Positions 1-64,000 of a stretch of 64,000 nucleotides of DNA are shown here, piece by piece; positions within the stretch are counted from its first letter, which is position 1, and every line of letters begins with the position of its first letter. Below the pieces are notes generated by a model that saw only the letters and a program-made list of their open reading frames with translations, did no database searches and was not told the DNA's origin. The position numbers and the translations under genes were made by a program. The stretch lies in NCBI GenBank assembly GCA_050084515.1, contig CM114271.1:45756001-45820000 (forward strand), given 5' to 3'. Origin of the DNA: Blasia pusilla. Taxonomy: Eukaryota.

Positions 1-2064
1 GAATGCCGCTTTCCCCAACATTAGGGGTTGCGCTCTTGAATCCAACAAGAAGCGTTGCAAACCAAAAGCTCTATCTCGTGGACTCACGAACTAGAAGACC
101 TCTCCCCAACTTTACAGCAAAAAAAAACCAAGAGAAGCCATGGCACTCTCTATCATGGGTCTAGCGGGCATCTCTGCCATCCTTGCAGCCGCAGCCTACC
201 ATGAATCTGACATGGATGGCCCAAGCATCAGCTCCAAGGGCAGGTCCAAGACCTCCTCTATAATCACCTCTAAACGTGATGCAGAACTCCAACTCCATGC
301 TCACATCGCGTAGCAGCCAGCCGGAAAACCTTGACAGGCATACCTCCCAACGTCTTTACACTGGAAGCAAAAAGCAAAGGAGCGCGGTCCACAATACTGG
401 CCACTCCTAACAACATGCTCGACACATGCTCCTCCTGAGCATCACCAATAGGAGTCGTTGCACTCCCTTCTCCCATTGCCCTACATGCCTGCACACCAAC
501 AACATCACCAACTCTCCGAGAACTCTGATCAGGACCCATCGATGGGGTCCTCATCGCCTCGGACAACGTGAAGGACTGAGGAAGCCTCGTCTATTTCCTG
601 GCTTCCCTTCGCTATGGTCCAACTCTGCGCTGCTCCACAAGTAATAATTGCATCGGCCTCCATGTGGGCAACCTCGCACATCCAACCAGGATCCTCCACA
701 TCTCTCGCGGCTCCACAAGACGTCGATGCCATAGATTTGGCATCGGGTAACCTCAATGCCATAGCATCAATATCTTTCTTGAGATTTGTTTTATCGAGCA
801 ACCATCCCGACCACATGCCTGGAATCCTCGACGCATCTAGGTGGTTGGACTCTACCTCCTCCATGGGCAACTCCACCATCCCCTTGGATGAATCCAACAC
901 CTCGTCCCCCAATGGGACCACCTAGTGCACGACCTCTGGGCCCACCCTGACCGGGAACTCACTATGGTGCCCTTTCAGGCCCTCGATCTAGACGTAACTC
1001 AAGGTGCAAGCTGAAACACCTAGAGCATGTGTGATCGTACCTCGATAATAGTCACATTGATAACCTTATTATGCAAAGACCATCTCCTCCTCTATCCGAG
1101 GCACGCAACCATGACCCTCACGAGTGCACTCATGATGATGATGGGCTCCACCACATGACCAACAAATAATTGTAAGCGGCTGCTGTTAAGCCGCATATGA
1201 AGGTGCAGGTCTCTGTGGCATGGCCTCCCGATATCCTCCCCGATCTCCCTCGCACACGTGTCCACAGGGTTTGGTCCAACTTTGCGTACCATGACTGGAT
1301 AGCTTGAGCCTCTATCACCCCTTAGTGAAGTTAATCAACCAATGCAAGTGGGTGTAGGCCTCACGCAAACTCTCAGCCGGGCGCCTCTAGAAGTTGTGAA
1401 TGCTCCACAACTTCTTCGTCCGTACCCCGTGGTAGCTCGCCCTCAACTCAACGAAGAACTCAACCACGAGGTTGAACCAGGGACGAACTCGACCAGACGA
1501 TGCAAGTGCTCTAGTGCTAGTCAGCCATTGTACAACATCATTGGTGGAGGAACTCTCTCCTGACTCCTGCTCCTCACCTCGAAATGGCTCAATCCATGAC
1601 ACATAGTGTGGATCATAGTAGAGTCTCCATGCCTCAAGCTCATGGGCATATCTCTGCGAGAGCTTATGGTAGTCGTCCATGGGTGCCCCCTCTAAATGTT
1701 GGAACATTCGGTTCCATGCTGTAAATGGGTTGAACTCTCAGGAGTTCCTGGCCCATTGTGAGTCACACCAACTTCTAAACTCCTCAATGAAGTCGTGTAA
1801 CTCTATAGTGCCTATAGCACCCAAAAATCCACGCGGTCCTCTACCCCTCACTCAAGGAGTTATCCAAGAAAATTGGAAATTTCACTCACACCTTGGAACG
1901 GTGGCTATGGCAGCCCAACAAAAATGATCATAACTCCATGCTTCAATCTCCAAATCATGTATTTCTTCCATAACGTACACCACTTCCTGATCTACAACCT
2001 TATCAAATTGGTTCCACCATTTGATTTTCCACAAAAAATTGTCAAAAATTATCGTGTAGCCCAA
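1..2064 (-). pseudogene. Degenerate gag-like ORF, probably of the PHD-integrase gypsy family
   Basis: Fragmented minus-strand ORFs (IELHDFIEEFRSWCD..FNPFTAW..MFQHLEGAPMDDY) downstream of repeat A and leader Y once the 2232-3607 insertion is removed; gag identity is inferred from position. Confidence 0.45.
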
Positions 2065-2777
2065 CGTCTCTTCTCCTACACAAAAATTGGTAGCGATTCC
2101 ACCCTGATTTCTTCCAACAAAAATGTAAAACCTATGAAACTACAAATCAACAAGCTACATAGTGCTCTTGAGAGCATCGACATGGGAAAACCTGCCCCCA
2201 TATTCAATCTTTATTAAAAATTGGGCAACGCTGTCGTATAGTACAATGAGCGATTTTGTAAGCTCGTTCCTCATTAAGTGTTAGATAGAGTTTTATTAGT
2301 ATTATATAAATTAGACTATGAAAGGAAATTCTCATGTTTAAACCTCTTTATGGTGCCTCTTTTATGTAGGCCCAACTTTAGGAAAAGAGGTAATAAATAA
2401 AAGATGACTTTATAAAAGAAAAAGTAGTCTTGGTTGGTGGCTAGGTTAGTTGGGATAATTTAAAAAATATCAAGTGTGTAAAAGAGGATATTTTGGAAGA
2501 GATAAGAGGAAATCTACTTGTGTCAAAATGTGATCGGCTAAACTTTGAAAGGTAGCCATGTGGCACAAGATAAGATTAGCTCTATTTCGTACTCGTGTGG
2601 ATCCCTTGTGAGTATATAAAGAGGAGGGACTTTCAAGGGTTCATCACCTTCTATTTCACATCTTGAGTCTCTTGAGTGTATGGATTTGGGATTGCTCGCT
2701 CTTCCAATGAGAGTGGATCACCCCTCTTGGGAGAGTAACTTGACCATGGTCTATTGTTCGAGAGGTTTCTAAAATAT

Positions 2778-2801
2778 TGTGTGTGTGTGTGTGTGTGTGT
2801 G
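2778..2801. repeat. (TG)n microsatellite inside the L1 LTR
   Basis: Directly visible TG run. Confidence 0.9.
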
Positions 2802-2955
2802 GAGATGAGAGGCTTGCCACCTTAGAGGATTTTAGTCATACTAAAATAGTGAATTTTTTGGCTTCTTATTTTCCCAATGAGAATGGATTATCCCTCTTAG
2901 AAGAATAATTCCGCCAAAGCCCATTCTTGAGGAGAGTAGAGAATGTCTATCAAGC

Positions 2956-3381
2956 ATGGATAGGGATGGAACACGAGTTCTTCCTGACTTTCCTTTCCTA
3001 AATCCTTACCATGTCAAGATATTCTTTGAAGATAGGCACTGGTTCACACGTTATTTAGTTTATCACTTTGGAGAGGTGTTCATGAACCAGGACATGCAAT
3101 ATCCAACTCCGGTGATTCTTCCTATCGTCACATATGGAAGGACATGGGATTGTACTTTGTATGTCCTTATATAGCGATCCATGGACGTCAATAGGCCTGC
3201 ACAAGTAGGGCTTAACACTAATTGTGCTATCTTCCTCGTGTACAAGCGTAAAGTAGTTTATAGGGATTTTATTGTTAGGAATTTCGGGGTCCGATGTTAC
3301 GAAGAAGTGATCGCCTCGGCGCTTCCATTTGTGATACCTGTCATGAGAGAATGGAGAGTATACATAATAATTTTGTATTGA
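2956..3381 (+). pseudogene. LTR-embedded ORF of unknown function (~140 codons, internal TAG at 3172-3174)
   Basis: In-frame ORFs 2956-3174 and 3181-3381; homologue at 7608-8032 differs mostly at third codon positions. Confidence 0.5.
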
Positions 3382-3479
3382 AAAAGGAGAACCTCTTAGA
3401 GAGTTCATCTTGCATCGATCACGTCTGCTACAGCTAGAAGGTCCGCCCTTACTCGAAGAAAGGCTCTCCACACGACAAA

Positions 3480-3497
3480 TGGTGCTTCCACTGAGAG
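3480..3497 (+). promoter_or_regulatory. Primer binding site, tRNA-Thr(AGU)-like
   Basis: TGGTGCTTCCACTGAGAG 2 nt after the LTR CA; two mismatches to the recalled plant tRNA-Thr(AGU) complement TGGTGCTTTCATTGAGAG; variant copy at 8131-8148. Confidence 0.7.
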
Positions 3498-3607
3498 ATC
3501 TTTGATGCGATAGACTGTTTTTGCAAGTTGGAGTCTTATCAAGATGACTACTTCTGATAGTACTTCAAAGGTCCGCCCTTCCTCGAAGAAAGGTTCTCGA
3601 CACGACA

Positions 3608-4297
3608 ACGCTTCCGCGTGCCACTCTTCCACACGAAAAATCGGCAAAGGAAACATCAAAAGTAAGCAGCTCTTGCTTTGGTGAGCTCTTTCATGAACCG
3701 CTGAATAGGGAATAAAATCCCTAACCTGCAAATCAAAACCAGCGAGCTTCCCCATGAAGCTCTCTCACTCATTAATTTCTCTTTTTGTAAATCAAGTAAT
3801 TAAATCCAATCTCTCTCACCACCATAGCTCTCAAATGTGTGCACTTTCTCTCAATGTCAAACCAAGTCCACTCTCCTAATGAGAGGCTTTGGTTGCACTC
3901 ACAAGGCAAGGGACCAAAGGTCCGCCGCCTCATGCCAAGAGGTTCAACAAAAAGAGAATAAGCTCTTAAGCTCTCTCTCCTTGAGGTATACTACCTTCCC
4001 TCTCCCAAACTCTCTCTTCGATAACTATGCTCGTAGGTCACCTGCTTTGCTCTTAACCTGTTGTAGCGGGTCAAGGGCCACTTCCCAAAGTAGAAAGTAA
4101 ACTCTACCAAACATTGAAACTTACCCAAAATAGTAAATTTCTCTATATGGCTCCAAATGAGTCGAAACGAAGGAGAAACCTACTCTCTCAAGTTTCCTAC
4201 GACCTTAGCACGTCATCCTCGACCACCTAAGTCTGGCCTCTTCTACTCGCAAGCCGCTCTACGAGATCTCTCTGACCTATCCTAAAAAGTTGTGACA
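3608..4297 (-). mobile_element. 5' end of PHD-gypsy element: terminal repeat A (starts TGTCAC at 4297) plus leader Y
   Basis: Colinear with 45392-47148; A also at 15075-16132 and 28405-28887. Confidence 0.75.
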
Positions 4298-4355
4298 CAT
4301 TCTTTAAGTGAGTCATTTAGAGTCTAGTCATAAAAACCACCTATTTCTTTTAGTG
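4298..4355 (-). mobile_element. CACTA transposon end fragment
   Basis: Minus strand starts CACTAAAAGAAA at 4355; TGACT motifs resemble 9310-9460. Confidence 0.55.
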
Positions 4356-5575
4356 TCGTCGATCTATCCTAACAAACGTGACAATTTTCGTGCGCATACA
4401 CATTGCTATACAACATACATCATTGTCACCAAACATACACACAAACATACATAATCTCATGCTAACTCATAGAATTCACACAACAAAATGAGAAGTACCA
4501 AAATATCTCCAATCGCCCCCTTAGCTAGTGGTTAGATCCCTCTAACTCGAGATAGCCACCTATCCCTACCTACCATGATATACATCTCTCGGACGCTAAG
4601 AGCAAAAGATCGGATGCTCATGTGGCCCCATCATTAGTTGCCTTCATGTCATCCATGTCACAAACACAAGTTGGAATCTAGAACTACCTACTTTATGTAC
4701 ATCTCAGGCACATCCATCATTCCCTAAGAATCTTAGTGAGAGGTGACGTCAAACATGCCATATGTCATCTTGTTGAACATCCATCATACACTAGCATAGT
4801 GGCTGCACTACAGGCGGAACCACACAACATATATGGCAAGCATGCAAGAACTACTGCTAAGCTTGGATCAACTTTACCATCAATGTTAGGAAGGTGACAT
4901 GGCGCACAATTACACACATGATCCTTCCAAACCATACCATCACATCCCTCCAATAAGAGAACACTAGATGGAAAAATCTCACGCACTCTCAAGATGGATG
5001 TAAGTGCGCCCTAAACTTACATCCAATGTCATGGATACCGTCTGCTGCAAGTAGACATAGTCTCCCTGATGAAACCTCCGGATAGTTGGTCGATAATCAA
5101 CTCCCGAATAGTCACATACCTCAACGTATCCCCATGTTACGTAATCGCCACGTTCTCAAACGCCATGGGCATCACTCTCCAAAATAACTAAGCCCCCTGA
5201 GAACATGCTCACATCCATATATCAGGGTCATCAAGATTCAACACCTCACCAACATCTCGACAAATGGCTATAGGTAAATCCAACTCTCGGCCGTAAAGGA
5301 GCAAATACGATGAGAAAGACACTAAGGATGCTTGCTTGTTGAATTTGTATCTAATCGCCAACCACGGCAACTAGAGGTCCCAATCTCTTAGGTGATCTGC
5401 TTGCAAGCCATACTTGCGTAATCCTCTCTTCACCGTTTGCACAATCCTCTCCGGTAGTCCATATGCCTTAGGATGATCTCGAAAAGTGATGCAATGTTCG
5501 ATCATCACTTGATCACACAAGGCCACGAAACTCCTCGCAAAACTCTGTACCTTTATCTCATCAACACTCCGCCGA
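4356..5575 (-). mobile_element. 3' part of Ty3/gypsy element: integrase core, C-terminal PHD finger, purine tract, repeat X, start of repeat A
   Basis: Integrase GLPERIVQTVKRGLRKY..YLLLYGRELDLP; PHD remnant MLCG..DGC..HMACL..WMCLRC ending 4693; AAGGGGGCGA at 4522-4513; X 4512-4386. Confidence 0.85.
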
Positions 5576-5629
5576 TCTTATTTGTAATGATTTAGCATTC
5601 AATCTAGGAAGGCATACTTGCCACCAATA

Positions 5630-7250
5630 TCTGTATTTGGAGCAAGTTGTATGACCACTTTGAATACTTAGTCATGCCATTTGATCTTACTAATGCACCT
5701 GCAATCTTTATGGGCCTAATGAATGATATCTTTTGTCCATATTTAGACAAATTAATAACATATCTAAAGTGGACATTCACTCTAGTTGGTGGAAAAAGTT
5801 ATCCAAAGCCACAAATGAGGATGAAGAAATTGCAGTTGCTATTCATGCCAACAAAGTATACAAGGCTCAAGGATTGGTTTTCCATAAAGATAAAGTATGG
5901 ATCCCACAAGATTCACAATTACGCATTGAAGTATTTTCTGAAGCTTATGACACAGTCATTGCAGATTAGATGGGAGCTGAAAAAGCCTTAGAGGGATTAC
6001 AACGGGCATACTATTGGCCCAAAATGAGAAAAGATGTTGACGTATATGTAAGGAGTTATAGGATTTGTTAACAAATCAAGGCTAGAAACACAGAATCCGT
6101 TAGATTGTTGTAGCCCATCCCAATACCTCAAAAACATTGGGAACAAATCACTATTGATCTTGTTTGTGAGCTACCATGTACGATCACGGGATATGACTCT
6201 ATTGTGGTCTTTGTGGATAGACTAAGCAAGATGATACACCTTCGTCCGACCAAGAAGACTGTGATTGCACCAGAGTTGGCTAGGATCTACATCGAGACAG
6301 TCTTTGTCCATCATGGTCTTCCTAAAGTGCTTATCACTAATAGGGGAACCCATTTCACGAGTTTATTTTGGAAAGCTTTATTTGGATTGCTCCAAACTAA
6401 ACTAGCCATGTGTACGGCTTATCACCCTCAAACTGATGGACAAACTGAAAGGGCCAACCGTACCATTGAGGATATGCTACGCGCCTTAATATTGGAGGAT
6501 CAACAAGGATGGGACTCATTTTTACCCTTAGTAGAGTTCTCATACAATATCTCCATGAACTCTTCTACTAAGGCCACACCGTTCTTTTAAATGCATGGCA
6601 AGTATTCCTCAATTCCTTCTAGTCTCACTTGAATAGGGAGAAGTCTGAGGGAACCTACAAAAGTAGCTGCAATTAATGAGTTTGTGGACCAAATTCAGAA
6701 AGGGGTTCAACTTGCTAAGGAGAGGTTGGCTATTTCCCAAAATTCACATAAACAACATGCAGATGCTTATCGTCGAGATGTTGAGTTTTTTGAAGGGGAC
6801 AAGGTTTGGTTAGCAACAACCAATTTATCATTAGTAGGAGTTCGTAAGCTTAATCCTCGCTATATTGGGCCTTTCACTATCCTACAAAAAGTAGGCGCCA
6901 TGGCGTATAAGCTAGACCTACCGATGTATATGAAAATCCATCATGTGTTTCATGTCTCTCTCTTCTTTGACCGTTTATTCCACGCCCTAAGAGATTTAAG
7001 GATAATATTGTCACTCCACCACTATCTCAAATAGTTGGAGATCATGAAGAATTTGAAGTGGAACGTATCTTGGAGAAACGCACTCGAGAAGCTCATCACC
7101 AACGAGTTGAATATTTGGTCCAATGGAAAGGATATCCACTATTTGAGGCCACATGGGAACCCTCAGCCAACTTGGCCAACGCACCATTAATAGTACAACA
7201 ATTTGAAAGTTCTCACAACAAGGACATTGTGTCTTAAATGGGGGGAGGTT
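5630..7250 (+). mobile_element. Chromovirus-type Ty3/gypsy pol remnant (RT fragment, integrase, chromodomain, PPT)
   Basis: [51 protein letters not shown]; chromodomain EFEVERIL..YLVQWKGYP..EATWEP at ~7045-7205; GGGGGGAGG then TG at 7251; large deletion between RT and INT. Confidence 0.9.
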
Positions 7251-9309
7251 TGTAGCCACCCTTTGTTAGTAATAGTTAAGTTAGAATCTATGACATGAAG
7301 CGCATAAGTGGAAAAGAATCAACCAAAAAGAGAAAAAGATAAGATACATGATATAAAGATGAGAGGGGCCATAGGTTGGTGAAAAGGAAGACAAGGATGA
7401 GGTTGAGGAAAATGAGGTTGGGACATTAGACTCTAAAGGAGATCCTCTCATGCTATGAGAGTAGGACACGTGGCATAAAGATAGGTAGAGCTAATTTGTC
7501 TTCATTGTACCTATCTCTAAGTATATAAAGGAAGAGGAGAGGCCTTGAGGGATATTCTACCTTTGAGCAACTCTAGAGTGGTTCCAGTTAGAGGATGTTT
7601 GTCAAGTATGGATAGGGGTGGACCACGAGTTTTGCCGGATTTTCTTTTCCTTAACCCGTAGCACATCAAGATTCTCTTTGTAGATAGGTACTGGTTCACT
7701 TGCTATCTAGTTTATCACTTTGGGGACTAGTCATGAACCAAGTCATGCAATCTCGAACTCTGATGATCCTTCCTATAGTCACGTACGGAAGGACATGGGA
7801 TTACACTTTGTATGTCCTTATATAGCTATCCATGGACATCAATAGGCCTGCTCAAGTAGGGTTTAACACTAGTTGTGTGATTTTCTTTGTGTACAAACGT
7901 AAAGTAGTTTACAAGGACTTCATAGTTAGGAATTTCGGGGTTCCATGTTATGAAGAAGTGATCGCCTCGGCACTATCTTTCGTGATTCCTATCGTGAGAG
8001 AATGGATGGTTTACATAATAATTCTGTATTGAAAAAGGAGAAAGTCTTATAGAGTTCGACTTGCATCAACCACGTACGCTGCAACTAGAAGGTCCGTCCT
8101 TACTCGAAGAAAGACTCTTGACACGACAAATGGCACTTCCACTGAGAGATCTTTGAGGCGGTAGATTGTGTTTGCAAGTTGGAGCCTTGTCAATATGACT
8201 ACTTTTGGGAGAACTTCATCAATGGGAACTCAGGGAGCTGAGGAACTTCTCCGAACTTTGACAACATTGTTGAGCCAGCAAGGAGGAGTCCACATAGGAG
8301 AGCAAAAATCAACAAGGCCTCTCCAAGCGATTGTAAAGAAGTTGGGGTGATTTGATGGGAGGAACATCACCAAGTATGTTCGAGAGTATGTGTGTGAGAA
8401 GGAGGTAAACCCTGTACCCGAAGCTGATATGGTGTCAAGTTTTGAGTTAGATGTAATACCAGAGATCCGTAGTCAAGTAAAGAAGTTGAGAGCATAAAAT
8501 CCAACCTCATGGGAGGAGTATGAGCAGTTGCTGAAAGGAGAATTCTTTGATGATGATGTGGATCAGGAGACTAAGAGGAGTTTTCTAGAATGGATAGAGC
8601 AACGTCCAGGGAAGGGAATGACTCCAAATGAATTGTTGCGTGAGTTTGAGAAGCGGTTTTTTAACTTTCTTCTTCCAAAAGGGCAACTCTAGACTTGAGG
8701 AAAATAGAGTTATTCCTTGAGGCGGCTGATGAGAATTTGGAGGATAAGCTTTTCATAATGTTGGCGGACAAGAACAAAGAAGGAGGTGTTAGCACTAATT
8801 GGAAGAAAGTGGAAGAAGCTGTTGCTATTCTCACAAAGCAAAGTCGAAGTAGAGGTAGAACCACACTATTCAAGTTGGAGGTATCAATTTCAAATCCATT
8901 GCCTAAGCCCATGTCTGCAAAGCTTGAAGATTGTGCCATTGATGAGTTGGTGAAAGGTTTGAGAGAGTTGAGAGTAGAAATGGGTGAGCTTAAACTTGAT
9001 AGGAATCCTAGTGTTGGTGCTCCTTCGACAAATAGGAACTTTGTGAGAAGATGTATATGGTGTGATAGTGTTGAGCATCAACGTCGAGAATGTGAAGAGT
9101 TTTTAGAAGCTCTTAGGAATGGAATAGTAAACTTCAAAGATGGGAAGATTCATTCAACGCAGACTCGTATGCCGTTGAATACCAACTTTGGTAGAGGAGG
9201 AATGAAAGGCTTAGTGAGAAGTCAAGTAGGAGTTTCCACTACGACATTAGATTCTGATAACTTTGTAGTAAAAATAGAAGCACCTATTGTATTTGTAGCT
9301 AAAAGTGAA
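7251..9309 (+). mobile_element. Second L1-family copy: LTR (ends 8128), PBS 8131-8148, degenerate gag from 8222
   Basis: LTR homologous to 2290-3477; gag MGTQGAEELL..FDGRNITKY; zinc knuckle CIWCDSVEHQRREC; truncated at a CACTA end; left boundary uncertain. Confidence 0.8.
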
Positions 9310-9470
9310 CACTAGTAGAAAAGGGGCTAGTTTAAACCGAGGTGTTAGTGACTCATGTTACTAAGAGTCATTTGAACTACTCCTAGTTACTCTAAAACAC
9401 GTCAATTGACTCATGAATGACTCACATCCTCGAGTCACATTTAATGACTAGGTTAAACTCATAGAGGAGG
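9310..9470 (+). mobile_element. CACTA terminal inverted repeat and subterminal motifs
   Basis: CACTAGTAGAAAA exactly where the gag ORF ends; repeated TGACTC/GAGTCA motifs; partner end not found. Confidence 0.65.
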
Positions 9471-10244
9471 GAAGAGTTTTTTTTTCTTAGAGATGTTGGG
9501 CAATATTTTGTGAATTTCTTTATTATTATGAACGATGATAAGCCCTCTTTGAGACTATTAGGAAGCCATTATAAGGTTGGTTGATATGGAATATATAAAA
9601 GGGGTGCTAGTAGGTCTTGCCAAAGAAGACTAAAATGAACTAAGGTTTAGAAAGTTGAGATCATTTGATAACAGGAAAATACAAGGAAAACAAGTTAACC
9701 CTAAGTAGCTAAAGACCTACTTTAGCTACTCCGGCGCTTTGTTGAATCACGTTGTCGTCCAAGGCGAAAATACAAGGAACGCGCCTTTTCTCTTTTGCGC
9801 GGTCTCTCATGCTCTTTCAATTCCTTTTGTTTTGTCATGGTAGACATTGTTCTGGTCCGAGTTTGCTATTACACTTTTGACACTCTCGGGACTTCTACGC
9901 GAGAAAGAAGGAAGAAGGCTTGAAGGCTTGAATAGCTCGAGTGTGGAAGTCGCGTGATTTCTGCCTTACAATGGTGGAAAATCGCTTTTTCCAGCTCCAC
10001 CTTCATGAAAGGTTCAGATAAGGCCTTGGATTGCACACACTGGCAGAGAGAGTGCACAAACCCGATCACGTACAGATTTCACGAAGCCGGGTTGCGTATT
10101 TCTTGTCTCTCTTTCTCGTTTCGGCCAAATCCACTTGGTTCTTGGAATCACTTGTTCCAAAATCTGTCCAAGTAGTTTGATGTCATACATTACAACTCAA
10201 GAGACATATCCTGTCAATTTCTTGGCCTACTTGAACAACTGCAC

Positions 10245-10352
10245 TTGTTTGATGACGAGCATCTAGTGCGCCTAAATCTTATCACCCAACTTGAAATGTT
10301 GCACTTCTTTGATGTCCAACATCTAATGCGCCTAAATCTTTCCACCCAACTT
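10245..10352. repeat. 60-bp diverged tandem duplication
   Basis: CATCTA.TGCGCCTAAATCTT..CACCCAACTTGA at 10260 and 10320. Confidence 0.75.
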
Positions 10353-10649
10353 GATTTCCAACATCAGATGACTCAACCATGGGAGTTATTTCTTGTTGCC
10401 CCAACTCTAAGGTTTGACAATCTCTCTGGAGAATGGGACCAAGGTCCTTGAAAGTAGTCGCATGATAATTGTCATAAAACCCTCGATATGCTATGGTTTT
10501 CCCTACTTTAAAATTGGTAGATTTGCAAAAACATTTATTAGTAGCAGTGGTACTATTTACTCCCGTGCATCTCTCTGCGTTCAATCCTACTTAATGGTGA
10601 TAGTATTACCCCAAAACTCATCCCAGCTCACATGCTTCCCAAAGTTGTA

Positions 10650-12715
10650 TAAGAGTCTCTGAGAGTCTCACTTAAAAATTTTCGTAACCAAGTTGCCTCT
10701 CTGAGAGCTCTAGTTAGAGCCATGTACTCTACTTCAGTAGTGGATAGAGCAACAAATTTTTACTTCTTGCTTCCCCAGCATACAGTTGCGTGTCCTAACA
10801 AGAAACAAAAACCAGAGGTTGATGTTCGATCATCCTGATTACCTCCCCAATCAGCATCAGAGTAACCATACAATGGTTCTAGGTTGTTTTTCCTAGTGCA
10901 CACAAGTCCTAAGTTTGTTGTCCCTTTTAGATATCTAAAAATCCTTTTTAGAGCACCCCAATGGGCTCAACGTGGTTCAACCATATATCTAGAAATCATA
11001 CTCACAGCAAAAGAAATGCTAGGCTAGTACAAACCATTGCCCATATGAGACTACCTACTGCACGTTTATAAGGTATCTTTCTCATGAAGCTTCTTTCTTC
11101 TTCATTCCTCGGGGAATCCTTTCTTAATAGCTTCTTCCCTGATTCTACTAGTGTTTCTACAGGTTTGCGGTCTGACATTTTAAACTTTTCAAGTACATTG
11201 TTGACATACCTACTTTGAGATAGTCTAATCCATCCTTCCTTTTTGTTCCTAGTTACTTCCATTTGAAGGAAATGATGGATTTCTCCTAGATCTGTCATTC
11301 TAAACTCCTTTTTCATTGAGTCTTTGACAAATATTAGCAATGGTGTACAATTACTAATCAGTACAGCGTCATCTACGTATAGGGCAAATTCAACAAAATA
11401 TTCCTGATCATTCAGGATGTAAAAATTTGTGTCATTATCACATCTCCGAAATCCTATTTTGATCAGAAATCTATCCATCATTTGATACCACAATCTTGAT
11501 GACTATTTAAGTCCATAAATGGACTTGTGCAGCCTACAAACTTGATCTTGGCAAGTAGGATTTGATAGCCCCTCTGGCATCTCCATGTATACTTCCTCCT
11601 CAAGTATACCATTCAAAAATGTTGTCTTTACATCCATCTTATGTACTTCAAGATCAAACTATGTTGCCAGAGCAAGCATAACTCGGATTGAAGTTTTTTT
11701 TACTACAGATGAGAATGGCTCAGTGTAGTCCACACCATAAACTTGTGAGTAGCCTTTTGCTACCAATCTTGCTTTGTACCTTTCAATGCTCCCATGTGCC
11801 TTGTACTTTATTTTGAAAACCCATTTACATCCCACGGCCTTTCTACCTGGTGGGAGTGAAGTGAATGACCAAGTGTTATTCAACCTCATGGATTCAAGCT
11901 CTTATTCCATTGCATCCTTCCAAAGAACTGCTTGCTGCCCAGAGAGAGCTTCTTCATAGGTCTCGGGTTCTTCAATATTGTTATGCTTCTCTTGTTGACT
12001 CATTAACGCTTGAGTCAACTTCTCCTTATCTGGAGTCCTTGCGTGTGATTCTTGATGTGCTGCATCATATTTCTGCACTTGCCTTGAAACCCTTTCAGAT
12101 CTTCTTGGTCTAGCACTCGCTTGTGTTGGAGTTTTGTTGTTGGACTCTATTTGAACAATCTGTGGCTCCTTTTGAACTTGTTCTCATGCAACATCAAGAA
12201 AACCACTCTCTGTTGGAATCTCACTAGCACTCTTACTAGTACTTGGAGTGCTCATACGTGATGTTAGTACATCTTTTCCTTCAGTGGTAGTCAATGTTGG
12301 AGTTGGTAAGGCTCCCACTAAACTCGTTCCCCAAGACTCCAGGAACTCAAACAAGGAATGGTCCTCCTCTTTACGCAAACCAACAAATGCCACTTTTCCC
12401 TCTTGGAATTTTACATCCCTAGAAGTGGTGATGGTTTTGTCAAATTTCTTTTGCAACATGTATCCTTTTCTTTGCTCTTCATAACCAAGAAGAATACATT
12501 TAGTTTTATGATTTATGATTTTACATCTAGTTTTCTCCTCTGAGAAGAAGGAATTAGTGCAAAAGTCAGACACCAAAAATTCTATTGTGACTAAGATCTG
12601 GAGGCTCTCTGTACCAAACCTCATATGGTGTCTTAACACCCTCCAGAGCCTTTTTTGGTGATCTGTTCTGCAAATAGTTTGCTGTCACTATTGCTTCACC
12701 CCAAAAAGTTTTCGA
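10650..12715 (-). mobile_element. Degenerate Ty1/copia pol (integrase end, RT, RNase H)
   Basis: [60 protein letters not shown] order; stops and frameshifts. Confidence 0.92.
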
Positions 12716-12734
12716 GTGACAAGCCAATCTTCCG

Positions 12735-14764
12735 ACGACCCTACAAGTACAATGACATGGAGAGGGTTTTGATTCTGAGTAGCAGCCAAGACTTGGTCGG
12801 AGCAGACTAGTGGAGATGTTGCATGGAGAGTATGCATCTGTCATTGTCATGCCCATCAAGAAGGATGTGCATGGAAACTGGACGGATAGGTGGATGTGTG
12901 GAGATTACCAACCTATCAATCGATAGACAAAGTTCGATAGGTATGCCAAGCCTACCCCTAAGGAGATCTTTGATATGATTGGGCATACAAAGATCTTCAA
13001 TTCATTGGATTTGAGAGCCGGATACCATCAGCTACCTATCAGATTGGAGGACAGGCAGAAGACGGCATTTTGGGGCATTGATCCTCACAAGAAGGATTGA
13101 TTGTGCCACTGGTAGCTCTTACCATTCGGGTTAAAGAACGCCCCGGCTGAGTTTCAGAGGATCGTGGATAGGATCTTGGCATGTCTTGATTTTGCTAGAT
13201 GTTACATTGATGATGTCGTAGGTTTTAGTGCCACGGTTGAGGAGCATGAACGACATCTAAAGGAGGTGTTTCGACGATTGCATTTACATGGGATGAAGCT
13301 ACATCCAAATAAGTGCAAGTTCTTCTACGACTAGATTGAGCACTTGGGTCATACGATATACCCAGGGGGCCTTGGTATGCAGCAGATGAAGATAGAGGCT
13401 ATTTCATATTTTCCACGCCCTACAGATGTGAGTCGAGTTTGTGCATTCATGGGATTGGAAAACTTCTATTGACGGTACGTCAAGGGTTTCTGTTTGATTG
13501 CACCGCTAACCTTGCTAACCAAGGTGGATTAGGAGTGGCACTGGGGGGATGAGCAAGAGAGAGCATTTAAGCTGCTCAAAGATATATTGACGTCTGTGCC
13601 CATATTTAGGAGATTGATCAGTGGACGTCATTTCCAGTTGCATGCCAATTGGATCATGTTGGGGCTTGGAGCCGTGCTCACCTAGCATGACGATGATGGT
13701 AGAGAGTTTGTGGTGGCTTACGCTAGTCAATCAAACAATGTTGCAGAGGCAAAGTATAGCTTGTATGAGGATGAGTGCTTGGCAGTGGTGTGGCAGTCAT
13801 AAATTTCAGGTCTTATTTATTCAGCAACCCCCTTACCATCATTACCAATCATCAGCCACTTAAGTTGTTGATGGAGTCCGACAAGCTTACAGGGAAGCTT
13901 GCAAGGTGGGCTCTTTTGTGCAGGAGTATAACTTCCAAGTGATGCATAGACCTAGGATGCTCAACTAGGATGCACAAAGTTTGAGCCGTAGCCCATGCTC
14001 GAGTCAGCGAGATGCGATTGGAGCTTGTTGGCATGGTGAGAGTGATGAGGAGTTGATGCTAGGATGGCACGCGTCAGCCTATTTGGGCATGTTGGCTATG
14101 AAGAGCCAAGTTGTTGAGACTTTGGTTGCGAGGTCTGATGGAGAGTCCTTAGATCCAGAGGCTGGTGAGGAGACGATAGGTGGCCGAGATATTCACGACG
14201 AGGGAGTAGTCTTTGAGTACTTACGTACTGGCATCTTCGCGAGCAGAGTGGGTGCTAGAGAGCAGGATCGGATCCTACAGCGGGCCAGACGGTTCCAGTG
14301 GGAGGGAACACATGTGTTGCAAGTTTGGGAGGATGGTAGAGTGTGTGTAGTGCCTCATCCTTTGCAGAGAGCACATTTGGTACATCATGCCCACGAGGAG
14401 TTGGGTCATTTTGGAGTGAAACGGACGTACAGCTTGCTCCACATATAATATTGGTGGCAAGGCATGGAGACTGACATTCAACAGTTGGTTGTCAGATGCA
14501 TGGTGTGTGATCGAGTCCGGGCATCGTTCAATGCTCCGACTCCACACTTGCATCCACTTCCGATCATGGGTTTAGGTTATAGATGGAATTTGGATTTTGC
14601 AAGACCTTTACCTTTTACATAGCGTCAAAGTTCTTATGTATTGGTGATGGTCGAGCACTTCTCGAAGTGGATAGAGTTGGTTGTGAGGATAGCATATGGC
14701 ATGTGTGAGGCCACCTCTCACTAGGGTTCTTAAGGGATGATGGATGTGTTCTAGATGTACATAG
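12735..14764 (+). mobile_element. Degenerate pol of PHD-gypsy family (RT, RNase H, integrase with internal deletion, PHD C-terminal half)
   Basis: LDLRAGYHQL; PFGLKNAPAEFQR; CYIDDV; HEELGHFG..CMVC; INT breaks at FSKWIELV (~14683) and jumps to HMACVRPPL..WMCSRC. Confidence 0.9.
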
Positions 14765-14945
14765 AGTTGGTAATTCTAGATTTTGACTTGTATCTATTAT
14801 ACGGATGAAAAAAAGGCGACTAACGATGGGGCCACTTGAGCTCCCGACCCTTATACTCTTAGCATCCGAGAGATGTATGTTATGGTAGGTATGGATAGAT
14901 AGCTATCTGGAGTTAGAGGGACCTAACCACCAACTAGGGGAGGGA

Positions 14946-16259
14946 TTGGAGATATTTTGGTACTTCTTTTCTTGTTGTTTTGATGCCATGAGTTAGCATG
15001 GGATCATGCGTGTTTGTGTGTATGTTTGTCGAAAATGATGTATGTTGTATAGCGATGTGTATGCATACCACAATTGTCACGACTTTTTAGGATAGATCAA
15101 AGAGATCTGGTAGAGCGCCTTTGTGAGTAGAGGAGGACGGACTCATGAGATTGAGGATGATCTGCCGAGGTTCTGGAAAACCTAAAAGAGCATGTTTTCC
15201 CTTCGTTTCGGCTCATTTGGACCCATATAGAGAAAGTTTATATTTTGGGTAAGTTTCTATGTTTGGTAGAGTTGACTTTCCACTTTGGGAAGTGGCCCTT
15301 GACCCGCTACAACAGGTCAAGAGCCAAGGAGGTCACGACTTTTTAGGATAGATCGGAGAGATGTGGTAGAGCGCCTTTGCAAGTAGAGGAGGATAGGCTC
15401 ATGAGGTCGAGGATGACCTACTGAGGTCCTGGAAAACCTAAGAGAGCATGTTTCCCCTTCGTTTCGGCTCATTGGGAGCCATATAGAGAAACCTACTATT
15501 TTGGGTAAGTTTCCATGTTTGGTAGAGTTGACTTTCTACTTTGGAAGTGGCTCTTGACCCGCTATAGTAGATCAAGAGCCAAGGACATGACCTGTGAGCA
15601 TAGGTTACCGAAGAGAGAGCTTGGGAGAGGGAAGGGGGTGTACCTCAAGGAGAGAGAGCTCGAGGGATCATTCTCTTTTTGTTGAACCTCTTGGCATGAG
15701 GCGGCGGAGCTATGGTTCCTTGCCTTGTGAGTGTAACCAAGGTTGCTTATGGACAAAGTCCGTGGCCGTGGATATGTCCATGTCCATGGACTTATGTCCG
15801 TCTTATGGAAGAACTTGTCTTTATGGGCCCCATCTTTCCTTTCTTTGTGCTTTCCCTTACTTGCCTTCGTATTCCATACTCCCCCATTTCTTCCTCCCTC
15901 CACCTCCACTCCCTCCTCCCTCATTGCTCCACTCATCCTTGACTTGCCTTCCATCATGTACGATAAGTGTGGATCCCACTCTTAGAACCCATGTCCGTGG
16001 ACATGTCCGGACTTACGCCTCCATGTTCGTCCTAAGGAAGGACTTGTTCGTTTTTTAGTGTAATCCAAGCCTTTCCTTAGGAGAGTGGATTTGGTTTGAT
16101 ATTAAGAGAGAGATTGGATCTACTTGATTTGATTGGAGATATTTTGGTTCTTATTGTCTCGTTGTTTGGATGTCATGAGTTGGCATGGGATCGTGTGTGT
16201 TTGTGTGTATGTTTGTCGACAACTATGTATGTTGTGTAGCAATGTATATGCGCACGAAA
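14946..16259 (+). repeat. 3' terminal repeat block X-A-X of PHD-gypsy element
   Basis: X 14946-15072 after AGGGGAGGGA; CA-AT-TGTCACG junction; A 15075-16132 (first ~257 bp duplicated, ~320-bp insert at ~15743-16057); X again 16133-16259. Confidence 0.8.
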
Positions 16260-16449
16260 ATTAACTCAAATTATGACTAAATTGGTTTAGTCACAAAATT
16301 TAGGTTTGTACAACTCACCTAATCATTTGCATATGACTAAAGTGGTTATCAATACCCCTTAGAAAAGACGAGTAATACCTATTTCACTTGCATAGTTATA
16401 TTGAGTCATAAACATCGATTGATATGTTTAAATGATTTCATACTCAAAT

Positions 16450-18000
16450 GTTGTCGTGTTTTTTTATTGCTGTTGGGATATAATTCCTTACCCTAAGTTT
16501 AAATACCATTATTTTATTTGTGTTCTTTGGGTTGGGATGCCCCTTTGGGGGCATTTTTGGTATGAGTATGTTTCCTGATTTTTTGACGCCTAGTTGAAAA
16601 ACCTAGTTCGGGGAGGGTAGAAAAAGAGGTATGGAGAAAACCTTCTTCCAACCATTGGATGGTGATGAAAATTTGTAAAAACCTTTGCATTAAATATCTT
16701 CAAAACTTCAACGGTTTAGATCTGCCATTTAGCCCCCCATACTCATACCAAAAATAGAAAACCTTGTTTAGGGTTTACAATTTTTAATTTGGTCTATGAG
16801 TGGTCATTTGAAGTCTTTTATTTTCCCTTGTTTTTTGTTTATGGAAAAGCTTTATGATTTTTGGACCCCTAGTTGAGGGTGGAGGGGAGAAAAAGGGGGA
16901 TCAAGAGGACTTTCAATAGCATTCTTCAAAGTCGTTGTGTCATTTTGATGTTAACATGGAGTTATCCTTTCTTTCCACCATCTTATGGTGATGAAAAGTG
17001 GCCGGATCCTTTCCAAAAAAATCTCTCCAAAACGTCAATGATTCAAATCTGCTATTTAGCCCCCCATACTCATACAAAAAATGAAAGACCTTGTTTAGGA
17101 GTTACGATTATTAATTCCATGTGTATGTAGTCATTTGAAGTTTTTCCTTTTCCCTTCTGTTCCTGTCATTGGATTTTCCCTTTGGGAAATGTTTCTTGAT
17201 TTTTTGACCGGTTCTCGAGGGTGGAGGGGAGAAAATGGGAGGTCAAGATGGACGAAGAGGACTTACAAAAGGATTGTTCCAAGTCATTGTGTCATTTTCA
17301 TGTTAACATGAAGGTATCTTTTCTTCCCACCATTGGATGGTGATGAAAATTGGCACAAGCCTTTTCAATAAATCTCTACATAAATTAAACAATCAGATCT
17401 GCCATACATACTCATACAAAAAATGAAGAGCCTTGTTAAGGCTTTATCATTTTTAATTCCATTTGTGAATGGTTATTTGAAGTTTTTTCTTTTCCCTTGC
17501 ATTCTTGTCATTGGAGTGCCACTCTTGGAAAATTTTCTTGATTCGAGGACCCCTTGTTTAGGGTGGAGGGGAGAAAATGGGGGTCAAAATGGTTGAGGAG
17601 GGCTATCAACATAATTGTTCCTAGTCCTTGTCTCATTTTGATGTTAACATGGACATCTTTTTTCTTCCAACCATTGGATAGTAATGCAAATTGGCGAGAG
17701 CCTTTCCATTAAATCTCTCTTGACCTTCAACGCTCAGATCTGCCATTTAGCCCCCCATGCTCATACCAAAATTGGAAGACCTTATTTAGTGGTTATTTTT
17801 CTAATTCCATCCGTGAGCGGTCATTTGTAGTTTTTTCTTTTCCCTTGTGTTTGTGTCATCAAAGTGCACCTATGGGAAAAAAATTTGGTTTTGGTTCCCT
17901 GGTTGAGGGTGGAGGGGAGAAAAAGGGGGGCTCAAGAAGGATGAGAAGGACTTTCAATTGCATTCTTCCCAATCGTTGTGTCATTCTCAAGTTTACATGG
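16450..18000. repeat. Diverged tandem array R1, period ~342-346 bp
   Basis: GAGGGTGGAGGGGAGAAAA anchors at ~16875, 17217, 17559, 17905; partial unit at ~16605. Confidence 0.85.
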
Positions 18001-21000
18001 AATATTTTTTCTATTGGGAGCATGACGTAGAAGTGCATGCTCCGACAAGGTTTCATGATTTATGGGCCACCAGAAGAAGAGGTCGAAGAAAGAAGAAGAG
18101 GAGTGTTATAGGTGTAAAGTTCTAAGTCTCCATTGAATTTTACTGGTCTTATCCACGCACCCAAACCTCCCACCGTTGGATGGACATGGAACACGAGGGA
18201 TTTTTAATTCCTTCTAAGGGTGGTCATTTGGAGATTTTCTATGATGCGGAAGTGCATGTTCCAACAAGGTTTCATGATTTATGGGCTAGCGGAAGAAGAG
18301 TGGAGCCAAAAAATGTCGAAGAAAGAGGAAGATGAATGATGTAGGAGTAAGGTTCCATATCTCCATTGAATTTTACTTGTCTTATTCATGCACACCTCCC
18401 ACCGTTGGATGGTCATGAAACATGATGGATGTGGGGTTGGCAATGCCCTCTTGCACATGGACGGTGTAGATCTTGAATATGATTCTCCATACTCAGTTAA
18501 AAATTCCAAAATCTCATGTAGGGTTTTTGATTTTTAATTCCTTCTATGGGTGGTCATTTGGAGATTTTCTATCACACGGAAGTGCATTTTCCAACAAGGT
18601 TTCATGATTTATGGGCCAGGGGAAGAAGAGGGGGGCCAAGAAATGTCGAAGAAGAGGAACATGAGTGATGTAAGAGTAAAGGTTCAAGTCTCCTTTGAAT
18701 TTTACTCATCTTACCCATGTACATGGAGCTCCCACCGTTGGATGGACGTGAAACACAAGGGATGTGGCTTGGCAATGCCCTCTTGCCCTTGGACGGTGTG
18801 GATCTTGGATATCATTCTCCATACTCACTTAAAAATTTGGGAACCTCACTTAGGGTTTTTCATTTTTAATTCCTTGTATGGGTGGTTATTGAGATTTTGT
18901 ATGACGCAGAAGTGCATATTCCAACAAAGTTTCATGATTTATCCGCCAGCAGAAGAAGATTGGGGCCAAATGTCGAAGAAAGAGGAAAATGAATGATGTA
19001 GGAATGAGGTTCCAAGTCTTCCTTGAATTTTACTCCTCTTATTCACGCACCTAGAGTTCCCACCTTTGGATGGACATGAAACACAAGGGATGTGGGGTTG
19101 GCAATGCCCTCTTGCCTTTGGACGGTGTGGACCTTGAATATGATTCTCCATACTCAGTTAAAAATTTTGAAGCCTCATTTTGGGTTTTTATTTTTAATTC
19201 CTTCTATGGGAATTTTTAAAAAAAAACCCGAAATGTCATTTGGAGATTTTCTTTTTATGTTGGGAGCACGACATGGAAGTGCATATTCCAAAAAATTTCA
19301 TGATTTATGGGCCTGCAAAAGAAGAGGGTGGCCATAAAATGTCGAAGAAAGAGGAAGATGAAAAAATGTAGGAGTAAAGGTCCAAGTCTCCTTTCAAATT
19401 TTACTCGTCTTACCCACGTACCCGGAGCTCCCACCCTTGGATGCACGTGAAATAAGAGGGATGTGGGTTTGCCAATGCCCTCTTGCCCTTGGAGGGTGTG
19501 GAGCTTGAATATCATTCTTCGTACTCAATTAAAAATTTTGAAACCTCACTTAGGGTTTTTTATTTTTAATTCCTTCTATGGGTGGTCATTTGGAGATTTT
19601 GTATGATGCGGAAGTGTATGTTCCATCAAGGTTTCAAGATTTATGGGCTAGCAGAAGAAGAGGGAGTCCAAAAAATGTCGAAGAAAGAGGAAGATGAATG
19701 ATGTAGGAGTAAAGGTCCAAGTCTCCTTTGAATTTCACTGGTCTTATCCATGTATCCGGAGCTCCCATCCTTGGATGGACGTGAAACAAGAGGGATATGG
19801 GTTTGCCAATGCCCTATTGCCCTTGGAGGGTATGGAGCTTGAACATCATTCTCCATACTTAGTTTGGAAACCTCACTTAGGGTTTTTTTATTTTTAATTC
19901 CTTCTTATTGAAGATTGAGTTAAAGTCAACGCTCATGAGGCACCTGAACTGCAACATTTGCTACTCACACAAAGTAGGGAAGCTTAATCGTGGTTAGTCA
20001 GTTAAGCGCGATTATCTTCACTAGGGTTAGTTAATCACAATTAGTTTAACTCGAGACTATGGTTAAGATTAGGATTAGGGTTGCTTGTACATACCCTATA
20101 TAATTGAGAAGGGGGCCAGCCTCCATTCATTCTCTCATTGCAAATGTGGTTCTCCATGATGGTGTGTGAGTGCGAGAACCGTTTACCATCAGATATGCTT
20201 CTTTAGTAGTTTTCCACATGGTACTAGAGCGATAGAAGAACATCACTTGAAATTCTTGGTGTTTGAGGAGATAAGAGATGCAAGAGAAGGCACAATTTCA
20301 GTTTGGGAGAAGGAAATTTTGTTCACAACTCAGTGGGTGCAAATTTCAAACGGAGCTTTGACGGTGATAAAACTCTAGAGACATTTTTTAAGGCTTTCCT
20401 GGTCGATTTAGCCATCTCGGTCCGCAACGGCTGCAATGATGCCAATATCTAGTTATAATAATCTTGTAGATCTCGTCGAGAGCTTTCCAACGCATCCAAA
20501 ATTGCTCAATTCTGACATTCTGAGCTCCTGCAGTAGCAATTTCAGTGTAGGAAAGTGCAAGTAGTTAAGAAAAGTTGTGCAATTTGCTCTCTACAGGCCA
20601 ATTTCGACTAGTTCTTTCATACAGTTGATCAATTTTGGAAAATTTCAGGTCGATTTCTTGTAGGAATGATCTATGCTTCAATTGGAGCAATAAAGAGCTT
20701 GAAATTATATTTTTTTTGAGTGAAATCGTTCGTCATGGAATATTCCTAAGTAGCAATCACATGTGAGAAGCTAGATAAGCAAAATTATAATGTCTGGAAG
20801 TTTCGCATAAAACAATCTCTCATGGGTCAAGAACTATGGGAGCTTGTCACAGGTGATGAGGCCAAGCCAGAAGGTGACTCAACAGACTTGAATGTTTGCG
20901 CTTGGAACAAACGCACAAGGCAAGTAATCCACTACATTTCAATAACGATCAATTCGCCAATGATAGGTCGCATTCAAGATGTTGATATTCCGAAGGAGGC

Positions 21001-24000
21001 CTGGGATGTATTGGAAAAGCTGTTCCAGACATCTACAAAGGCCAGAACGCTTCAATTGAAATAGCAATTGAACAAAGTGAGGAAAGAATCGCAGAGCATC
21101 AATGATTATATTTTGAGTATCAAACATATTGTTTATCAATTGAATAGCATTGGAATTACAGTAGAAGATGATGATCTGATCTTGTTCACTCTTCAAGGTC
21201 TTCCCAAGGATTACAAATCCTTCGAGACCTCTATCTCTGTGAGAGAGAAGTATCCAACCTTTAAAGAGTTAGTCCCACTATTAATCAATGAAGAGATGCG
21301 CCTAGTAGGCAGCGGTTGCTCGTCTAATCTACAAGAGAGTGCGTTATTTGCAGGTTATGGATCAAACAGAGGCAAGGGTTGTGGTAGAAACTTCCGTGGT
21401 CATGCTGGATATCAAGCATATGGAAGAAGAGGCACTCAATATAACGTCACTCAATCAACTACTAACCACTACTAGACACAATCACAAGGTAGTGATAGTG
21501 GAAATCGTTGGAATCCAGGTTAGCAATAGAGGGTTCCTAGATCTTGCAATTATTGTCGGATAAAGGATCACTATGCAAAGTTTTGCTTCAAAAAGAAGGC
21601 AGATATGAGAATAGGAGCCTTACAGCAACAAAACTATGTGAAACAACAATACCAAGAGCAGTTCCAAGAACAACAACATTCACAAACGGAGCATCTCTTG
21701 GTCATGACTCATCATATGGAAGCAATGGTCAAGAAAGACTTGACAGCAGATTGGTACATTGACTCTAGTGCATCAAATCATATGACCTCACAAGCTAAAT
21801 AGTTCAGTAGTTTAGGGCCGGTGAAAGATCCTGCAATTGTGCTCATAGGAGATGACACTCAACATCATATCACGCACACTGGTAAAGTTCCAATAACATC
21901 ATATGGTCTTTGTGCTCTTGGAAATATTCTCTATATTCCTACCATTGCAAGAAATCTAATCTCTGTAAGACAAATAGTAGAATAGGGTTATCGAGTGAAG
22001 TTTAACGCAGATGGTTGTTTCATTGAAACAATGGATGATCAGACTACGATAGCCAAAGGAACTAGATCTGGCAGAATGTTCAAATTAGATGTTTCTATGT
22101 TAGAGATTCAAACAAAGAATGTATGGTGGCGGCCAACAAGTCACAAATCTAAATGTGTGGCATAAAAGAATTGGACATATGAATCTTCAAAGATTACAGA
22201 GTCTTTCATCATCCAATATAGTAATAGGACTCCCTAAATTAGCAAGTCCTACTGCGTTAGAGGTGTGTCTTACTTGCCAATTTGGAAAAAAAAACTAGAT
22301 TTTCTTTTCCAAAGCAAGGTAGAAGAGCATCTAGGATATTGGAGTTGATCCACATTGATGTGTGGACAGCATCATAACATAGCCTTAGTAGTTGCCAATA
22401 CTTTGTTTCATTTATTGATGACTTTTCTAGGTATATATGGATATACATTCTGAAAGCTAAGTCAGATGTTTTCTGAATATGCCAAACATTCAGAGTTCTA
22501 GTAGAGAAGCAGACTAGAGAACATATTCTGAAATTGCGTTATGATAGAGGAGGAGAGTATCTTTCAATAGAGTTTGATGACTATTTATGTCAGAATAACA
22601 TCCAATGTCAAGTGACTTGCCGTTACACTCCATAACAAAATGGAGTGGCTGAGAGGAAGAATCGACATATTGTTGAAGCGGCACGAGCTATGTTGAATTA
22701 GAAGAACATGCCTAAGGTGTATTGGGTAGAGGTCAGAGCATATGTAGTCTTCTTGATCAACCGAACTCCAACAGCAAGAGTTCATGATAAAACTCCATTC
22801 AAAGTCTTCACAAGAAGTAAACCTGATTTTTCATTCTTGAAAGTATTTGGTTGTATTTGTTATGCTCATGTTTCTTCTGAGAGACGTCAGAAATTAGACC
22901 CCAAGTCTAAAAGATGTTTCTTCATTGGCTATGCTGATGGAACTAAAGGATATAAGTGCTATATTCCATCCTCTAGGCAACTTATTATTAGTCGCAATGT
23001 TATTTTTTATGAGCTAAAGTCATGGTATGCTCCATCTGAGCCTATTCCACCTCTAAACTTGTCTGTTGAGGGGAAGAACATGACTGTAATCCAATAGATA
23101 TTGTCTTCAACTTCCCCAAGTACTAGTGCAGGATTAGGAGAGGCCTTAGATTCATTAGTTAAATTTGTGAGTCCATGGACGGGAAGAGTACGTATTCAGT
23201 CTATTCACACTATTCAGAGCTCGAGTCAGGTGTCCGAGGCATCTACCTCTGAACAACAACTTCGTAGATCAAGTAGAGTTACACATCCAGTTCATAGATT
23301 CATAAATAAAGGTTTCCTTGCGACACATCATGCATATATGATGACTACCCTTCAAGAACAAGAGTTGAATTGTTTTGAAAAAGCTGTAAGTAAAGTCGAA
23401 TGGATTGAAGCTATGGAGGAAGAGCTTGTTGCATTAAGATATCAACAAACATGGGAGCTGGTTGATATACCTTCCGATAAGGAAGTTATTGGTTACAAAT
23501 GGGTTTACAAAATCAAGTGCAATCAAGATGGTACAATTAACAGATACAAAGCGAGATTGGTGGCTAAGGGCTATGCATAATAATATGGCATCGATTATGA
23601 GGAAACATTTAGCCATGTTGCAAAGATGGCGACTACGAGAACAGTGGTTGCAGTTGTAGTAAGTAAGAAGTGGAGATTACATCACATGGACGTCAAGAAT
23701 GCCTTCTTGAATGGAGATCTATACAAGGAGGTATATATGACTCAACCACATGGATGCGAGCATCCCAAGTTTCCATTTCGCGTATGCAGGTTGAAGAAAG
23801 CTCTATATGGGCTCAAACAAGCTCTAAGAGCTTGGTATGGCAAGATTACATACGTCCTATAAGATTTGGATTTTAGGATATGTGATTCTGACTGCTTGTT
23901 ATATATCTTGAGAGGACAAGATCAAATGGTTCTCATTGTGTTGTGTGTTGACAATCTCCTGATTATAGGGAGTACTGAAGAAATGGTACAACAAGTCAAG

Positions 24001-26652
24001 CTTAAGTTACAAGCAGAATTTGATATGAAGAACTTGCGAGAACTCGAGTACTTCCTTGGTATTGAGTTTATCAAGGTTGGAGAGAGCATGTGGTTACTAC
24101 AACGACAATATGCTCTTCATATGCTTTCAAAATATGGTATGACGGCCTGTAAGCCAATCTCTACACCGTTACATCAGAGTGTGAAGCTAAGAGTGGATGA
24201 AAGAGAGTTGCTTGCAGATTCTAATATGTACAAGCGCATGGTTGGAAGTTTGATCTATCTAACTTTAACTAGATCAGATTTGATTTATATTGTTGGCCTA
24301 GTGAGCCAACTTATGCAAGCACCTCAAAACCTCACCTTGACGCTGTGAGGAGGATTATACGATTTGTGAAATTCTCTATTCAATTCGGGCTTCAATTTGA
24401 ACTTTCTCCGAGTTTTCAATTAGAGGGATTCACAGATGCTGATTGATTAGGAAGCGTGTCTGATCGACACTCTACATCTGGTTATACATTTACTTTGGGA
24501 AGCGCAACTATACGTTGGGCTTCAAAGAAGCAACCTATAGTTGCTTTATCTTCAACAGAGGCTGAGTACAGAAGAGCAACCAATGCAATATGTGAGGCGG
24601 TGTGGCTTCATGGATTACTTGTTAAGATTGGTGTTTGTAACTTAGGACCTAGTGTAACATATGCATACAATATTAGTAGCATCAAGCTTGCTAATAACCC
24701 AGTGTTTCATGCTCGTACAAAATATGTTGAGGTGCACTATCATTTTATTAGAGAGAAAGTGCTTGCAGGAGAAATTGATCTAGTGTATATAAATACAGAT
24801 CGGCAAATTGCTGACATCTTTACAAAGGCATTGTCTAGAGATAAGTTTGAGATGTTTAGAAATAATTTAGGCGTTAGAGATATCGATGTGAGTTTGAGGG
24901 GAAGTATTGAAGATTGAGTTACAATCAAGCTCATGAGACACCTGAATTGCTATATTTGGTACTCACACGAAGTAGGGTAGCTTAATCTTGGTTAGTCAGT
25001 TAAGCAAGATTATTTTAACTAGGATTAGTTAATCATAGTTAGTCTAGCTCGAGACTATGGTTAAGGTTAGGGTTAGGGTTGCTTGTATATACCCTATATA
25101 ATTGAGAAGGGGATCAGCCTCCATTCATTCTCTCATTGCAAATTTCGTTCTCCATGGTGGTGTGTGAGTGTGAGAACCGTTTTCCACCACTTATGCTTCT
25201 TTATCAGTGTTCCATACTTCTATGATTGGTCATTTGGAGATTTTGTATGACGCAAAAGTGCATGTTCCAACAAGGTTTCATGATTTATAGGCCAGTGGAA
25301 GAAGAGGGGAGCCAAAAAATATCGAAGAAAGAGGAAGATGAATGATGTAGGAGTAAAGGTCCAAGTCTCCTTTCAATTTTACTTGTATTACCCACGCACC
25401 CGAAGCTCTCACCGTTGGATGGACGTGAAACACAAGGGATGTAGGTTTGGCAATGTCCTCTTGCTCTTGGACGGTGTGGATCTTGGATATCATTCTCTAT
25501 ACTCAGTTAAAAATTTGGAAACCTCACTTAGGGTTTTTGATTCTTAATTCCTTCTATGGGTAGTCATTTGGATATTTTGTATGATGCGGAAGTGCATGTT
25601 CCAACAAGGTTTCATAATTTATGGATCAGCGGAAGAAGAGGGGGGCCAAAAAATGTCGAAGAAAGAGGAAAATGAATGATGTAGGAATGAGGTTCCAATT
25701 CTCCATTGAATTTTACTCATCTTATTCACGCACCTAGAGCTCCCACCGTTGGATGGAAGTGAAACACAAGGGATGTGGGGTTGGCAATGCCCTCTTGCCC
25801 TTGGATGGTGTGGATCTGGGATATCATTCTCCATATTAAGTTAAAAATTCTGAAGCCTCATTTTGGATTTTTTATTTTTAATTCCTTCTATGGGTTGTCA
25901 TTTGGAGATTTTCTTTTTCTGTTGGGAGCATGAGATGGAAGCGCATGTTCCAAAACGTTTTCATGATTTTATGGGCTAGCAAAAGAAGAGGATGGCCAAA
26001 AAATGTCAAAGAAAGAGGATGATGAATGATGTAGGAATAAGGTTCCAAGTTTCTATTGAATTTTACTCGTCTTATCCACACACTCAGAGCTCCCACAGTT
26101 GGATGGACGTGAAACACATGAGATGTGGGGTTGGCAATTCCCTCTTGCCCTTGGACAGTGTGGACCTTGGATATCATTCTCCATCCTCCGTTTAAAATTC
26201 TGAAACCTCACTTACAGTTTTTGAGTTTTAATTCCTTCCATGTGTGGTGATTTGGAGATTTTCTATCACACAGAAGTCCATGTTCCAACAAGGTTTCATG
26301 ATTTATGGGCCAGCGGAAGAAGAGGGGGGCCAAAAAATGTCATAGAAAGAGGAATATGAATGATATAGGAGTAAGATTCCAAGTCTTCTTTGAATTTTAA
26401 TCATCTTACCCACGCATCCAAAGCTCCCACCATTGGATGGACGTGAAATAGGCGGGATGTGGGTTTGGCAATGCCCTCTTACCATTGGACAGTGTGGATC
26501 TTGGATATCATTCTCCATACTCAGTTAAAAATTCTGAAACCTCATTTAGGGTTTTTGATTTTGAATTCCTTCTATGGGTGGTCATTTGGAGATTTTATTT
26601 TTTCTGTTGGGAGCGTGATGCAGAAGTGCATGTGCCGACAAGGTTTCATGGG
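18000..26652. repeat. Diverged tandem array R2, period ~330-366 bp, ~10 units, split by the copia at 19906-25216
   Basis: TCATGATTTATGGGC anchors at ~18053, 18272, 18602, 18932, 19298, 19634, 25278, 25612, 25961, 26296. Confidence 0.9.
19906..25216 (+). mobile_element. Full-length decayed Ty1/copia element; LTRs 19906-20218 and 24905-25216
   Basis: TSD CTTCT at 19901-19905 and 25217-25221; iMet-type PBS TGGTACTAGAGC 20219-20230; PPT GAGGGGAAG; gag-PR(DSSAS)-INT-RT-RH from ~20735 to 24917 with many stops. Confidence 0.95.
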
Positions 26653-28089
26653 CACGGGGAAGAAAGAATAAAGTTCGGATGTGAGATCAATATGGTGTTG
26701 GACGTTTACAAGAGTTTAGACACGGATGCATCGATGTTGATACATCGTCTACTAATGTGAGGATGACAAGGATATTTTTTGAATGACGTGGAATGTTAGG
26801 GATTTTGAAGGCTTGATATGGCATGAAAGAGGAGGATGACATGGGAACTTGATGATGTGGCCGACAAGGGGTTCGTGTTTGGCACAATTGACTAGGGGTT
26901 TGTGTTTGGCACGGGATAAGAACAACGAGCACGCAAATTGGAGTGGGCCGTTTGAGCTTGTTGTGAACCGAGAGGTCGATGTGCACGATTGAGATTCCCA
27001 AACCACTCCGAATTCAATGACCCTTCATTGAATGGCTTTTTGGCTTGGTGTCACCCGACTTGCTGTCTCCCGAGTTCACACCTTCCCATTCTGAGGTTTT
27101 TCAGACCTCTACTTTCTTTTTTTTCTCAGTCTTAACTCCTTGCCAACGCGCCCTAGCTACTTTGTCTACTGCGTACATAAGAGCACGAGTGACAAAGAGT
27201 GTGTGCCTACTTTTTAATTTCCAATTTCTGTAATGTGAACCAGATTCTTGATATACATCCTACAATGCAAGCGGAAATATTTGCAGTATTTCAAGAAGTT
27301 GGGCAATGAAAACCAAGTGCTATATCAAAATTGGAGCTTGGATGTTTGCTGAGCTGACGCTGAATTTGATTTCAAGTACTTCCTTGCAAAGTATGAACGC
27401 ACCATGTATGTACTAGTGAGTTGTATGCTCACTAGTACATACTGTGCTCCCCTGCAAGGAACAAATGTAGTCTACTACTATGTAGACTCTTGTTGATTAC
27501 ATGGACAAGATGGCTCTGGTCCCCAATAACGATAGAACGCAATCTACTACAATGTAACATTAGCAGCCTGAATCAAGGATCTACATTTTGACCTGAATGT
27601 GTTCTGATACGAAGAATCTCAGCATGTAAATATCGAATCCAAATTTATATTTGGTAGCTTTTGTATTCCTCTTGTGTATTACACTATGTAGTAATTGTCT
27701 GCCCACCTCATGAACTTGTTTGAGATATAGACAACCAAAAATTGGCTAAGGTCTTTGAAGGATGTTAATCAATTAGTCCATAAATATTTTCTTATCAATT
27801 AGGCTAGCTGGAAATCGGGCTAGTGAATCATTTAGGTAGAAATAGTTCCACTTTTGGCAGCTCAATGAGTGAAGAAGGAAAAACTTGCTTGGAAGATCTT
27901 GAATCTTACAACATTCCCTTTTTATTTCATCAAAATAAGAAGATAATGAATCTAGCAGGCACTAGCTCACCTACCATTGTCGTTTGATGTTGCAAAACCA
28001 TATGGGTCTTTTGCCATCTGGGCTATGGGCAGTACTAACACTACCAATAGCAATAGATCCAAGAGTCCTTGAGGCCCAATGTACTGCAC

Positions 28090-28400
28090 CTCCTATTGAA
28101 TAGATCTACATTGGTAGTATATGTGGATAACTTGCGCTTTTTAGGATTTGGTACTAGAGTCCAGGTTTTATTTTCGTGGAAAGACGCAATTTTAACCTCC
28201 GTAGCAGTTTGCCATTCATGAACATCTAGTCTAGAGAGGGAATTTGTTGTAGTGATAGGATCAGATTGGATACAAAAAGAAATAAGAATGTTTGAGCCAG
28301 CAACATCATAACTATGTTTAGATGTTTGTAATGACTTCTTGTGATGAAAAGAAGTGGGTAGATGTCTCATGGGTTTTTCTTTAGCAATTGCACTTCCAAG
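28090..28400 (-). mobile_element. Short copia fragment (region just before RT)
   Basis: DPITTTNSLS..EWQTATEVKIASFHENKTWTLVP. Confidence 0.6.
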
Positions 28401-28404
28401 ATCC

Positions 28405-29002
28405 AACAGAGCGCCTTTGGAGATACTAAAGGATAGCCTCAAGAGGCCGAATATGACCTGCTGAGGCCATGGATAACTTATGAGAGTTGTTTTTCCCTTT
28501 GTTTTGGCTCATTTGGAGCCATATTGAGGAAATTAATATTTCGGGTAAGTTACCATTTTTGGTTTAGTTGACTTTCCACTTTGGAAAGTGGCCCTTGACC
28601 AACTATAGTAGGTCAAGAGCCAAGGAGATGACCTGCAAGCATAGCTTAATGTGGAGAGGGCTTGGGAGAGGGAAGGGGGTATGCCTCCAAGAGAGAAGGC
28701 TTGAGATCTCATTCTCTCTTTTTTTAACCTCTTGGCATGAGGCGGCAGAGCTATGGTCCTTGCCCTGTGTGTGCAACCCGCCTCTCATTAGGAGAATGGG
28801 TTTGGTTTGACATGAGAGAGAGAGTGCATACCATGGAGAGCATGGTGTGAGACCTTGTTGTTGAGATGGAGAGATTTGATTGATTTATTGGAGATATTTC
28901 GGTACTTCTCGTCTCGTTGTGTGAATTCCATGAGTAAACATAGGATTGTGTATGTTTGATGATAGAGATGTATGCTGTGTTGCGATGTGTATGCGCACGA
29001 CA
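28405..29002 (+). repeat. 3' terminus A-X of PHD-gypsy family (left-truncated)
   Basis: Homologous to ~15365-16259 without the internal insert; X 28888-29002 ends GCGCACGACA then unrelated sequence. Confidence 0.8.
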
Positions 29003-31689
29003 ACCTTCATCTTTCATTCCTTTCCTATGATCCTATCTCTATTACCTGCTTTTGCTTGCCCTTACCCTTCTCAGTGCTTTCGATCGTACATCGCTGCCTA
29101 TTGCATCTTTCTTGTCACAAGCTCCAACAATCTTGGCCTGTGATTTACGCTGCCTTATGGGTTGCTCTGCCGGGTGTTGAGTTTTCACCACATCATCCCA
29201 TCGTACTCTTTTCAGGATTTCCAAGAGAAGGCAATGAATTGCAATTTGAGCTCATTATCCTCTAACCCTATTGTAGGCATCCCCCCCATCAATAAGGTGC
29301 ATATGCCCTGATTCGGGCTTTTGGTTGATTACTCTATACGTTACTTTGATCCATAGCCAAGTTCCCTTTGTATAGAGTTGCTATCATCTACAATGTTCAT
29401 GATCACAAGAAATTTCCATTATTTGCACTTACTGTATGCGTGTAATGTAGAACTCAAGGAAAAAGGTACTCCTTTAATCAAAAAGTATTAAGTTCGTTCT
29501 CAAGAGACCACTATTTCTTGATTAAAGAGAGGTTTTATAAGAAATATTAAGAATAACTCCTCCTTCACTAATTTTACTGACTAACTACAAGTACAACTAC
29601 ACTATCTTTATGAGTATAAAAGAATAAACAGATTTTCTTCCCCTCTTTGAAAAGACTCTTCTCAAGTGCAAACGAAGACTCTTTCAAATCTTCAATAAAA
29701 AAAGCTCCACGAAGACCTCAAAGAGACCTCATGAATGGCGGCTCACCCTTCTTTCAAAACCGAATCTGTCACGACATGTTACTCACTGTCTAATAGCTTT
29801 CCTACGCTCTTCTTGATTATCTTCTGGAATTTTGAAATCACAAGTCTCAACTCTCATTCCTACTAAAGCCCAATAAGATTTTACACCCAACTCCCCACCT
29901 CAGAAAGTATGAGAGAAGACACTTCTACTACATCAAAGAGTGGAACGAACCAAAAAGTATTGCTTCAGAAAGTAAAAGACTCTTTAGCTTGGATCATCCC
30001 CCAACAACCTATCCACACAATCCTCACAAATGATGGGAAGTTCCAGACGCAAGGGAATGATCCCTCTTCATCCAATCAGTCACGAGTATTTGGAAGATTC
30101 AGGGCACTAGACAATCTTCACCATTATTCTTATTGCGGTCTTCCTTGCGAAGTACCCACGCCTCTTTCTTTTCCAATCTTTTCCTATTCTTACACAAATT
30201 TTGACAAAAAGAGCAATTTTTGTGGAGAAGTCTTCTTTGAGTGAAGACTAAAGACTCAATACTAGAAGTAAAGATTCGTACTTTACTGAAATTGTGTGAA
30301 AATATTGACTGACAGAAATCTAATGAGAGGACAAAAGATACTAAGAGACTAAGGATTGTCTTGGAAAAGTGAGAATTGTGTAAGAATAGGAAAAGATTGG
30401 AAAAGAAAGAGGCGCCCGAACCTTATAACTTTCCCCTATTGTGTGTGATATAGCCCTCCTTGCGATTGCACCCATGCACTTGTGCTTGCTGCCAAAGCTT
30501 TGCATCTATGTCGTGCGTTGGTGTTAGAGTAACGATATTCGCTTAAGCTATGTTTCATAGTAACATGTTTATTTATATGCAGCAATATTATAGATAAGCA
30601 TAGTTCGTTTCCTTTATTTGCAATAGTGTTGTAGGTGAGCTCTGTGTGTGTGCCCCATGGATAAATTTTTTTGTAAACAACTTGATTTCCTGTTCCATTG
30701 AAGTCCATATTCACAAATATATCCAAGAATTTTCAACCATATTTTTGTGGTTCCTCTACTAATTCCGATAGAAGGTACTATTATTTTTTTGTACTCTATA
30801 TAAGGGAGAATTACTACAACTATACAAACCATATATTATTTTTTCATTGCAACCTATTATTTTCAAGATGTGTGATGCAACACCAATCTACACAAGGAGC
30901 CCGCATAGTGTTATCAATAGACAATGAACAGTCAATAAAAAACCAGTAGGGAGAGTATTCTCTTGGCACTCGATAGCAAGACATACTAATAACACGCAAT
31001 GCTTCTTACATCCACCCTTGTCAATTATCTAGTTTCAGTGATCTATGTGCAAACATATTACTGTAGCTAGTGATTCACTGAGGTTACATGTTCCTCATTA
31101 AAACTGAATATAAATCCACAGTGCATATTGTTTACTAGTGCAATAAATTTAGTTGTCTCTTACATTGGCTGTAGTTTGTAGCCTTCTTGCGTGAAACCTA
31201 GCCAGTGTTCCACAACTCAATACATGTAAGACACATAAAGTGCAAATCTTCTTCGCTAAACCTCTGACAAAACTCAGTGGGTTGCTTGCTTACACTTACT
31301 ATAAAACACATGTGTAAAAAAGTACACTTCTTACGCCTATGGTTTCACTCATGCAGCATTGAGCTAGGTTCTAATCATACTATGCAGTGTGATCTAAGCT
31401 ACGCCGAGTTCTTTCCATTGGCTCCAGTTCATTCTTTGCAACTTAGTTTGCACAAGCATATATCAAAGTCCTCATCATGGCTAGATCCCGGAGGGTAATG
31501 AGACTCAGATGTCGTCTTCTCCTCAACAATGTGAGGCTGAATCTATGTAGAGACTATGCGAGAACAAGAATCTACACATTAAATAGGGTACACACATTGC
31601 CTGTTTATGTCGCTTGGCTTGAAATGGAGCTATTGCTCAAGGGTTGGCAACCCTAGTGTTCTTCATTTATTAGGGATATGAAGTGTTGT

Positions 31690-33460
31690 GGATACTGTTG
31701 GGGAGGGGGGAGATGTATTCTACAACACGAGTCAATTGAGAATGGCCATTGAGACATCACAAACATATCCAAAATGTGCCTTATGTAATGGTTACATGAG
31801 CGACTATATTATACCCTATGTTGGTAGATTTTATGTGTGCAAACAGTGTACAGGAATCAACCTGAATACTGCACACAATGTGTACATGACGCCAACGTAT
31901 ATTCGGGATGTGCTCAATGTTAACCCTTTGTACCTAAAATTTTTATCTCTTGTCGACTCAAGACTTGCCATTGAAACCTAGTATAATGGCTTTCATGATG
32001 GTTTTTTCTAGGTTGAGTCCCTACTAGATTGCCCACTTGTTGCTTGGGGCTTTGAGATTCAAAAGTGACAAACTTAAATGTCTTTGATCGCAAGCTCAGG
32101 GATATTCTATTGGTAAAATTACGAATCAATGAGCTATATTTTAAAAGATGTGTCGCTTATTGAGCTACCTAATCCATCCTACGGACTTTTAATCCTACCA
32201 TCTTCATCTATTGAAACTATGTTGAGAGCATCTCAGACAAGGGCTAGATGTCACATAGTATGACTTTCAACCGTTATAGCGCAGAGCTCAATGTGTTGCA
32301 AGATATACACTACTCACTTTGCCCATTAAGAGAAGACATGCATATGACATATTTCATATTGGGAGCGTGTTTCTTAGAGACAATACACATGTTCGTGAAC
32401 ATCTCCTTAGTGACAGACACGGTATATCAGAAGACATGAAGTTAACTATTGAGACTGGGATTTCCCCATATGTTCTTGTTCTCCTACATTAGGCATTTAA
32501 CTGGTCAATACATCTTTGTTGATTAACTTTGAAGCCGAGTGAGACAACTATTTAGTGTGTTTACACTTTACAAACCATACTTGCTTATTATGCATCAGTT
32601 GCGACAATCTATCACACTAGCTTCTCGAACTCGCTCATGCATCTGAAGCAGAGAACTTGATTAACTAAAACTGAAACATCTGGACCTTATGAACCACGAT
32701 TGTATTCCTATTTATCCAGATATAGTGTGATTGCACAGATCCCAAGAACCCCCAACTGGCATCGCCGACAGCTTAGAGACCTTAAGACCATGATGCAAGC
32801 CTAGGGCATGTCCGATTTCTTTTTGACCCTTATCTCCAATAAGGTGTCTGATAGAAGGTGGTTTGGGATATTTGATATTGAGGCGGAAGTGAAGAAAATT
32901 AACCCACCTTTTACATGGCAGGATGCATGTGTTGAGTGTGATGTACTTCTTCATACTAGATTGAAGGCTTTCCTTTATAACTATTTCCTAGACCATGTAT
33001 ACTAGGAAGTGTGCAGAATTACCTTTTCAAATATGAGCTCCAAGTTCGGGGTAGCTTGCACTCACACACTATATTATATGTAACCAAGGAAGACTTTCAA
33101 CCGAGTCACAAGTGATATATGTTGCTACATTCCGTTAGTTGAATGGTGCAAGCTTGCGTAGACCTCCTATTCTAGTATGACTTCTATGTTGCAACATTAC
33201 ATGACTACAAAGCAACTACATACATATAAGCCAAGTAGCTGTATCACCAAGGCAAACAAGGATCATCTGCCATATTGCCGTACGGATTTCTTGGCTCCTA
33301 ATAACATGCAAGTAGAACCTGCCATAGATCCAAAGACTCTGAAATGGAACTATTAGAGACCTGGTGAACAACATAGGAACATTAGACCATATCATCCTAC
33401 TATCTTGCTCTTGTGGGGTGCCCATATGAATTTACAACGTGTTATGTGCAATGGTCTTTT
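31690..33460 (+). mobile_element. Helitron-superfamily Rep (HUH endonuclease) remnant
   Basis: GMSDFFLTL (motif 1, ~32805); YELQVRGSLHSHTILY (HUH, ~33032-33079); PYHPTILLLWGAHMNLQRV (~33387-33443); no helicase seen. Confidence 0.8.
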
Positions 33461-33487
33461 AATCTATTACTATGGAACCAATGTCCG

Positions 33488-34035
33488 AGGAGAACTGGGG
33501 TTACGTGTTGAGCTGGCCGAAAGAATTTGAGAATTTCCGATTCAGTTTGTCACTTACCGGCCAAAAACCGAGGGTTCTAGGAGGGTGTTCTCTATATTCG
33601 TATTTGTTTAGCCGGCTCAATTGACGAAATCTTCAAAAATTGCCGCTCGGTTTTGTAGAGACCGGAAATGTACCGGTTGTCACGAAAAAACTCCCCGGAC
33701 CCTATATGGAACTTCTAAATTTGGGTGTAAGCAATAAATACTCTTGCAATCCCTCCATAACTTCGAAGCCCTAAAGGCCGATTTGTACCCGGACAACTCT
33801 TGGCTTAGTGAGGGGCCAATGCAATGATCGGGGAGATTCGCGGTTACGAGTAAAGTTAGCCGATAAAATTCGAGAATTACCGACTGCTTTTAAGACTGCC
33901 TACGAAAAACCGGCTGGATTCGAACATGTCCTTTGTATTTTGTATCTGAAAACCAGTTCAAAAACCGGGATTACTGTTTCGGACTGGAAATTCCCGGCAA
34001 TGTACCGGGTCCCACGAAAAAACTCCCCGAACCTG
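33488..34035. repeat. Diverged direct duplication, period ~343 bp
   Basis: GGTTACG..GCCGA.A.AATT.GAGAATT.CCGA at ~33499 and ~33842; ATGTACCGG..CACGAAAAAACTCCCCG at ~33668 and ~34000. Confidence 0.7.
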
Positions 34036-35993
34036 GGCCAATGTGATCAACAGATCTCCCTCCTCGAGAAGATCTTTAATGTCAAATAATAAGGAAAAAT
34101 TTCAAAATCGTTCCAAAAGCCGTTAGAAGCGAAGTCGGCGGATGTCAAGAAACCCTTTCGCGACGGATCTCATCATCCAACGGCTGTCAAAAGCGTGCGA
34201 CAGACGGCTAGTAACACATGTCCACACTTGCTCGAAAGTCCACGTGTCATAACATGCGCTGTTTGCACCGGGAGACAACACTCTCGCATAATAATATAGA
34301 TTTGCTATCGCAGCCATGGTATCTACTATGTACAGCAGCATGTCTCCTACCCTTAAAAACATCGGTCGCTGCTCCCCATTATGCCGGGGCTGCATTCTTG
34401 TCCCCCATTATGGCATGGATAGGAAAGTAGACCTATCTCATGGGACACATGGGTCGTCCTGACAAAGCCATAAAGATTCAGATCGATCTTGATCGACGGA
34501 CGGCCCGATTCCATCCGCTGAGATGAGTCGCCATTTTTTCACGGCATCGCAAATTTTCTTGCGCTGGTGTTTTTGTGTTGGTCAGGGCAGCGTCCTAGGG
34601 TTTAGGGCCTGGGGCACGGACAGAAGCAGAAACGAAGCAGGCAGTTTTATAGAAGAACACCGGGAGGTATTTGACCTTTAAAATTTCCCGGCCGGCTGCC
34701 TCTCCGTTCACGTCGAGGATCAGGTGACAGGTGGAGCCATTGGGAGGTGGACTCTGCAGTAGACACCAACTGGACAGTAGTCATCAAGACCTCAATAAAT
34801 ATGCACAAAGTATCATCGGTTGCGCGGGTGAAAAAAAGGTTAATTAATCGTACTTTGGGCTTGCACACGGGAAGGCTTAAAAAACCTACGTGTCGAGGAG
34901 GGGTTCCCCATATCTGTCCTCCCATGAAAACCCATCCGAAAAAAAAAGGGAAGTAAAGTTACTTGTGATCCCAGCGAGATACGAAATCGCGCTCACGATC
35001 GGAGCTGTTATTTTCCAGTAACATCTGAGCATTTGACTAGTAGCTCACTTTTGGAAGATAGGAGTCGATTAGATTTTGCGCGTGTGAGGAGAAGTTAGAA
35101 AACAGGTTGCCATGTGGTCTGGGTACAACAACAGCTTGTCAATTCCAGATTCATAGGAGAGCACAGCGGTATGTTGAGCTCAATCCACTCCGAGTTGTAT
35201 GCTCAACGCATTTCAAGAATTTTCTCTTGGACCATCCCTGTCGCTCCCTAAGCCTGTGTATTCCAATTGGTATTTCTATTCACGTCAATGTCACACATAC
35301 TTAAGGGTGACTCATGGCAGTAAGGAAATGTCCTAGCAAATCCGGCGTTACGATTTCAGGCGTGGAATCTTGTTAAGTCAAAGGCAGTTTTGTTTCCCCT
35401 TGGGACCAGGCGAACCAGTGATTTTGTTTGGCACCTCTCTCGTATCTCTGGCAATCGTAGAAGAAGTGTTTTCTCACTTTTATAGGACTTCTTGTTGGGA
35501 GTTCCATTCCGATGTTCACTGCCGAATCAGTGCAGCGCTAACTTGTGCACAACTGGAAAGATGAGCAGCTTCATTTCTGAGCTTTGTGCAACGCTCACGG
35601 GCCGACGACATGAAGAATTGATCGTGAATGTACTCAACCGAGTGAAGCTTGCAAGGGAGTTGAGACAAGTTTCGGCATTGAGAGTAAATTCGAGCTGAGA
35701 TTTCTCAATGACGCGGGCGTGACGGAGAAATATTGCGCATTAAGTAGTATGTGTCGTAGGCTCCTTGCTCCGGTTGGACGGCGCTGCAAACTGGGATGAG
35801 TGAAGAGGAAGCCAATATCAGATGAGAGGAGGTTGTAGTGGAGGGAGAGGAATATTGATTCGATTTGATTTCCTCATGTGCAGAAATTGTTCGATAGACG
35901 CTCATGGGAGATACAATTTGATATAGAAGCAGAAAATCCGGAGAACACAAGGTGATCATTAACGACGCCGCCTTATTTGCACGGCTGCACACA

Positions 35994-38900
35994 ATGAGCC
36001 GAGGACGTGCGGGGGAAGTCCTGTTCGGTGTGGTCGTGTGGTGTTTTAGTTTTCTGCAGACAACGAACGCTCAAATAGGTACTTCCATCTTCAAGTTCGT
36101 GGCTGAATTGCCTAGCAGTTCTGGCAACACTCGAGGATATTCGAATCAGGTCAAGCAAATTCTTCTTTAGCTAATGGTGAAGGGAACCTAGGACCTAAAT
36201 AGGATTGTGCGTGCAGCTTCTTTCGGGTTGGTTTCAAGCATAATTGTGGTAACTACGGAGGCCCATTCGATCTTTGAGCGCAGGTTTCATCAGTATCGAT
36301 TGCGGCACGGGTTCCAACTACACTGACAATCGCAAGATTTTTTGGGTAAACGATGAAAGATATACGGTGACGGGGCAGAATGGCATAGTAGATATCTCGG
36401 GAGCAAATCTCAACACAAATCAAGTGAATGATATTGGCCCGCAGTTGCAGACGATCAGATACTTCCCTGGGACCCAGAGCAAGTCGTGTTACATGATTCC
36501 TGAAGTCGAAGCGAACCAGTTGTACCTTGTTCGCTTGATGTTCCTCGCTGGTGACTTGACTTCCAAGCTGGGGAAATCGATCACCTTCGGCGTGACACTT
36601 GGAAATTACCGGTGGGAGGATGTTGTAATCGATGATCCTCTCACTCCTGTGATCATGGAAGCTGTACTTACAACGATGATGAGTCCGTGGCCTATCTGCT
36701 TCCTGCGCGACGTAGGGACTCCGTTCATCTCGTCGATCGAAACCGAATTCTCCCCAGGTTTTATTACCAAACAAGTCTTCTGCAGTTGCACGTCCTCACG
36801 GGCGTTTATAGGATTGACTGTGGCTTGAAATCGGGCAGCGCAAACCTGAGGTCGGTACACCTCACCTATCCTTGCTCCACTGGCGGCTATGCATTGACAG
36901 TCAGACCTCCTTCCTATAATGTCGTGAAATATGCGCAATGTGCAATGCTTCCCAATAACTTTTTGTGGTCTTGAACTACTCTTGAAGCTCAAATGAGGTC
37001 TGTACGTCGAACGCTTCTTGGCACTCGAGAGATTGTTAGCTCTATTTCATCACGTCATGGTCATGGACTAAATTTCAAGAGTATTCAAAGTGGACGCCTA
37101 CAGACGCGGTGACCTAATTCTTCATTATTTCGGTCTCGATGGGAAGAAATTACTCTAATCGCATTCATAGTCGCACGAGTCATTCCCTTTCCTTTCTCAC
37201 TCCCATGAAATTTTCCATGAACTTCAGTAATTAAAACTGCCTCGTCCTCCTTTTAAGTCTACGAATCCGACCAAATCCAGGCAACCCTGATCCTATCCTA
37301 CAATGCGTGCATCAAAAGTTGTTACCTTCGTAAAACAGAGCGAGACTTGCAATGTTGAAGGACTTGTAAGGAAGAGCGAATGTTTCACTTGTCCTTCAAC
37401 TTCAGGTCTTGCATTGATTGCCATGTACTAAACACAGTGAAGGGGAGGCCATACAACTCCAACTTGTCCGGTCTGACAATCCAGGCTACTGACGATCGTA
37501 CGCATGTTTTTAATGCCTCCAGATACCCCTCAGACACCTTCGATCGCTTCTGGACGCCCGATCCCGCCAACTTCAGCTTCCCTAAACGCAGAGCTTCTAT
37601 CTTCGGGATTACTATTCGGTGAGTCTCCCCAACGAGGCGTTACGATCTGCTTGGGTCGCTCCGTCGCTTAATTCGAGCATCTCCTTCTCTTGGCCCATCC
37701 CTCCGTTGCAGAAGGCGCACTACGTCAGCTTCTTCTTCGTGGAGCTTCAACAAGTGAAGCCCACTGACATTCGGGAGGTGGACATATATTTGAGCGGCGT
37801 ATACCAAGAAACGGCGACGATTAACTCGTCGGTGTTTTCCACGTTTGACATAACCAGACCCGTTTACACGTCGTTGAACGTCACCCTTTTCGGAATCCGA
37901 GATCCACTTTGCCGGTGATGCTGAACGCGGTCGAGTCGTATATGTTTGATTCATACAATTACTCCTTCGTTACACATCCGGACGATGGTACGTGCTTCTT
38001 AATTTCCTGACGGTCTTTTAACTTATATTTGCCCTTCCATTTCGCAATTTCCTTTTCTCTTGCATTTTCAGCTAGTAAAACCGCTTTTCTAGTGAGCCAA
38101 TTGCTCGAAAATGATTAAAAATGATACGCAAAAATTTCAAATATGGGAGGTAATTTAATTAGCACAAGTGTAGGCTTATATAATCTATATACATAGACTA
38201 ATGGTTGGTTTTCGGAAGTGTCGTATGGAGCTCACACTATCGCTGAAAAAATACTTTGACCCGTTTCATTGTGAAAAGAATACTATTTTATTTTTCGTTA
38301 TTCCCCAAAGATTTACTCTGATTCTCCTCGACTTACACAATGATAATACACGTTTAAAAAAGCAATTAAACTTGTAATCCCAAGACGGCTAAACCTTAGC
38401 CTTTGCTGCATGGACAAGCAGCAGCCGCCATTGCTTCATTCATAACGAGCGCCAACTTAACAACTTGGAGCGGTGATCCTTGCTTGCCTGTTCCATACTC
38501 TTGGTTAAAGTGCAGTTCTCCACAAGTTTCAAACATTTCTAGGGTTTTGCAAATGTAAGTTCTACTTCCAATGTTTTTCCTTTCTTAATCGGATTTGACT
38601 TGTTTGATTTATATGTGCAATAGAAGTGAGAAGCTTTGATCAACATATTACTTATTATGTGGTTATGAATACTTGCAGAAACTTATTGAATCAGAATATC
38701 AGTGGCTTTATTACAAAAGATATTGCAAAATTAATCGAGTTGACGGATCTGTAAGAGCTAGAATCCTTCGAACTTCATTTGGTTGTGGATATCTTAAACC
38801 AATTTACTTTGAATGTTCTACTTCTGGAGTTTTTTGGGAAGGAAGATCTCCTTAGAAACATTGTGACGGATGTCAAGGTTGCGTCCGCACTAAAGTCAAG

Positions 38901-41900
38901 TTGGAGATGCATGAGCAGGGCATTGGACAACAATAATATAACTGGTACCATCCCCGACTTGAGTGCTCTCATCAATCTTCAAACAATGTAAGGGAGTGAA
39001 TTGGATCCCATGCAGACTGTTGTGGTTTACAATGCACTCAATTATTTTTGGAAGTGGCTTTTCCCATCCTAAAGTAGCCCTTATTTTGTTCACACAATAT
39101 ATTTATGTTTAAATTTTTTACTACTTTTGGCGCATTGAGATGTGCAGACGATTTCAAAACAACCAATTACAAGGATCTATTCCGGATTCATTGGCTCTGC
39201 TCCCAAATCTCACATTGTTGTACATAGAAACTTCTCATGGTATTAACAAAGTTATGACGCATATTAGAGCATTCAATTGAAGAGATATTTTGTTTTGAAT
39301 GGCTTTCAATGAGAAGGATTGCAAAGTGTTCACATAATTGGGGATGGGTAAGTTTCTTATAAGAAGTTGCCTATAATCACAAGGCACCAATTATGATATA
39401 GAGAATATATTCAAGAATCATAGAAAGTAGTTTGAACTGCAATTTCAAGTTGTAGTTGTCGTGATCATCTTGAGAAGTTGTTATTATCCCAATTAGAAGA
39501 TGGGTACTAATGTGACCAAAGTTATTGTAAATAGATTTGGTCTTGACTATACAATGGATGAGTAGTATGTAACTATGGTGTTTTGTGCATATTGTCAGAA
39601 CTTTGGACCATAATCTCTTGGAGGAGGGCTACCACCAGGTCTAGCGAAGAAAATTGATATGGGCTCATTGACTTTTTAAGTAGGCATTCCTCTCCTTCTT
39701 GGTTCTAAGGTGTAACTCAATGATATATGTTGTATATAAGTGAGCGCATGATCAAGTTTCAAACAATTGATTGATCAAGAACATTATTGATCTACAAATT
39801 TAAAATAGCATTGCTTATTTTGGAATTCCTACAGGGCGAGTGATAATCCCTACCTATGTTTTGGAGGAAATCCATGCTTACGATCAACAAATAGTTCATC
39901 AACCTCTTTCCCAAGAACTCCTTCCAAGAGCTCAAGCTCTAACATTGGGCCCAAAGTGGGTGCGGCAATAGGTGCCGTACTTGGGCTACTACTTCTAGTG
40001 ATGATTTTGGTTTGTGTATATAGAAAGAGAAAGAACTCCAAGCTTCCAGGTATGAAAATACATTCTCAATCCAATCATGGTTGTCTACCTATCTTAGTTG
40101 CTTTCACGTACTTGGTTCTTTGAGTCCCCTCTTTCTTGTATTCTTGATAGATTTCCCTCCTGCTTTTTGTTGAGGTTTTATTCCTATATATACTTATATA
40201 AATTGCTGTAATATATACTCTAATCGTGAATTCGTTGAATATTTTTATATTTTTCTTCTTTCTCTTCTATTTGTGACTATTGAATGGATTCTTTTTGTTA
40301 GTCCAGGTGAATCGAATGTGAATGTTGTCGCCCATGGGGTTTCTTCTTTTTCAAACCAACCTAGAGATCCAAACCAACCAATCCCTTTCTCACAAATCGA
40401 GGTACTTCAAGCCACAAACAACTTTTCGAGAAAAATTGGCAAAGGTGGCTATGGAGATGTTTACTACGGACAATTTCCTGATGGTCAAGAGGTGGCCGTG
40501 AAAGTGAACAAAGGAAATTCTCACCAAGGAGCAAAGGAGTTTTTGAATGAGGTAAATCACATCATCATCAATTGATGCCCATGTCCAAGTAGGATCAAGC
40601 GTCACAAAGATTTTAACTCATTTCCATGTTTAATTGCAAGTACTTTCAATCATCGAGCTTTAAATCTCATTTAGTATTTGGTGGTGGATGTTGTTAGGTA
40701 ACGCTCTAGTCAAGATTTCACCACCAAAATTTGGTGTCTTTTGTGGGTTATTGCAAGGAAGAAAACGAGCGTGTTTTGATATATGCATTTATGTCTCAAG
40801 GGACATTGCAAGAGCACCTCTATGGTAAGCATTCCCTTCATCTCACTCCAATAACCCCTTCATCCCATCCAATTGATCTCATACCCAACTCAAATCATCC
40901 TTCAACTCATGAGTAGATATAGACTTTTTCCTTTGACCAATTGTTCAAAGGTTTTGTTATTTCCTAACCATCTAGTAATATGCTTGATTGAAAGGATATC
41001 TTTTCTATTGAGGCATTTAGAAATAAAACTCTTGGAATAGTGGGAATAACTTGAGTGTGTTTAAAAGACTCCTATGTTTCCACTAAGTTGTTTCTCCCTT
41101 TGAAATAGGTGAAGGAGGGGCTCGTGTACAACAACCACTAGATTGGCGAACAAGACTAGATATTGTCCTCAATGCTGCTCGAGGTGATGATGATACTCGG
41201 ATTTAGCTTGCATCTAAACTCATGCATATGCAGGCCAATGCTATGAAGATGAAAGATTCCTTTCATCTTCATAACATTGGCCATGTAGAGCATTTATTCC
41301 TTTCAAATGAAAGATGTGTGATTCTCTTCACCCCAAAATAATCCTTCATGCGATTGATTTTTTGTTCTACTCTAACTTTAAGTTTTTCATGTTTGTGGCT
41401 TCTATACTTTCCCAGGAATTGAGTACCTACATCATTCTTGCTCTCCCCCTGTCATTCAACGGGACATAAAAGCAAGCAATATTTTATTGACCGATAGGCT
41501 CACCGCCAAAATATCAGATTTTGGCATTTCAAAAAGCATAATTCAAAATAATCAATTTGAGATCATGACGGGAATGAAGGGTTCCTTCGGCTATCTTGAC
41601 CCAGAGTAAGTCTCTTCTCCACTTAGACCACACATACTTTCATGAATTCAAAAAAAATTCACAAACTCAATAAATATCTTTGTATTTAAGATAGAACTTG
41701 TTGTGGTCATTGGTCAGGTACTTCACGGAGAATCGATTGACCTTAAAGAGCGATATCTATAGCTTTGGCGTTGTTTTGCTTGAAGTTATCACAGGGAGAA
41801 AATACAACACAACTCAATTTCCAAATGGCGTGACATCCACTCTCATAGATTGGGTAAGTGCAATTGTATGAATATAATATATGCTTTAATCATGGGATAT

Positions 41901-42663
41901 TCTTTTCCTCTTTCCTCCCTCTGTTTGGCCTCATTACATAAATCATTAGAATAAGGAAAAAGGCGGTATGAAATCTACATCACCTACAATGAAAGAAAGT
42001 ATGCACCATACATAACAACTACAACTTATGATTCCTTAATTTTTACTTGTGTTTTAACATCCATGTACATGAAAAAGATTCTTGATTCCAATCTTAGGAG
42101 TGTAGTAGTTTTTTTTTTTGTAAAGCTCTTGCATATGAACTTTCACCTCATTAGTGGATCTTAGCTTTAACTTTGGGTTATTTGCAACTAGGTCTAATGA
42201 GATCTTCAAAATGTCATTTTTCTTGGTAATCTAGAGAAACAAGTGTACCCTTATCCCTTTGGATAATGGTATTGAGAAGTTGTAACAATAAAAGAGGTTG
42301 TTTCGACAGGTGGGAGATTGTCTACGGGAAAATTCTATCCAAGAGATAGTCGATCCTACGTTAACTACAAATTACAATTTAGACTCTGCTTGGAGACTTG
42401 TAGAGTTAGCGATGGCATGTTTAGAGCCTTATGGAGTGAATAGACCGGATATACAACAAGTTGTTATTGTATTGAGCGAGGCTTTTGATCTAGAGGAGCA
42501 TCAACAAGGGATCATAACACCTTCAAATCATTCGCCATCTGACCTTGTTGCTTCTTCTTTTGACCAATACCAACGAGTTTACCAAGGATCCCGATCTTCT
42601 GCTAGGTCCTCCAATGGGAGCTTTTCTACAGTGACTTGGAGTACCAATGTTAAAGCTAGGTAA
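35994..42663 (+). pseudogene. Malectin-like/LRR receptor-like kinase (LRR-I type) pseudogene; exons 35994-36078, 36284-36850, 37523-37987, 38422-38554, 38679-38750, 38919-38987, 39148-39219, 39599-39679, 39835-40049, 40307-40551, 40698-40824, 41109-41183, 41416-41605, 41718-41853, 42310-42663
   Basis: Signal peptide; GFISIDCG; RYPSDTFDRFW; WSGDPCLPVPYSW; 69-72 nt LRR exons; TM helix; IGKGGYG, VAVK, DFG, GYLDPEY; GT-AG introns; frameshifts near 36743, 37600, 37886, 39625, 39675; TAG at 40707-40709; QRD in place of HRD. Confidence 0.9.
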
Positions 42664-44003
42664 TAGTAGTCGAGTATCCTAGATTGAAAGGATTTAAGCT
42701 TTGCCTTTTATCTTCTTCCTATTTCTCCTACCACATGTGGAAAGAAAAAGATGGAAAAAAACTTGGATTGTAAACAAGTCGCATGTGATGTTTCAACATA
42801 AAATTAAGTCCTTGTAAATGAGCAAAACCCAGTGTTGTTGTTTTACAATGATAAGGACGATTGGTTTTTTAGTTGTGTCATTGTATCCGAGATTGGAAAT
42901 TTGAAGCCTTATTTTGTAAAGCAAAAAAATTAGTTTCTTGCTGGTAACTAACCATTTAGAATTTTCCATCTCATTTGGGCCACGGTAAAGAGATATCTAC
43001 GATGTTGGATGATTTCACCCGAAAAATTTGTGACACCCGAAGCCTAAAGAACTCACGGGCATTGTAATTTGTGCGGGGTTTGCACTAGGCAGCTAAGTAG
43101 TGTTTGGCTTTGATTCACTGAAATTCACTCCATAAGAAGTGAAGTTCAAAAACCTGCGGATCAAAGAAAAAGGCAAGGACATAGCTTCACTATACTATCC
43201 CACCTCTCTAAAATCTTACCTTATGGATATTGGACTCTTTTTCATCTTTTCATTTTTTGATCTTATTTAGAGATGCATGTCGTGCTTTCATTGGCGGCTT
43301 GAAAGGACTCTACACGGACCCCTTTAATCCATACTATGAATTATTGCGGCCATATCCACACACGTGTGTTATAGTCACATAATCACCTTTGGAATAAATG
43401 AGGTGTTTGTGATAGTTGATTTGAGGTCAAAGTTGGAGTCACGAAGTTGGAACTGCGAGTGGAGGTGAACTAAGAGTCGTAAGAAGTTGGAGGTGTGGTC
43501 TAAAGGGACGTTGGAGCCGCGGCGACAACGATGCTTGAGATTTTTTTTTGCCTGGTAGAACTGAAATTTTCTTTCTTGGATCACATGGTGTTGTTGGATC
43601 TCTTTGATTGCAACCCCTTCAAGCTGAGTCGCAGTAAGAGGAGAGGAAGAGAGGAGAGAGGAAACTACCTTCAACCCAAAGAGATATATTTTTCTAAAGA
43701 GAGTTTCCGTTGGGTTGAAGAGAGGAAGTTTTTTTTGTGAACATTTTTGCAATTTTCTTCTCTGTGCTTAGTCACTCCCATAGATTGGTTTTTTCTCTTC
43801 CAGATTTTGGCAACCCGTCTAAATCTGACTATTAGCGACTTGCACAAAATAAAAATAATTGGAATCACAAATGTGGAACAAATCACTTTTTCCATCCAAG
43901 GTCTGAAAAAAAAATCATCATTTTTCCATAGTTGATTAGAGTTCAAGCTCATAGTGAACATTTTGGCACTTCAAAGTACAATCTAAGACCTCATTTTGCA
44001 TCC

Positions 44004-45290
44004 TCACAGTGGTTTGTTTAGGATACTTCGCACTTCTTTGAGGGACAAAATTGGTTGGTAGATTCCTACTCCTACCTTCGACTCTCTTAAAACTACAAGC
44101 AACACATAGTACATGTGCTTACAAGGGTACCTTCTCCCATTTGTCGCTCTTTGGACAAAGTCATTACAGGAACATGTGGGAAAGCAATAGATATGTACCA
44201 CATACACCCCTGACACACTTGAATTAAAAATTTTGTTCGTGACCCAATACATCCTTCCTATTCCAGTGCCACTATGAAACTCTTTTGTGGCGATGATTTC
44301 CATGTTTGCCTCTTGAGCTTATGCGATTCACTTTGCTCTCTCCATTGTTCGTCTACACATTTTATTTCTCTTCACCTCATTTCTAGACTCGAACAAAAAT
44401 AGTGGATTGAGATCATCCACTTTCTACACGTACATGTTGACATCAATCTTGGGTTGAATCCGAAATGCGAAGGTCCCTCTAATGCGAACATGCTCTGAAC
44501 TCCCTCCCTCTACGAGTCTGAAATCGGCACTTGTAAGATTGTCCACTTCCTCTTGAATGCAAGTGGTATCTCCAGCAATGGGCCAAATTTTTGGGGTATT
44601 CCCTGCAGCTCCTATGGCAGCCGAATAAGACTTTCAAAAAGCCCATGATTCATTTGGGAAGAAGAAGTACTTCAATTGATCCCCGATTCTGGTAAAATAA
44701 TCAAAAGTTTTCAGCCCCCAGAAACCTGGGAGTGGTCGTCCTGTCCTTGTATAGTTCTTATTCAAGAAAGTGCCACATGCTCTCGTAATGCCATCCGATC
44801 TTGCCTTGCAAGTTAGGCCACGTCCAAGATTTCTTCAAGAAATATGCCATTTCTTGAGGTTGCAATCAACCTCAAGATCGGAATCCCGTACTTTTGAACT
44901 ACCCCCAAGATTATATGTTGGGAAGTTCCAACAACAGAGGGATTTTAAAATAAAACATTCATTGATTGTGCAGAAGGTACTTCAACTCGAATTTGGGAGC
45001 AGTCTGATGTCTCTGAATACCTGGGCGGGGTAATTTCATCATCCAAATCAATCACCCGATTCTTTTCTCAATTTCGACGCTTGACTTTCTTGAAATCAAT
45101 ATACTTATCAGGTCTCCAAGAGTCTCGTACAGACTGCTCTACCATCATCTGTATGGGACATCTTGGAACACGCCCACGAATGTCCCCACCAATGTGGACG
45201 TCTTTCTCGAGAGGAGTTACAGCTATGCATCAATTGAAAGCTTCCACATATAATTTCTCATCCCCAGATCTCACAACGGCTCTAACATAG
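44004..45290 (-). pseudogene. Degenerate SWIM zinc-finger ORF, probably transposon-derived
   Basis: YVVHIYCFPTCSCNDF..PCKHMYYVLL (CxC..CxH) in 44004-44303; upstream part frame-disrupted and extent approximate. Confidence 0.6.
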
Positions 45291-45304
45291 AGCTCATAAA
45301 TCAA

Positions 45305-45391
45305 AGGGCCCTTTTACTTAATACTAATAAAACTCTCTCTAACACTTAATGAGAGAGGAGTTTACATAGTGAGTGATTTTACTATACAACA
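45305..45391 (-). mobile_element. Truncated start of a third L1-family LTR
   Basis: Minus strand TGTTGTATAGTAAAAT..CTCATTAAGTGTTAGA.AGAGTTTTATTAGTATTA matches 2232-2304. Confidence 0.75.
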
Positions 45392-45739
45392 ACTATTCCG
45401 CACGCACCTCTTCCGCATGAAAAATTGGCAAATAAACAACAAAATCAAGCGGATCTTGCTCCGGTCAGCACTCCCATGAGCCGTTGAATGGGGAACACGG
45501 TCCCTAACTTGCAACAACAAGTGAACAGTGAACTCCTTATTGAAACTCTCTCGCTCACTCATTCTCTCTTTGTATATCAATTACTTCTCTCAACATCTCA
45601 CACCAAACTCTCCATGGTGTGCACTCTCTCTCATGTCAAACCAAACCCACTCTCCTAATGAGAGGCTTGGATTGTACACACAAGGCAAGGAGGACCATAG
45701 CTCCGCCGCCTCATGCCAAGAGGTTCAACATAGAGAGAG

Positions 45740-46720
45740 TGTCGCGACCCTCATGACCAAACGAGTGCCAAAGCGGAACATTGGAACATTAGCGGGCTCA
45801 CGCTAAGATGGTTTGCGCGTTGGAGTGGTCTTGAACAAGAGACAAGAGACGAGACACAAGTGAGGCTTCGCGTTTCAGATGTTATGGTCTCGACTAAGAA
45901 ACCTGGACCAAACGCGGAACAAGACTTGAAAGGAGTTGAGTCTAGGAAGTGGTTTGCCAAAGGAAGAATCCATATTTGGAACGCCACTAGCGTTTGAGAT
46001 TTTCCGACTGTATTTATGGCCATAACTTTTAGCGCCAAGATGCGTTTGGATCGAAAAAGGGTGCGTTAGAAGACTTATGGAAAGATAGTTCAAGCGCACT
46101 AAAGATCTCTACAAACGCATGAGCAGCAGCTGAGAAACAACCCAGAAACGACTATAAGTAGAGTCGGGTTGAGGGCCACAACAAAGGGCCCGACCCTCCT
46201 TTTCCAAAAGGGGGTTATTGGAGAATCCCAGAAGTACTAGTAAGGGGGAAGGTCTCCGAGAGTGCGTGGAACTCGAACCCCACTTTGGGCGCCACGGGGC
46301 GGCTCAAGGGCATGGAACAGATCGAGAGTTTGGGGTTGAGTTGGAAAACCTGAACCAAGTCTACGGAGGTGATTTTAGACATCCCTCTTGGATTTCACCC
46401 CGCGACTCAATTACTTGGGTCTTGGTTTGGAAGTCACACAAGGTCCGTTGAACAATTGGGATCGCTAGGCGCGCAAGTGCCGTTTTAGATTCCTAGACTA
46501 ATCAGGAAGTCTGTTCCAAGTCTTGAAGGACTTGCCATGTTTTGGAAACTAGGAAGTAAGGGAGGTTGAGCTTGCTGAGACGCTGAGTTGAGAACTCGGT
46601 GGGTTGGAATGCTAGTTGACCCAGACCCGACTAACGAGATTGCGTGTTTGGGTGCAGATCGGCGATGAGATCGTGTCCTACTGAACGTACGCTTCCGCAA
46701 CGATAAAGATTGACGTTCAA
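45740..46720. mobile_element. LTR-like insertion into the GA tract of repeat A
   Basis: Begins TGTCGCGAC right after AGAGAGAG; host repeat resumes after the GA run; no coding motif seen. Confidence 0.5.
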
Positions 46721-46721
46721 G

Positions 46722-46723
<2 letters not shown>

Positions 46724-46812
<89 letters not shown>
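46724..46812. repeat. Long (GA)n microsatellite
   Basis: About 90 bp perfect GA run. Confidence 0.98.
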
Positions 46813-46814
<2 letters not shown>

Positions 46815-47176
46815 CTCAAGATCTCTCTCTTGGAGGTATACCCCCTTTCCTCTCCCAAACTCTCTCCTCAATAACCTATGATCGCACGTCACCTCCTTGG
46901 CTCTTGATCTATTGTTGCAGGTTAAGGGACACTTACCAAAGTAGAAAGTCAATGATACTCCAAATAAAAACTTGCCCAAAATAGTAAGTTTCTCTATACG
47001 GCTCCAAATGAGCCGAAACGAAGGGAAAACCTGCTCTCTCATGTTACCCGTGGCCTTAAAAGATCATCCTCGACCTCTTGAGGCTATATTCTAGTATCTC
47101 CGAAGGTGCTCTAGTATATCTCGCCGATCTATCTTAAAAGTCGTGACACCGCACTTTATATTTATATATATATATA

Positions 47177-47250
47177 TTGCAGAGACATGATTCAAACCTA
47201 TGACCTTAAGGTTATGAGCCTTGCAAGCTACTAGACTACTCTACTCCGTA
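47177..47250 (-). tRNA. trnfM-CAU: Decayed plastid-type tRNA-fMet(CAU) copy (organellar insertion, pseudogene)
   Basis: Minus strand CGGAGTAGAGTAGTCTAGTAGCTTGCAAGGCTCATAACCTTAAGGTCATAGGTTTGAATCATGTCTCTGCAA matches recalled plastid trnfM with mostly transition changes; anticodon loop CTCATAA. Confidence 0.8.
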
Positions 47251-48709
47251 TCTAGCTTTCTTTGAATTATCCCCTTTATGTTGAGACATCATTTGTTACC
47301 ACCGTTAGATTCAACTGAAATTTGGTGGGATTGATGGGCTGTAGGATTTAACTAAGAATGCAAGACCCCCATTATGGTTTAGGCCTTAGATATGGATGTC
47401 TCAGATGAGACAATCTTCTAAATGAAGGAAGATCGAACGATCCCTTTATGACATGGATGGGGAGGGTTTTGCTAGTGAGAGAGCATGGAGTGGTGACCTG
47501 TCTTACGAACCTACATGTTTGGGACTTTGTATTTTATCTCTGATACTTTTTTTTTCCAAAGAATGGGTGCAGAAATAGGGCTACTCAATGGTGTCCTCGT
47601 GAGCATTGCAATAGTTTTCGGGAAAACTTGGCTAGAAACTCTCGTCCCTTTGTTATAAGAGAAAGGTAGTCAACTTTATAAAGCGTCATTAGGGATTGTA
47701 GTGAAATGAAAAAATTAATCAAGAGCAGAGTCATACATCAAATTAGGCACAAACTAACAAAGATTGAACCATTTTCCGTCCACATGAAACACGAATGTCA
47801 CATGACTTGTCATTCCAATATGACAATTCACCACAATTGAGCCTTACATCTACTTTCGTCATCCCTAAAGGGACTTAGTTTACTACCCTAATAATCCCCA
47901 ACCCAAACCCCAATCACTCTTAAGAAAGGAATGGAAAAACATTATCTCTTATAGGCTAACCTCATGGACACGCGCCCAGGTCGTGGCGACTCTCATTTCT
48001 ACGTCCAAATAATTTTCCAATGGATAGTGTAACATAACACAATGGTCTCTAGTAACTACTTCCAGTTATAACCAAGTCAAGGTCCCCACAACGCTAGACT
48101 ATTTCTACGCCCAAAAGTTTTGGACGCAGAATAACCATCGACTCTCTATAGTCACCCAGTGTGCATGAGATCTGGCCATTAAGGGACCCTCTTCACTAGT
48201 TGTAACAATCCCCAACCCAAACTCTCCAAAGAAATGAATTGAAAAAGAAAGGGTGGGCTCGTGTATGTATCCATGAAAAGTACATGTCATTTGCTATGCT
48301 CTTCCTCTGCCATAAACCGCATTTGTCTCTCCCGTGCCCTCCGTCCCATCCATCCTCCGCTTTGCTCCGTAGACATGCAAGATCCCGTATGCAAAATCAC
48401 AGATGATATGAGAGGCTGAGATGGTGGTGGCAGATGTTGTAGTGACGGATCCTATGCAAAAAGCTATGCAAGCCCGAGTGGTAGCACAATGGAGATCACT
48501 CCAAGGAGAGGCGGCGATGATGAAGAAGACCCATCTCTAAAGTTGACTTCAAGATGGACATCGAATTGTCACCCTAACCATATATGTATGGGTTTATGGG
48601 AGAGAGGTTTGACTCAATCCTTATGGATTACATCCATCAGCTCCAATCGAAAAATGGATTGTCCTTAACTACTTCGATTCCATATTATGAACATTGGTTT
48701 GCGCAAAAG

Positions 48710-50379
48710 TGTTAAGAGTATTAGTGTCGCTGCCCATTGCACGGCTTTCCAAAATTCGTATATTTTTGGCTATAGCAGTGGTACTTTATTGGCATCTAGA
48801 GCAACTAGATGTCATCACAGCTTACTTGAATGGTAAGCTTGAGGAGGAGAATATCTACATGACTATTCCAGAAGGGTTGATTGTTCCTGAGGAGTAGAAG
48901 GGGAAGGTACTCCGTCTTTTGCAAACTCTATATGGCTTGAAGCAAGCCGGCCGTGGATGGAATGAGAACTTGGATAGCTCTCTACAACATCTTGGATGGA
49001 AGCGCTCAAATTCAGATCCTTGTTTATACACAATGCAAATGGAAAGCTTCCTTTTGTTGCTTGCAGTTTATGTTGACGACTTGATAATCGGCGGCAAGAA
49101 CTTCAAGCTAATTGTGAAGAGCAAGGAGGAGTTGCAGAACAAGTACAAGATGAAGGATCTTGGAAAACTTTCATACTTTCTTGGTATCACCTTCATCCGT
49201 GACGAGAAAGCTGGCACAATTTATTTGAGTCAGGCAAAGTATATCCGAGAGAAATTGAGAGAATTCGGGTTTGAAAAGATAAAGCCTGCATCTACACCAA
49301 TGGAGGCAGGGCATTCTACGAATCATCTAAACGACTCATTGTTGGATAGTAAAGGTAAAGAGCTTTATCAAAGCGCAATGGGCTCTTTGCTCTACCTCGC
49401 AAACGGTACCAGGTACGATCTCTCATTTGCTTGCCAACATTTTGCGCAGTACATGGCATGTCCGCAACTATCACATTGGCAAGGAGTGAAACGGATTCTT
49501 CGATACCTACAAGGAACAAAGGATCTTGTCCTACTGTATGGAGGACAAAATGCGAGCTTGGAACTTTTAGGGTATAGTGATGCAGATTGGGGTGGATGTA
49601 GGGATAATCGTTGCTCTGTAGGAGGATACGCATTCCTTTTGGCAGGAGCGGCGGTGTCTTGGTCAAGTAAGAAGCAAAAAACTGTTTCCCTTTCTTCTAC
49701 TGAGGCGGAATATGTAGTTGCAAGCAATGCTACCAAGGAAGCTCTTTGGTTACGCAAGGCCTTAGGTGACCTTGGCGTCCTAAAACCAAAAGCTACCCTC
49801 ATCTATGAGGATAATCAATCATGCATTGCAATAGCAAAGAATCTTGCACATCACGGTTGCACGAAGCACTTTGATGTCAAGTACCATTTCCTGAGACAAC
49901 GAGTGGAAGCTAAGGAGATTATTGGCCTACGGAGGAGATGGCAGCTGATATTTTTACCAAGCCTCTTGGGAAGGCAAAGTTTGTTACTTGCAGGAACATG
50001 CTTGGCCTTGTAGAGGGACGTGCCCCTCTTATGGAGGAGGAGTGTTAAGAGTATTAGTGTCGCTGCCCATTGTGAGGGACACGTGTAGTTTGTCACATGT
50101 GTACTTACTATTATAAGAAAGAGGAAGTGGCATAAGGAAGCATGCTCATTCCCCCCTTTGAGTATGACAACTAGGATATAAAAAGGGTTCCCCTATTATA
50201 ATGTAGAAGCTAGTGAGATTCTAAGTCATCTCTAAAGAGGTGCTAGTTTGTGGCTTAGTAAGTCATTAGGAGGAGCTACTACATGACACATGGAGGAGAG
50301 GAACTTGTGAAGACGGTAGAAGGAGCTTCAAGACTTTTGAGTTTGCAACTCTTAATCTTGCATAGTGTCTTTTCTATTA
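48710..50379 (+). mobile_element. Internally deleted Ty1/copia element (29 bp of 5' LTR fused to RT-RNase H; 3' LTR 50043-50379)
   Basis: TGTTAAGAGTATTAGTGTCGCTGCCCATTG identical at 48710 and 50043; TSD AAAAG 48705-48709 and 50380-50384; PPT GGAGGAGGAG; LYGLKQAGRGW, VYVDDL, YSDADWG. Confidence 0.9.
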
Positions 50380-50605
50380 AAAAGCCCAAACCAATGGGCT
50401 TTTGCGAATGGTTCAGGTGTGAGAAACACCAACACTAGAGGTCCCGTCTCTGCAAATGTTGTTGATATTATCTTTAATTTAGCCTATAAGTATGACAATG
50501 AAAAGGGGGCAGATTTCAGTCTTTTCATTGGGCTTTATTCCATACCACTTTCCCCATTCTCCTCCGAGTTACGACGAGTGCATGGATGTCACGGTTTAGG
50601 GTGGA
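50380..50605 (+). promoter_or_regulatory. Candidate proximal promoter of fibrillin gene (site II TGGGCY motifs)
   Basis: AGCCCA ~50383, TGGGCT ~50395 and ~50529, TTTAGGG ~50595; short motifs only. Confidence 0.3.
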
Positions 50606-50844
50606 CGATTCGATTCCACGGCCCTTGTTGTCGTTGTTCTGGTGTGGAGAAACGGCCGTGACAGATCCGCACATCGCAGCTGCAGAAAACTATCCACGCT
50701 CGTCCATTCACAGCCTCAAAATGTGCGAGCGCACGCAGCAGATTGCTCAGCTCGCGAGCCCGTCGTCCTCCATCGTCTGTGGGCTGATCGGCGCGAGCGA
50801 TTCGGTCTCGGGGAGGGAGCTGCAAGGATCGGGGATCGTTGATC

Positions 50845-53800
50845 ATGGCCGTTATGGCTTCGGCCGTCAGTCCTCCATGGACTTTGGGAAGGTGGGAGAG
50901 CAATTGCAGGGCTTCTGCCATAGCCGCTGCCGTGCCCATGGTCCGAATTCGTCCCTCTGGCGCGCGTTGCTGCGGTGGGAAGCTCAGCGGGAAGAAGGGG
51001 ATTGGACCCATCGCTGTGAAGTGTGCGGCGTCGAGCAGCTCTGCTGTCCAAGAGGTGGCGCAGAGCAAAGAGGAATTGGCGTTGGTGGAAGCATTGCTGG
51101 GCATTCAAGGCCGCGGAAGAGTTGCATCAGCCAAACAGCTCCAAGTACGTCTTTACGATTCATGCCATTCCTGCCGTCGTTGAGCATGTCGCCGATCGCG
51201 AGCGTCGTGTCGCGGGATCATGAGCGTGAACAGCGCGACCGGCGATGCTGCTTTCACTCTTTCCATCTCTCGGCGAAGCAAGGAAAACCTGCGATGAATA
51301 TTTCTGTTGCTCGCAAGTCTGTGCCGAATTCTGGAAAGACGAGGAGGATTCGTTTGCACATGGGAGTCCATCTCCTAATCCACTGTCGAGTCTCAGAATC
51401 GAGGAAGTCCCATCCAGAGCGATGTGATTCCTTGGAAATTATATCTGGCTTAAAATCGTCAAACGCAGAGGATTTCGTGCAAGGAATTGTTGAAATGTAA
51501 CGCAACTTCTTGTGGATGGTGTCCACAGGCCGTCGAACAGGCTGTGAAGGATCTGGAAGCAGCGGAAGGGGTACCAGATCCTGTAAGGTTTTCACTGCTG
51601 GAATGCTCTCATCTGGTGTGGTAATGAAGACTGTAGAAGCTAACTGAAAGCAGTGGTCTGGATAACTCATACAATCCGAGCATGTGGACTCGAGTACATG
51701 AGCAGCAGAGGACTGAAGTAGGAATCAGAACTTCAGGAGGCTTTCCTGCGGTGGATGAATTCTTCATCTAATCTTTTGGAGGCTTGCGGTGCAGACCGAT
51801 TCTCCACTTCTTGAAGGGCGTTGGGAGCTCATGTTCACCACAAGGCCTGGGTCTGCATCACCAATTCAGGTCTTTTCCGAGCCTCTTCAACTCGTCATGT
51901 GCTCTGCACTGAATTCATTTTGAGAGCGTGGCTGCTTTAAGCTCCAGGGATTTTCGTCTGCTACATCAACACTTGCAGACCTGCGCTGCCTCCAGTGTGA
52001 TTGATATACGTCGTCATGCCCCGACACTGGTGTTATCGATTTCTCCCAAATGACTCGGTATCCACGAGAGCGTTGCGGTCTACTCCTGTGGCAGTAATTA
52101 ATGGGGAAGTCAGAAACCGAAGATGAAAAGAAAGTGACTAGGCTCAAAAGCAGTGCCTGCAGGGAAAACAATATCTCCTGCTCTGATGATTACTCTTCTG
52201 ATGGTATTGCTTCGTATTGGAGATGATGTGCGCAGCGAACTTTCGTTGGTGTGGATGCATTCACCGTCTTCCAGGAGATTTGCCTAACTGGCCCAGATCC
52301 ACGAGTGAGCAACATAGTGCAGGCATCGAAAGACATTGGCGAACTCAAAGTTGAGGTGAGGAAGCAGCTCCATCCTCTCAGCATGTGCCCATGTTTCTTA
52401 AGGCTTGTTTCATGGCCTGCACCTGCAGTGTGACAAAGATTCCAATGACAGTAGTCACGTAGGTCTCCTATTTTTGAGGTGTATGCCCATTTCCTGCTCT
52501 AGAGCCGTAAGCAAAGATACAAAAAATGGCACCTGCACGAGTCGCGCAACTAAAAACTATGTCTCTAACGACATTCACGCCTCACAATGTGGTACCCACT
52601 AGTGAGCCCTGACGCCATCAATTAGCCAAGGGGTTCGATCCAGTCGTGGATTCGCACATGTGAAAGTCTGAAGTGTGATTGTTCAACCTCGTTGTGTCAG
52701 GCAGTAGCTTCAAGAGAGAGTGGCAAGCGTATTCTCTTCCGATTTGTTAAAGCTGCTTTCTCCTTCAAGTTCCTCCCCTTCAAGGTGCCTTACCCAGTGC
52801 CGTTCAGGCTTCTGGGAGATGAAGCAAAAGGGTGGCTGGACACTACGTATCTGTCGCCATCGGGAACAATTCGGATCTCAAAAGGCAATAAAGTATGTAC
52901 TACGCACTCCAAGGGACTGCCTACTCAACTGCTTGTTTGAACTGTAGGAAGCTAATGCCTTGTTCATCTCTCTCGGTTTCGAAGTTCCGTTGCCATGTTG
53001 CGGAAGTCCATCATTGCTGTGCCAAATGTCTTATTTTTGAGGTAACACAGCTTGCTGCTTGTGATTAAGGAGTGCAGGGGTCCACGTTTGTTCTACAGAA
53101 GAACTTGGAACCACGCCAGCGGCTTCTTCAGGCCATCGCAACTGGGACTGAGATTGAGAAGGTGCTACTCAATAACCTCCCTCCTCGTGAAGGTGCCTTA
53201 CCATCATGACTTCGCATGTGTCGTGATTCGAAAGTCCATGAAACCATGAGCAAATAGAGTTATTCGAACCAAAAGTATATCTCATTGGTGAAACCCTAAA
53301 CAAATTAACAGAAAGTCATGAAGTCGTACCCTTTGCATGCATCCTAACGAGCTCTCTGAATTGCCGATGAATTCGGTTGCTTGGGAATTACTCCATCTAG
53401 AGGTTCCGTGGCAGGTGTGTACTGTAACAAATTTATATTTAACTTGAAATGAACTCTCTCACTCGGGACTTAACTTGACTCGACTCTGAAATTCTTCCCT
53501 CTTCGCAGGCAATAGAACAACTCAGATCGCTTAACCCAACCAAGAATGCGACGGACATGAGTAAATTAATAGGAAAATGGAAGCTGATATGGACCTCACA
53601 GGTACGGTTATCAGCGCTGACCTTGTCCCCCCCATCAACATCAACTTCACCTTCTGAGTGATGATAGAATGTGCACCAAGATCCTAATGAATCTTTTAAA
53701 TATACGAGTATAAAAACTGATGAAAACCTACTCTTGACACAGGCAGCTAATGCTAGCTGGATACAAAAGGCGTCTGTTGGTCTCAGCAATTGGCAGGTAT

Positions 53801-54668
53801 GCACATGCACTCCAACCCATCTGCTGAAAATTCTCACTATCACACAGAATGAGGATATGCAGTTTTTTATTAGTATGACCAATTCCAAAGGACTCTCTCA
53901 GACAGTGGATGATTATCATATCTCATCTTGGCTCCAACGGAGTCAGGGATTTTTTTTGACACGAGCAAGTTACATTCAAAACGGGTGCAGATTTACGCCG
54001 ACAAAGACAGACTAGAGAATCTAGTGGAACCTCTCCCAGGTGTCAAGCTGAGAGCAGGAGCCACCGTCCTGTGAGTAACAAACGCTGATATAGACTGTGA
54101 TTCTTGTTCTCCTGGCAGAAGTATGTGATTCCCTGTTGTTAACAGCCTATATAGTTGACTAGCCAGGGTAGCAATAAACTTCCCCAAGCAGATGATGCAT
54201 TCGAAGTGAAGTTCCAACAAACAAATGCCTAACTTGCTAACTTGGGAATCGACAGGCCCCTTTCAGATGAAAGACAAGACGTGAAGATCAAAGGTGCTAA
54301 GTTGGAGCTGGGCTCCTTAAGCATTCCTGTGAATATCACTGGAGAAGGCTTTGTAGATATACTGTATGTTCTTTACCCCTGACTGAGCACCTTTCTCCTC
54401 ACGTAGGCTTTCTCTCTATATGTATTCTGGATGTGCGCCGAAAATGCAGACAGCCCTGCTTCCTGAATACAAGCCATGATAATATTGGGGCTTTTGACCC
54501 TGACATTGGATGAAGACTACTTGTTCGTCACATCCTATGATTGATGGAAAGGTCATTGTACTGAGCACTTTGGCTGTTTGTTCTCGCAGGTATCTGGATA
54601 GTAGACTAAAAATCAGCCTTGGCAACAAAGGCAGTATGTTCGTGCATGTTCGAGAACCACAGGATTGA
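50845..54668 (+). CDS. FBN10: Plastid-lipid-associated protein/fibrillin with two PAP-fibrillin domains (FBN10/PAP12-like), 412 aa; exons 50845-51144, 51529-51582, 51795-51869, 52236-52355, 52701-52892, 53078-53161, 53509-53601, 53743-53796, 53991-54070, 54256-54363, 54590-54668
   Basis: Transit-peptide-like N-terminus; LLGIQGRGR; LEGRWELMFTTRPGSASPIQRTFVGVD; FKVPYPVPFRLLGDEAKGWLDTTYLS; second domain GKWKLIWTSQ..YLDSRLKISLGNKGSMFVH; all GT-AG; 1239 nt spliced without internal stop. Confidence 0.93.
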
Positions 54669-56184
54669 ACTCTCCAGATCGAGCACCGCACATATAGATG
54701 ATGAGATGTTGAGGTCGGGTGAACAAGCTCTATGGATAAGAGAAATAGCCTGGATCAAATCTGCAACCTGTGCTTCTGAAGTAGGAGCCGTAAGTCTCCT
54801 GTAGCACTTCTTACTCTACAGTTCTCTCTCCCTCTCCCTCTCGCTCTCTCTCCACAACAAGGCTACGACAGGCACTACTTAATGAGTACAGTCTCTCTCC
54901 ACAACCGAGAAAGACTTCTTTTGAAGCGGAAGGGCTTCAAAAGACTAAAGGAAAGGCTTCTTTTTAAGGATGTGTGCCGAGTGGATGTAAAGTAATAAGA
55001 ACTGCTTGCATGTAACATAAACTACCGTACTTTCCAATCGGGAAGTGGAAGAGCAGGAGTTGCACCTGCAAATTTACTACGTCAGCAAATCGCGAAATTG
55101 TGCCCGCACTGCATGTACTAATTTGTACCCGTTCTAAACCACAGTAACGATTTGATGCCATGTATCTGAGTTGGCTACTTGGCACCCTGATTAGCCGCGG
55201 GAAAGTGACACAGGACACAAACGCTCCCACTCGTGGGCAAAAAGTACAATTTGAATGACCAAAATGGTGACTTGTATGACTAGCGAATACGTCCTATCTT
55301 TCAACCAACATAAGGGGCAGAAGGATCCGATGAGAAGAAAGCTATAGGTAATTCCTCGCACCATCATCCGAACAACAATACTGATATAGAGATATATGCA
55401 TCCCGTACATCTGTTGTACTTCTCCATGAGTAAGGCAATAATAGACTGGACCCCGACATTTCAAAGTCTCTCTGCCCCGACGATGTTGCTTATCCCCAAA
55501 GCATTGGTCTTGGGAATGACCAGTGTCGGTCACTCCCAAGCAGTTCCCATGTGTGACTACTCCATACTCTGTGAAGTAGAAGTGGGAAGGAGAGGTTTTA
55601 CTTTTCATGACGTTTACTAAGCTCAATTTTCGCGCAAGAATGGAATTGAAACGAGGAGAATGAACCTCCGTTCCTCGGAAAATTACCATTCTCTCGGAGA
55701 GAGAAAGGATGGACTATAGGATAAGAAATCTGTTTGTCCACCCACCCAGAATGGGGGAAGTGTCCCATTAAATCGGATGGACATATGAAGGGGAGAATGA
55801 AGGATGAAAAGGAGGTTAGGTTAGGGTAACTAGTTAATGATGATTGAAGTGTTGGTACAGTATCACCTGTTTTTTGACGTTGTGAGATTAGTCAACGATC
55901 AGTGAAAATGCTTTCTTTAAATGACTGGTGTCAGATAGACTTCTCTTCCATACACGCAGATGAAGTTGTTTGATGATCTCGCCCTTACACAATGAACATG
56001 TGAAGAGGTTTCTGTCAGTTTGATGTCCACTTTCCTCAAGTCTCCTCGTCTAGGAAAACGATCTCGTAAGATCCGAAACCTCTTACGAGACCGTTTTCTC
56101 CCTGGCAGTTTAATATTTATCTTGACCCCACGAGATTGGACTACCTATTGATGCGAGCATTTATCTTTAGTCAGCCTCAACTAC

Positions 56185-56263
56185 GACCTCAGATGAATTA
56201 ACCGCTTAGTTCTCAGCATGATTTGCTTAGACGGCCGTTCTTATCGGATCATCATCACAGGCC
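56185..56263 (-). ncRNA. Box C/D snoRNA with guide to 18S rRNA helix 34 region
   Basis: C GTGATGA, D' CTAA, C' ATGCTGA, D CTGA, terminal GGCC/GGTC stem; guide TAAGAACGGCCGT pairs with 18S AUGGCCGUUCUUA. Confidence 0.75.
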
Positions 56264-56409
56264 ACGAGTGCATCATCAGGAAACGCTTCGGACGAAGTTT
56301 CATCACGATATCAAGATCATTGTTTCTTACCTTCTGGACCTGCAAGCACTTGTAGCAAGTTCATCGGGTATTCTCCGGCTAATTGAGAAAGTCCCACTCG
56401 CACGACAAT

Positions 56410-56484
56410 GAGCACTAAGAATGAGTAGGAGGTGGTTTCGACATCACCGGCGTTGCCTCAAACCATAATGTCATCATCGTGCTC
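56410..56484 (-). ncRNA. Box C/D snoRNA, 25S guide (SNORD76-equivalent site)
   Basis: 6-bp terminal stem GAGCAC/GTGCTC; C ATGATGA; variant D CTTA; guide CCTCCTACTCAT complementary to 25S AUGAGUAGGAGG. Confidence 0.7.
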
Positions 56485-57910
56485 TTGTCCTACGTTCTTG
56501 GCTCAGGAACGGGGGACAACTGCAAAGACAACATCAAAGTCTCTCCGACCCCTTGAAGACATGACCTGGCTGCCAAGGATTACAGCTGTGGGACCTAAGC
56601 ATCTGCTAATTCAGAGAGTATTCCAGTGGGAAATTGACCCGTCCTGCGGCCGATCGCTTCGACCTCCGCTTGTCGCCAGTCCATGCCGGGGACAAGCCAG
56701 GACATTGACATTTATATCAACTGGTATCGAAAGTGAAGCATAAGAGATTGAATTAGTCTGGAAGTCGACCTCTTGAAGCTCCACTTCCAGTAACAGATAG
56801 TTCGAGATCCGAAGTTGGGACAAAGATCCATGCATTCATGTCTACGATAATCAGCAAGCCAAGGTGATCCGGGAGGGTGACACAACGGTCGCACAAAGAA
56901 GCCAGAGGGGCTGGCACACGTCTATTTGGGCAGGAGAATTTCAATACAAGCACAGGCTACTTCCATGGCTCACCGTATACTAAACAAAGAATCCCGCTAC
57001 GCAAGGATGAACGGTGCACGTAGTGTAAAAGCATGAAATGTCTGAAAAGGCATGCAGTCCTCACGATAGTCAAGAAGCAAATCCTCGTAATCCCTCTCCA
57101 AAGATCGGAGGCGGATTTTGGGGCGGCAGAAGCATAAAATGAGCGGAGCGGGAGAAGCGTAAACATACTGGCTTCCCTGACGCTGTGCGGCCCATCTTAT
57201 GCTTCTCCCGCTCAGGGTTTGACACAGGGAAGACACCTCGTGGTGATTGGAGCTGTTGTGATTAGGGTTCCGGAATCCGGATTCCTTCGAAGTCGGCCGC
57301 TTGGAACACTTTGAGGCTTGAGCTCCTCAGAACGCCGTACAGTACACGGACCATCTACGGTGACCGTAACCCTAGCCAGCCCTAAAAGCTATGCAAAGCT
57401 TCGCGGCGCCGCATCAGAGTCCAATAGGGGATGCTGTGGTTCTGTGAAGGCAGCAGTGTGTTGCTGCGTGCTCCACTGGCACTCGGGATAATCTTATTAA
57501 GCATGCTCCCTCCCTCAAGTGGATGTTGGAGGCGCAGGGCTTCCATCTAGCGCTTGTTGTGTCCAGTGTCGACTTTGATCTTTGTAGATTTTCGATTCAG
57601 GTTGTCTCCATTCCGATGGTGTAGGTGCGGAGGCCTTAGGTCTTACACTGTGCTTCACCTCGCGCTGCTGATCGCCGAGGCATTAAGCCCACAGTAGATC
57701 GTTATTGGTTTCGGGACACTGCGATGATTTGGATGTGAGCAGAGCCATTTGGAAAAGAGAGTGGTCGACTTGGTAGCGCTACATGCTCAACCTCTAGGCC
57801 TTGATTGGTCACTTCAAAGTAATGCGTGTCTAACGGATACGGATATGTGTCATGTGTCGTTTCTTGCTTGTTAGATATGAGGTGACGTTCCCGGTTGTGC
57901 GCAATGATGA

Positions 57911-57994
57911 GGCAAGTGATGAGAAAGGTTTTACGGGTAATTTGCAACTGATCTCTGTGATGATCATATGCCTTCACCTTGGAGAACTGATGCC
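57911..57994 (+). ncRNA. snoR15: Double-guide box C/D snoRNA, snoR15-like (U16- plus U55-type guides)
   Basis: Stem GGCA/TGCC; C 57916-57922, D' 57948-57951, C' 57957-57963, D 57987-57990; GGGTAATTTGC pairs 18S GCAAAUUACCC; TTCACCTTGGAGA pairs 25S UCUCCAAGGUGAA. Confidence 0.88.
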
Positions 57995-58126
57995 TCTGAA
58001 ATTCTTGCCAGCCTCATATACCATTCCGTTTCGTTGTTGAACGAGATGACTAAGTTCTCAGTTTTCCGATTATGCGGAATGCCACCGCGTGGCACTCAGC
58101 TTCTCGGGAGAGAGCTTCTCACAATT

Positions 58127-58275
58127 GGCGCCATTTACCAATACCGAGAGTTTGAGCTTCTGCTCAGTCGTACTCTATGGTGCAATGGCTTTGGCGCTAT
58201 ATTAAATCCTGGAAATTCTAAACTCTGGGCAATTTCGATTGGTCCCCTGTGTTTCGGGAAAGCCAGGAAACAATC
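58127..58275 (+). ncRNA. Box H/ACA snoRNA copy 1
   Basis: Stem GCGCCA/TGGCGC, H box ATATTA 58199-58204, stem TCCTGG/CCAGGA, ACA 58270-58272; pockets fit 25S GGGCCAUUUUUGGUAA and UUUCCCUCAGGAU. Confidence 0.72.
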
Positions 58276-58390
58276 ATCCTCATCCGTAGTGCCCTCCTAC
58301 CAAATTACATGTACGTGACTTCTTTCAGGCGGATCTTTCTGCTCCAAACCTCATGGCACCCCGTCTCATGAGGCATAAGTCGTCTGTGAA

Positions 58391-58538
58391 GGCGCCATTA
58401 TACCAATACCGAGAGTTGGAGCTATACTCCGTCCTATTCTTTGGTGCAATGGCTTTGGCGCGAAAGGAAATCCTGGAAATTCTGAACTCCGCTAACGTGA
58501 GTTGGTCCTGTGTGTTCCGGGAAAGCCATGAAACATTC
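58391..58538 (+). ncRNA. Box H/ACA snoRNA copy 2 (paralogue)
   Basis: Same stems and pockets; H box AAAGGA 58463-58468; ACA 58533-58535; apical loops and flanks diverged from copy 1. Confidence 0.7.
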
Positions 58539-59136
58539 AATCTGCGCAGATTTTAACGCGCTGAATGTGCACAGAAATGAATGTAGATGGTACGTAATGA
58601 GGACCTCGAATCACACACTACCTGCGGCACAGGTAACGTGTGACCCTGCCGCCATTTCCATGATACCTAATGAAACTTCGAAATGCTTGAGATGTGGTAC
58701 CTACGTAGCAGAATTTGAGATTACGTAGGATTACGAAGCTGAGAACGTAGAAGTAGAAAGACATCGCCCAAAGATCATGAACTCACGCGGCCGTTGCACC
58801 CAAATGCACGTAGAACTGCGGTTGAAATCTCAGTCAGTAGATGTGTTGCATCTCGACGATCCAATCATAAGCGCTGTGGTTTGGATCCCAAGCCTCCAAA
58901 GCCCGTCCTAAGCTCGGAGTTCCTCCTCCTCCCCCCTCCGCATCAGGTCTCCTGTAAAATTCCTTCTACATATTATGTGTGAAGCCTAATCTATAGTATT
59001 AACGGAGCATGGGTGGCTAACTAGGGAAAGGAGAAAAGGAAAAAAAAGAGGCATGATGGCTATAAGAAGTGAAACCTGAATACCCTTAAAATACTCTCCC
59101 CTTCTACTGAAAGAGACCCTATTTACTCTCCCCCAA

Positions 59137-59253
59137 TTTGTGCCTCGTGCTGCGGTTAGAGTGGTCGGTTATTTTGTGCATCCAGGAAGATTTGTGCCTC
59201 GTGCCGCGGTTTGAATGGACGTTTATTTTGTGCGTCCAGGAAGATTCGTGCCT
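59137..59253. repeat. 54-bp tandem repeat, ~2.2 copies
   Basis: TTTGTGCCTCGTGC.GCGGTT..TTATTTTGTGC.TCCAGGAAGA repeated. Confidence 0.85.
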
Positions 59254-62048
59254 CTGCTGAATCAAGCCTTACAGAGCGAGCCAAACACCTGATCAACCAA
59301 ATCAAATCTTATGGAACAAACCGCACATTTGCTCACTTCCGGAGCCAGCCACGCACCAACACACACACATGGTCAATCAGCGGTTCTAGTTTGCCGAGTC
59401 CTCGATTCGGCCTCTCATCAAGTTCAAGCCTTCCTAGTTTCGCGGTTTACAATACGGACAAGTCTTGAAAGACTTGGGACGGACTTTTTGGTCGGTTCTT
59501 AAATCCATTCTCAGAGAAGCTCCTTTTGTTGGTAGGCGATCTCTCTCTGTTTCCACCAATATGCAGTCATAGGGCATCCAAACTTTGCATAGTTTGTCAC
59601 ATTTCATCTTCACATTTTTACACTAATATGACCAATTATAATCTATTTGCAGCAATAAGGCATAGTGGCGACCCTCTCTATTTAAGTTTTCTATCTCGAG
59701 TTAGAATTATAAGGCCAACCCAAAACGAAATAGACTTGAATTTCCGACAAGGATAAACTTCTCTACCCTCCGGTATGGCCCAAACCATAAATACCACAAG
59801 AGAATATTTCCTGACATCCTTGGCTATGCAATGATAGGCCATAAGAGCCAAGGCCTAGCAATCCAAGAAAGATGAAGTCGGCTTTCGCACCTAGTCTTAT
59901 CGACGTTATACTCTCAAGGGTTAAGAGTACAACCCAATTACTCATCTTTGGGTCCCTATGCCCATCAAATTTTGACGTATTCACTCAATCATGATTTTAT
60001 GTGCATTCACCTTATTGCTTGATTGTATGCAATGAATACTTTTTAATAGTATGGCAACTAGCGACAGATCAGCAAGGGGTAGTGGGAGAAAATTTGTTGC
60101 ATCAGCTTCACCAATTCGAGCTACAGATAAGCTACCAACTCTTGCAGTATCTCTGCGACACTCAAGAAATCTTCTAAGCGACAAAAAATTTCCCGACTAG
60201 CAATATCCGGTACCTACAACAAGGGCATTGCCCAATCAGGATGGACAAAATAATCAACAAGCTACTCATGTTTGTGCGTGGTAATATTATGCTCTTACAC
60301 ATTACAAAACCTTATTTTCTATCGTTGAATACAGTATTGACAGGTACCAAAGTCATACATAGACTTTGCCAAGATGATTTTGATTGATATGCCTAAGCTA
60401 CCTCATGAAAACCGTCCCCATATTATTCCGCCAACTGGTGGACAATTGAGGTATGTTAATAGCCTAGGCCTAGATTAGTCCTACTATGGAGGCGAAGTGT
60501 CCATCTAAAAAATAAGCCGGCTCATTGACGAAAGAAAAGGTTGGGCTGCGTCATTCAGAGTATTGAAGAAGCAACCACCTGCAACGGGTAATTTTTTTGC
60601 ACTTATTCTCTTGTATTTTGCATTTTAAATTTTGCTTCTATGTTAGTATTTGCATATGTTTAATAATTCCATATTGATATAGTCAGATATTCAGAAAGAG
60701 GTGATGGTGCATAAAGGAGTCCCTTTCAATGATTTAGAGTTAACGCGCCAGCAAGAAGCCGCTGATTTTACACGACTTATTGCTAGAATAAACCATGATC
60801 AATTTGAGAAGTTAAGGGTCATCAAGAAGCTTCCTATTAATACGCTAGTTGACTTGACATCCGCTAAGGCGTTTCAGCTTCTTTCTCGCCTTAAGAGTGC
60901 TTCCGAGGACGGGACTATATCTGAATTGCCTGATGTTGACCGACATAGTAGTGTAGAAGTTGTTAACAATCTTGCTATATCATTAAGCTCTGAAAGTAGA
61001 TATAGCTTTAGCCATTTTCATACAAACATCACATCTTATTACGGACCTCCACTCCCAGAGTCTCCCAACAAACGCAAATGTGCCTAAGTCACCACACTTC
61101 AAGTGCCTTAACAGACATGTTGGTGCAATGGAGAGGCAACTCATCACAACAACAGGCAAGCATTGTAGCTACATTAGTTGCATTACTAAAGTTTAGATAT
61201 GGTTCACTTACACACAAGTACTAGCACTATGATTTACATCACATAAGGTGGAAGATTTAACATTCATTCAACTATTTATATTTGGCTTTTACCTTTGCTA
61301 GTTTTGTACTTTTGTATTGAAACCTCACCCTGCATATAGGGACTCCCTTACACTTTATAGTGCAGCTTTTATTGCAACATATGAGGCATATATTGTGTTT
61401 CATACATACTTCACGCCTACCTATAATGTGCTTAGTAAACAATATGGTACATGTAACTTTATAGTTATATCTTGCAAAGTTTATAAAGCAATATCATTTT
61501 TTTGAATCATCAATTTACCATATTTTTCATCGTCTCAGCTTAAAGGCTCATATTCAGACTTATGTCTACATTTGTGTTCTCAAAATTTTTATATACATTC
61601 ATTATTCAATATTGCTTTTAGTTGTGCCACGTCGAAAACATTTTCTATTACTATATTCCTTGTTTGTATTGCATTGTGCAGAAAAGGAAGCATGTTGTAT
61701 ATTCAACAATTAGCGATTATTGAACACCCTAGAAGCATAACACCACTCTTTTTCACTGTTAGTTTACAGACTGAAAGAGGATCTAAATCTCAGACAGTCA
61801 ATCTTTTTAGATAAGGAAATGAACACCATGTTGGTCCAAGTCATCTACTAAGCATTCTAGTGCATATTTTGTACGCTGCTATACAAACTATCGAGTGCAC
61901 TCGAACACAACTTACTCAATCTGAAGCACGAGATAAAGCATTGCATGACGTCTTAGCATACATGGACCAAGATTTGCATGATGCAATTACTATAATTGCA
62001 AGGTTCAAGTTAATACTATTTTAGCATTATTGATAACTATCCAAATGA

Positions 62049-64000
62049 TATTGAAGATTGAGTTATAGTCGAGCTTATTGGAATGCTACATTTGGTAGTC
62101 CCACAAAGTAGGAAAGTTTAATCTTGGTTAGTTAGTTAAGCACGATTATATTAACTAGGGTTAGTTAATCACAATTAGTCTAACTTGAGACTGTTAGGAT
62201 TAGGATTATGATTGCTTGTACATACCCTATAAAATTGACAAGGGGACCGGCCTCCACTTATTCTCTCCTCCTAAAATTTTGTTCTCCATGGTGGTGTGTG
62301 AGTGTGAGAGTCGTATCCTACCAATTATGCTTCTTTAGTAATTTTTCTACATGATATTAGAGCGATATGAGAACATCAATTGAAATTCTGGATGTTTGAA
62401 GAGGGAACAAAGGAAAAAGAATGTACAATTCCAATTTAGAAGAAGGAATTTTCATTAAGAGCTCAATGGCAGAAGATTTCAAATAGAGTTTTGACCGTGA
62501 CAAAACTTTGGAGGTACTTTTAGAGTTTTCCCGATCAATTTACGTATCTGGTCCGCATTGGTCAAATCGACGTTGAAGGTTAGTTTTGACCTTCTTGTAG
62601 ATCTTATCAAGAACTTTCCAACGCATCCCAAATCGCTCAACTCTGACATCATGAGCTCTTGCAATAGCAATTTCAATGTAGGAAAGTACAATTAGCGAAG
62701 GAGAGTTGTGCAATTTGTTCTCTATAGGCCAATTCCGACTAGTGCTTCCATACATTTGATCAATTTTGGAAAATTTCAAGTCAATTTCTTATTAGGAGTG
62801 GTCTATGCTACAATTGGAACACTGTAGAACTCGAAATTATATATTTTTGAGTAAAATCATTTTTCATGGAGTATTCCTGAACAAGAATCATAGATGAGAA
62901 GCTAAATAAGCAGAATTATAATGTCTGGAAGTTTCATATGAAACAATTTATCATGGATCAAGAACTTCGAAAGCTTGCTACAAACGATGAGGCCATACCA
63001 AAAGGTGACCTAACAGACTTGAATGTTCGCGTTGGAACAAACGCGTAAGACAAGTAATCCACTCTATTTCAATAACGATCAGTTCGCCAATGATTGGTCA
63101 CATTCAAGATGTTGATACTCTGAAGGAGACCTGGGATGCATTGGAAAAGCTATTCCACATATCTACAAAGGCTAGAAAGCTTAAATTGAACAAAAAATTG
63201 AACGAAGTGAATAAAGGATCGCAAAGCATCAATTACTATGTTTTGAGGATAAAACATGTTGTTGATCAGATGAATAGCATTGGACTGACACTAGAAGATG
63301 ATGATTTGATTTTGTTCACTCTTCAAAGTCTTCAAAAGGATTACAAGTCTTTTGAGACCTCTATCTTTGTGAGAGAAAAATATCCAACCTTGTAAGAGTT
63401 AGTCCTAGTGTTAATTAGTGAAGAGATGCACCTAGTAGGTAGTGTAACTCATCTAATATGCAAGAGGGTGCACTATTTGCAAGTAATGGATCAAATAGAG
63501 GTAGAGATCGTGGTAGAAGCTTTCGTGGTCGTGGTGGATATCAAGTATTTGGAGAAACAGACACTCAATATAACTTCACTCAATCAACTACGACCCAATA
63601 TCAGATATAATCACAATGTGATGATGGTGGAAATTGTTGGGATCGAGGTGAGCAGTAGAGGATCCCTGGATCTTGCAATTACTATGGGATAAAAGATCAC
63701 TATGTAAAGTTTTGCTTCAAGAAGAAGGTAGATATGAGAATAAGAGTCTTACAAGAACAAAACTATGTGGAACAACAACACCAAGGGCAATATTAAAAAC
63801 AATAATATTTACAAACTCAGCATCTATTGGTCATGACTCGTCATATGGAAGCAATGATCAAGAAAGACTCGACAATAGATTGGTAGATCGATTCTGGTGC
63901 ATCAAATCATGTGATCTCATAAGCTAAATGATTCAGGAGTATGGAGCCGGTGAAAGATAATGCAATAGTGCTTATAGAAGATGATACTCAACATCATATC
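62049..64000 (+). mobile_element. Second member of the TA-LTR copia family (LTR 62049-62351, PBS 62352-62363, decayed gag-PR), runs off the window
   Basis: Colinear with 19906-21870; LTR starts TATTGAAGATTGAG and ends CTACA; PBS TGATATTAGAGC. Confidence 0.92.

Follow-up and report, generated by a model that had tools for sequence, protein, structure and literature searches.

Probable split direct repeats around a DDE integrase in an abundant Ty3/gypsy-type retrotransposon family of Blasia pusilla: evidence from decayed copies

Split repeats in described retroelements

Split direct repeats serve to recognise tyrosine-recombinase retroelements. In the Ngaro, PAT-like and DIRS elements these repeats are ordered A1-genes-B1-A2-B2 and the internal B1-A2 reproduces the joint of the two ends; in the replication model proposed for Ngaro/PAT, this internal junction is used as a strand-switch template. 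LTR finders presuppose another arrangement, two identical terminal LTRs and a target-site duplication. Priming also differs among LTR elements. Tf1/sushi and Tcn1 have no tRNA-type primer site, and a stretch following their LTR is complementary to an LTR-internal site, possibly the 5' end of the transcript; the self-primer of Tf1 is 11 nt long. REXdb predictions assign self-priming to 12% of plant elements, chiefly Tcn1 and TAR, according to the available text of Neumann et al. (2019; PMC6317226).

One published figure legend breaks the association of split repeats with tyrosine recombinases. In de Mendoza et al. (2018; PMC5890265), the legend of Fig. 1e gives the DIRS structure as A-coding-B-A-B, and that of Fig. 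4c states that a Klebsormidium gypsy element with a Dnmt3 shares "the same" repeat structure as the DIRS element. The accessible parts of that paper give no account of primer sites, ends or mechanism for this element, KnitGypsy-Dnmt3, and its legend is the one earlier mention of split repeats in gypsy elements, without analysis, that was found in the literature consulted. Split repeats in an element with gypsy domains are thus not unprecedented, as far as this single algal mention goes, although they are left unexplained there. The premise of the original prediction, that such repeats typify tyrosine-recombinase elements and not gypsy elements, was to that extent incomplete.

The family described here was recognised in a window of 64 kb (the whole stretch of Blasia pusilla DNA that was analysed, 64,000 nucleotides of contig CM114271.1). 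It probably has split direct repeats like Ngaro, PAT-like and DIRS elements but, where these encode a tyrosine recombinase and no DDE integrase, it has an integrase zinc finger, the residues D, D and E, and a protease. With the ordinary plant Ty3/gypsy elements of REXdb, as described in the text available, it has in common that RT, RH and INT follow in this order, that a purine tract precedes the 3' repeat and that the ends are TG...CA; unlike theirs, its repeats do not appear to be two identical end LTRs and its integrase tail is a PHD finger, not a chromodomain. The word PHD is absent from the main text of PMC6317226 in the form available. The lack of a tRNA-type primer site and the complementary post-LTR stretch recall Tf1/sushi and Tcn1 but these, like TAR, have ordinary LTRs and belong to the chromoviruses or to copia. 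The closest described likeness is in KnitGypsy-Dnmt3 of Klebsormidium nitens, which, going by its published description, also combines gypsy domains, A-coding-B-A-B repeats and a streptophyte host. In contrast to that element, no methyltransferase was found in the window copies, but the stretch that would hold it is absent from them. The Chlamyvir clade was also considered as a carrier of PHD fingers and was rejected, since the literature, as far as available, describes chromodomains in it.

On balance, we lean towards reading the fragments of the window as the decayed remains of a single, very abundant retrotransposon family of Ty3/gypsy type which has this split-repeat form and which would acquire it by integrating joined LTRs. 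The layout A-genes-X-A-X, taken by itself, is probably real and a property of the whole family.

Copies in the window and their protein relatives

Five fragments were recognised, two on the plus strand (P and P2) and three on the minus strand (M1a, M1b and M2); their features are collected in Table 1.

Table 1. Features of the family in the 64-kb window. X, A and Y are the repeats and the leader discussed in the text.
Copy	Feature	Positions	Strand	Basis
M1b, downstream	Gag-like frame with zinc-knuckle-like motif and start of protease, running off the window	1..1950	-	translation, with 19 stops as X
M1b	Leader Y; the PBS-like stretch 3788-3775 includes the last base of A	3612..3787	-	self-BLAST, pairing test
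M1b	A, starting TGTCAC at 4297; holds the CT-rich pairing segment 3960-3947	3788..4297	-	self-BLAST, direct reading, pairing test
M1a	Pol end: purine tract 4522-4513, X 4512-4386, AT 4385-4384, A stub and ...ACGACA 4383-4354	4354..4522	-	direct reading, self-BLAST
M1a	Integrase core (second D and E), SH3-like part, C-terminal PHD finger	4699..5655	-	tblastn, Pfam
P	RT, RNase H, integrase zinc finger, start of integrase core (first catalytic D)	12706..14685	+	Pfam, tblastn, read depth
P	Last 24 PHD-finger codons and short 3' untranslated region	14687..14935	+	tblastn, self-BLAST
P	Purine tract AGGGGAGGGA, likely plus-strand primer site, touching X (M1a counterpart AAGGGGGCGA, 4522-4513)	14936..14945	+	direct reading
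P	X1, ending CA	14946..15072	+	BLAST, alignment
P	The two bases AT at the centre of ACAATTGT, separating ...CA from TG...	15073..15074	.	direct reading, read consensus
P	A, starting TGTCACG	15075..16132	+	self-BLAST
P	X2, directly after A, ending CACGAAA, then ATT and DNA unique in the window	16133..16259	+	direct reading, self-BLAST
P2	5'-truncated A (28408-28887), then X (28888-29002) ending CACGACA, then unique DNA	28408..29002	+	self-BLAST, direct reading
M2	Leader Y; another small repeat interrupts it at ~45391	45392..45572	-	self-BLAST, direct reading
M2	Unique flank, TGTCAC at 47148, then A	45573..47148	-	self-BLAST, direct reading

The Pfam domains RVT_1, RT_RNaseH_2 and Integrase_H2C2 (the latter at 14368-14525) follow each other at 12975-14525 of copy P, in the order of a gypsy pol. 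This RT-RH part is decayed (9 stops) and is cut off upstream at ~12706. The intact relative P0005 is colinear with the window over its residues 66-725 and 723-1037 (tblastn). The first of these stretches matches copy P at 50-71% identity and the second M1a at 46% (E = 2e-69), and residues 1014-1037 also match 14687-14758 of copy P, beyond an internal deletion of ~288 integrase codons at 14685/14687. What follows the deletion, up to the purine tract, is 81-82% identical to 4764-4518 of M1a. The DDE core of the integrase is consequently read from two decayed copies, with the first D (...NLDFA...) in P and the second D (...DKGTEF...) and E (...GLPERIVQT...) in M1a, all three matched to P0005 by eye. 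Pfam rve itself has no match to the window copies; it is found (PF00665) in 19 of the 24 closest relatives (P0002-P0025). The Pfam match to a PHD finger at 4824-4698 is weak (E = 8.6e-5; 22.9 bits, under the 24-bit cut-off), and the PHD-ending C-terminus of the intact relative maps onto both copy P and M1a by tblastn. Together with the Integrase_H2C2 match, this agrees with the original reading of these ends as an integrase with a PHD tail.

The gag-like frame downstream of M1b matches the pre-protease/protease part of a Marchantia PR-DNMT-RT protein, P0004 (43% over 67 residues, E = 2e-10); it had no match among longer proteins and one among proteins of similar length. In the reading favoured here, the gene order of the family is gag, protease, RT, RNase H and a DDE integrase with a terminal PHD finger. 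Another gag-like ORF, at 8665-9315, was rejected as part of copy P: its depth is ten-fold below that of pol and it lies beyond a nested copia element. Pfam has no match to Phage_integrase in 5001-14950 (+), 4500-7600 (-), 8219-13000 (-), 1-2936 (-) and 37500-45400 (-), nor in the close relatives listed.

The protein matches listed are led by gypsy elements of liverworts and charophytes whose integrase has a PHD tail, some of them with a DNA methyltransferase; the closest named ones in the protein search come, again among the matches listed, from liverworts and Closterium. In this search the RT of the window falls among proteins in which RVT_1, RNase H, rve and PHD occur together; of the 120 matches listed, 4 also carry DNA_methylase. 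The RT region of P0004 is 64% identical to copy P (tblastn on the window). In P0004 and P0017 the methyltransferase domain is located upstream of the RT. The stretch from protease to RT, where relatives have this domain, is missing from every window copy, copy P starting at relative residue 66.

More distant searches did not extend this clade. A metagenome scan with the RT-RH protein yielded no relative and one with the DNA pattern of X end and A start yielded nothing. A scan of IMG/VR gave 65 loci, of which only four (L001-L004) are gypsy-like; as their integrases are 24-28% identical and have no PHD match, they were assigned to another clade, and one of them (L003) cannot show a repeat order since it is a collapsed circular assembly with a 99-nt terminal overlap. 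The other 61 have an RT-RNase H match only (26-33%) on contigs of ~7-10 kb and are presumably pararetrovirus genomes.

Order of the repeats in the window and in raw reads

Self-BLAST of the window finds X four times (73-87% identity, E from 1e-18 to 1e-39; length ~127 bp) and A also four times (77-88%, E from 1e-47 to 1e-131; ~500 bp). With direct reading, this confirms both pieces where the original prediction had placed them. The leader Y is common to both minus-strand copies of A (73-74% identity), M1b and M2. In M1b it is interrupted at ~3611 by a chromovirus-type LTR (2937-3611). M2 is interrupted by other repeats, and a (CT)n run with ~1 kb of foreign DNA (46802-45742) splits its A. In the 7.9 kb downstream of M2, Pfam has no domain and nothing resembles the region upstream of copy P.

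At each of the two pol ends of the window the sequence runs purine tract, X, NN and TGTCAC, and the tract adjoins the first base of X in 2/2. The X|A junction is CA-AT-TG in copy P (15071-15076) and AA-AT-TG in M1a (4387-4382). The predicted succession of integrase with PHD, purine tract, X of ~125 bp, AT and TGTCACG-A is thus seen at 14946 (+) and at 4512 (-). As also foreseen, A is followed by X again in two copies, without a gap at 16132/16133 and 28887/28888, the X at 28888 ending in CACGACA; the end at 16259 is indeed followed by ATT. Left ends were found in both A-Y copies, where TGTCAC follows unrelated DNA (47148 and 4297). These had been said to start at TGTCAC with no X before them, which holds for the start, yet an X lies 87 bp upstream of 4297 as part of the neighbouring pol end of M1a. 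That end goes no further than a 25-bp A stub fused to ...ACGACA and is separated from M1b by a unique spacer of 56 bp (4353-4298); since the two are in the same orientation, they are also readable as one rearranged molecule. All three copies that reach the right end (16259, 29002 and the ...ACGACA remnant at 4354) pass from the last bases of X into unrelated DNA.

The integrated order assembled from these fragments is A, leader Y, genes, purine tract, X, A, X. It draws on M1b for A-Y-gag, on P for pol-X-A-X and on P2 for the A-X end, it is consistent with all five fragments, and it corresponds to the DIRS-type order A1-genes-B1-A2-B2. As the original prediction had acknowledged, the window holds no copy with both ends, and neither a full A...X-A-X copy nor a target-site duplication was found in it; the ends that are present, though from incomplete copies, fit poorly with two identical terminal LTRs. 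An LTR of the form X-A-X at both ends was rejected, as in 2/2 copies the PBS-like start of Y follows A with nothing between them.

Copy P is the only one in the window with X-A-X in one piece, and its A is irregular. The first ~256 bp are tandemly duplicated (15075-15330 and 15331-15585, 88% identity), and a further 316 bp (15741-16056) occur in none of the three other A copies of the window, with a read depth of ~213 at 16016 against thousands in A. Since the second tandem unit begins at the first bases of A (15331), copy P could be a composite of two insertions. Its X-A-X would then be a nesting accident, in which a second A-X insertion entered the A of an older copy at position ~256. Nevertheless, the rest of this older copy is missing after X2, the copy at 28408 and the remnant at 4354 give A-X ends independently, and X-to-A and A-to-X junctions are both common in reads, which makes such an accident very improbable.

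The family was also followed in raw reads of the same species (runs X10 and X11, ~1% of each, at 80% likeness). The loose ends and joints reported are the best-supported ones, beside 11014 further loose ends and 609 further joints. Read depth in pol is ~2300-2900, against 2-4 in the least-covered bins; the depth of the LTR relative to pol is uninformative at 80% likeness. Y itself is high-copy, as the bin that holds it is deeper (~1290) than the neighbouring A bin (~850). After X2, depth falls from ~900 to 15 in the next bin. Past 14683, where copy P has its deletion, 1798 reads of X10 continue with the letters of the integrase core, and 296 support the joint 14683 to 5617, both among the best-supported rows listed.

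At the family level, both junctions of the proposed layout are common. At the start of A, 868 reads (X10) have an upstream consensus made of the X end and NN-TGTCACG (agreement 0.53, among the rows listed), and the tail of A is joined to the first base of X in 283 reads of X10 and 320 of X11 among the joints listed, always at this same base (joints to 14945). Past the end of X, 1263 reads (X10) agree at only 0.43 among the rows listed, compared to 0.8-0.92 at loose ends in the pol region. Such a low value is expected if many reads continue into different flanks; agreements of 0.43-0.53 are an indirect measure of such ends. The letters that follow the X end in many reads have no match in the window at up to 3 mismatches, and no conserved leader besides NN-TGTCAC was seen there among the read rows listed.

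The four X copies differ at nine two-versus-two sites, five of which pair the two X of copy P, two sort the copies by position and two group them in the third way. The five of nine are as expected if both X of a copy derived from one template; the excess is not significant. These sites bear on a further scenario, in which the element is an ordinary one with an A+X LTR (TGTCAC...CACGACA), X1 being an X-like 3' untranslated end and the A-Y copies a sister family with another U5. A+X does have TG...CA ends and a short inverted repeat, and in two copies A-X followed by unique DNA resembles a 3' or solo LTR. Yet the purine tract is absent before A and present before X in 2/2, and X copies are not sorted by position (2/9 informative sites). 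The A-Y copies share the whole tail of A with the A-X copy at 28408, up to one sharp point of divergence, and the high-copy Y leads to a gag-protease of the same protein clade; beyond the X end only NN-TGTCAC is conserved among the read rows listed. An A+X LTR is improbable on these grounds.

Putative primer sites, element ends and possible routes of integration

No conserved TGG-starting stretch, as expected of a tRNA-type primer site, was found at or near A|Y in the two copies inspected. The original remark that Y has no recognisable tRNA PBS is borne out, and a self-complementary stretch stands there instead: 14 bases at A|Y pair at 12/14 positions with a segment of A located 169-173 nt upstream, at homologous sites in both A-Y copies (the segment is at 45741-45728 in M2), one position being changed on both sides. 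This pairing was reached by 0/1000 and 3/1000 shuffles, and the perfect 12-mer of M1b by 1/500; the shuffles preserved mononucleotide content only, and chance matches are favoured as the segment is CT-rich and the PBS-like stretch GA-rich. A TATA is also present ~32 nt upstream in 2/4 A copies. The pairing suggests, from sequence complementarity, self-priming that would place the replication-defined end of the LTR at A|Y, which would also explain the absence of a tRNA PBS. As the purine tract marks the other end, at X, reverse transcription would then produce an LTR of the form X+A. The original proposal of an X+A LTR primed at the purine tract gains support from the tract at X and the PBS-like stretch at A|Y, each in 2/2. 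Its overall interpretation is supported in part, for the layout and for this LTR, though not for the premise on gypsy elements discussed above.

The sequences that resemble integrase recognition ends are located elsewhere, since TGTC...GACA, that is TG...CA with a 4-bp inverted repeat, flanks the X|A junction. Several scenarios may explain this topology. In the one we favor, reverse transcription would follow the course known from ordinary LTR elements: the plus strand would be primed at the purine tract and the minus strand, in the manner of Tf1, by the 5' end of the transcript itself, folded back on the PBS-like start of Y. The LTR synthesised would be X+A. The ends recognised by the integrase would sit at the internal X|A site and not at the edges of this LTR, in which case the substrate of integration would be head-to-tail joined LTRs. 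Opening a two-LTR circle or a tandem-LTR molecule at the leader-proximal X|A site would leave a single A as the left end and X-A-X as the right end, the A-to-X joint being the former LTR-LTR junction. The permuted copy could remain replication-competent, as the promoter and R would lie in A and U3 would be copied from the right-hand X-A. We infer the opening of the joined-LTR or circular form at X|A from the permuted order and the TGTC...GACA look of the X|A site alone. It is possible that a whole streptophyte clade with PHD-tailed DDE integrases, comprising elements of liverworts, of charophytes and of this genome, inserts a circularly permuted genome as a rule; its self-primed X+A LTR would then contain an LTR-LTR-like site where the integrase opens the joined-LTR form.

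The same primer sites could delimit an ordinary X+A LTR. Under this alternative the family is a usual gypsy element with X+A at both ends, the ends seen in the window are truncations and the extra X is the start of a tandem LTR. All copies are old and rearranged, and the order at 4512-3612 (pol, X, a stub and 56 bp, A, Y) would also suit a single LTR with an internal region on either side; the read tally covers the joints between A and X, whereas an ordinary LTR model predicts flank|X and A|flank ends. However, five independent breaks, each only a few bases from the same X|A site, would be required (47148, 4297, 16259, 29002 and 4354), the common A-to-X joints (283 and 320 reads, among the joints listed) would have to come from tandem LTRs, and the precedent in a related element, as its published legend describes it, would be left unaccounted for. 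We therefore consider ordinary X+A LTRs unlikely.

Alternatively, the same A-Y...X-A-X layout could arise with no LTR-LTR ligation, if the internal X-A templated strand switches that rebuild the ends, as proposed for Ngaro/PAT. The linear cDNA would end in TGTCAC... and ...CACGACA and would be inserted by the DDE integrase in the usual way. The evidence for the layout supports this scenario too, TG...CA ends with a 4-bp inverted repeat resemble ordinary integrase substrates, and the constant first base of X at the A-to-X joint suits templated synthesis over end-joining; the legend in PMC5890265 also terms the algal layout DIRS-like. Nevertheless, ordinary LTR synthesis needs what is seen here, namely a purine tract (at X) and a PBS-like stretch (at A|Y), and it would yield X+A LTRs. 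To our knowledge, such a strand-switch scheme has been shown for no DDE element. It deserves some consideration, but we deem it rather unlikely.

Three things go beyond the algal legend in the Blasia pusilla family: X is preceded by a purine tract, A|Y may hold a self-priming site, and the ends at X|A are of the TG...CA type. If an abundant family with a DDE integrase does have a split layout, it would be mis-annotated by LTR finders and mis-dated by methods based on LTR pairs. Should the layout reflect a joined-LTR form opened internally, it would revive the question of LTR-LTR junctions as true integration substrates and offer a natural test system. Were permuted insertion the rule in the clade, split repeats would be no signature of tyrosine recombinases and two-LTR junctions would be productive in a natural element.

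Some details at the junctions count against the favoured reading: a CA follows A in the A-Y copies and is missing from the A-to-X joint, and the ATT after X2 of copy P is what an X|A junction would show. The dinucleotide at X|A differs between sources, the two junctions of the window having AT and the two read consensus strings (loose ends 15341 and 16257) GT or AC.

Repeats, element ends and reads

The window consists of a patchwork of nested, decayed repeats, and its self-comparison bears out the three repeats named in the original prediction: the direct repeats X (about 127 bp) and A (about 500 bp), and the leader Y that follows A in 5' ends. The observation of their unusual arrangement is confirmed. 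The identities among X, A and Y copies lie between 73 and 88%, so all copies are old.

Positions of the repeats, the element fragments and the mapped parts of the intact relative P0005
Feature	Position	Strand	Source
X, 4 copies	14946-15072, 16133-16259, 28888-29002 (+); 4512-4386 (-)	+ and -	self-comparison
A, 4 copies	15075-16132, 28408-28887 (+); 4297-3788, 47148-45573 (-)	+ and -	self-comparison
Y, after A in both minus-strand copies	3787-3612, 45572-45392	-	self-comparison
Fragment P	12706-16259	+	
Fragment M1a	5655-4354	-	
Fragment M1b	4297-3612	-	
Fragment M2	47148-45392	-	
Fragment P2	28408-29002	+	
P0005 residues 66-725	P, 12706-14685	+	mapping of P0005
P0005 residues 1014-1037	P, 14687-14758	+	mapping of P0005
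P0005 residues 723-1037	M1a	-	mapping of P0005

At each of the two pol ends, the first base of X lies directly behind a purine tract of ten bases; X, ending in ...CA or ...AA, is followed by AT and then by A, which begins TGTCACG. A second X comes directly after A in P and P2; it ends in CACGAAA or CACGACA and gives way to window-unique DNA. M1a breaks off after a 25-bp stretch of A fused to ...ACGACA, apparently the final bases of X, and a 56-bp unique spacer follows. M1b starts with TGTCAC after this spacer, and M2 starts with the same motif immediately after unique DNA. The entire A tail is common to the copies followed by Y and those followed by X, with a sharp split after ...GATTTA into CAAA... 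or TTGGAG.... In all, five independent breaks lie at the X|A site (the end of X, two bases and the start of A) or only a few bases from it, which makes random truncation an unlikely explanation. Readings of the window copies as elements with ordinary LTRs fit less well than a split layout, A-Y...pol-X-A-X, since they call for several breaks that coincide, or else an A-Y family of its own.

A chromovirus-type LTR (2937-3611) interrupts M1b at about 3611; farther on, a gag-like frame on the minus strand contains a zinc-knuckle-like motif and the beginning of a protease and then leaves the window. Over its last 67 residues, this frame shares 43% identity (E 2e-10) with the pre-protease/protease region of P0004, a Marchantia protein whose RT region is 64% identical to copy P (tblastn on the window). 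Presuming continuity across the inserted LTR, these similarities support A-Y as the probable 5' terminus of an element belonging to the same clade.

About 1% of each of two raw whole-genome runs with the same species label (X10 and X11) and two Logan contig sets were compared with 3500-16700 at 80% likeness. The read counts come from the best-supported rows, besides 11014 loose ends and 609 joints, and are hence minima. Depth in pol is about 2300-2900, whereas the least-covered bins have 2-4 and the flank beyond the second X of P has 15. By a rough estimate, the copy number of the family is therefore of the order of one thousand. Y is likewise high-copy, its bin (about 1290) being deeper than the adjacent one of A (about 850); LTR-to-pol depth ratios are unreliable at the divergence of this family. 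At the start of A, at least 868 X10 reads have loose letters upstream, which give as consensus the end of X plus NN-TGTCACG (agreement 0.53), and at least 1263 X10 reads continue past the end of X with a consensus starting NN-TGTCAC (agreement 0.43), whereas loose ends within pol agree at 0.8-0.92. The low agreement at these two points suggests that a large share of ends adjoin differing sequences, as element termini would produce. The A tail, at three points, is joined to the first base of X in at least 283 (X10) and 320 (X11) reads.

Coding region and relatives

Pfam was run on read-through translations with stops written as X. Copy P has RVT_1, RT_RNaseH_2 and Integrase_H2C2, M1a has a weak PHD finger match (4824-4698), and a tyrosine recombinase domain was found in none of the scanned stretches of the window. 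A protein search returned an intact relative, P0005, of 1039 residues with an RT-RH-integrase-PHD order. The gap in its mapping implies that about 288 codons were deleted inside P, and reads confirm this deletion: at least 1798 (X10) continue past 14683 with integrase-core letters, and at least 296 X10 reads connect 14683 to 5617. Translations compared by eye with the relative show the full catalytic triad of a DDE integrase, divided over P and M1a. The polyprotein ends in the PHD finger, about 170 bp ahead of the purine tract. The integrase of P breaks at P0005 residue 725 and M1a, which looks unrelated, begins at 723 (window 14685 and 5655), two points that the joining reads also connect; this match is either a coincidence or a common breakpoint in the integrase core.

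The search for relatives of the RT-RH of copy P covered longer proteins only. Among the 120 listed, the closest are 60-67% identical, the named ones belonging to the liverworts Calypogeia and Marchantia, and Closterium proteins come next (42-45%). An rve domain and a PHD finger occur together in 14 of the 24 closest (P0002-P0025). A protease domain shows up in none of these 24, although in one Marchantia model, P0004, a protease motif precedes RT. Four of the 120 (P0004, P0017, P0018 and P0022), two of them Marchantia proteins, carry a cytosine methyltransferase domain (C-5) in the same polyprotein, so that the methyltransferase-bearing gypsy group seems to extend into liverworts.

According to its figure legends, one study describes a Klebsormidium gypsy element (KnitGypsy-Dnmt3) with a DIRS-type repeat structure (Fig. 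4c), that is, A-coding region-B-A-B (Fig. 1e; de Mendoza et al. 2018, PMC5890265). The layout is therefore already on record for a related element. In full-text searches, the element's name turned up only in PMC5890265 and, as a passing mention, in one 2026 preprint. Searches of the literature on split direct repeats with LTR retrotransposons, and of that on PHD finger, integrase and gypsy, found no analysis of such elements, nor any published account of the layout's origin. The window family is new, very abundant and of a barely described kind, without being a first.

Priming and the origin of the layout

In line with the original prediction, the A-Y copies have no recognisable tRNA-type primer site. 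Of fourteen bases at A|Y, where the end of A meets the leader, 12 can pair with a CT-rich segment lying 169-173 nt farther upstream, and this segment has homologous positions in the two A-Y copies (3960-3947 and 45741-45728). When the 300 nt upstream were shuffled by mononucleotide, this score was reached in 0/1000 and 3/1000 cases; the M1b match is a perfect 12-mer (1/500 shuffles). One paired position has changed on both sides between the copies, thereby retaining the pairing. A TATA lies about 32 nt ahead of the CT-rich segment in two of the four A copies. The primer of Tf1, which is self-priming, measures 11 nt. The candidate pairing at A|Y resembles self-priming of this type, a lead tempered by a tract composition that favours chance matches. 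Self-priming is predicted for 12% of plant elements in a REXdb survey (PMC6317226). In M2, a (CT)n run about 85 bp long (46810-46725, minus) and about 1 kb of foreign DNA (46724-45742, minus) lie beside the CT-rich segment, the proposed transcript start.

If self-priming holds, the end of A is also the end of U5; as the purine tract marks where X starts, the reverse-transcribed LTR would then be X+A, in agreement with the original prediction. In the most likely mechanism, reverse transcription would be ordinary, and self-primed if the lead holds, its product bearing X+A LTRs, and the recognition ends of the integrase would sit at the internal X|A site. TGTC and GACA, the arms of this site, are retained in all copies, while its two central bases differ: AT in the window, GT or AC in the consensus strings of the reads. 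Retroviral integrases are able to cut palindromic LTR-LTR junctions. Opening a molecule with two joined LTRs at the leader-adjacent X|A site would yield exactly A-Y...pol-X-A-X, and would also explain why the A-to-X joint always begins at the first base of X. This joined-LTR mechanism with the split layout is the most likely explanation, held with moderate confidence. Another possibility, rather unlikely, is that the layout is the same and its ends are rebuilt by templated synthesis, as proposed for Ngaro/PAT elements. Since both explanations share the split layout, their combined weight makes it quite probable that the layout is real.

The X copies offer a further comparison. Among nine sites at which the four copies split two against two, five place both X of copy P together, two group X by position (ahead of or behind A) and two split the third way; the two X of P diverge by about 13-15%, close to the 12% between its two tandem A units. 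These figures, too small for significance, fit the copying of both X from one template at insertion and speak against an old X-A-X LTR.

Other repeats in the window

A truncated chromovirus (5650-8218) comprises an RT fragment, an integrase, SH3_Tf2-1 and a chromodomain (7055-7210). Its LTR lies at 7589-8218 and recurs, 84% identical, at 2937-3567, where a partial internal duplication extends it to 3611; the M1 block sits between both LTRs on the opposite strand. A gag-like open frame of 216 codons (8665-9315, plus), about ten-fold below the pol of copy P in read depth, probably belongs to another family. A nested Ty1/copia element (about 10000-12900, minus), with RVT_2 (E 1.8e-64, about 11877-11150) and a retroviral SH3-like domain, has a very low read depth (2-20).

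Tandem arrays with units of about 330-345 bp and 73-85% identity (16631-18012, 18006-19905 and 25188-26650) begin 370 bp past the end of copy P, and long dispersed repeat pairs of 82-88% lie beside them (19906-21871/62049-64000 and 19906-20216/24905-25214). Lastly, the leader of M2 is interrupted by a 79-bp repeat with an internal hairpin-like stretch (2232-2310, plus; 45391-45313, minus; 81% identity), possibly a small inserted element, which recurs near the leader of M1b in the opposite orientation.

Follow-up and report, generated by a model that had tools for sequence, protein, structure and literature searches.

Does an LTR retrotransposon choose a single base within another repeat family? 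The question is raised by a 64,000-nucleotide stretch of the Blasia pusilla genome (contig CM114271.1, positions 45,756,001 to 45,820,000 of the forward strand; hereafter the window, numbered from its first letter), in which termini of one LTR family abut a second repeat, Y, at two places. The LTR family keeps the label L1 coined for it in the initial annotation of the window, which does not denote LINE-1, and the two places are referred to as locus A and locus D. The annotation held that L1 had inserted at the same nucleotide twice, in opposite orientations, and saw in this the site-specific targeting of one retrotransposon by another.

The window has a G+C content of 42%, contains no N and is a mosaic of decayed LTR retrotransposons and one host gene. 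The host gene lies on the + strand from 36253, upstream of locus D, and probably contains introns and encodes a malectin-like receptor kinase; a malectin-like domain is found at 36253-36828 (E = 4.8e-23) and a weak match to the start of a protein kinase domain near 40426, the gene region covering 36253-40575 and beyond. Tandem repeat arrays at 16631-19905 and 25217-26650, with periods of about 330-342 bases and 73-85% alike, are flanked by a 311-base unit at 19906-20216 and 24905-25214, and the segment 19906-21871 recurs at 62049-64000 (82%). Fragments of Ty1/copia pol are located at 11002-12684 (− strand) and 48898-50013 (+ strand), where Pfam identified RVT_2 at 11002-11502 and 48898-50013 (E = 3.5e-20 and 3.6e-31, respectively) together with SH3_retrovirus (E = 1.3e-9). 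The minus-strand fragment interrupts an L1-related region.

The L1 family was defined from its best-preserved member in the window, copy 2 (5608-8128, + strand). The internal region of this copy displays, in order, a reverse transcriptase (RVT_1, 5608-5991, E = 0.0026) and an integrase core (rve, 6114-6590, E = 1.2e-4), both weak matches below the Pfam cut-off, followed by strong matches to SH3_Tf2-1 (6633-7034, E = 1.2e-20) and to a chromodomain (Chromo, 7046-7234, E = 2e-16) that ends just before the LTR. A G-rich tract at 7238-7251 precedes the LTR itself (7252-8128). The succession of reverse transcriptase, integrase and C-terminal chromodomain is that of chromoviruses and, on the basis of this domain set and its order ahead of the LTR, L1 is classified as a Ty3/gypsy chromovirus. 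The LTRs are in keeping with this assignment, as they have TG...CA ends with short inverted termini (TGTCGT...ACGACA at 2232-3478 in locus A, and the same ACGACA end at 8128 in copy 2). A TGG-initiated, primer-binding-like stretch begins at 3480 and 8130, two bases past the LTR end. Across 5608-9315 an internal region leads into the LTR, directly after which the primer-binding-like stretch opens a second internal region whose ORFs reach 9315, an arrangement that looks like two elements with one common LTR, such as a tandem formed through unequal exchange.

At locus A the L1 element, copy A, is embedded in Y. The left half of this Y copy occupies 2064-2231, and probably extends leftwards to about 2041-2049, while the right half occupies 3608-4764, as defined by homology to copies D, B and C. 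Between the halves are a 1,247-base 5' LTR on the + strand (2232-3478), recognized by its homology to the LTR of copy 2; the primer-binding-like stretch and the start of the internal region (3479-3567); and the final 40 bases of the 3' LTR (3568-3607), the remainder of which appears to have been lost by internal deletion. Copy A at 2937-3567 is 84% identical to copy 2 at 7589-8218, but the 5' parts of the two LTRs are little alike and yield a weak alignment (2291-2678 with 7261-7580). In both copies the LTR end ACGACA is followed by AA and the TGG-initiated stretch. The homology of copy A to 8129-8218 stops at 3567/8218, where copy 2 continues into an ORF, such that the internal region of copy A past its 5' LTR amounts to 89 bases. 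The LTR-end repeat at 3568-3607, which is identical to 3438-3477 at 37 of 40 positions, follows immediately after 3567 and copy A is therefore an element without its interior. In 93 raw reads the LTR is longer than in copy A by about 23 letters at 2414-2422, which indicates that the window copy carries a small deletion near 2422 relative to most of the family.

The junctions of copy A with Y bear the mark of integration. The seven bases CAACGCT are present at both (2226-2232 and 3606-3612) and, once the T and CA that belong to the LTR are subtracted, they leave a 4-bp target-site duplication, ACGC, read directly at 2228-2231 on the left and at 3608-3611 on the right, where it forms the first bases of the right half of Y. 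With this flanking duplication, and with uninterrupted copies of the target present in the genome (see below), locus A (2232-3607) is a true insertion of L1 into Y.

Uninterrupted Y was observed in raw reads of the public whole-genome run X12, about 1 in 100 of which were placed on 1700-4400 at 80% likeness. The two halves of Y are connected without L1 in 188 reads. In 172 of these the joint is at the site itself, linking 2225 to 3606 (51 reads), 2228 to 3609 (112) or 2227 to 3611 with three other letters (9), while in the other 16, which link 2167, 2175 or 2186 to 3609, the site is joined across a 45-64-base gap that reflects small deletions in Y. Y is therefore a dispersed repeat that is uninterrupted in many of its genomic copies. 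Read depth was ∼1,145 in the bin 2064-2154, 665 in the bin 2155-2245 and ∼665-740 beside the insertion site. At the left end of Y, the alignment of 808 reads breaks off just short of 2071, and beyond that point they continue in sequence like 2041-2070 of the window with many transitions. As 36 reads matched at ≥99% likeness over 2,701 bases, with 1.97 Gb read, the coverage of any single locus would be roughly 2-fold; by a rough estimate the genome is of the order of 1 Gb and, very roughly, Y is present in a few hundred copies.

Occupied Y copies were also detected. In ten raw reads (joint 3418 to 3568) a complete L1 LTR end runs into a copy of the Y-adjoining segment 3568-3607, and one contig of run X2 (3447 to 3586) likewise has a complete LTR end that enters the Y-adjoining LTR-end copy. 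This structure is absent from locus A in the window, so several more occupied Y copies probably exist. The ten reads, in which the shorter side is at most 50 letters and the intervening sequence is flagged as unknown, could represent either new events or copies of one composite.

Locus D contains the second junction between the two repeats. The sequence at 45313-45391 is the reverse complement of 2232-2310 (64/79 identical, 81%; E = 1.4e-15) and thus constitutes an inverted LTR start of L1, 79 bases long and perhaps reaching to about 45309. Its terminus, TGTTGT, is complete and touches Y at 45391/45392. The right half of Y in this copy begins at 45392, the base homologous to 3608, and occupies 45392-45738, with its continuation at 46803-47149. 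As the initial annotation had noted, the flanks from 3608 and from 45392 align free of gaps; this extends over the first 41 bases, of which 32 are identical. Beyond that, 3602-3957 and 45386-45738 are 77.3% identical over 361 columns (E = 1e-68), and 3953-4298 and 46803-47149 are 77.9% identical. At the point homologous to about 3955, copy D contains 1,064 additional bases (45739-46802) compared with copy A, which include an extended dinucleotide microsatellite near 46724-46812. Sequence comparison within the window detected no likeness to L1, or to the Y left half, further left than about 45309. Locus D is thus best described as the stump of an inverted L1 whose other end, with any duplication, is gone. 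The reverse-complemented LTR start noted here earlier is borne out, although what remains is about 79-83 bases of L1 and not an LTR.

Chance is a negligible explanation for the agreement of the two loci. The window contains the 16-mer CTCATTAAGTGTTAGA once at each of them and nowhere else, where shuffled sequences predict 0.09 occurrences, and the Y site at up to four mismatches is found at the same two places, both of which are occupied by an L1 terminus. The ACGACA end at 3607 and the TGTTGT start at 45391 abut Y at the homologous base in opposite orientations, precisely as had been proposed. These are opposite ends of the element and, left of the junctions, loci A and D are alike in the last bases alone (ACGACA and ACAACA, respectively). 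Because different ends of L1 face Y, duplication, conversion or recombination between L1 copies cannot turn one junction into the other, and the earlier argument that the opposite orientation speaks against simple duplication of a single insertion holds. Part of the claim of a double insertion likewise stands: at locus A it is backed by the ACGC duplication and the empty-site reads, while locus D contributes a second terminus at the same base.

The most economical reading of two opposite ends, one complete terminus and a common base is that L1 integrated twice. We favour, at a probability of about 0.6, two independent integrations in which L1, facing opposite ways, entered two diverged copies of Y through the same phosphodiester bonds, in a sequence that acts as a hot spot for the element. 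The target would be ...GGGCA/ACGC/TTCCGC..., cut on either side of ACGC. Copy A would later have lost its interior, which spared the 5' LTR, the adjoining start of the internal region and a 40-base tail of the 3' LTR. At locus D a deletion would have taken the left half of Y and most of L1, of which the first 79-83 bases survived. A favoured target would be usable in either orientation because the integrase complex is two-fold symmetric. Such a hot spot would be strongly enriched over random sites but, since most Y copies are empty and L1 is also found elsewhere, not obligatory; its cause may lie in the integrase, or in chromatin on Y that is read by the chromodomain. The window contains one full duplication (ACGC) and, at locus D, one half-site (ACTA), and inspection of the target revealed no clear palindrome. 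The case for reuse of the site consists of two loci in the window and a few reads, with the duplication readable at locus A alone.

A stronger form of this proposal is that L1 is strictly site-specific, its machinery recognizing the sequence of Y so that a large share of all L1 copies resides at this base; this is the strong reading of the targeting that the initial annotation proposed. The use of the same base in both orientations, the occupation of both Y sites in the window and the further reads in which an LTR end adjoins Y are what such a model predicts. The read data, however, make it unlikely as a rule for the family. Empty sites outnumber complete LTR ends at Y by 188 reads to 10 and, although Y and L1 have similar depths, the majority of Y copies are empty. 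The LTR end has a depth of ∼1,200 (bin 3338-3428) against the ten Y-adjoining reads, from which we estimate, roughly, that a few in 100 at most of L1 LTR ends adjoin Y, not the large share expected of a site-specific family. Consistent with this view, in contigs of run X6, from a related organism, both of the L1 5' starts that have a flank (2/2) continue into sequence unlike Y. Junctions of the locus D type are probably rare, as no strand-changing joint from 2232 to 3608 was present among the 15 joints listed of 85.

It is also conceivable, and we consider it quite unlikely, that the junction at locus D is not the work of integrase, but arose when end joining attached linear L1 DNA to a break at a fragile point in Y, or when two repeats were joined during assembly. 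The L1 sequence at this locus spans just 79-83 bases, with unrelated sequence beyond it and no second junction, and the sequencing runs that best represent 44900-46000 contain 0.15-0.18 of its sampled words and do not confirm the junction. Against this, no base is missing from the L1 terminus, and its contact with Y coincides with the start of the duplication at locus A; such agreement to the base would seldom result from random breakage or mis-joining.

The close relationship of the two loci provides the argument for a single event, in which L1 entered an ancestral Y once, duplication of Y carried the element with it, and inversion or another rearrangement then altered L1 in one of the copies. 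The paralogy of Y-A and Y-D spans about 700 bases; the two copies point the same way, are separated by 42 kb and have in common the junction at which Y gives way to the repeat that follows it, Q; moreover, the L1 starts at the two loci are 81% identical and hence about as diverged as the Y copies (77%). Inversion, however, would require both breakpoints to fall exactly at the LTR termini, and recombination between L1 copies leaves each terminus with its own flank. The LTR remnants of copy A (37/40 identical) also look younger than the split between the two Y copies: had the insertion preceded that split, three or fewer mismatches in 40 would have a probability of 0.01-0.04, given the 77% identity of Y. 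This weakly suggests that the element in copy A arrived after the A and D copies of Y had separated, the comparison being based on few sites in a region, the LTR end, that is conserved within the family (35/40 to copy 2). A single ancestral event is accordingly improbable. Pure coincidence of two random insertions is barely credible since, with a few hundred Y copies in a genome of ∼1 Gb, a second hit on the homologous base has a rough P of ∼1e-6 or less, even though the window was picked for this feature among very many.

Independent integration at a hot spot, the reading preferred here, leaves the nature of Y itself to be considered. The part of Y that bears the site (2064-2231 and 3608 to about 3803) is moderately repeated, and from about 3804 it is followed by a far more abundant repeat (Q, then P and R). 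Depth was 414-740 for 3611-3792 compared with 1,800-5,160 for 3793-4247, making the latter 3 to 10 times commoner. In most reads, and in two other copies in the window (around 16262-14693 and 29003-28408), the abundant repeat is preceded by sequence other than Y. At 3804, 828 reads continue leftward into sequence like that at 4492-4513 of the window and not into Y, as is also the case in the window copies at ∼16131 and ∼28887; the organization of the repeat at 3793-4247 is permuted or tandem.

Y had been regarded as the leader of a second retroelement, with a gag-like ORF fragment about 170 bp downstream of the site. Neither assignment is supported. An LTR pair for Y was not found in the window, and Pfam detected no family in the three ORFs (both strands) around 45362-45806 at locus D or in the ORFs that flank the site on the minus strand at locus A. 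A 116-residue ORF at 1387-1737 (− strand) had no detectable relatives in the Atlas or in a search among longer proteins. On the minus strand, a stretch to the left of Y looked at first sight like a zinc knuckle, and motifs at 4765-5577 looked integrase-like. These stretches matched no Pfam family, and tblastn with the proteins of L1 itself produced no cross-hit. Atlas scores for the coding candidates beside Y were at most 0.77, and a search among longer proteins returned nothing for them.

Several possible links between Y, L1 and other sequences found no support. Y is not detectably related to L1, the best local scores being 22-24 compared with a shuffle maximum of 25, and BLAST at word size 7 gave nothing better than E = 0.008. 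At 3627-3645, 22 bases to the right of the site, Y carries CTCTTCCACACGAAAAAT, of which 17 of 18 bases match the boundary at the L1 LTR end; this likeness does not rise above shuffled controls and may be due to chance. A 12-base word like the L1 start at 4404-4415 (− strand) is a one-mismatch match within a low-complexity stretch. When metagenomes were scanned with a conserved 16-mer of L1, 104 stretches were retrieved, which were compared by BLAST with locus A (2000-4800), locus D (45200-47200) and L1 copy 2 (7240-8300). None was related to these sequences, and the two loci that were matched are chance hits to microsatellite. Scans of viral contigs with the Y pattern and with the L1 LTR-end pattern gave no matches in either case.

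Whether the machinery that integrates L1, or else a Y-bound host factor, truly picks one base in another repeat family in either orientation is doubtful on present data, but it is the possibility that gives the locus its interest. If it were true, L1 would be a sequence-directed 'parasite of a parasite', with a nucleotide precision that is not reported in the passages on nesting of a survey of 12 plant genomes (Jedlicka et al. 2019, Mob DNA, PMC6911290). A base-precise landing site for a chromovirus, if reproducible, would provide a natural system in which to ask what a chromodomain integrase reads in DNA or chromatin, and would also mean that one repeat family serves another as a safe harbour. 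Built on an insertion that is well documented, a second junction that is truncated and a few reads, the case is a good lead and not yet a rule.

Target choice by plant LTR retrotransposons is generally attributed to chromatin and a weak sequence bias. Some LTR elements are targeted by tethering, Ty3 being directed to Pol III start sites, and Ty5 and chromodomain elements to heterochromatin. L1 resembles these tethered elements in possessing an integrase-linked chromodomain, the kind of module to which the targeting of chromoviruses to silent chromatin is ascribed, and Y, as an abundant repeat, is likely to be packaged in such chromatin. Tethering, however, confers a regional preference and not the base precision seen at the junctions of L1 with Y. 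A preference of the integrase for short sequences is described for Drosophila errantiviruses of the gypsy, ZAM and Idefix subgroups, in the parts of the review that deal with their targets (Nefedova and Kim 2017, Viruses, PMC5408687): integrase favours TATA, CGCG and ATAT, and the short palindromic target, which is usable in either orientation, becomes the 4-bp duplication. L1 is likewise an LTR element of the Ty3/gypsy group that generates a 4-bp duplication, although errantiviruses belong to another lineage and are characterized there by AGT...AnT ends and an env gene, in contrast to the TG...CA ends and chromodomain of L1 (PMC5408687). In addition, the ACGC at the L1 site is not a palindrome, and a word of four bases would not by itself account for the use of one base in Y.

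Reuse of a single site has a parallel in the double insertions that seed tandem repeats, which are reported to occur at the same site of the same DNA copy and to produce tandem dimers (McGurk and Barbash 2018, Genome Res, PMC5932611). The insertions discussed here would be similar in that one site was used again, but differ in that two different copies of Y were involved. The closest comparison is with the survey of 12 plant genomes, whose account of nesting describes non-random insertion of LTR retrotransposons, mostly Ty3/gypsy, into one another, with preferred regions, nested pairs in both orientations and, in a minority of cases, 4-bp duplications with a GC-rich centre (PMC6911290). In that account nested pairs at similar positions were always at least 50 bp apart, sequence was judged not to be the main driver, and no sequence-specific site was described (PMC6911290). 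L1 in Y conforms to this pattern as a Ty3/gypsy element nested in another repeat, but departs from the surveyed pairs in that its two junctions fall on the same base, as opposed to positions at least 50 bp apart.
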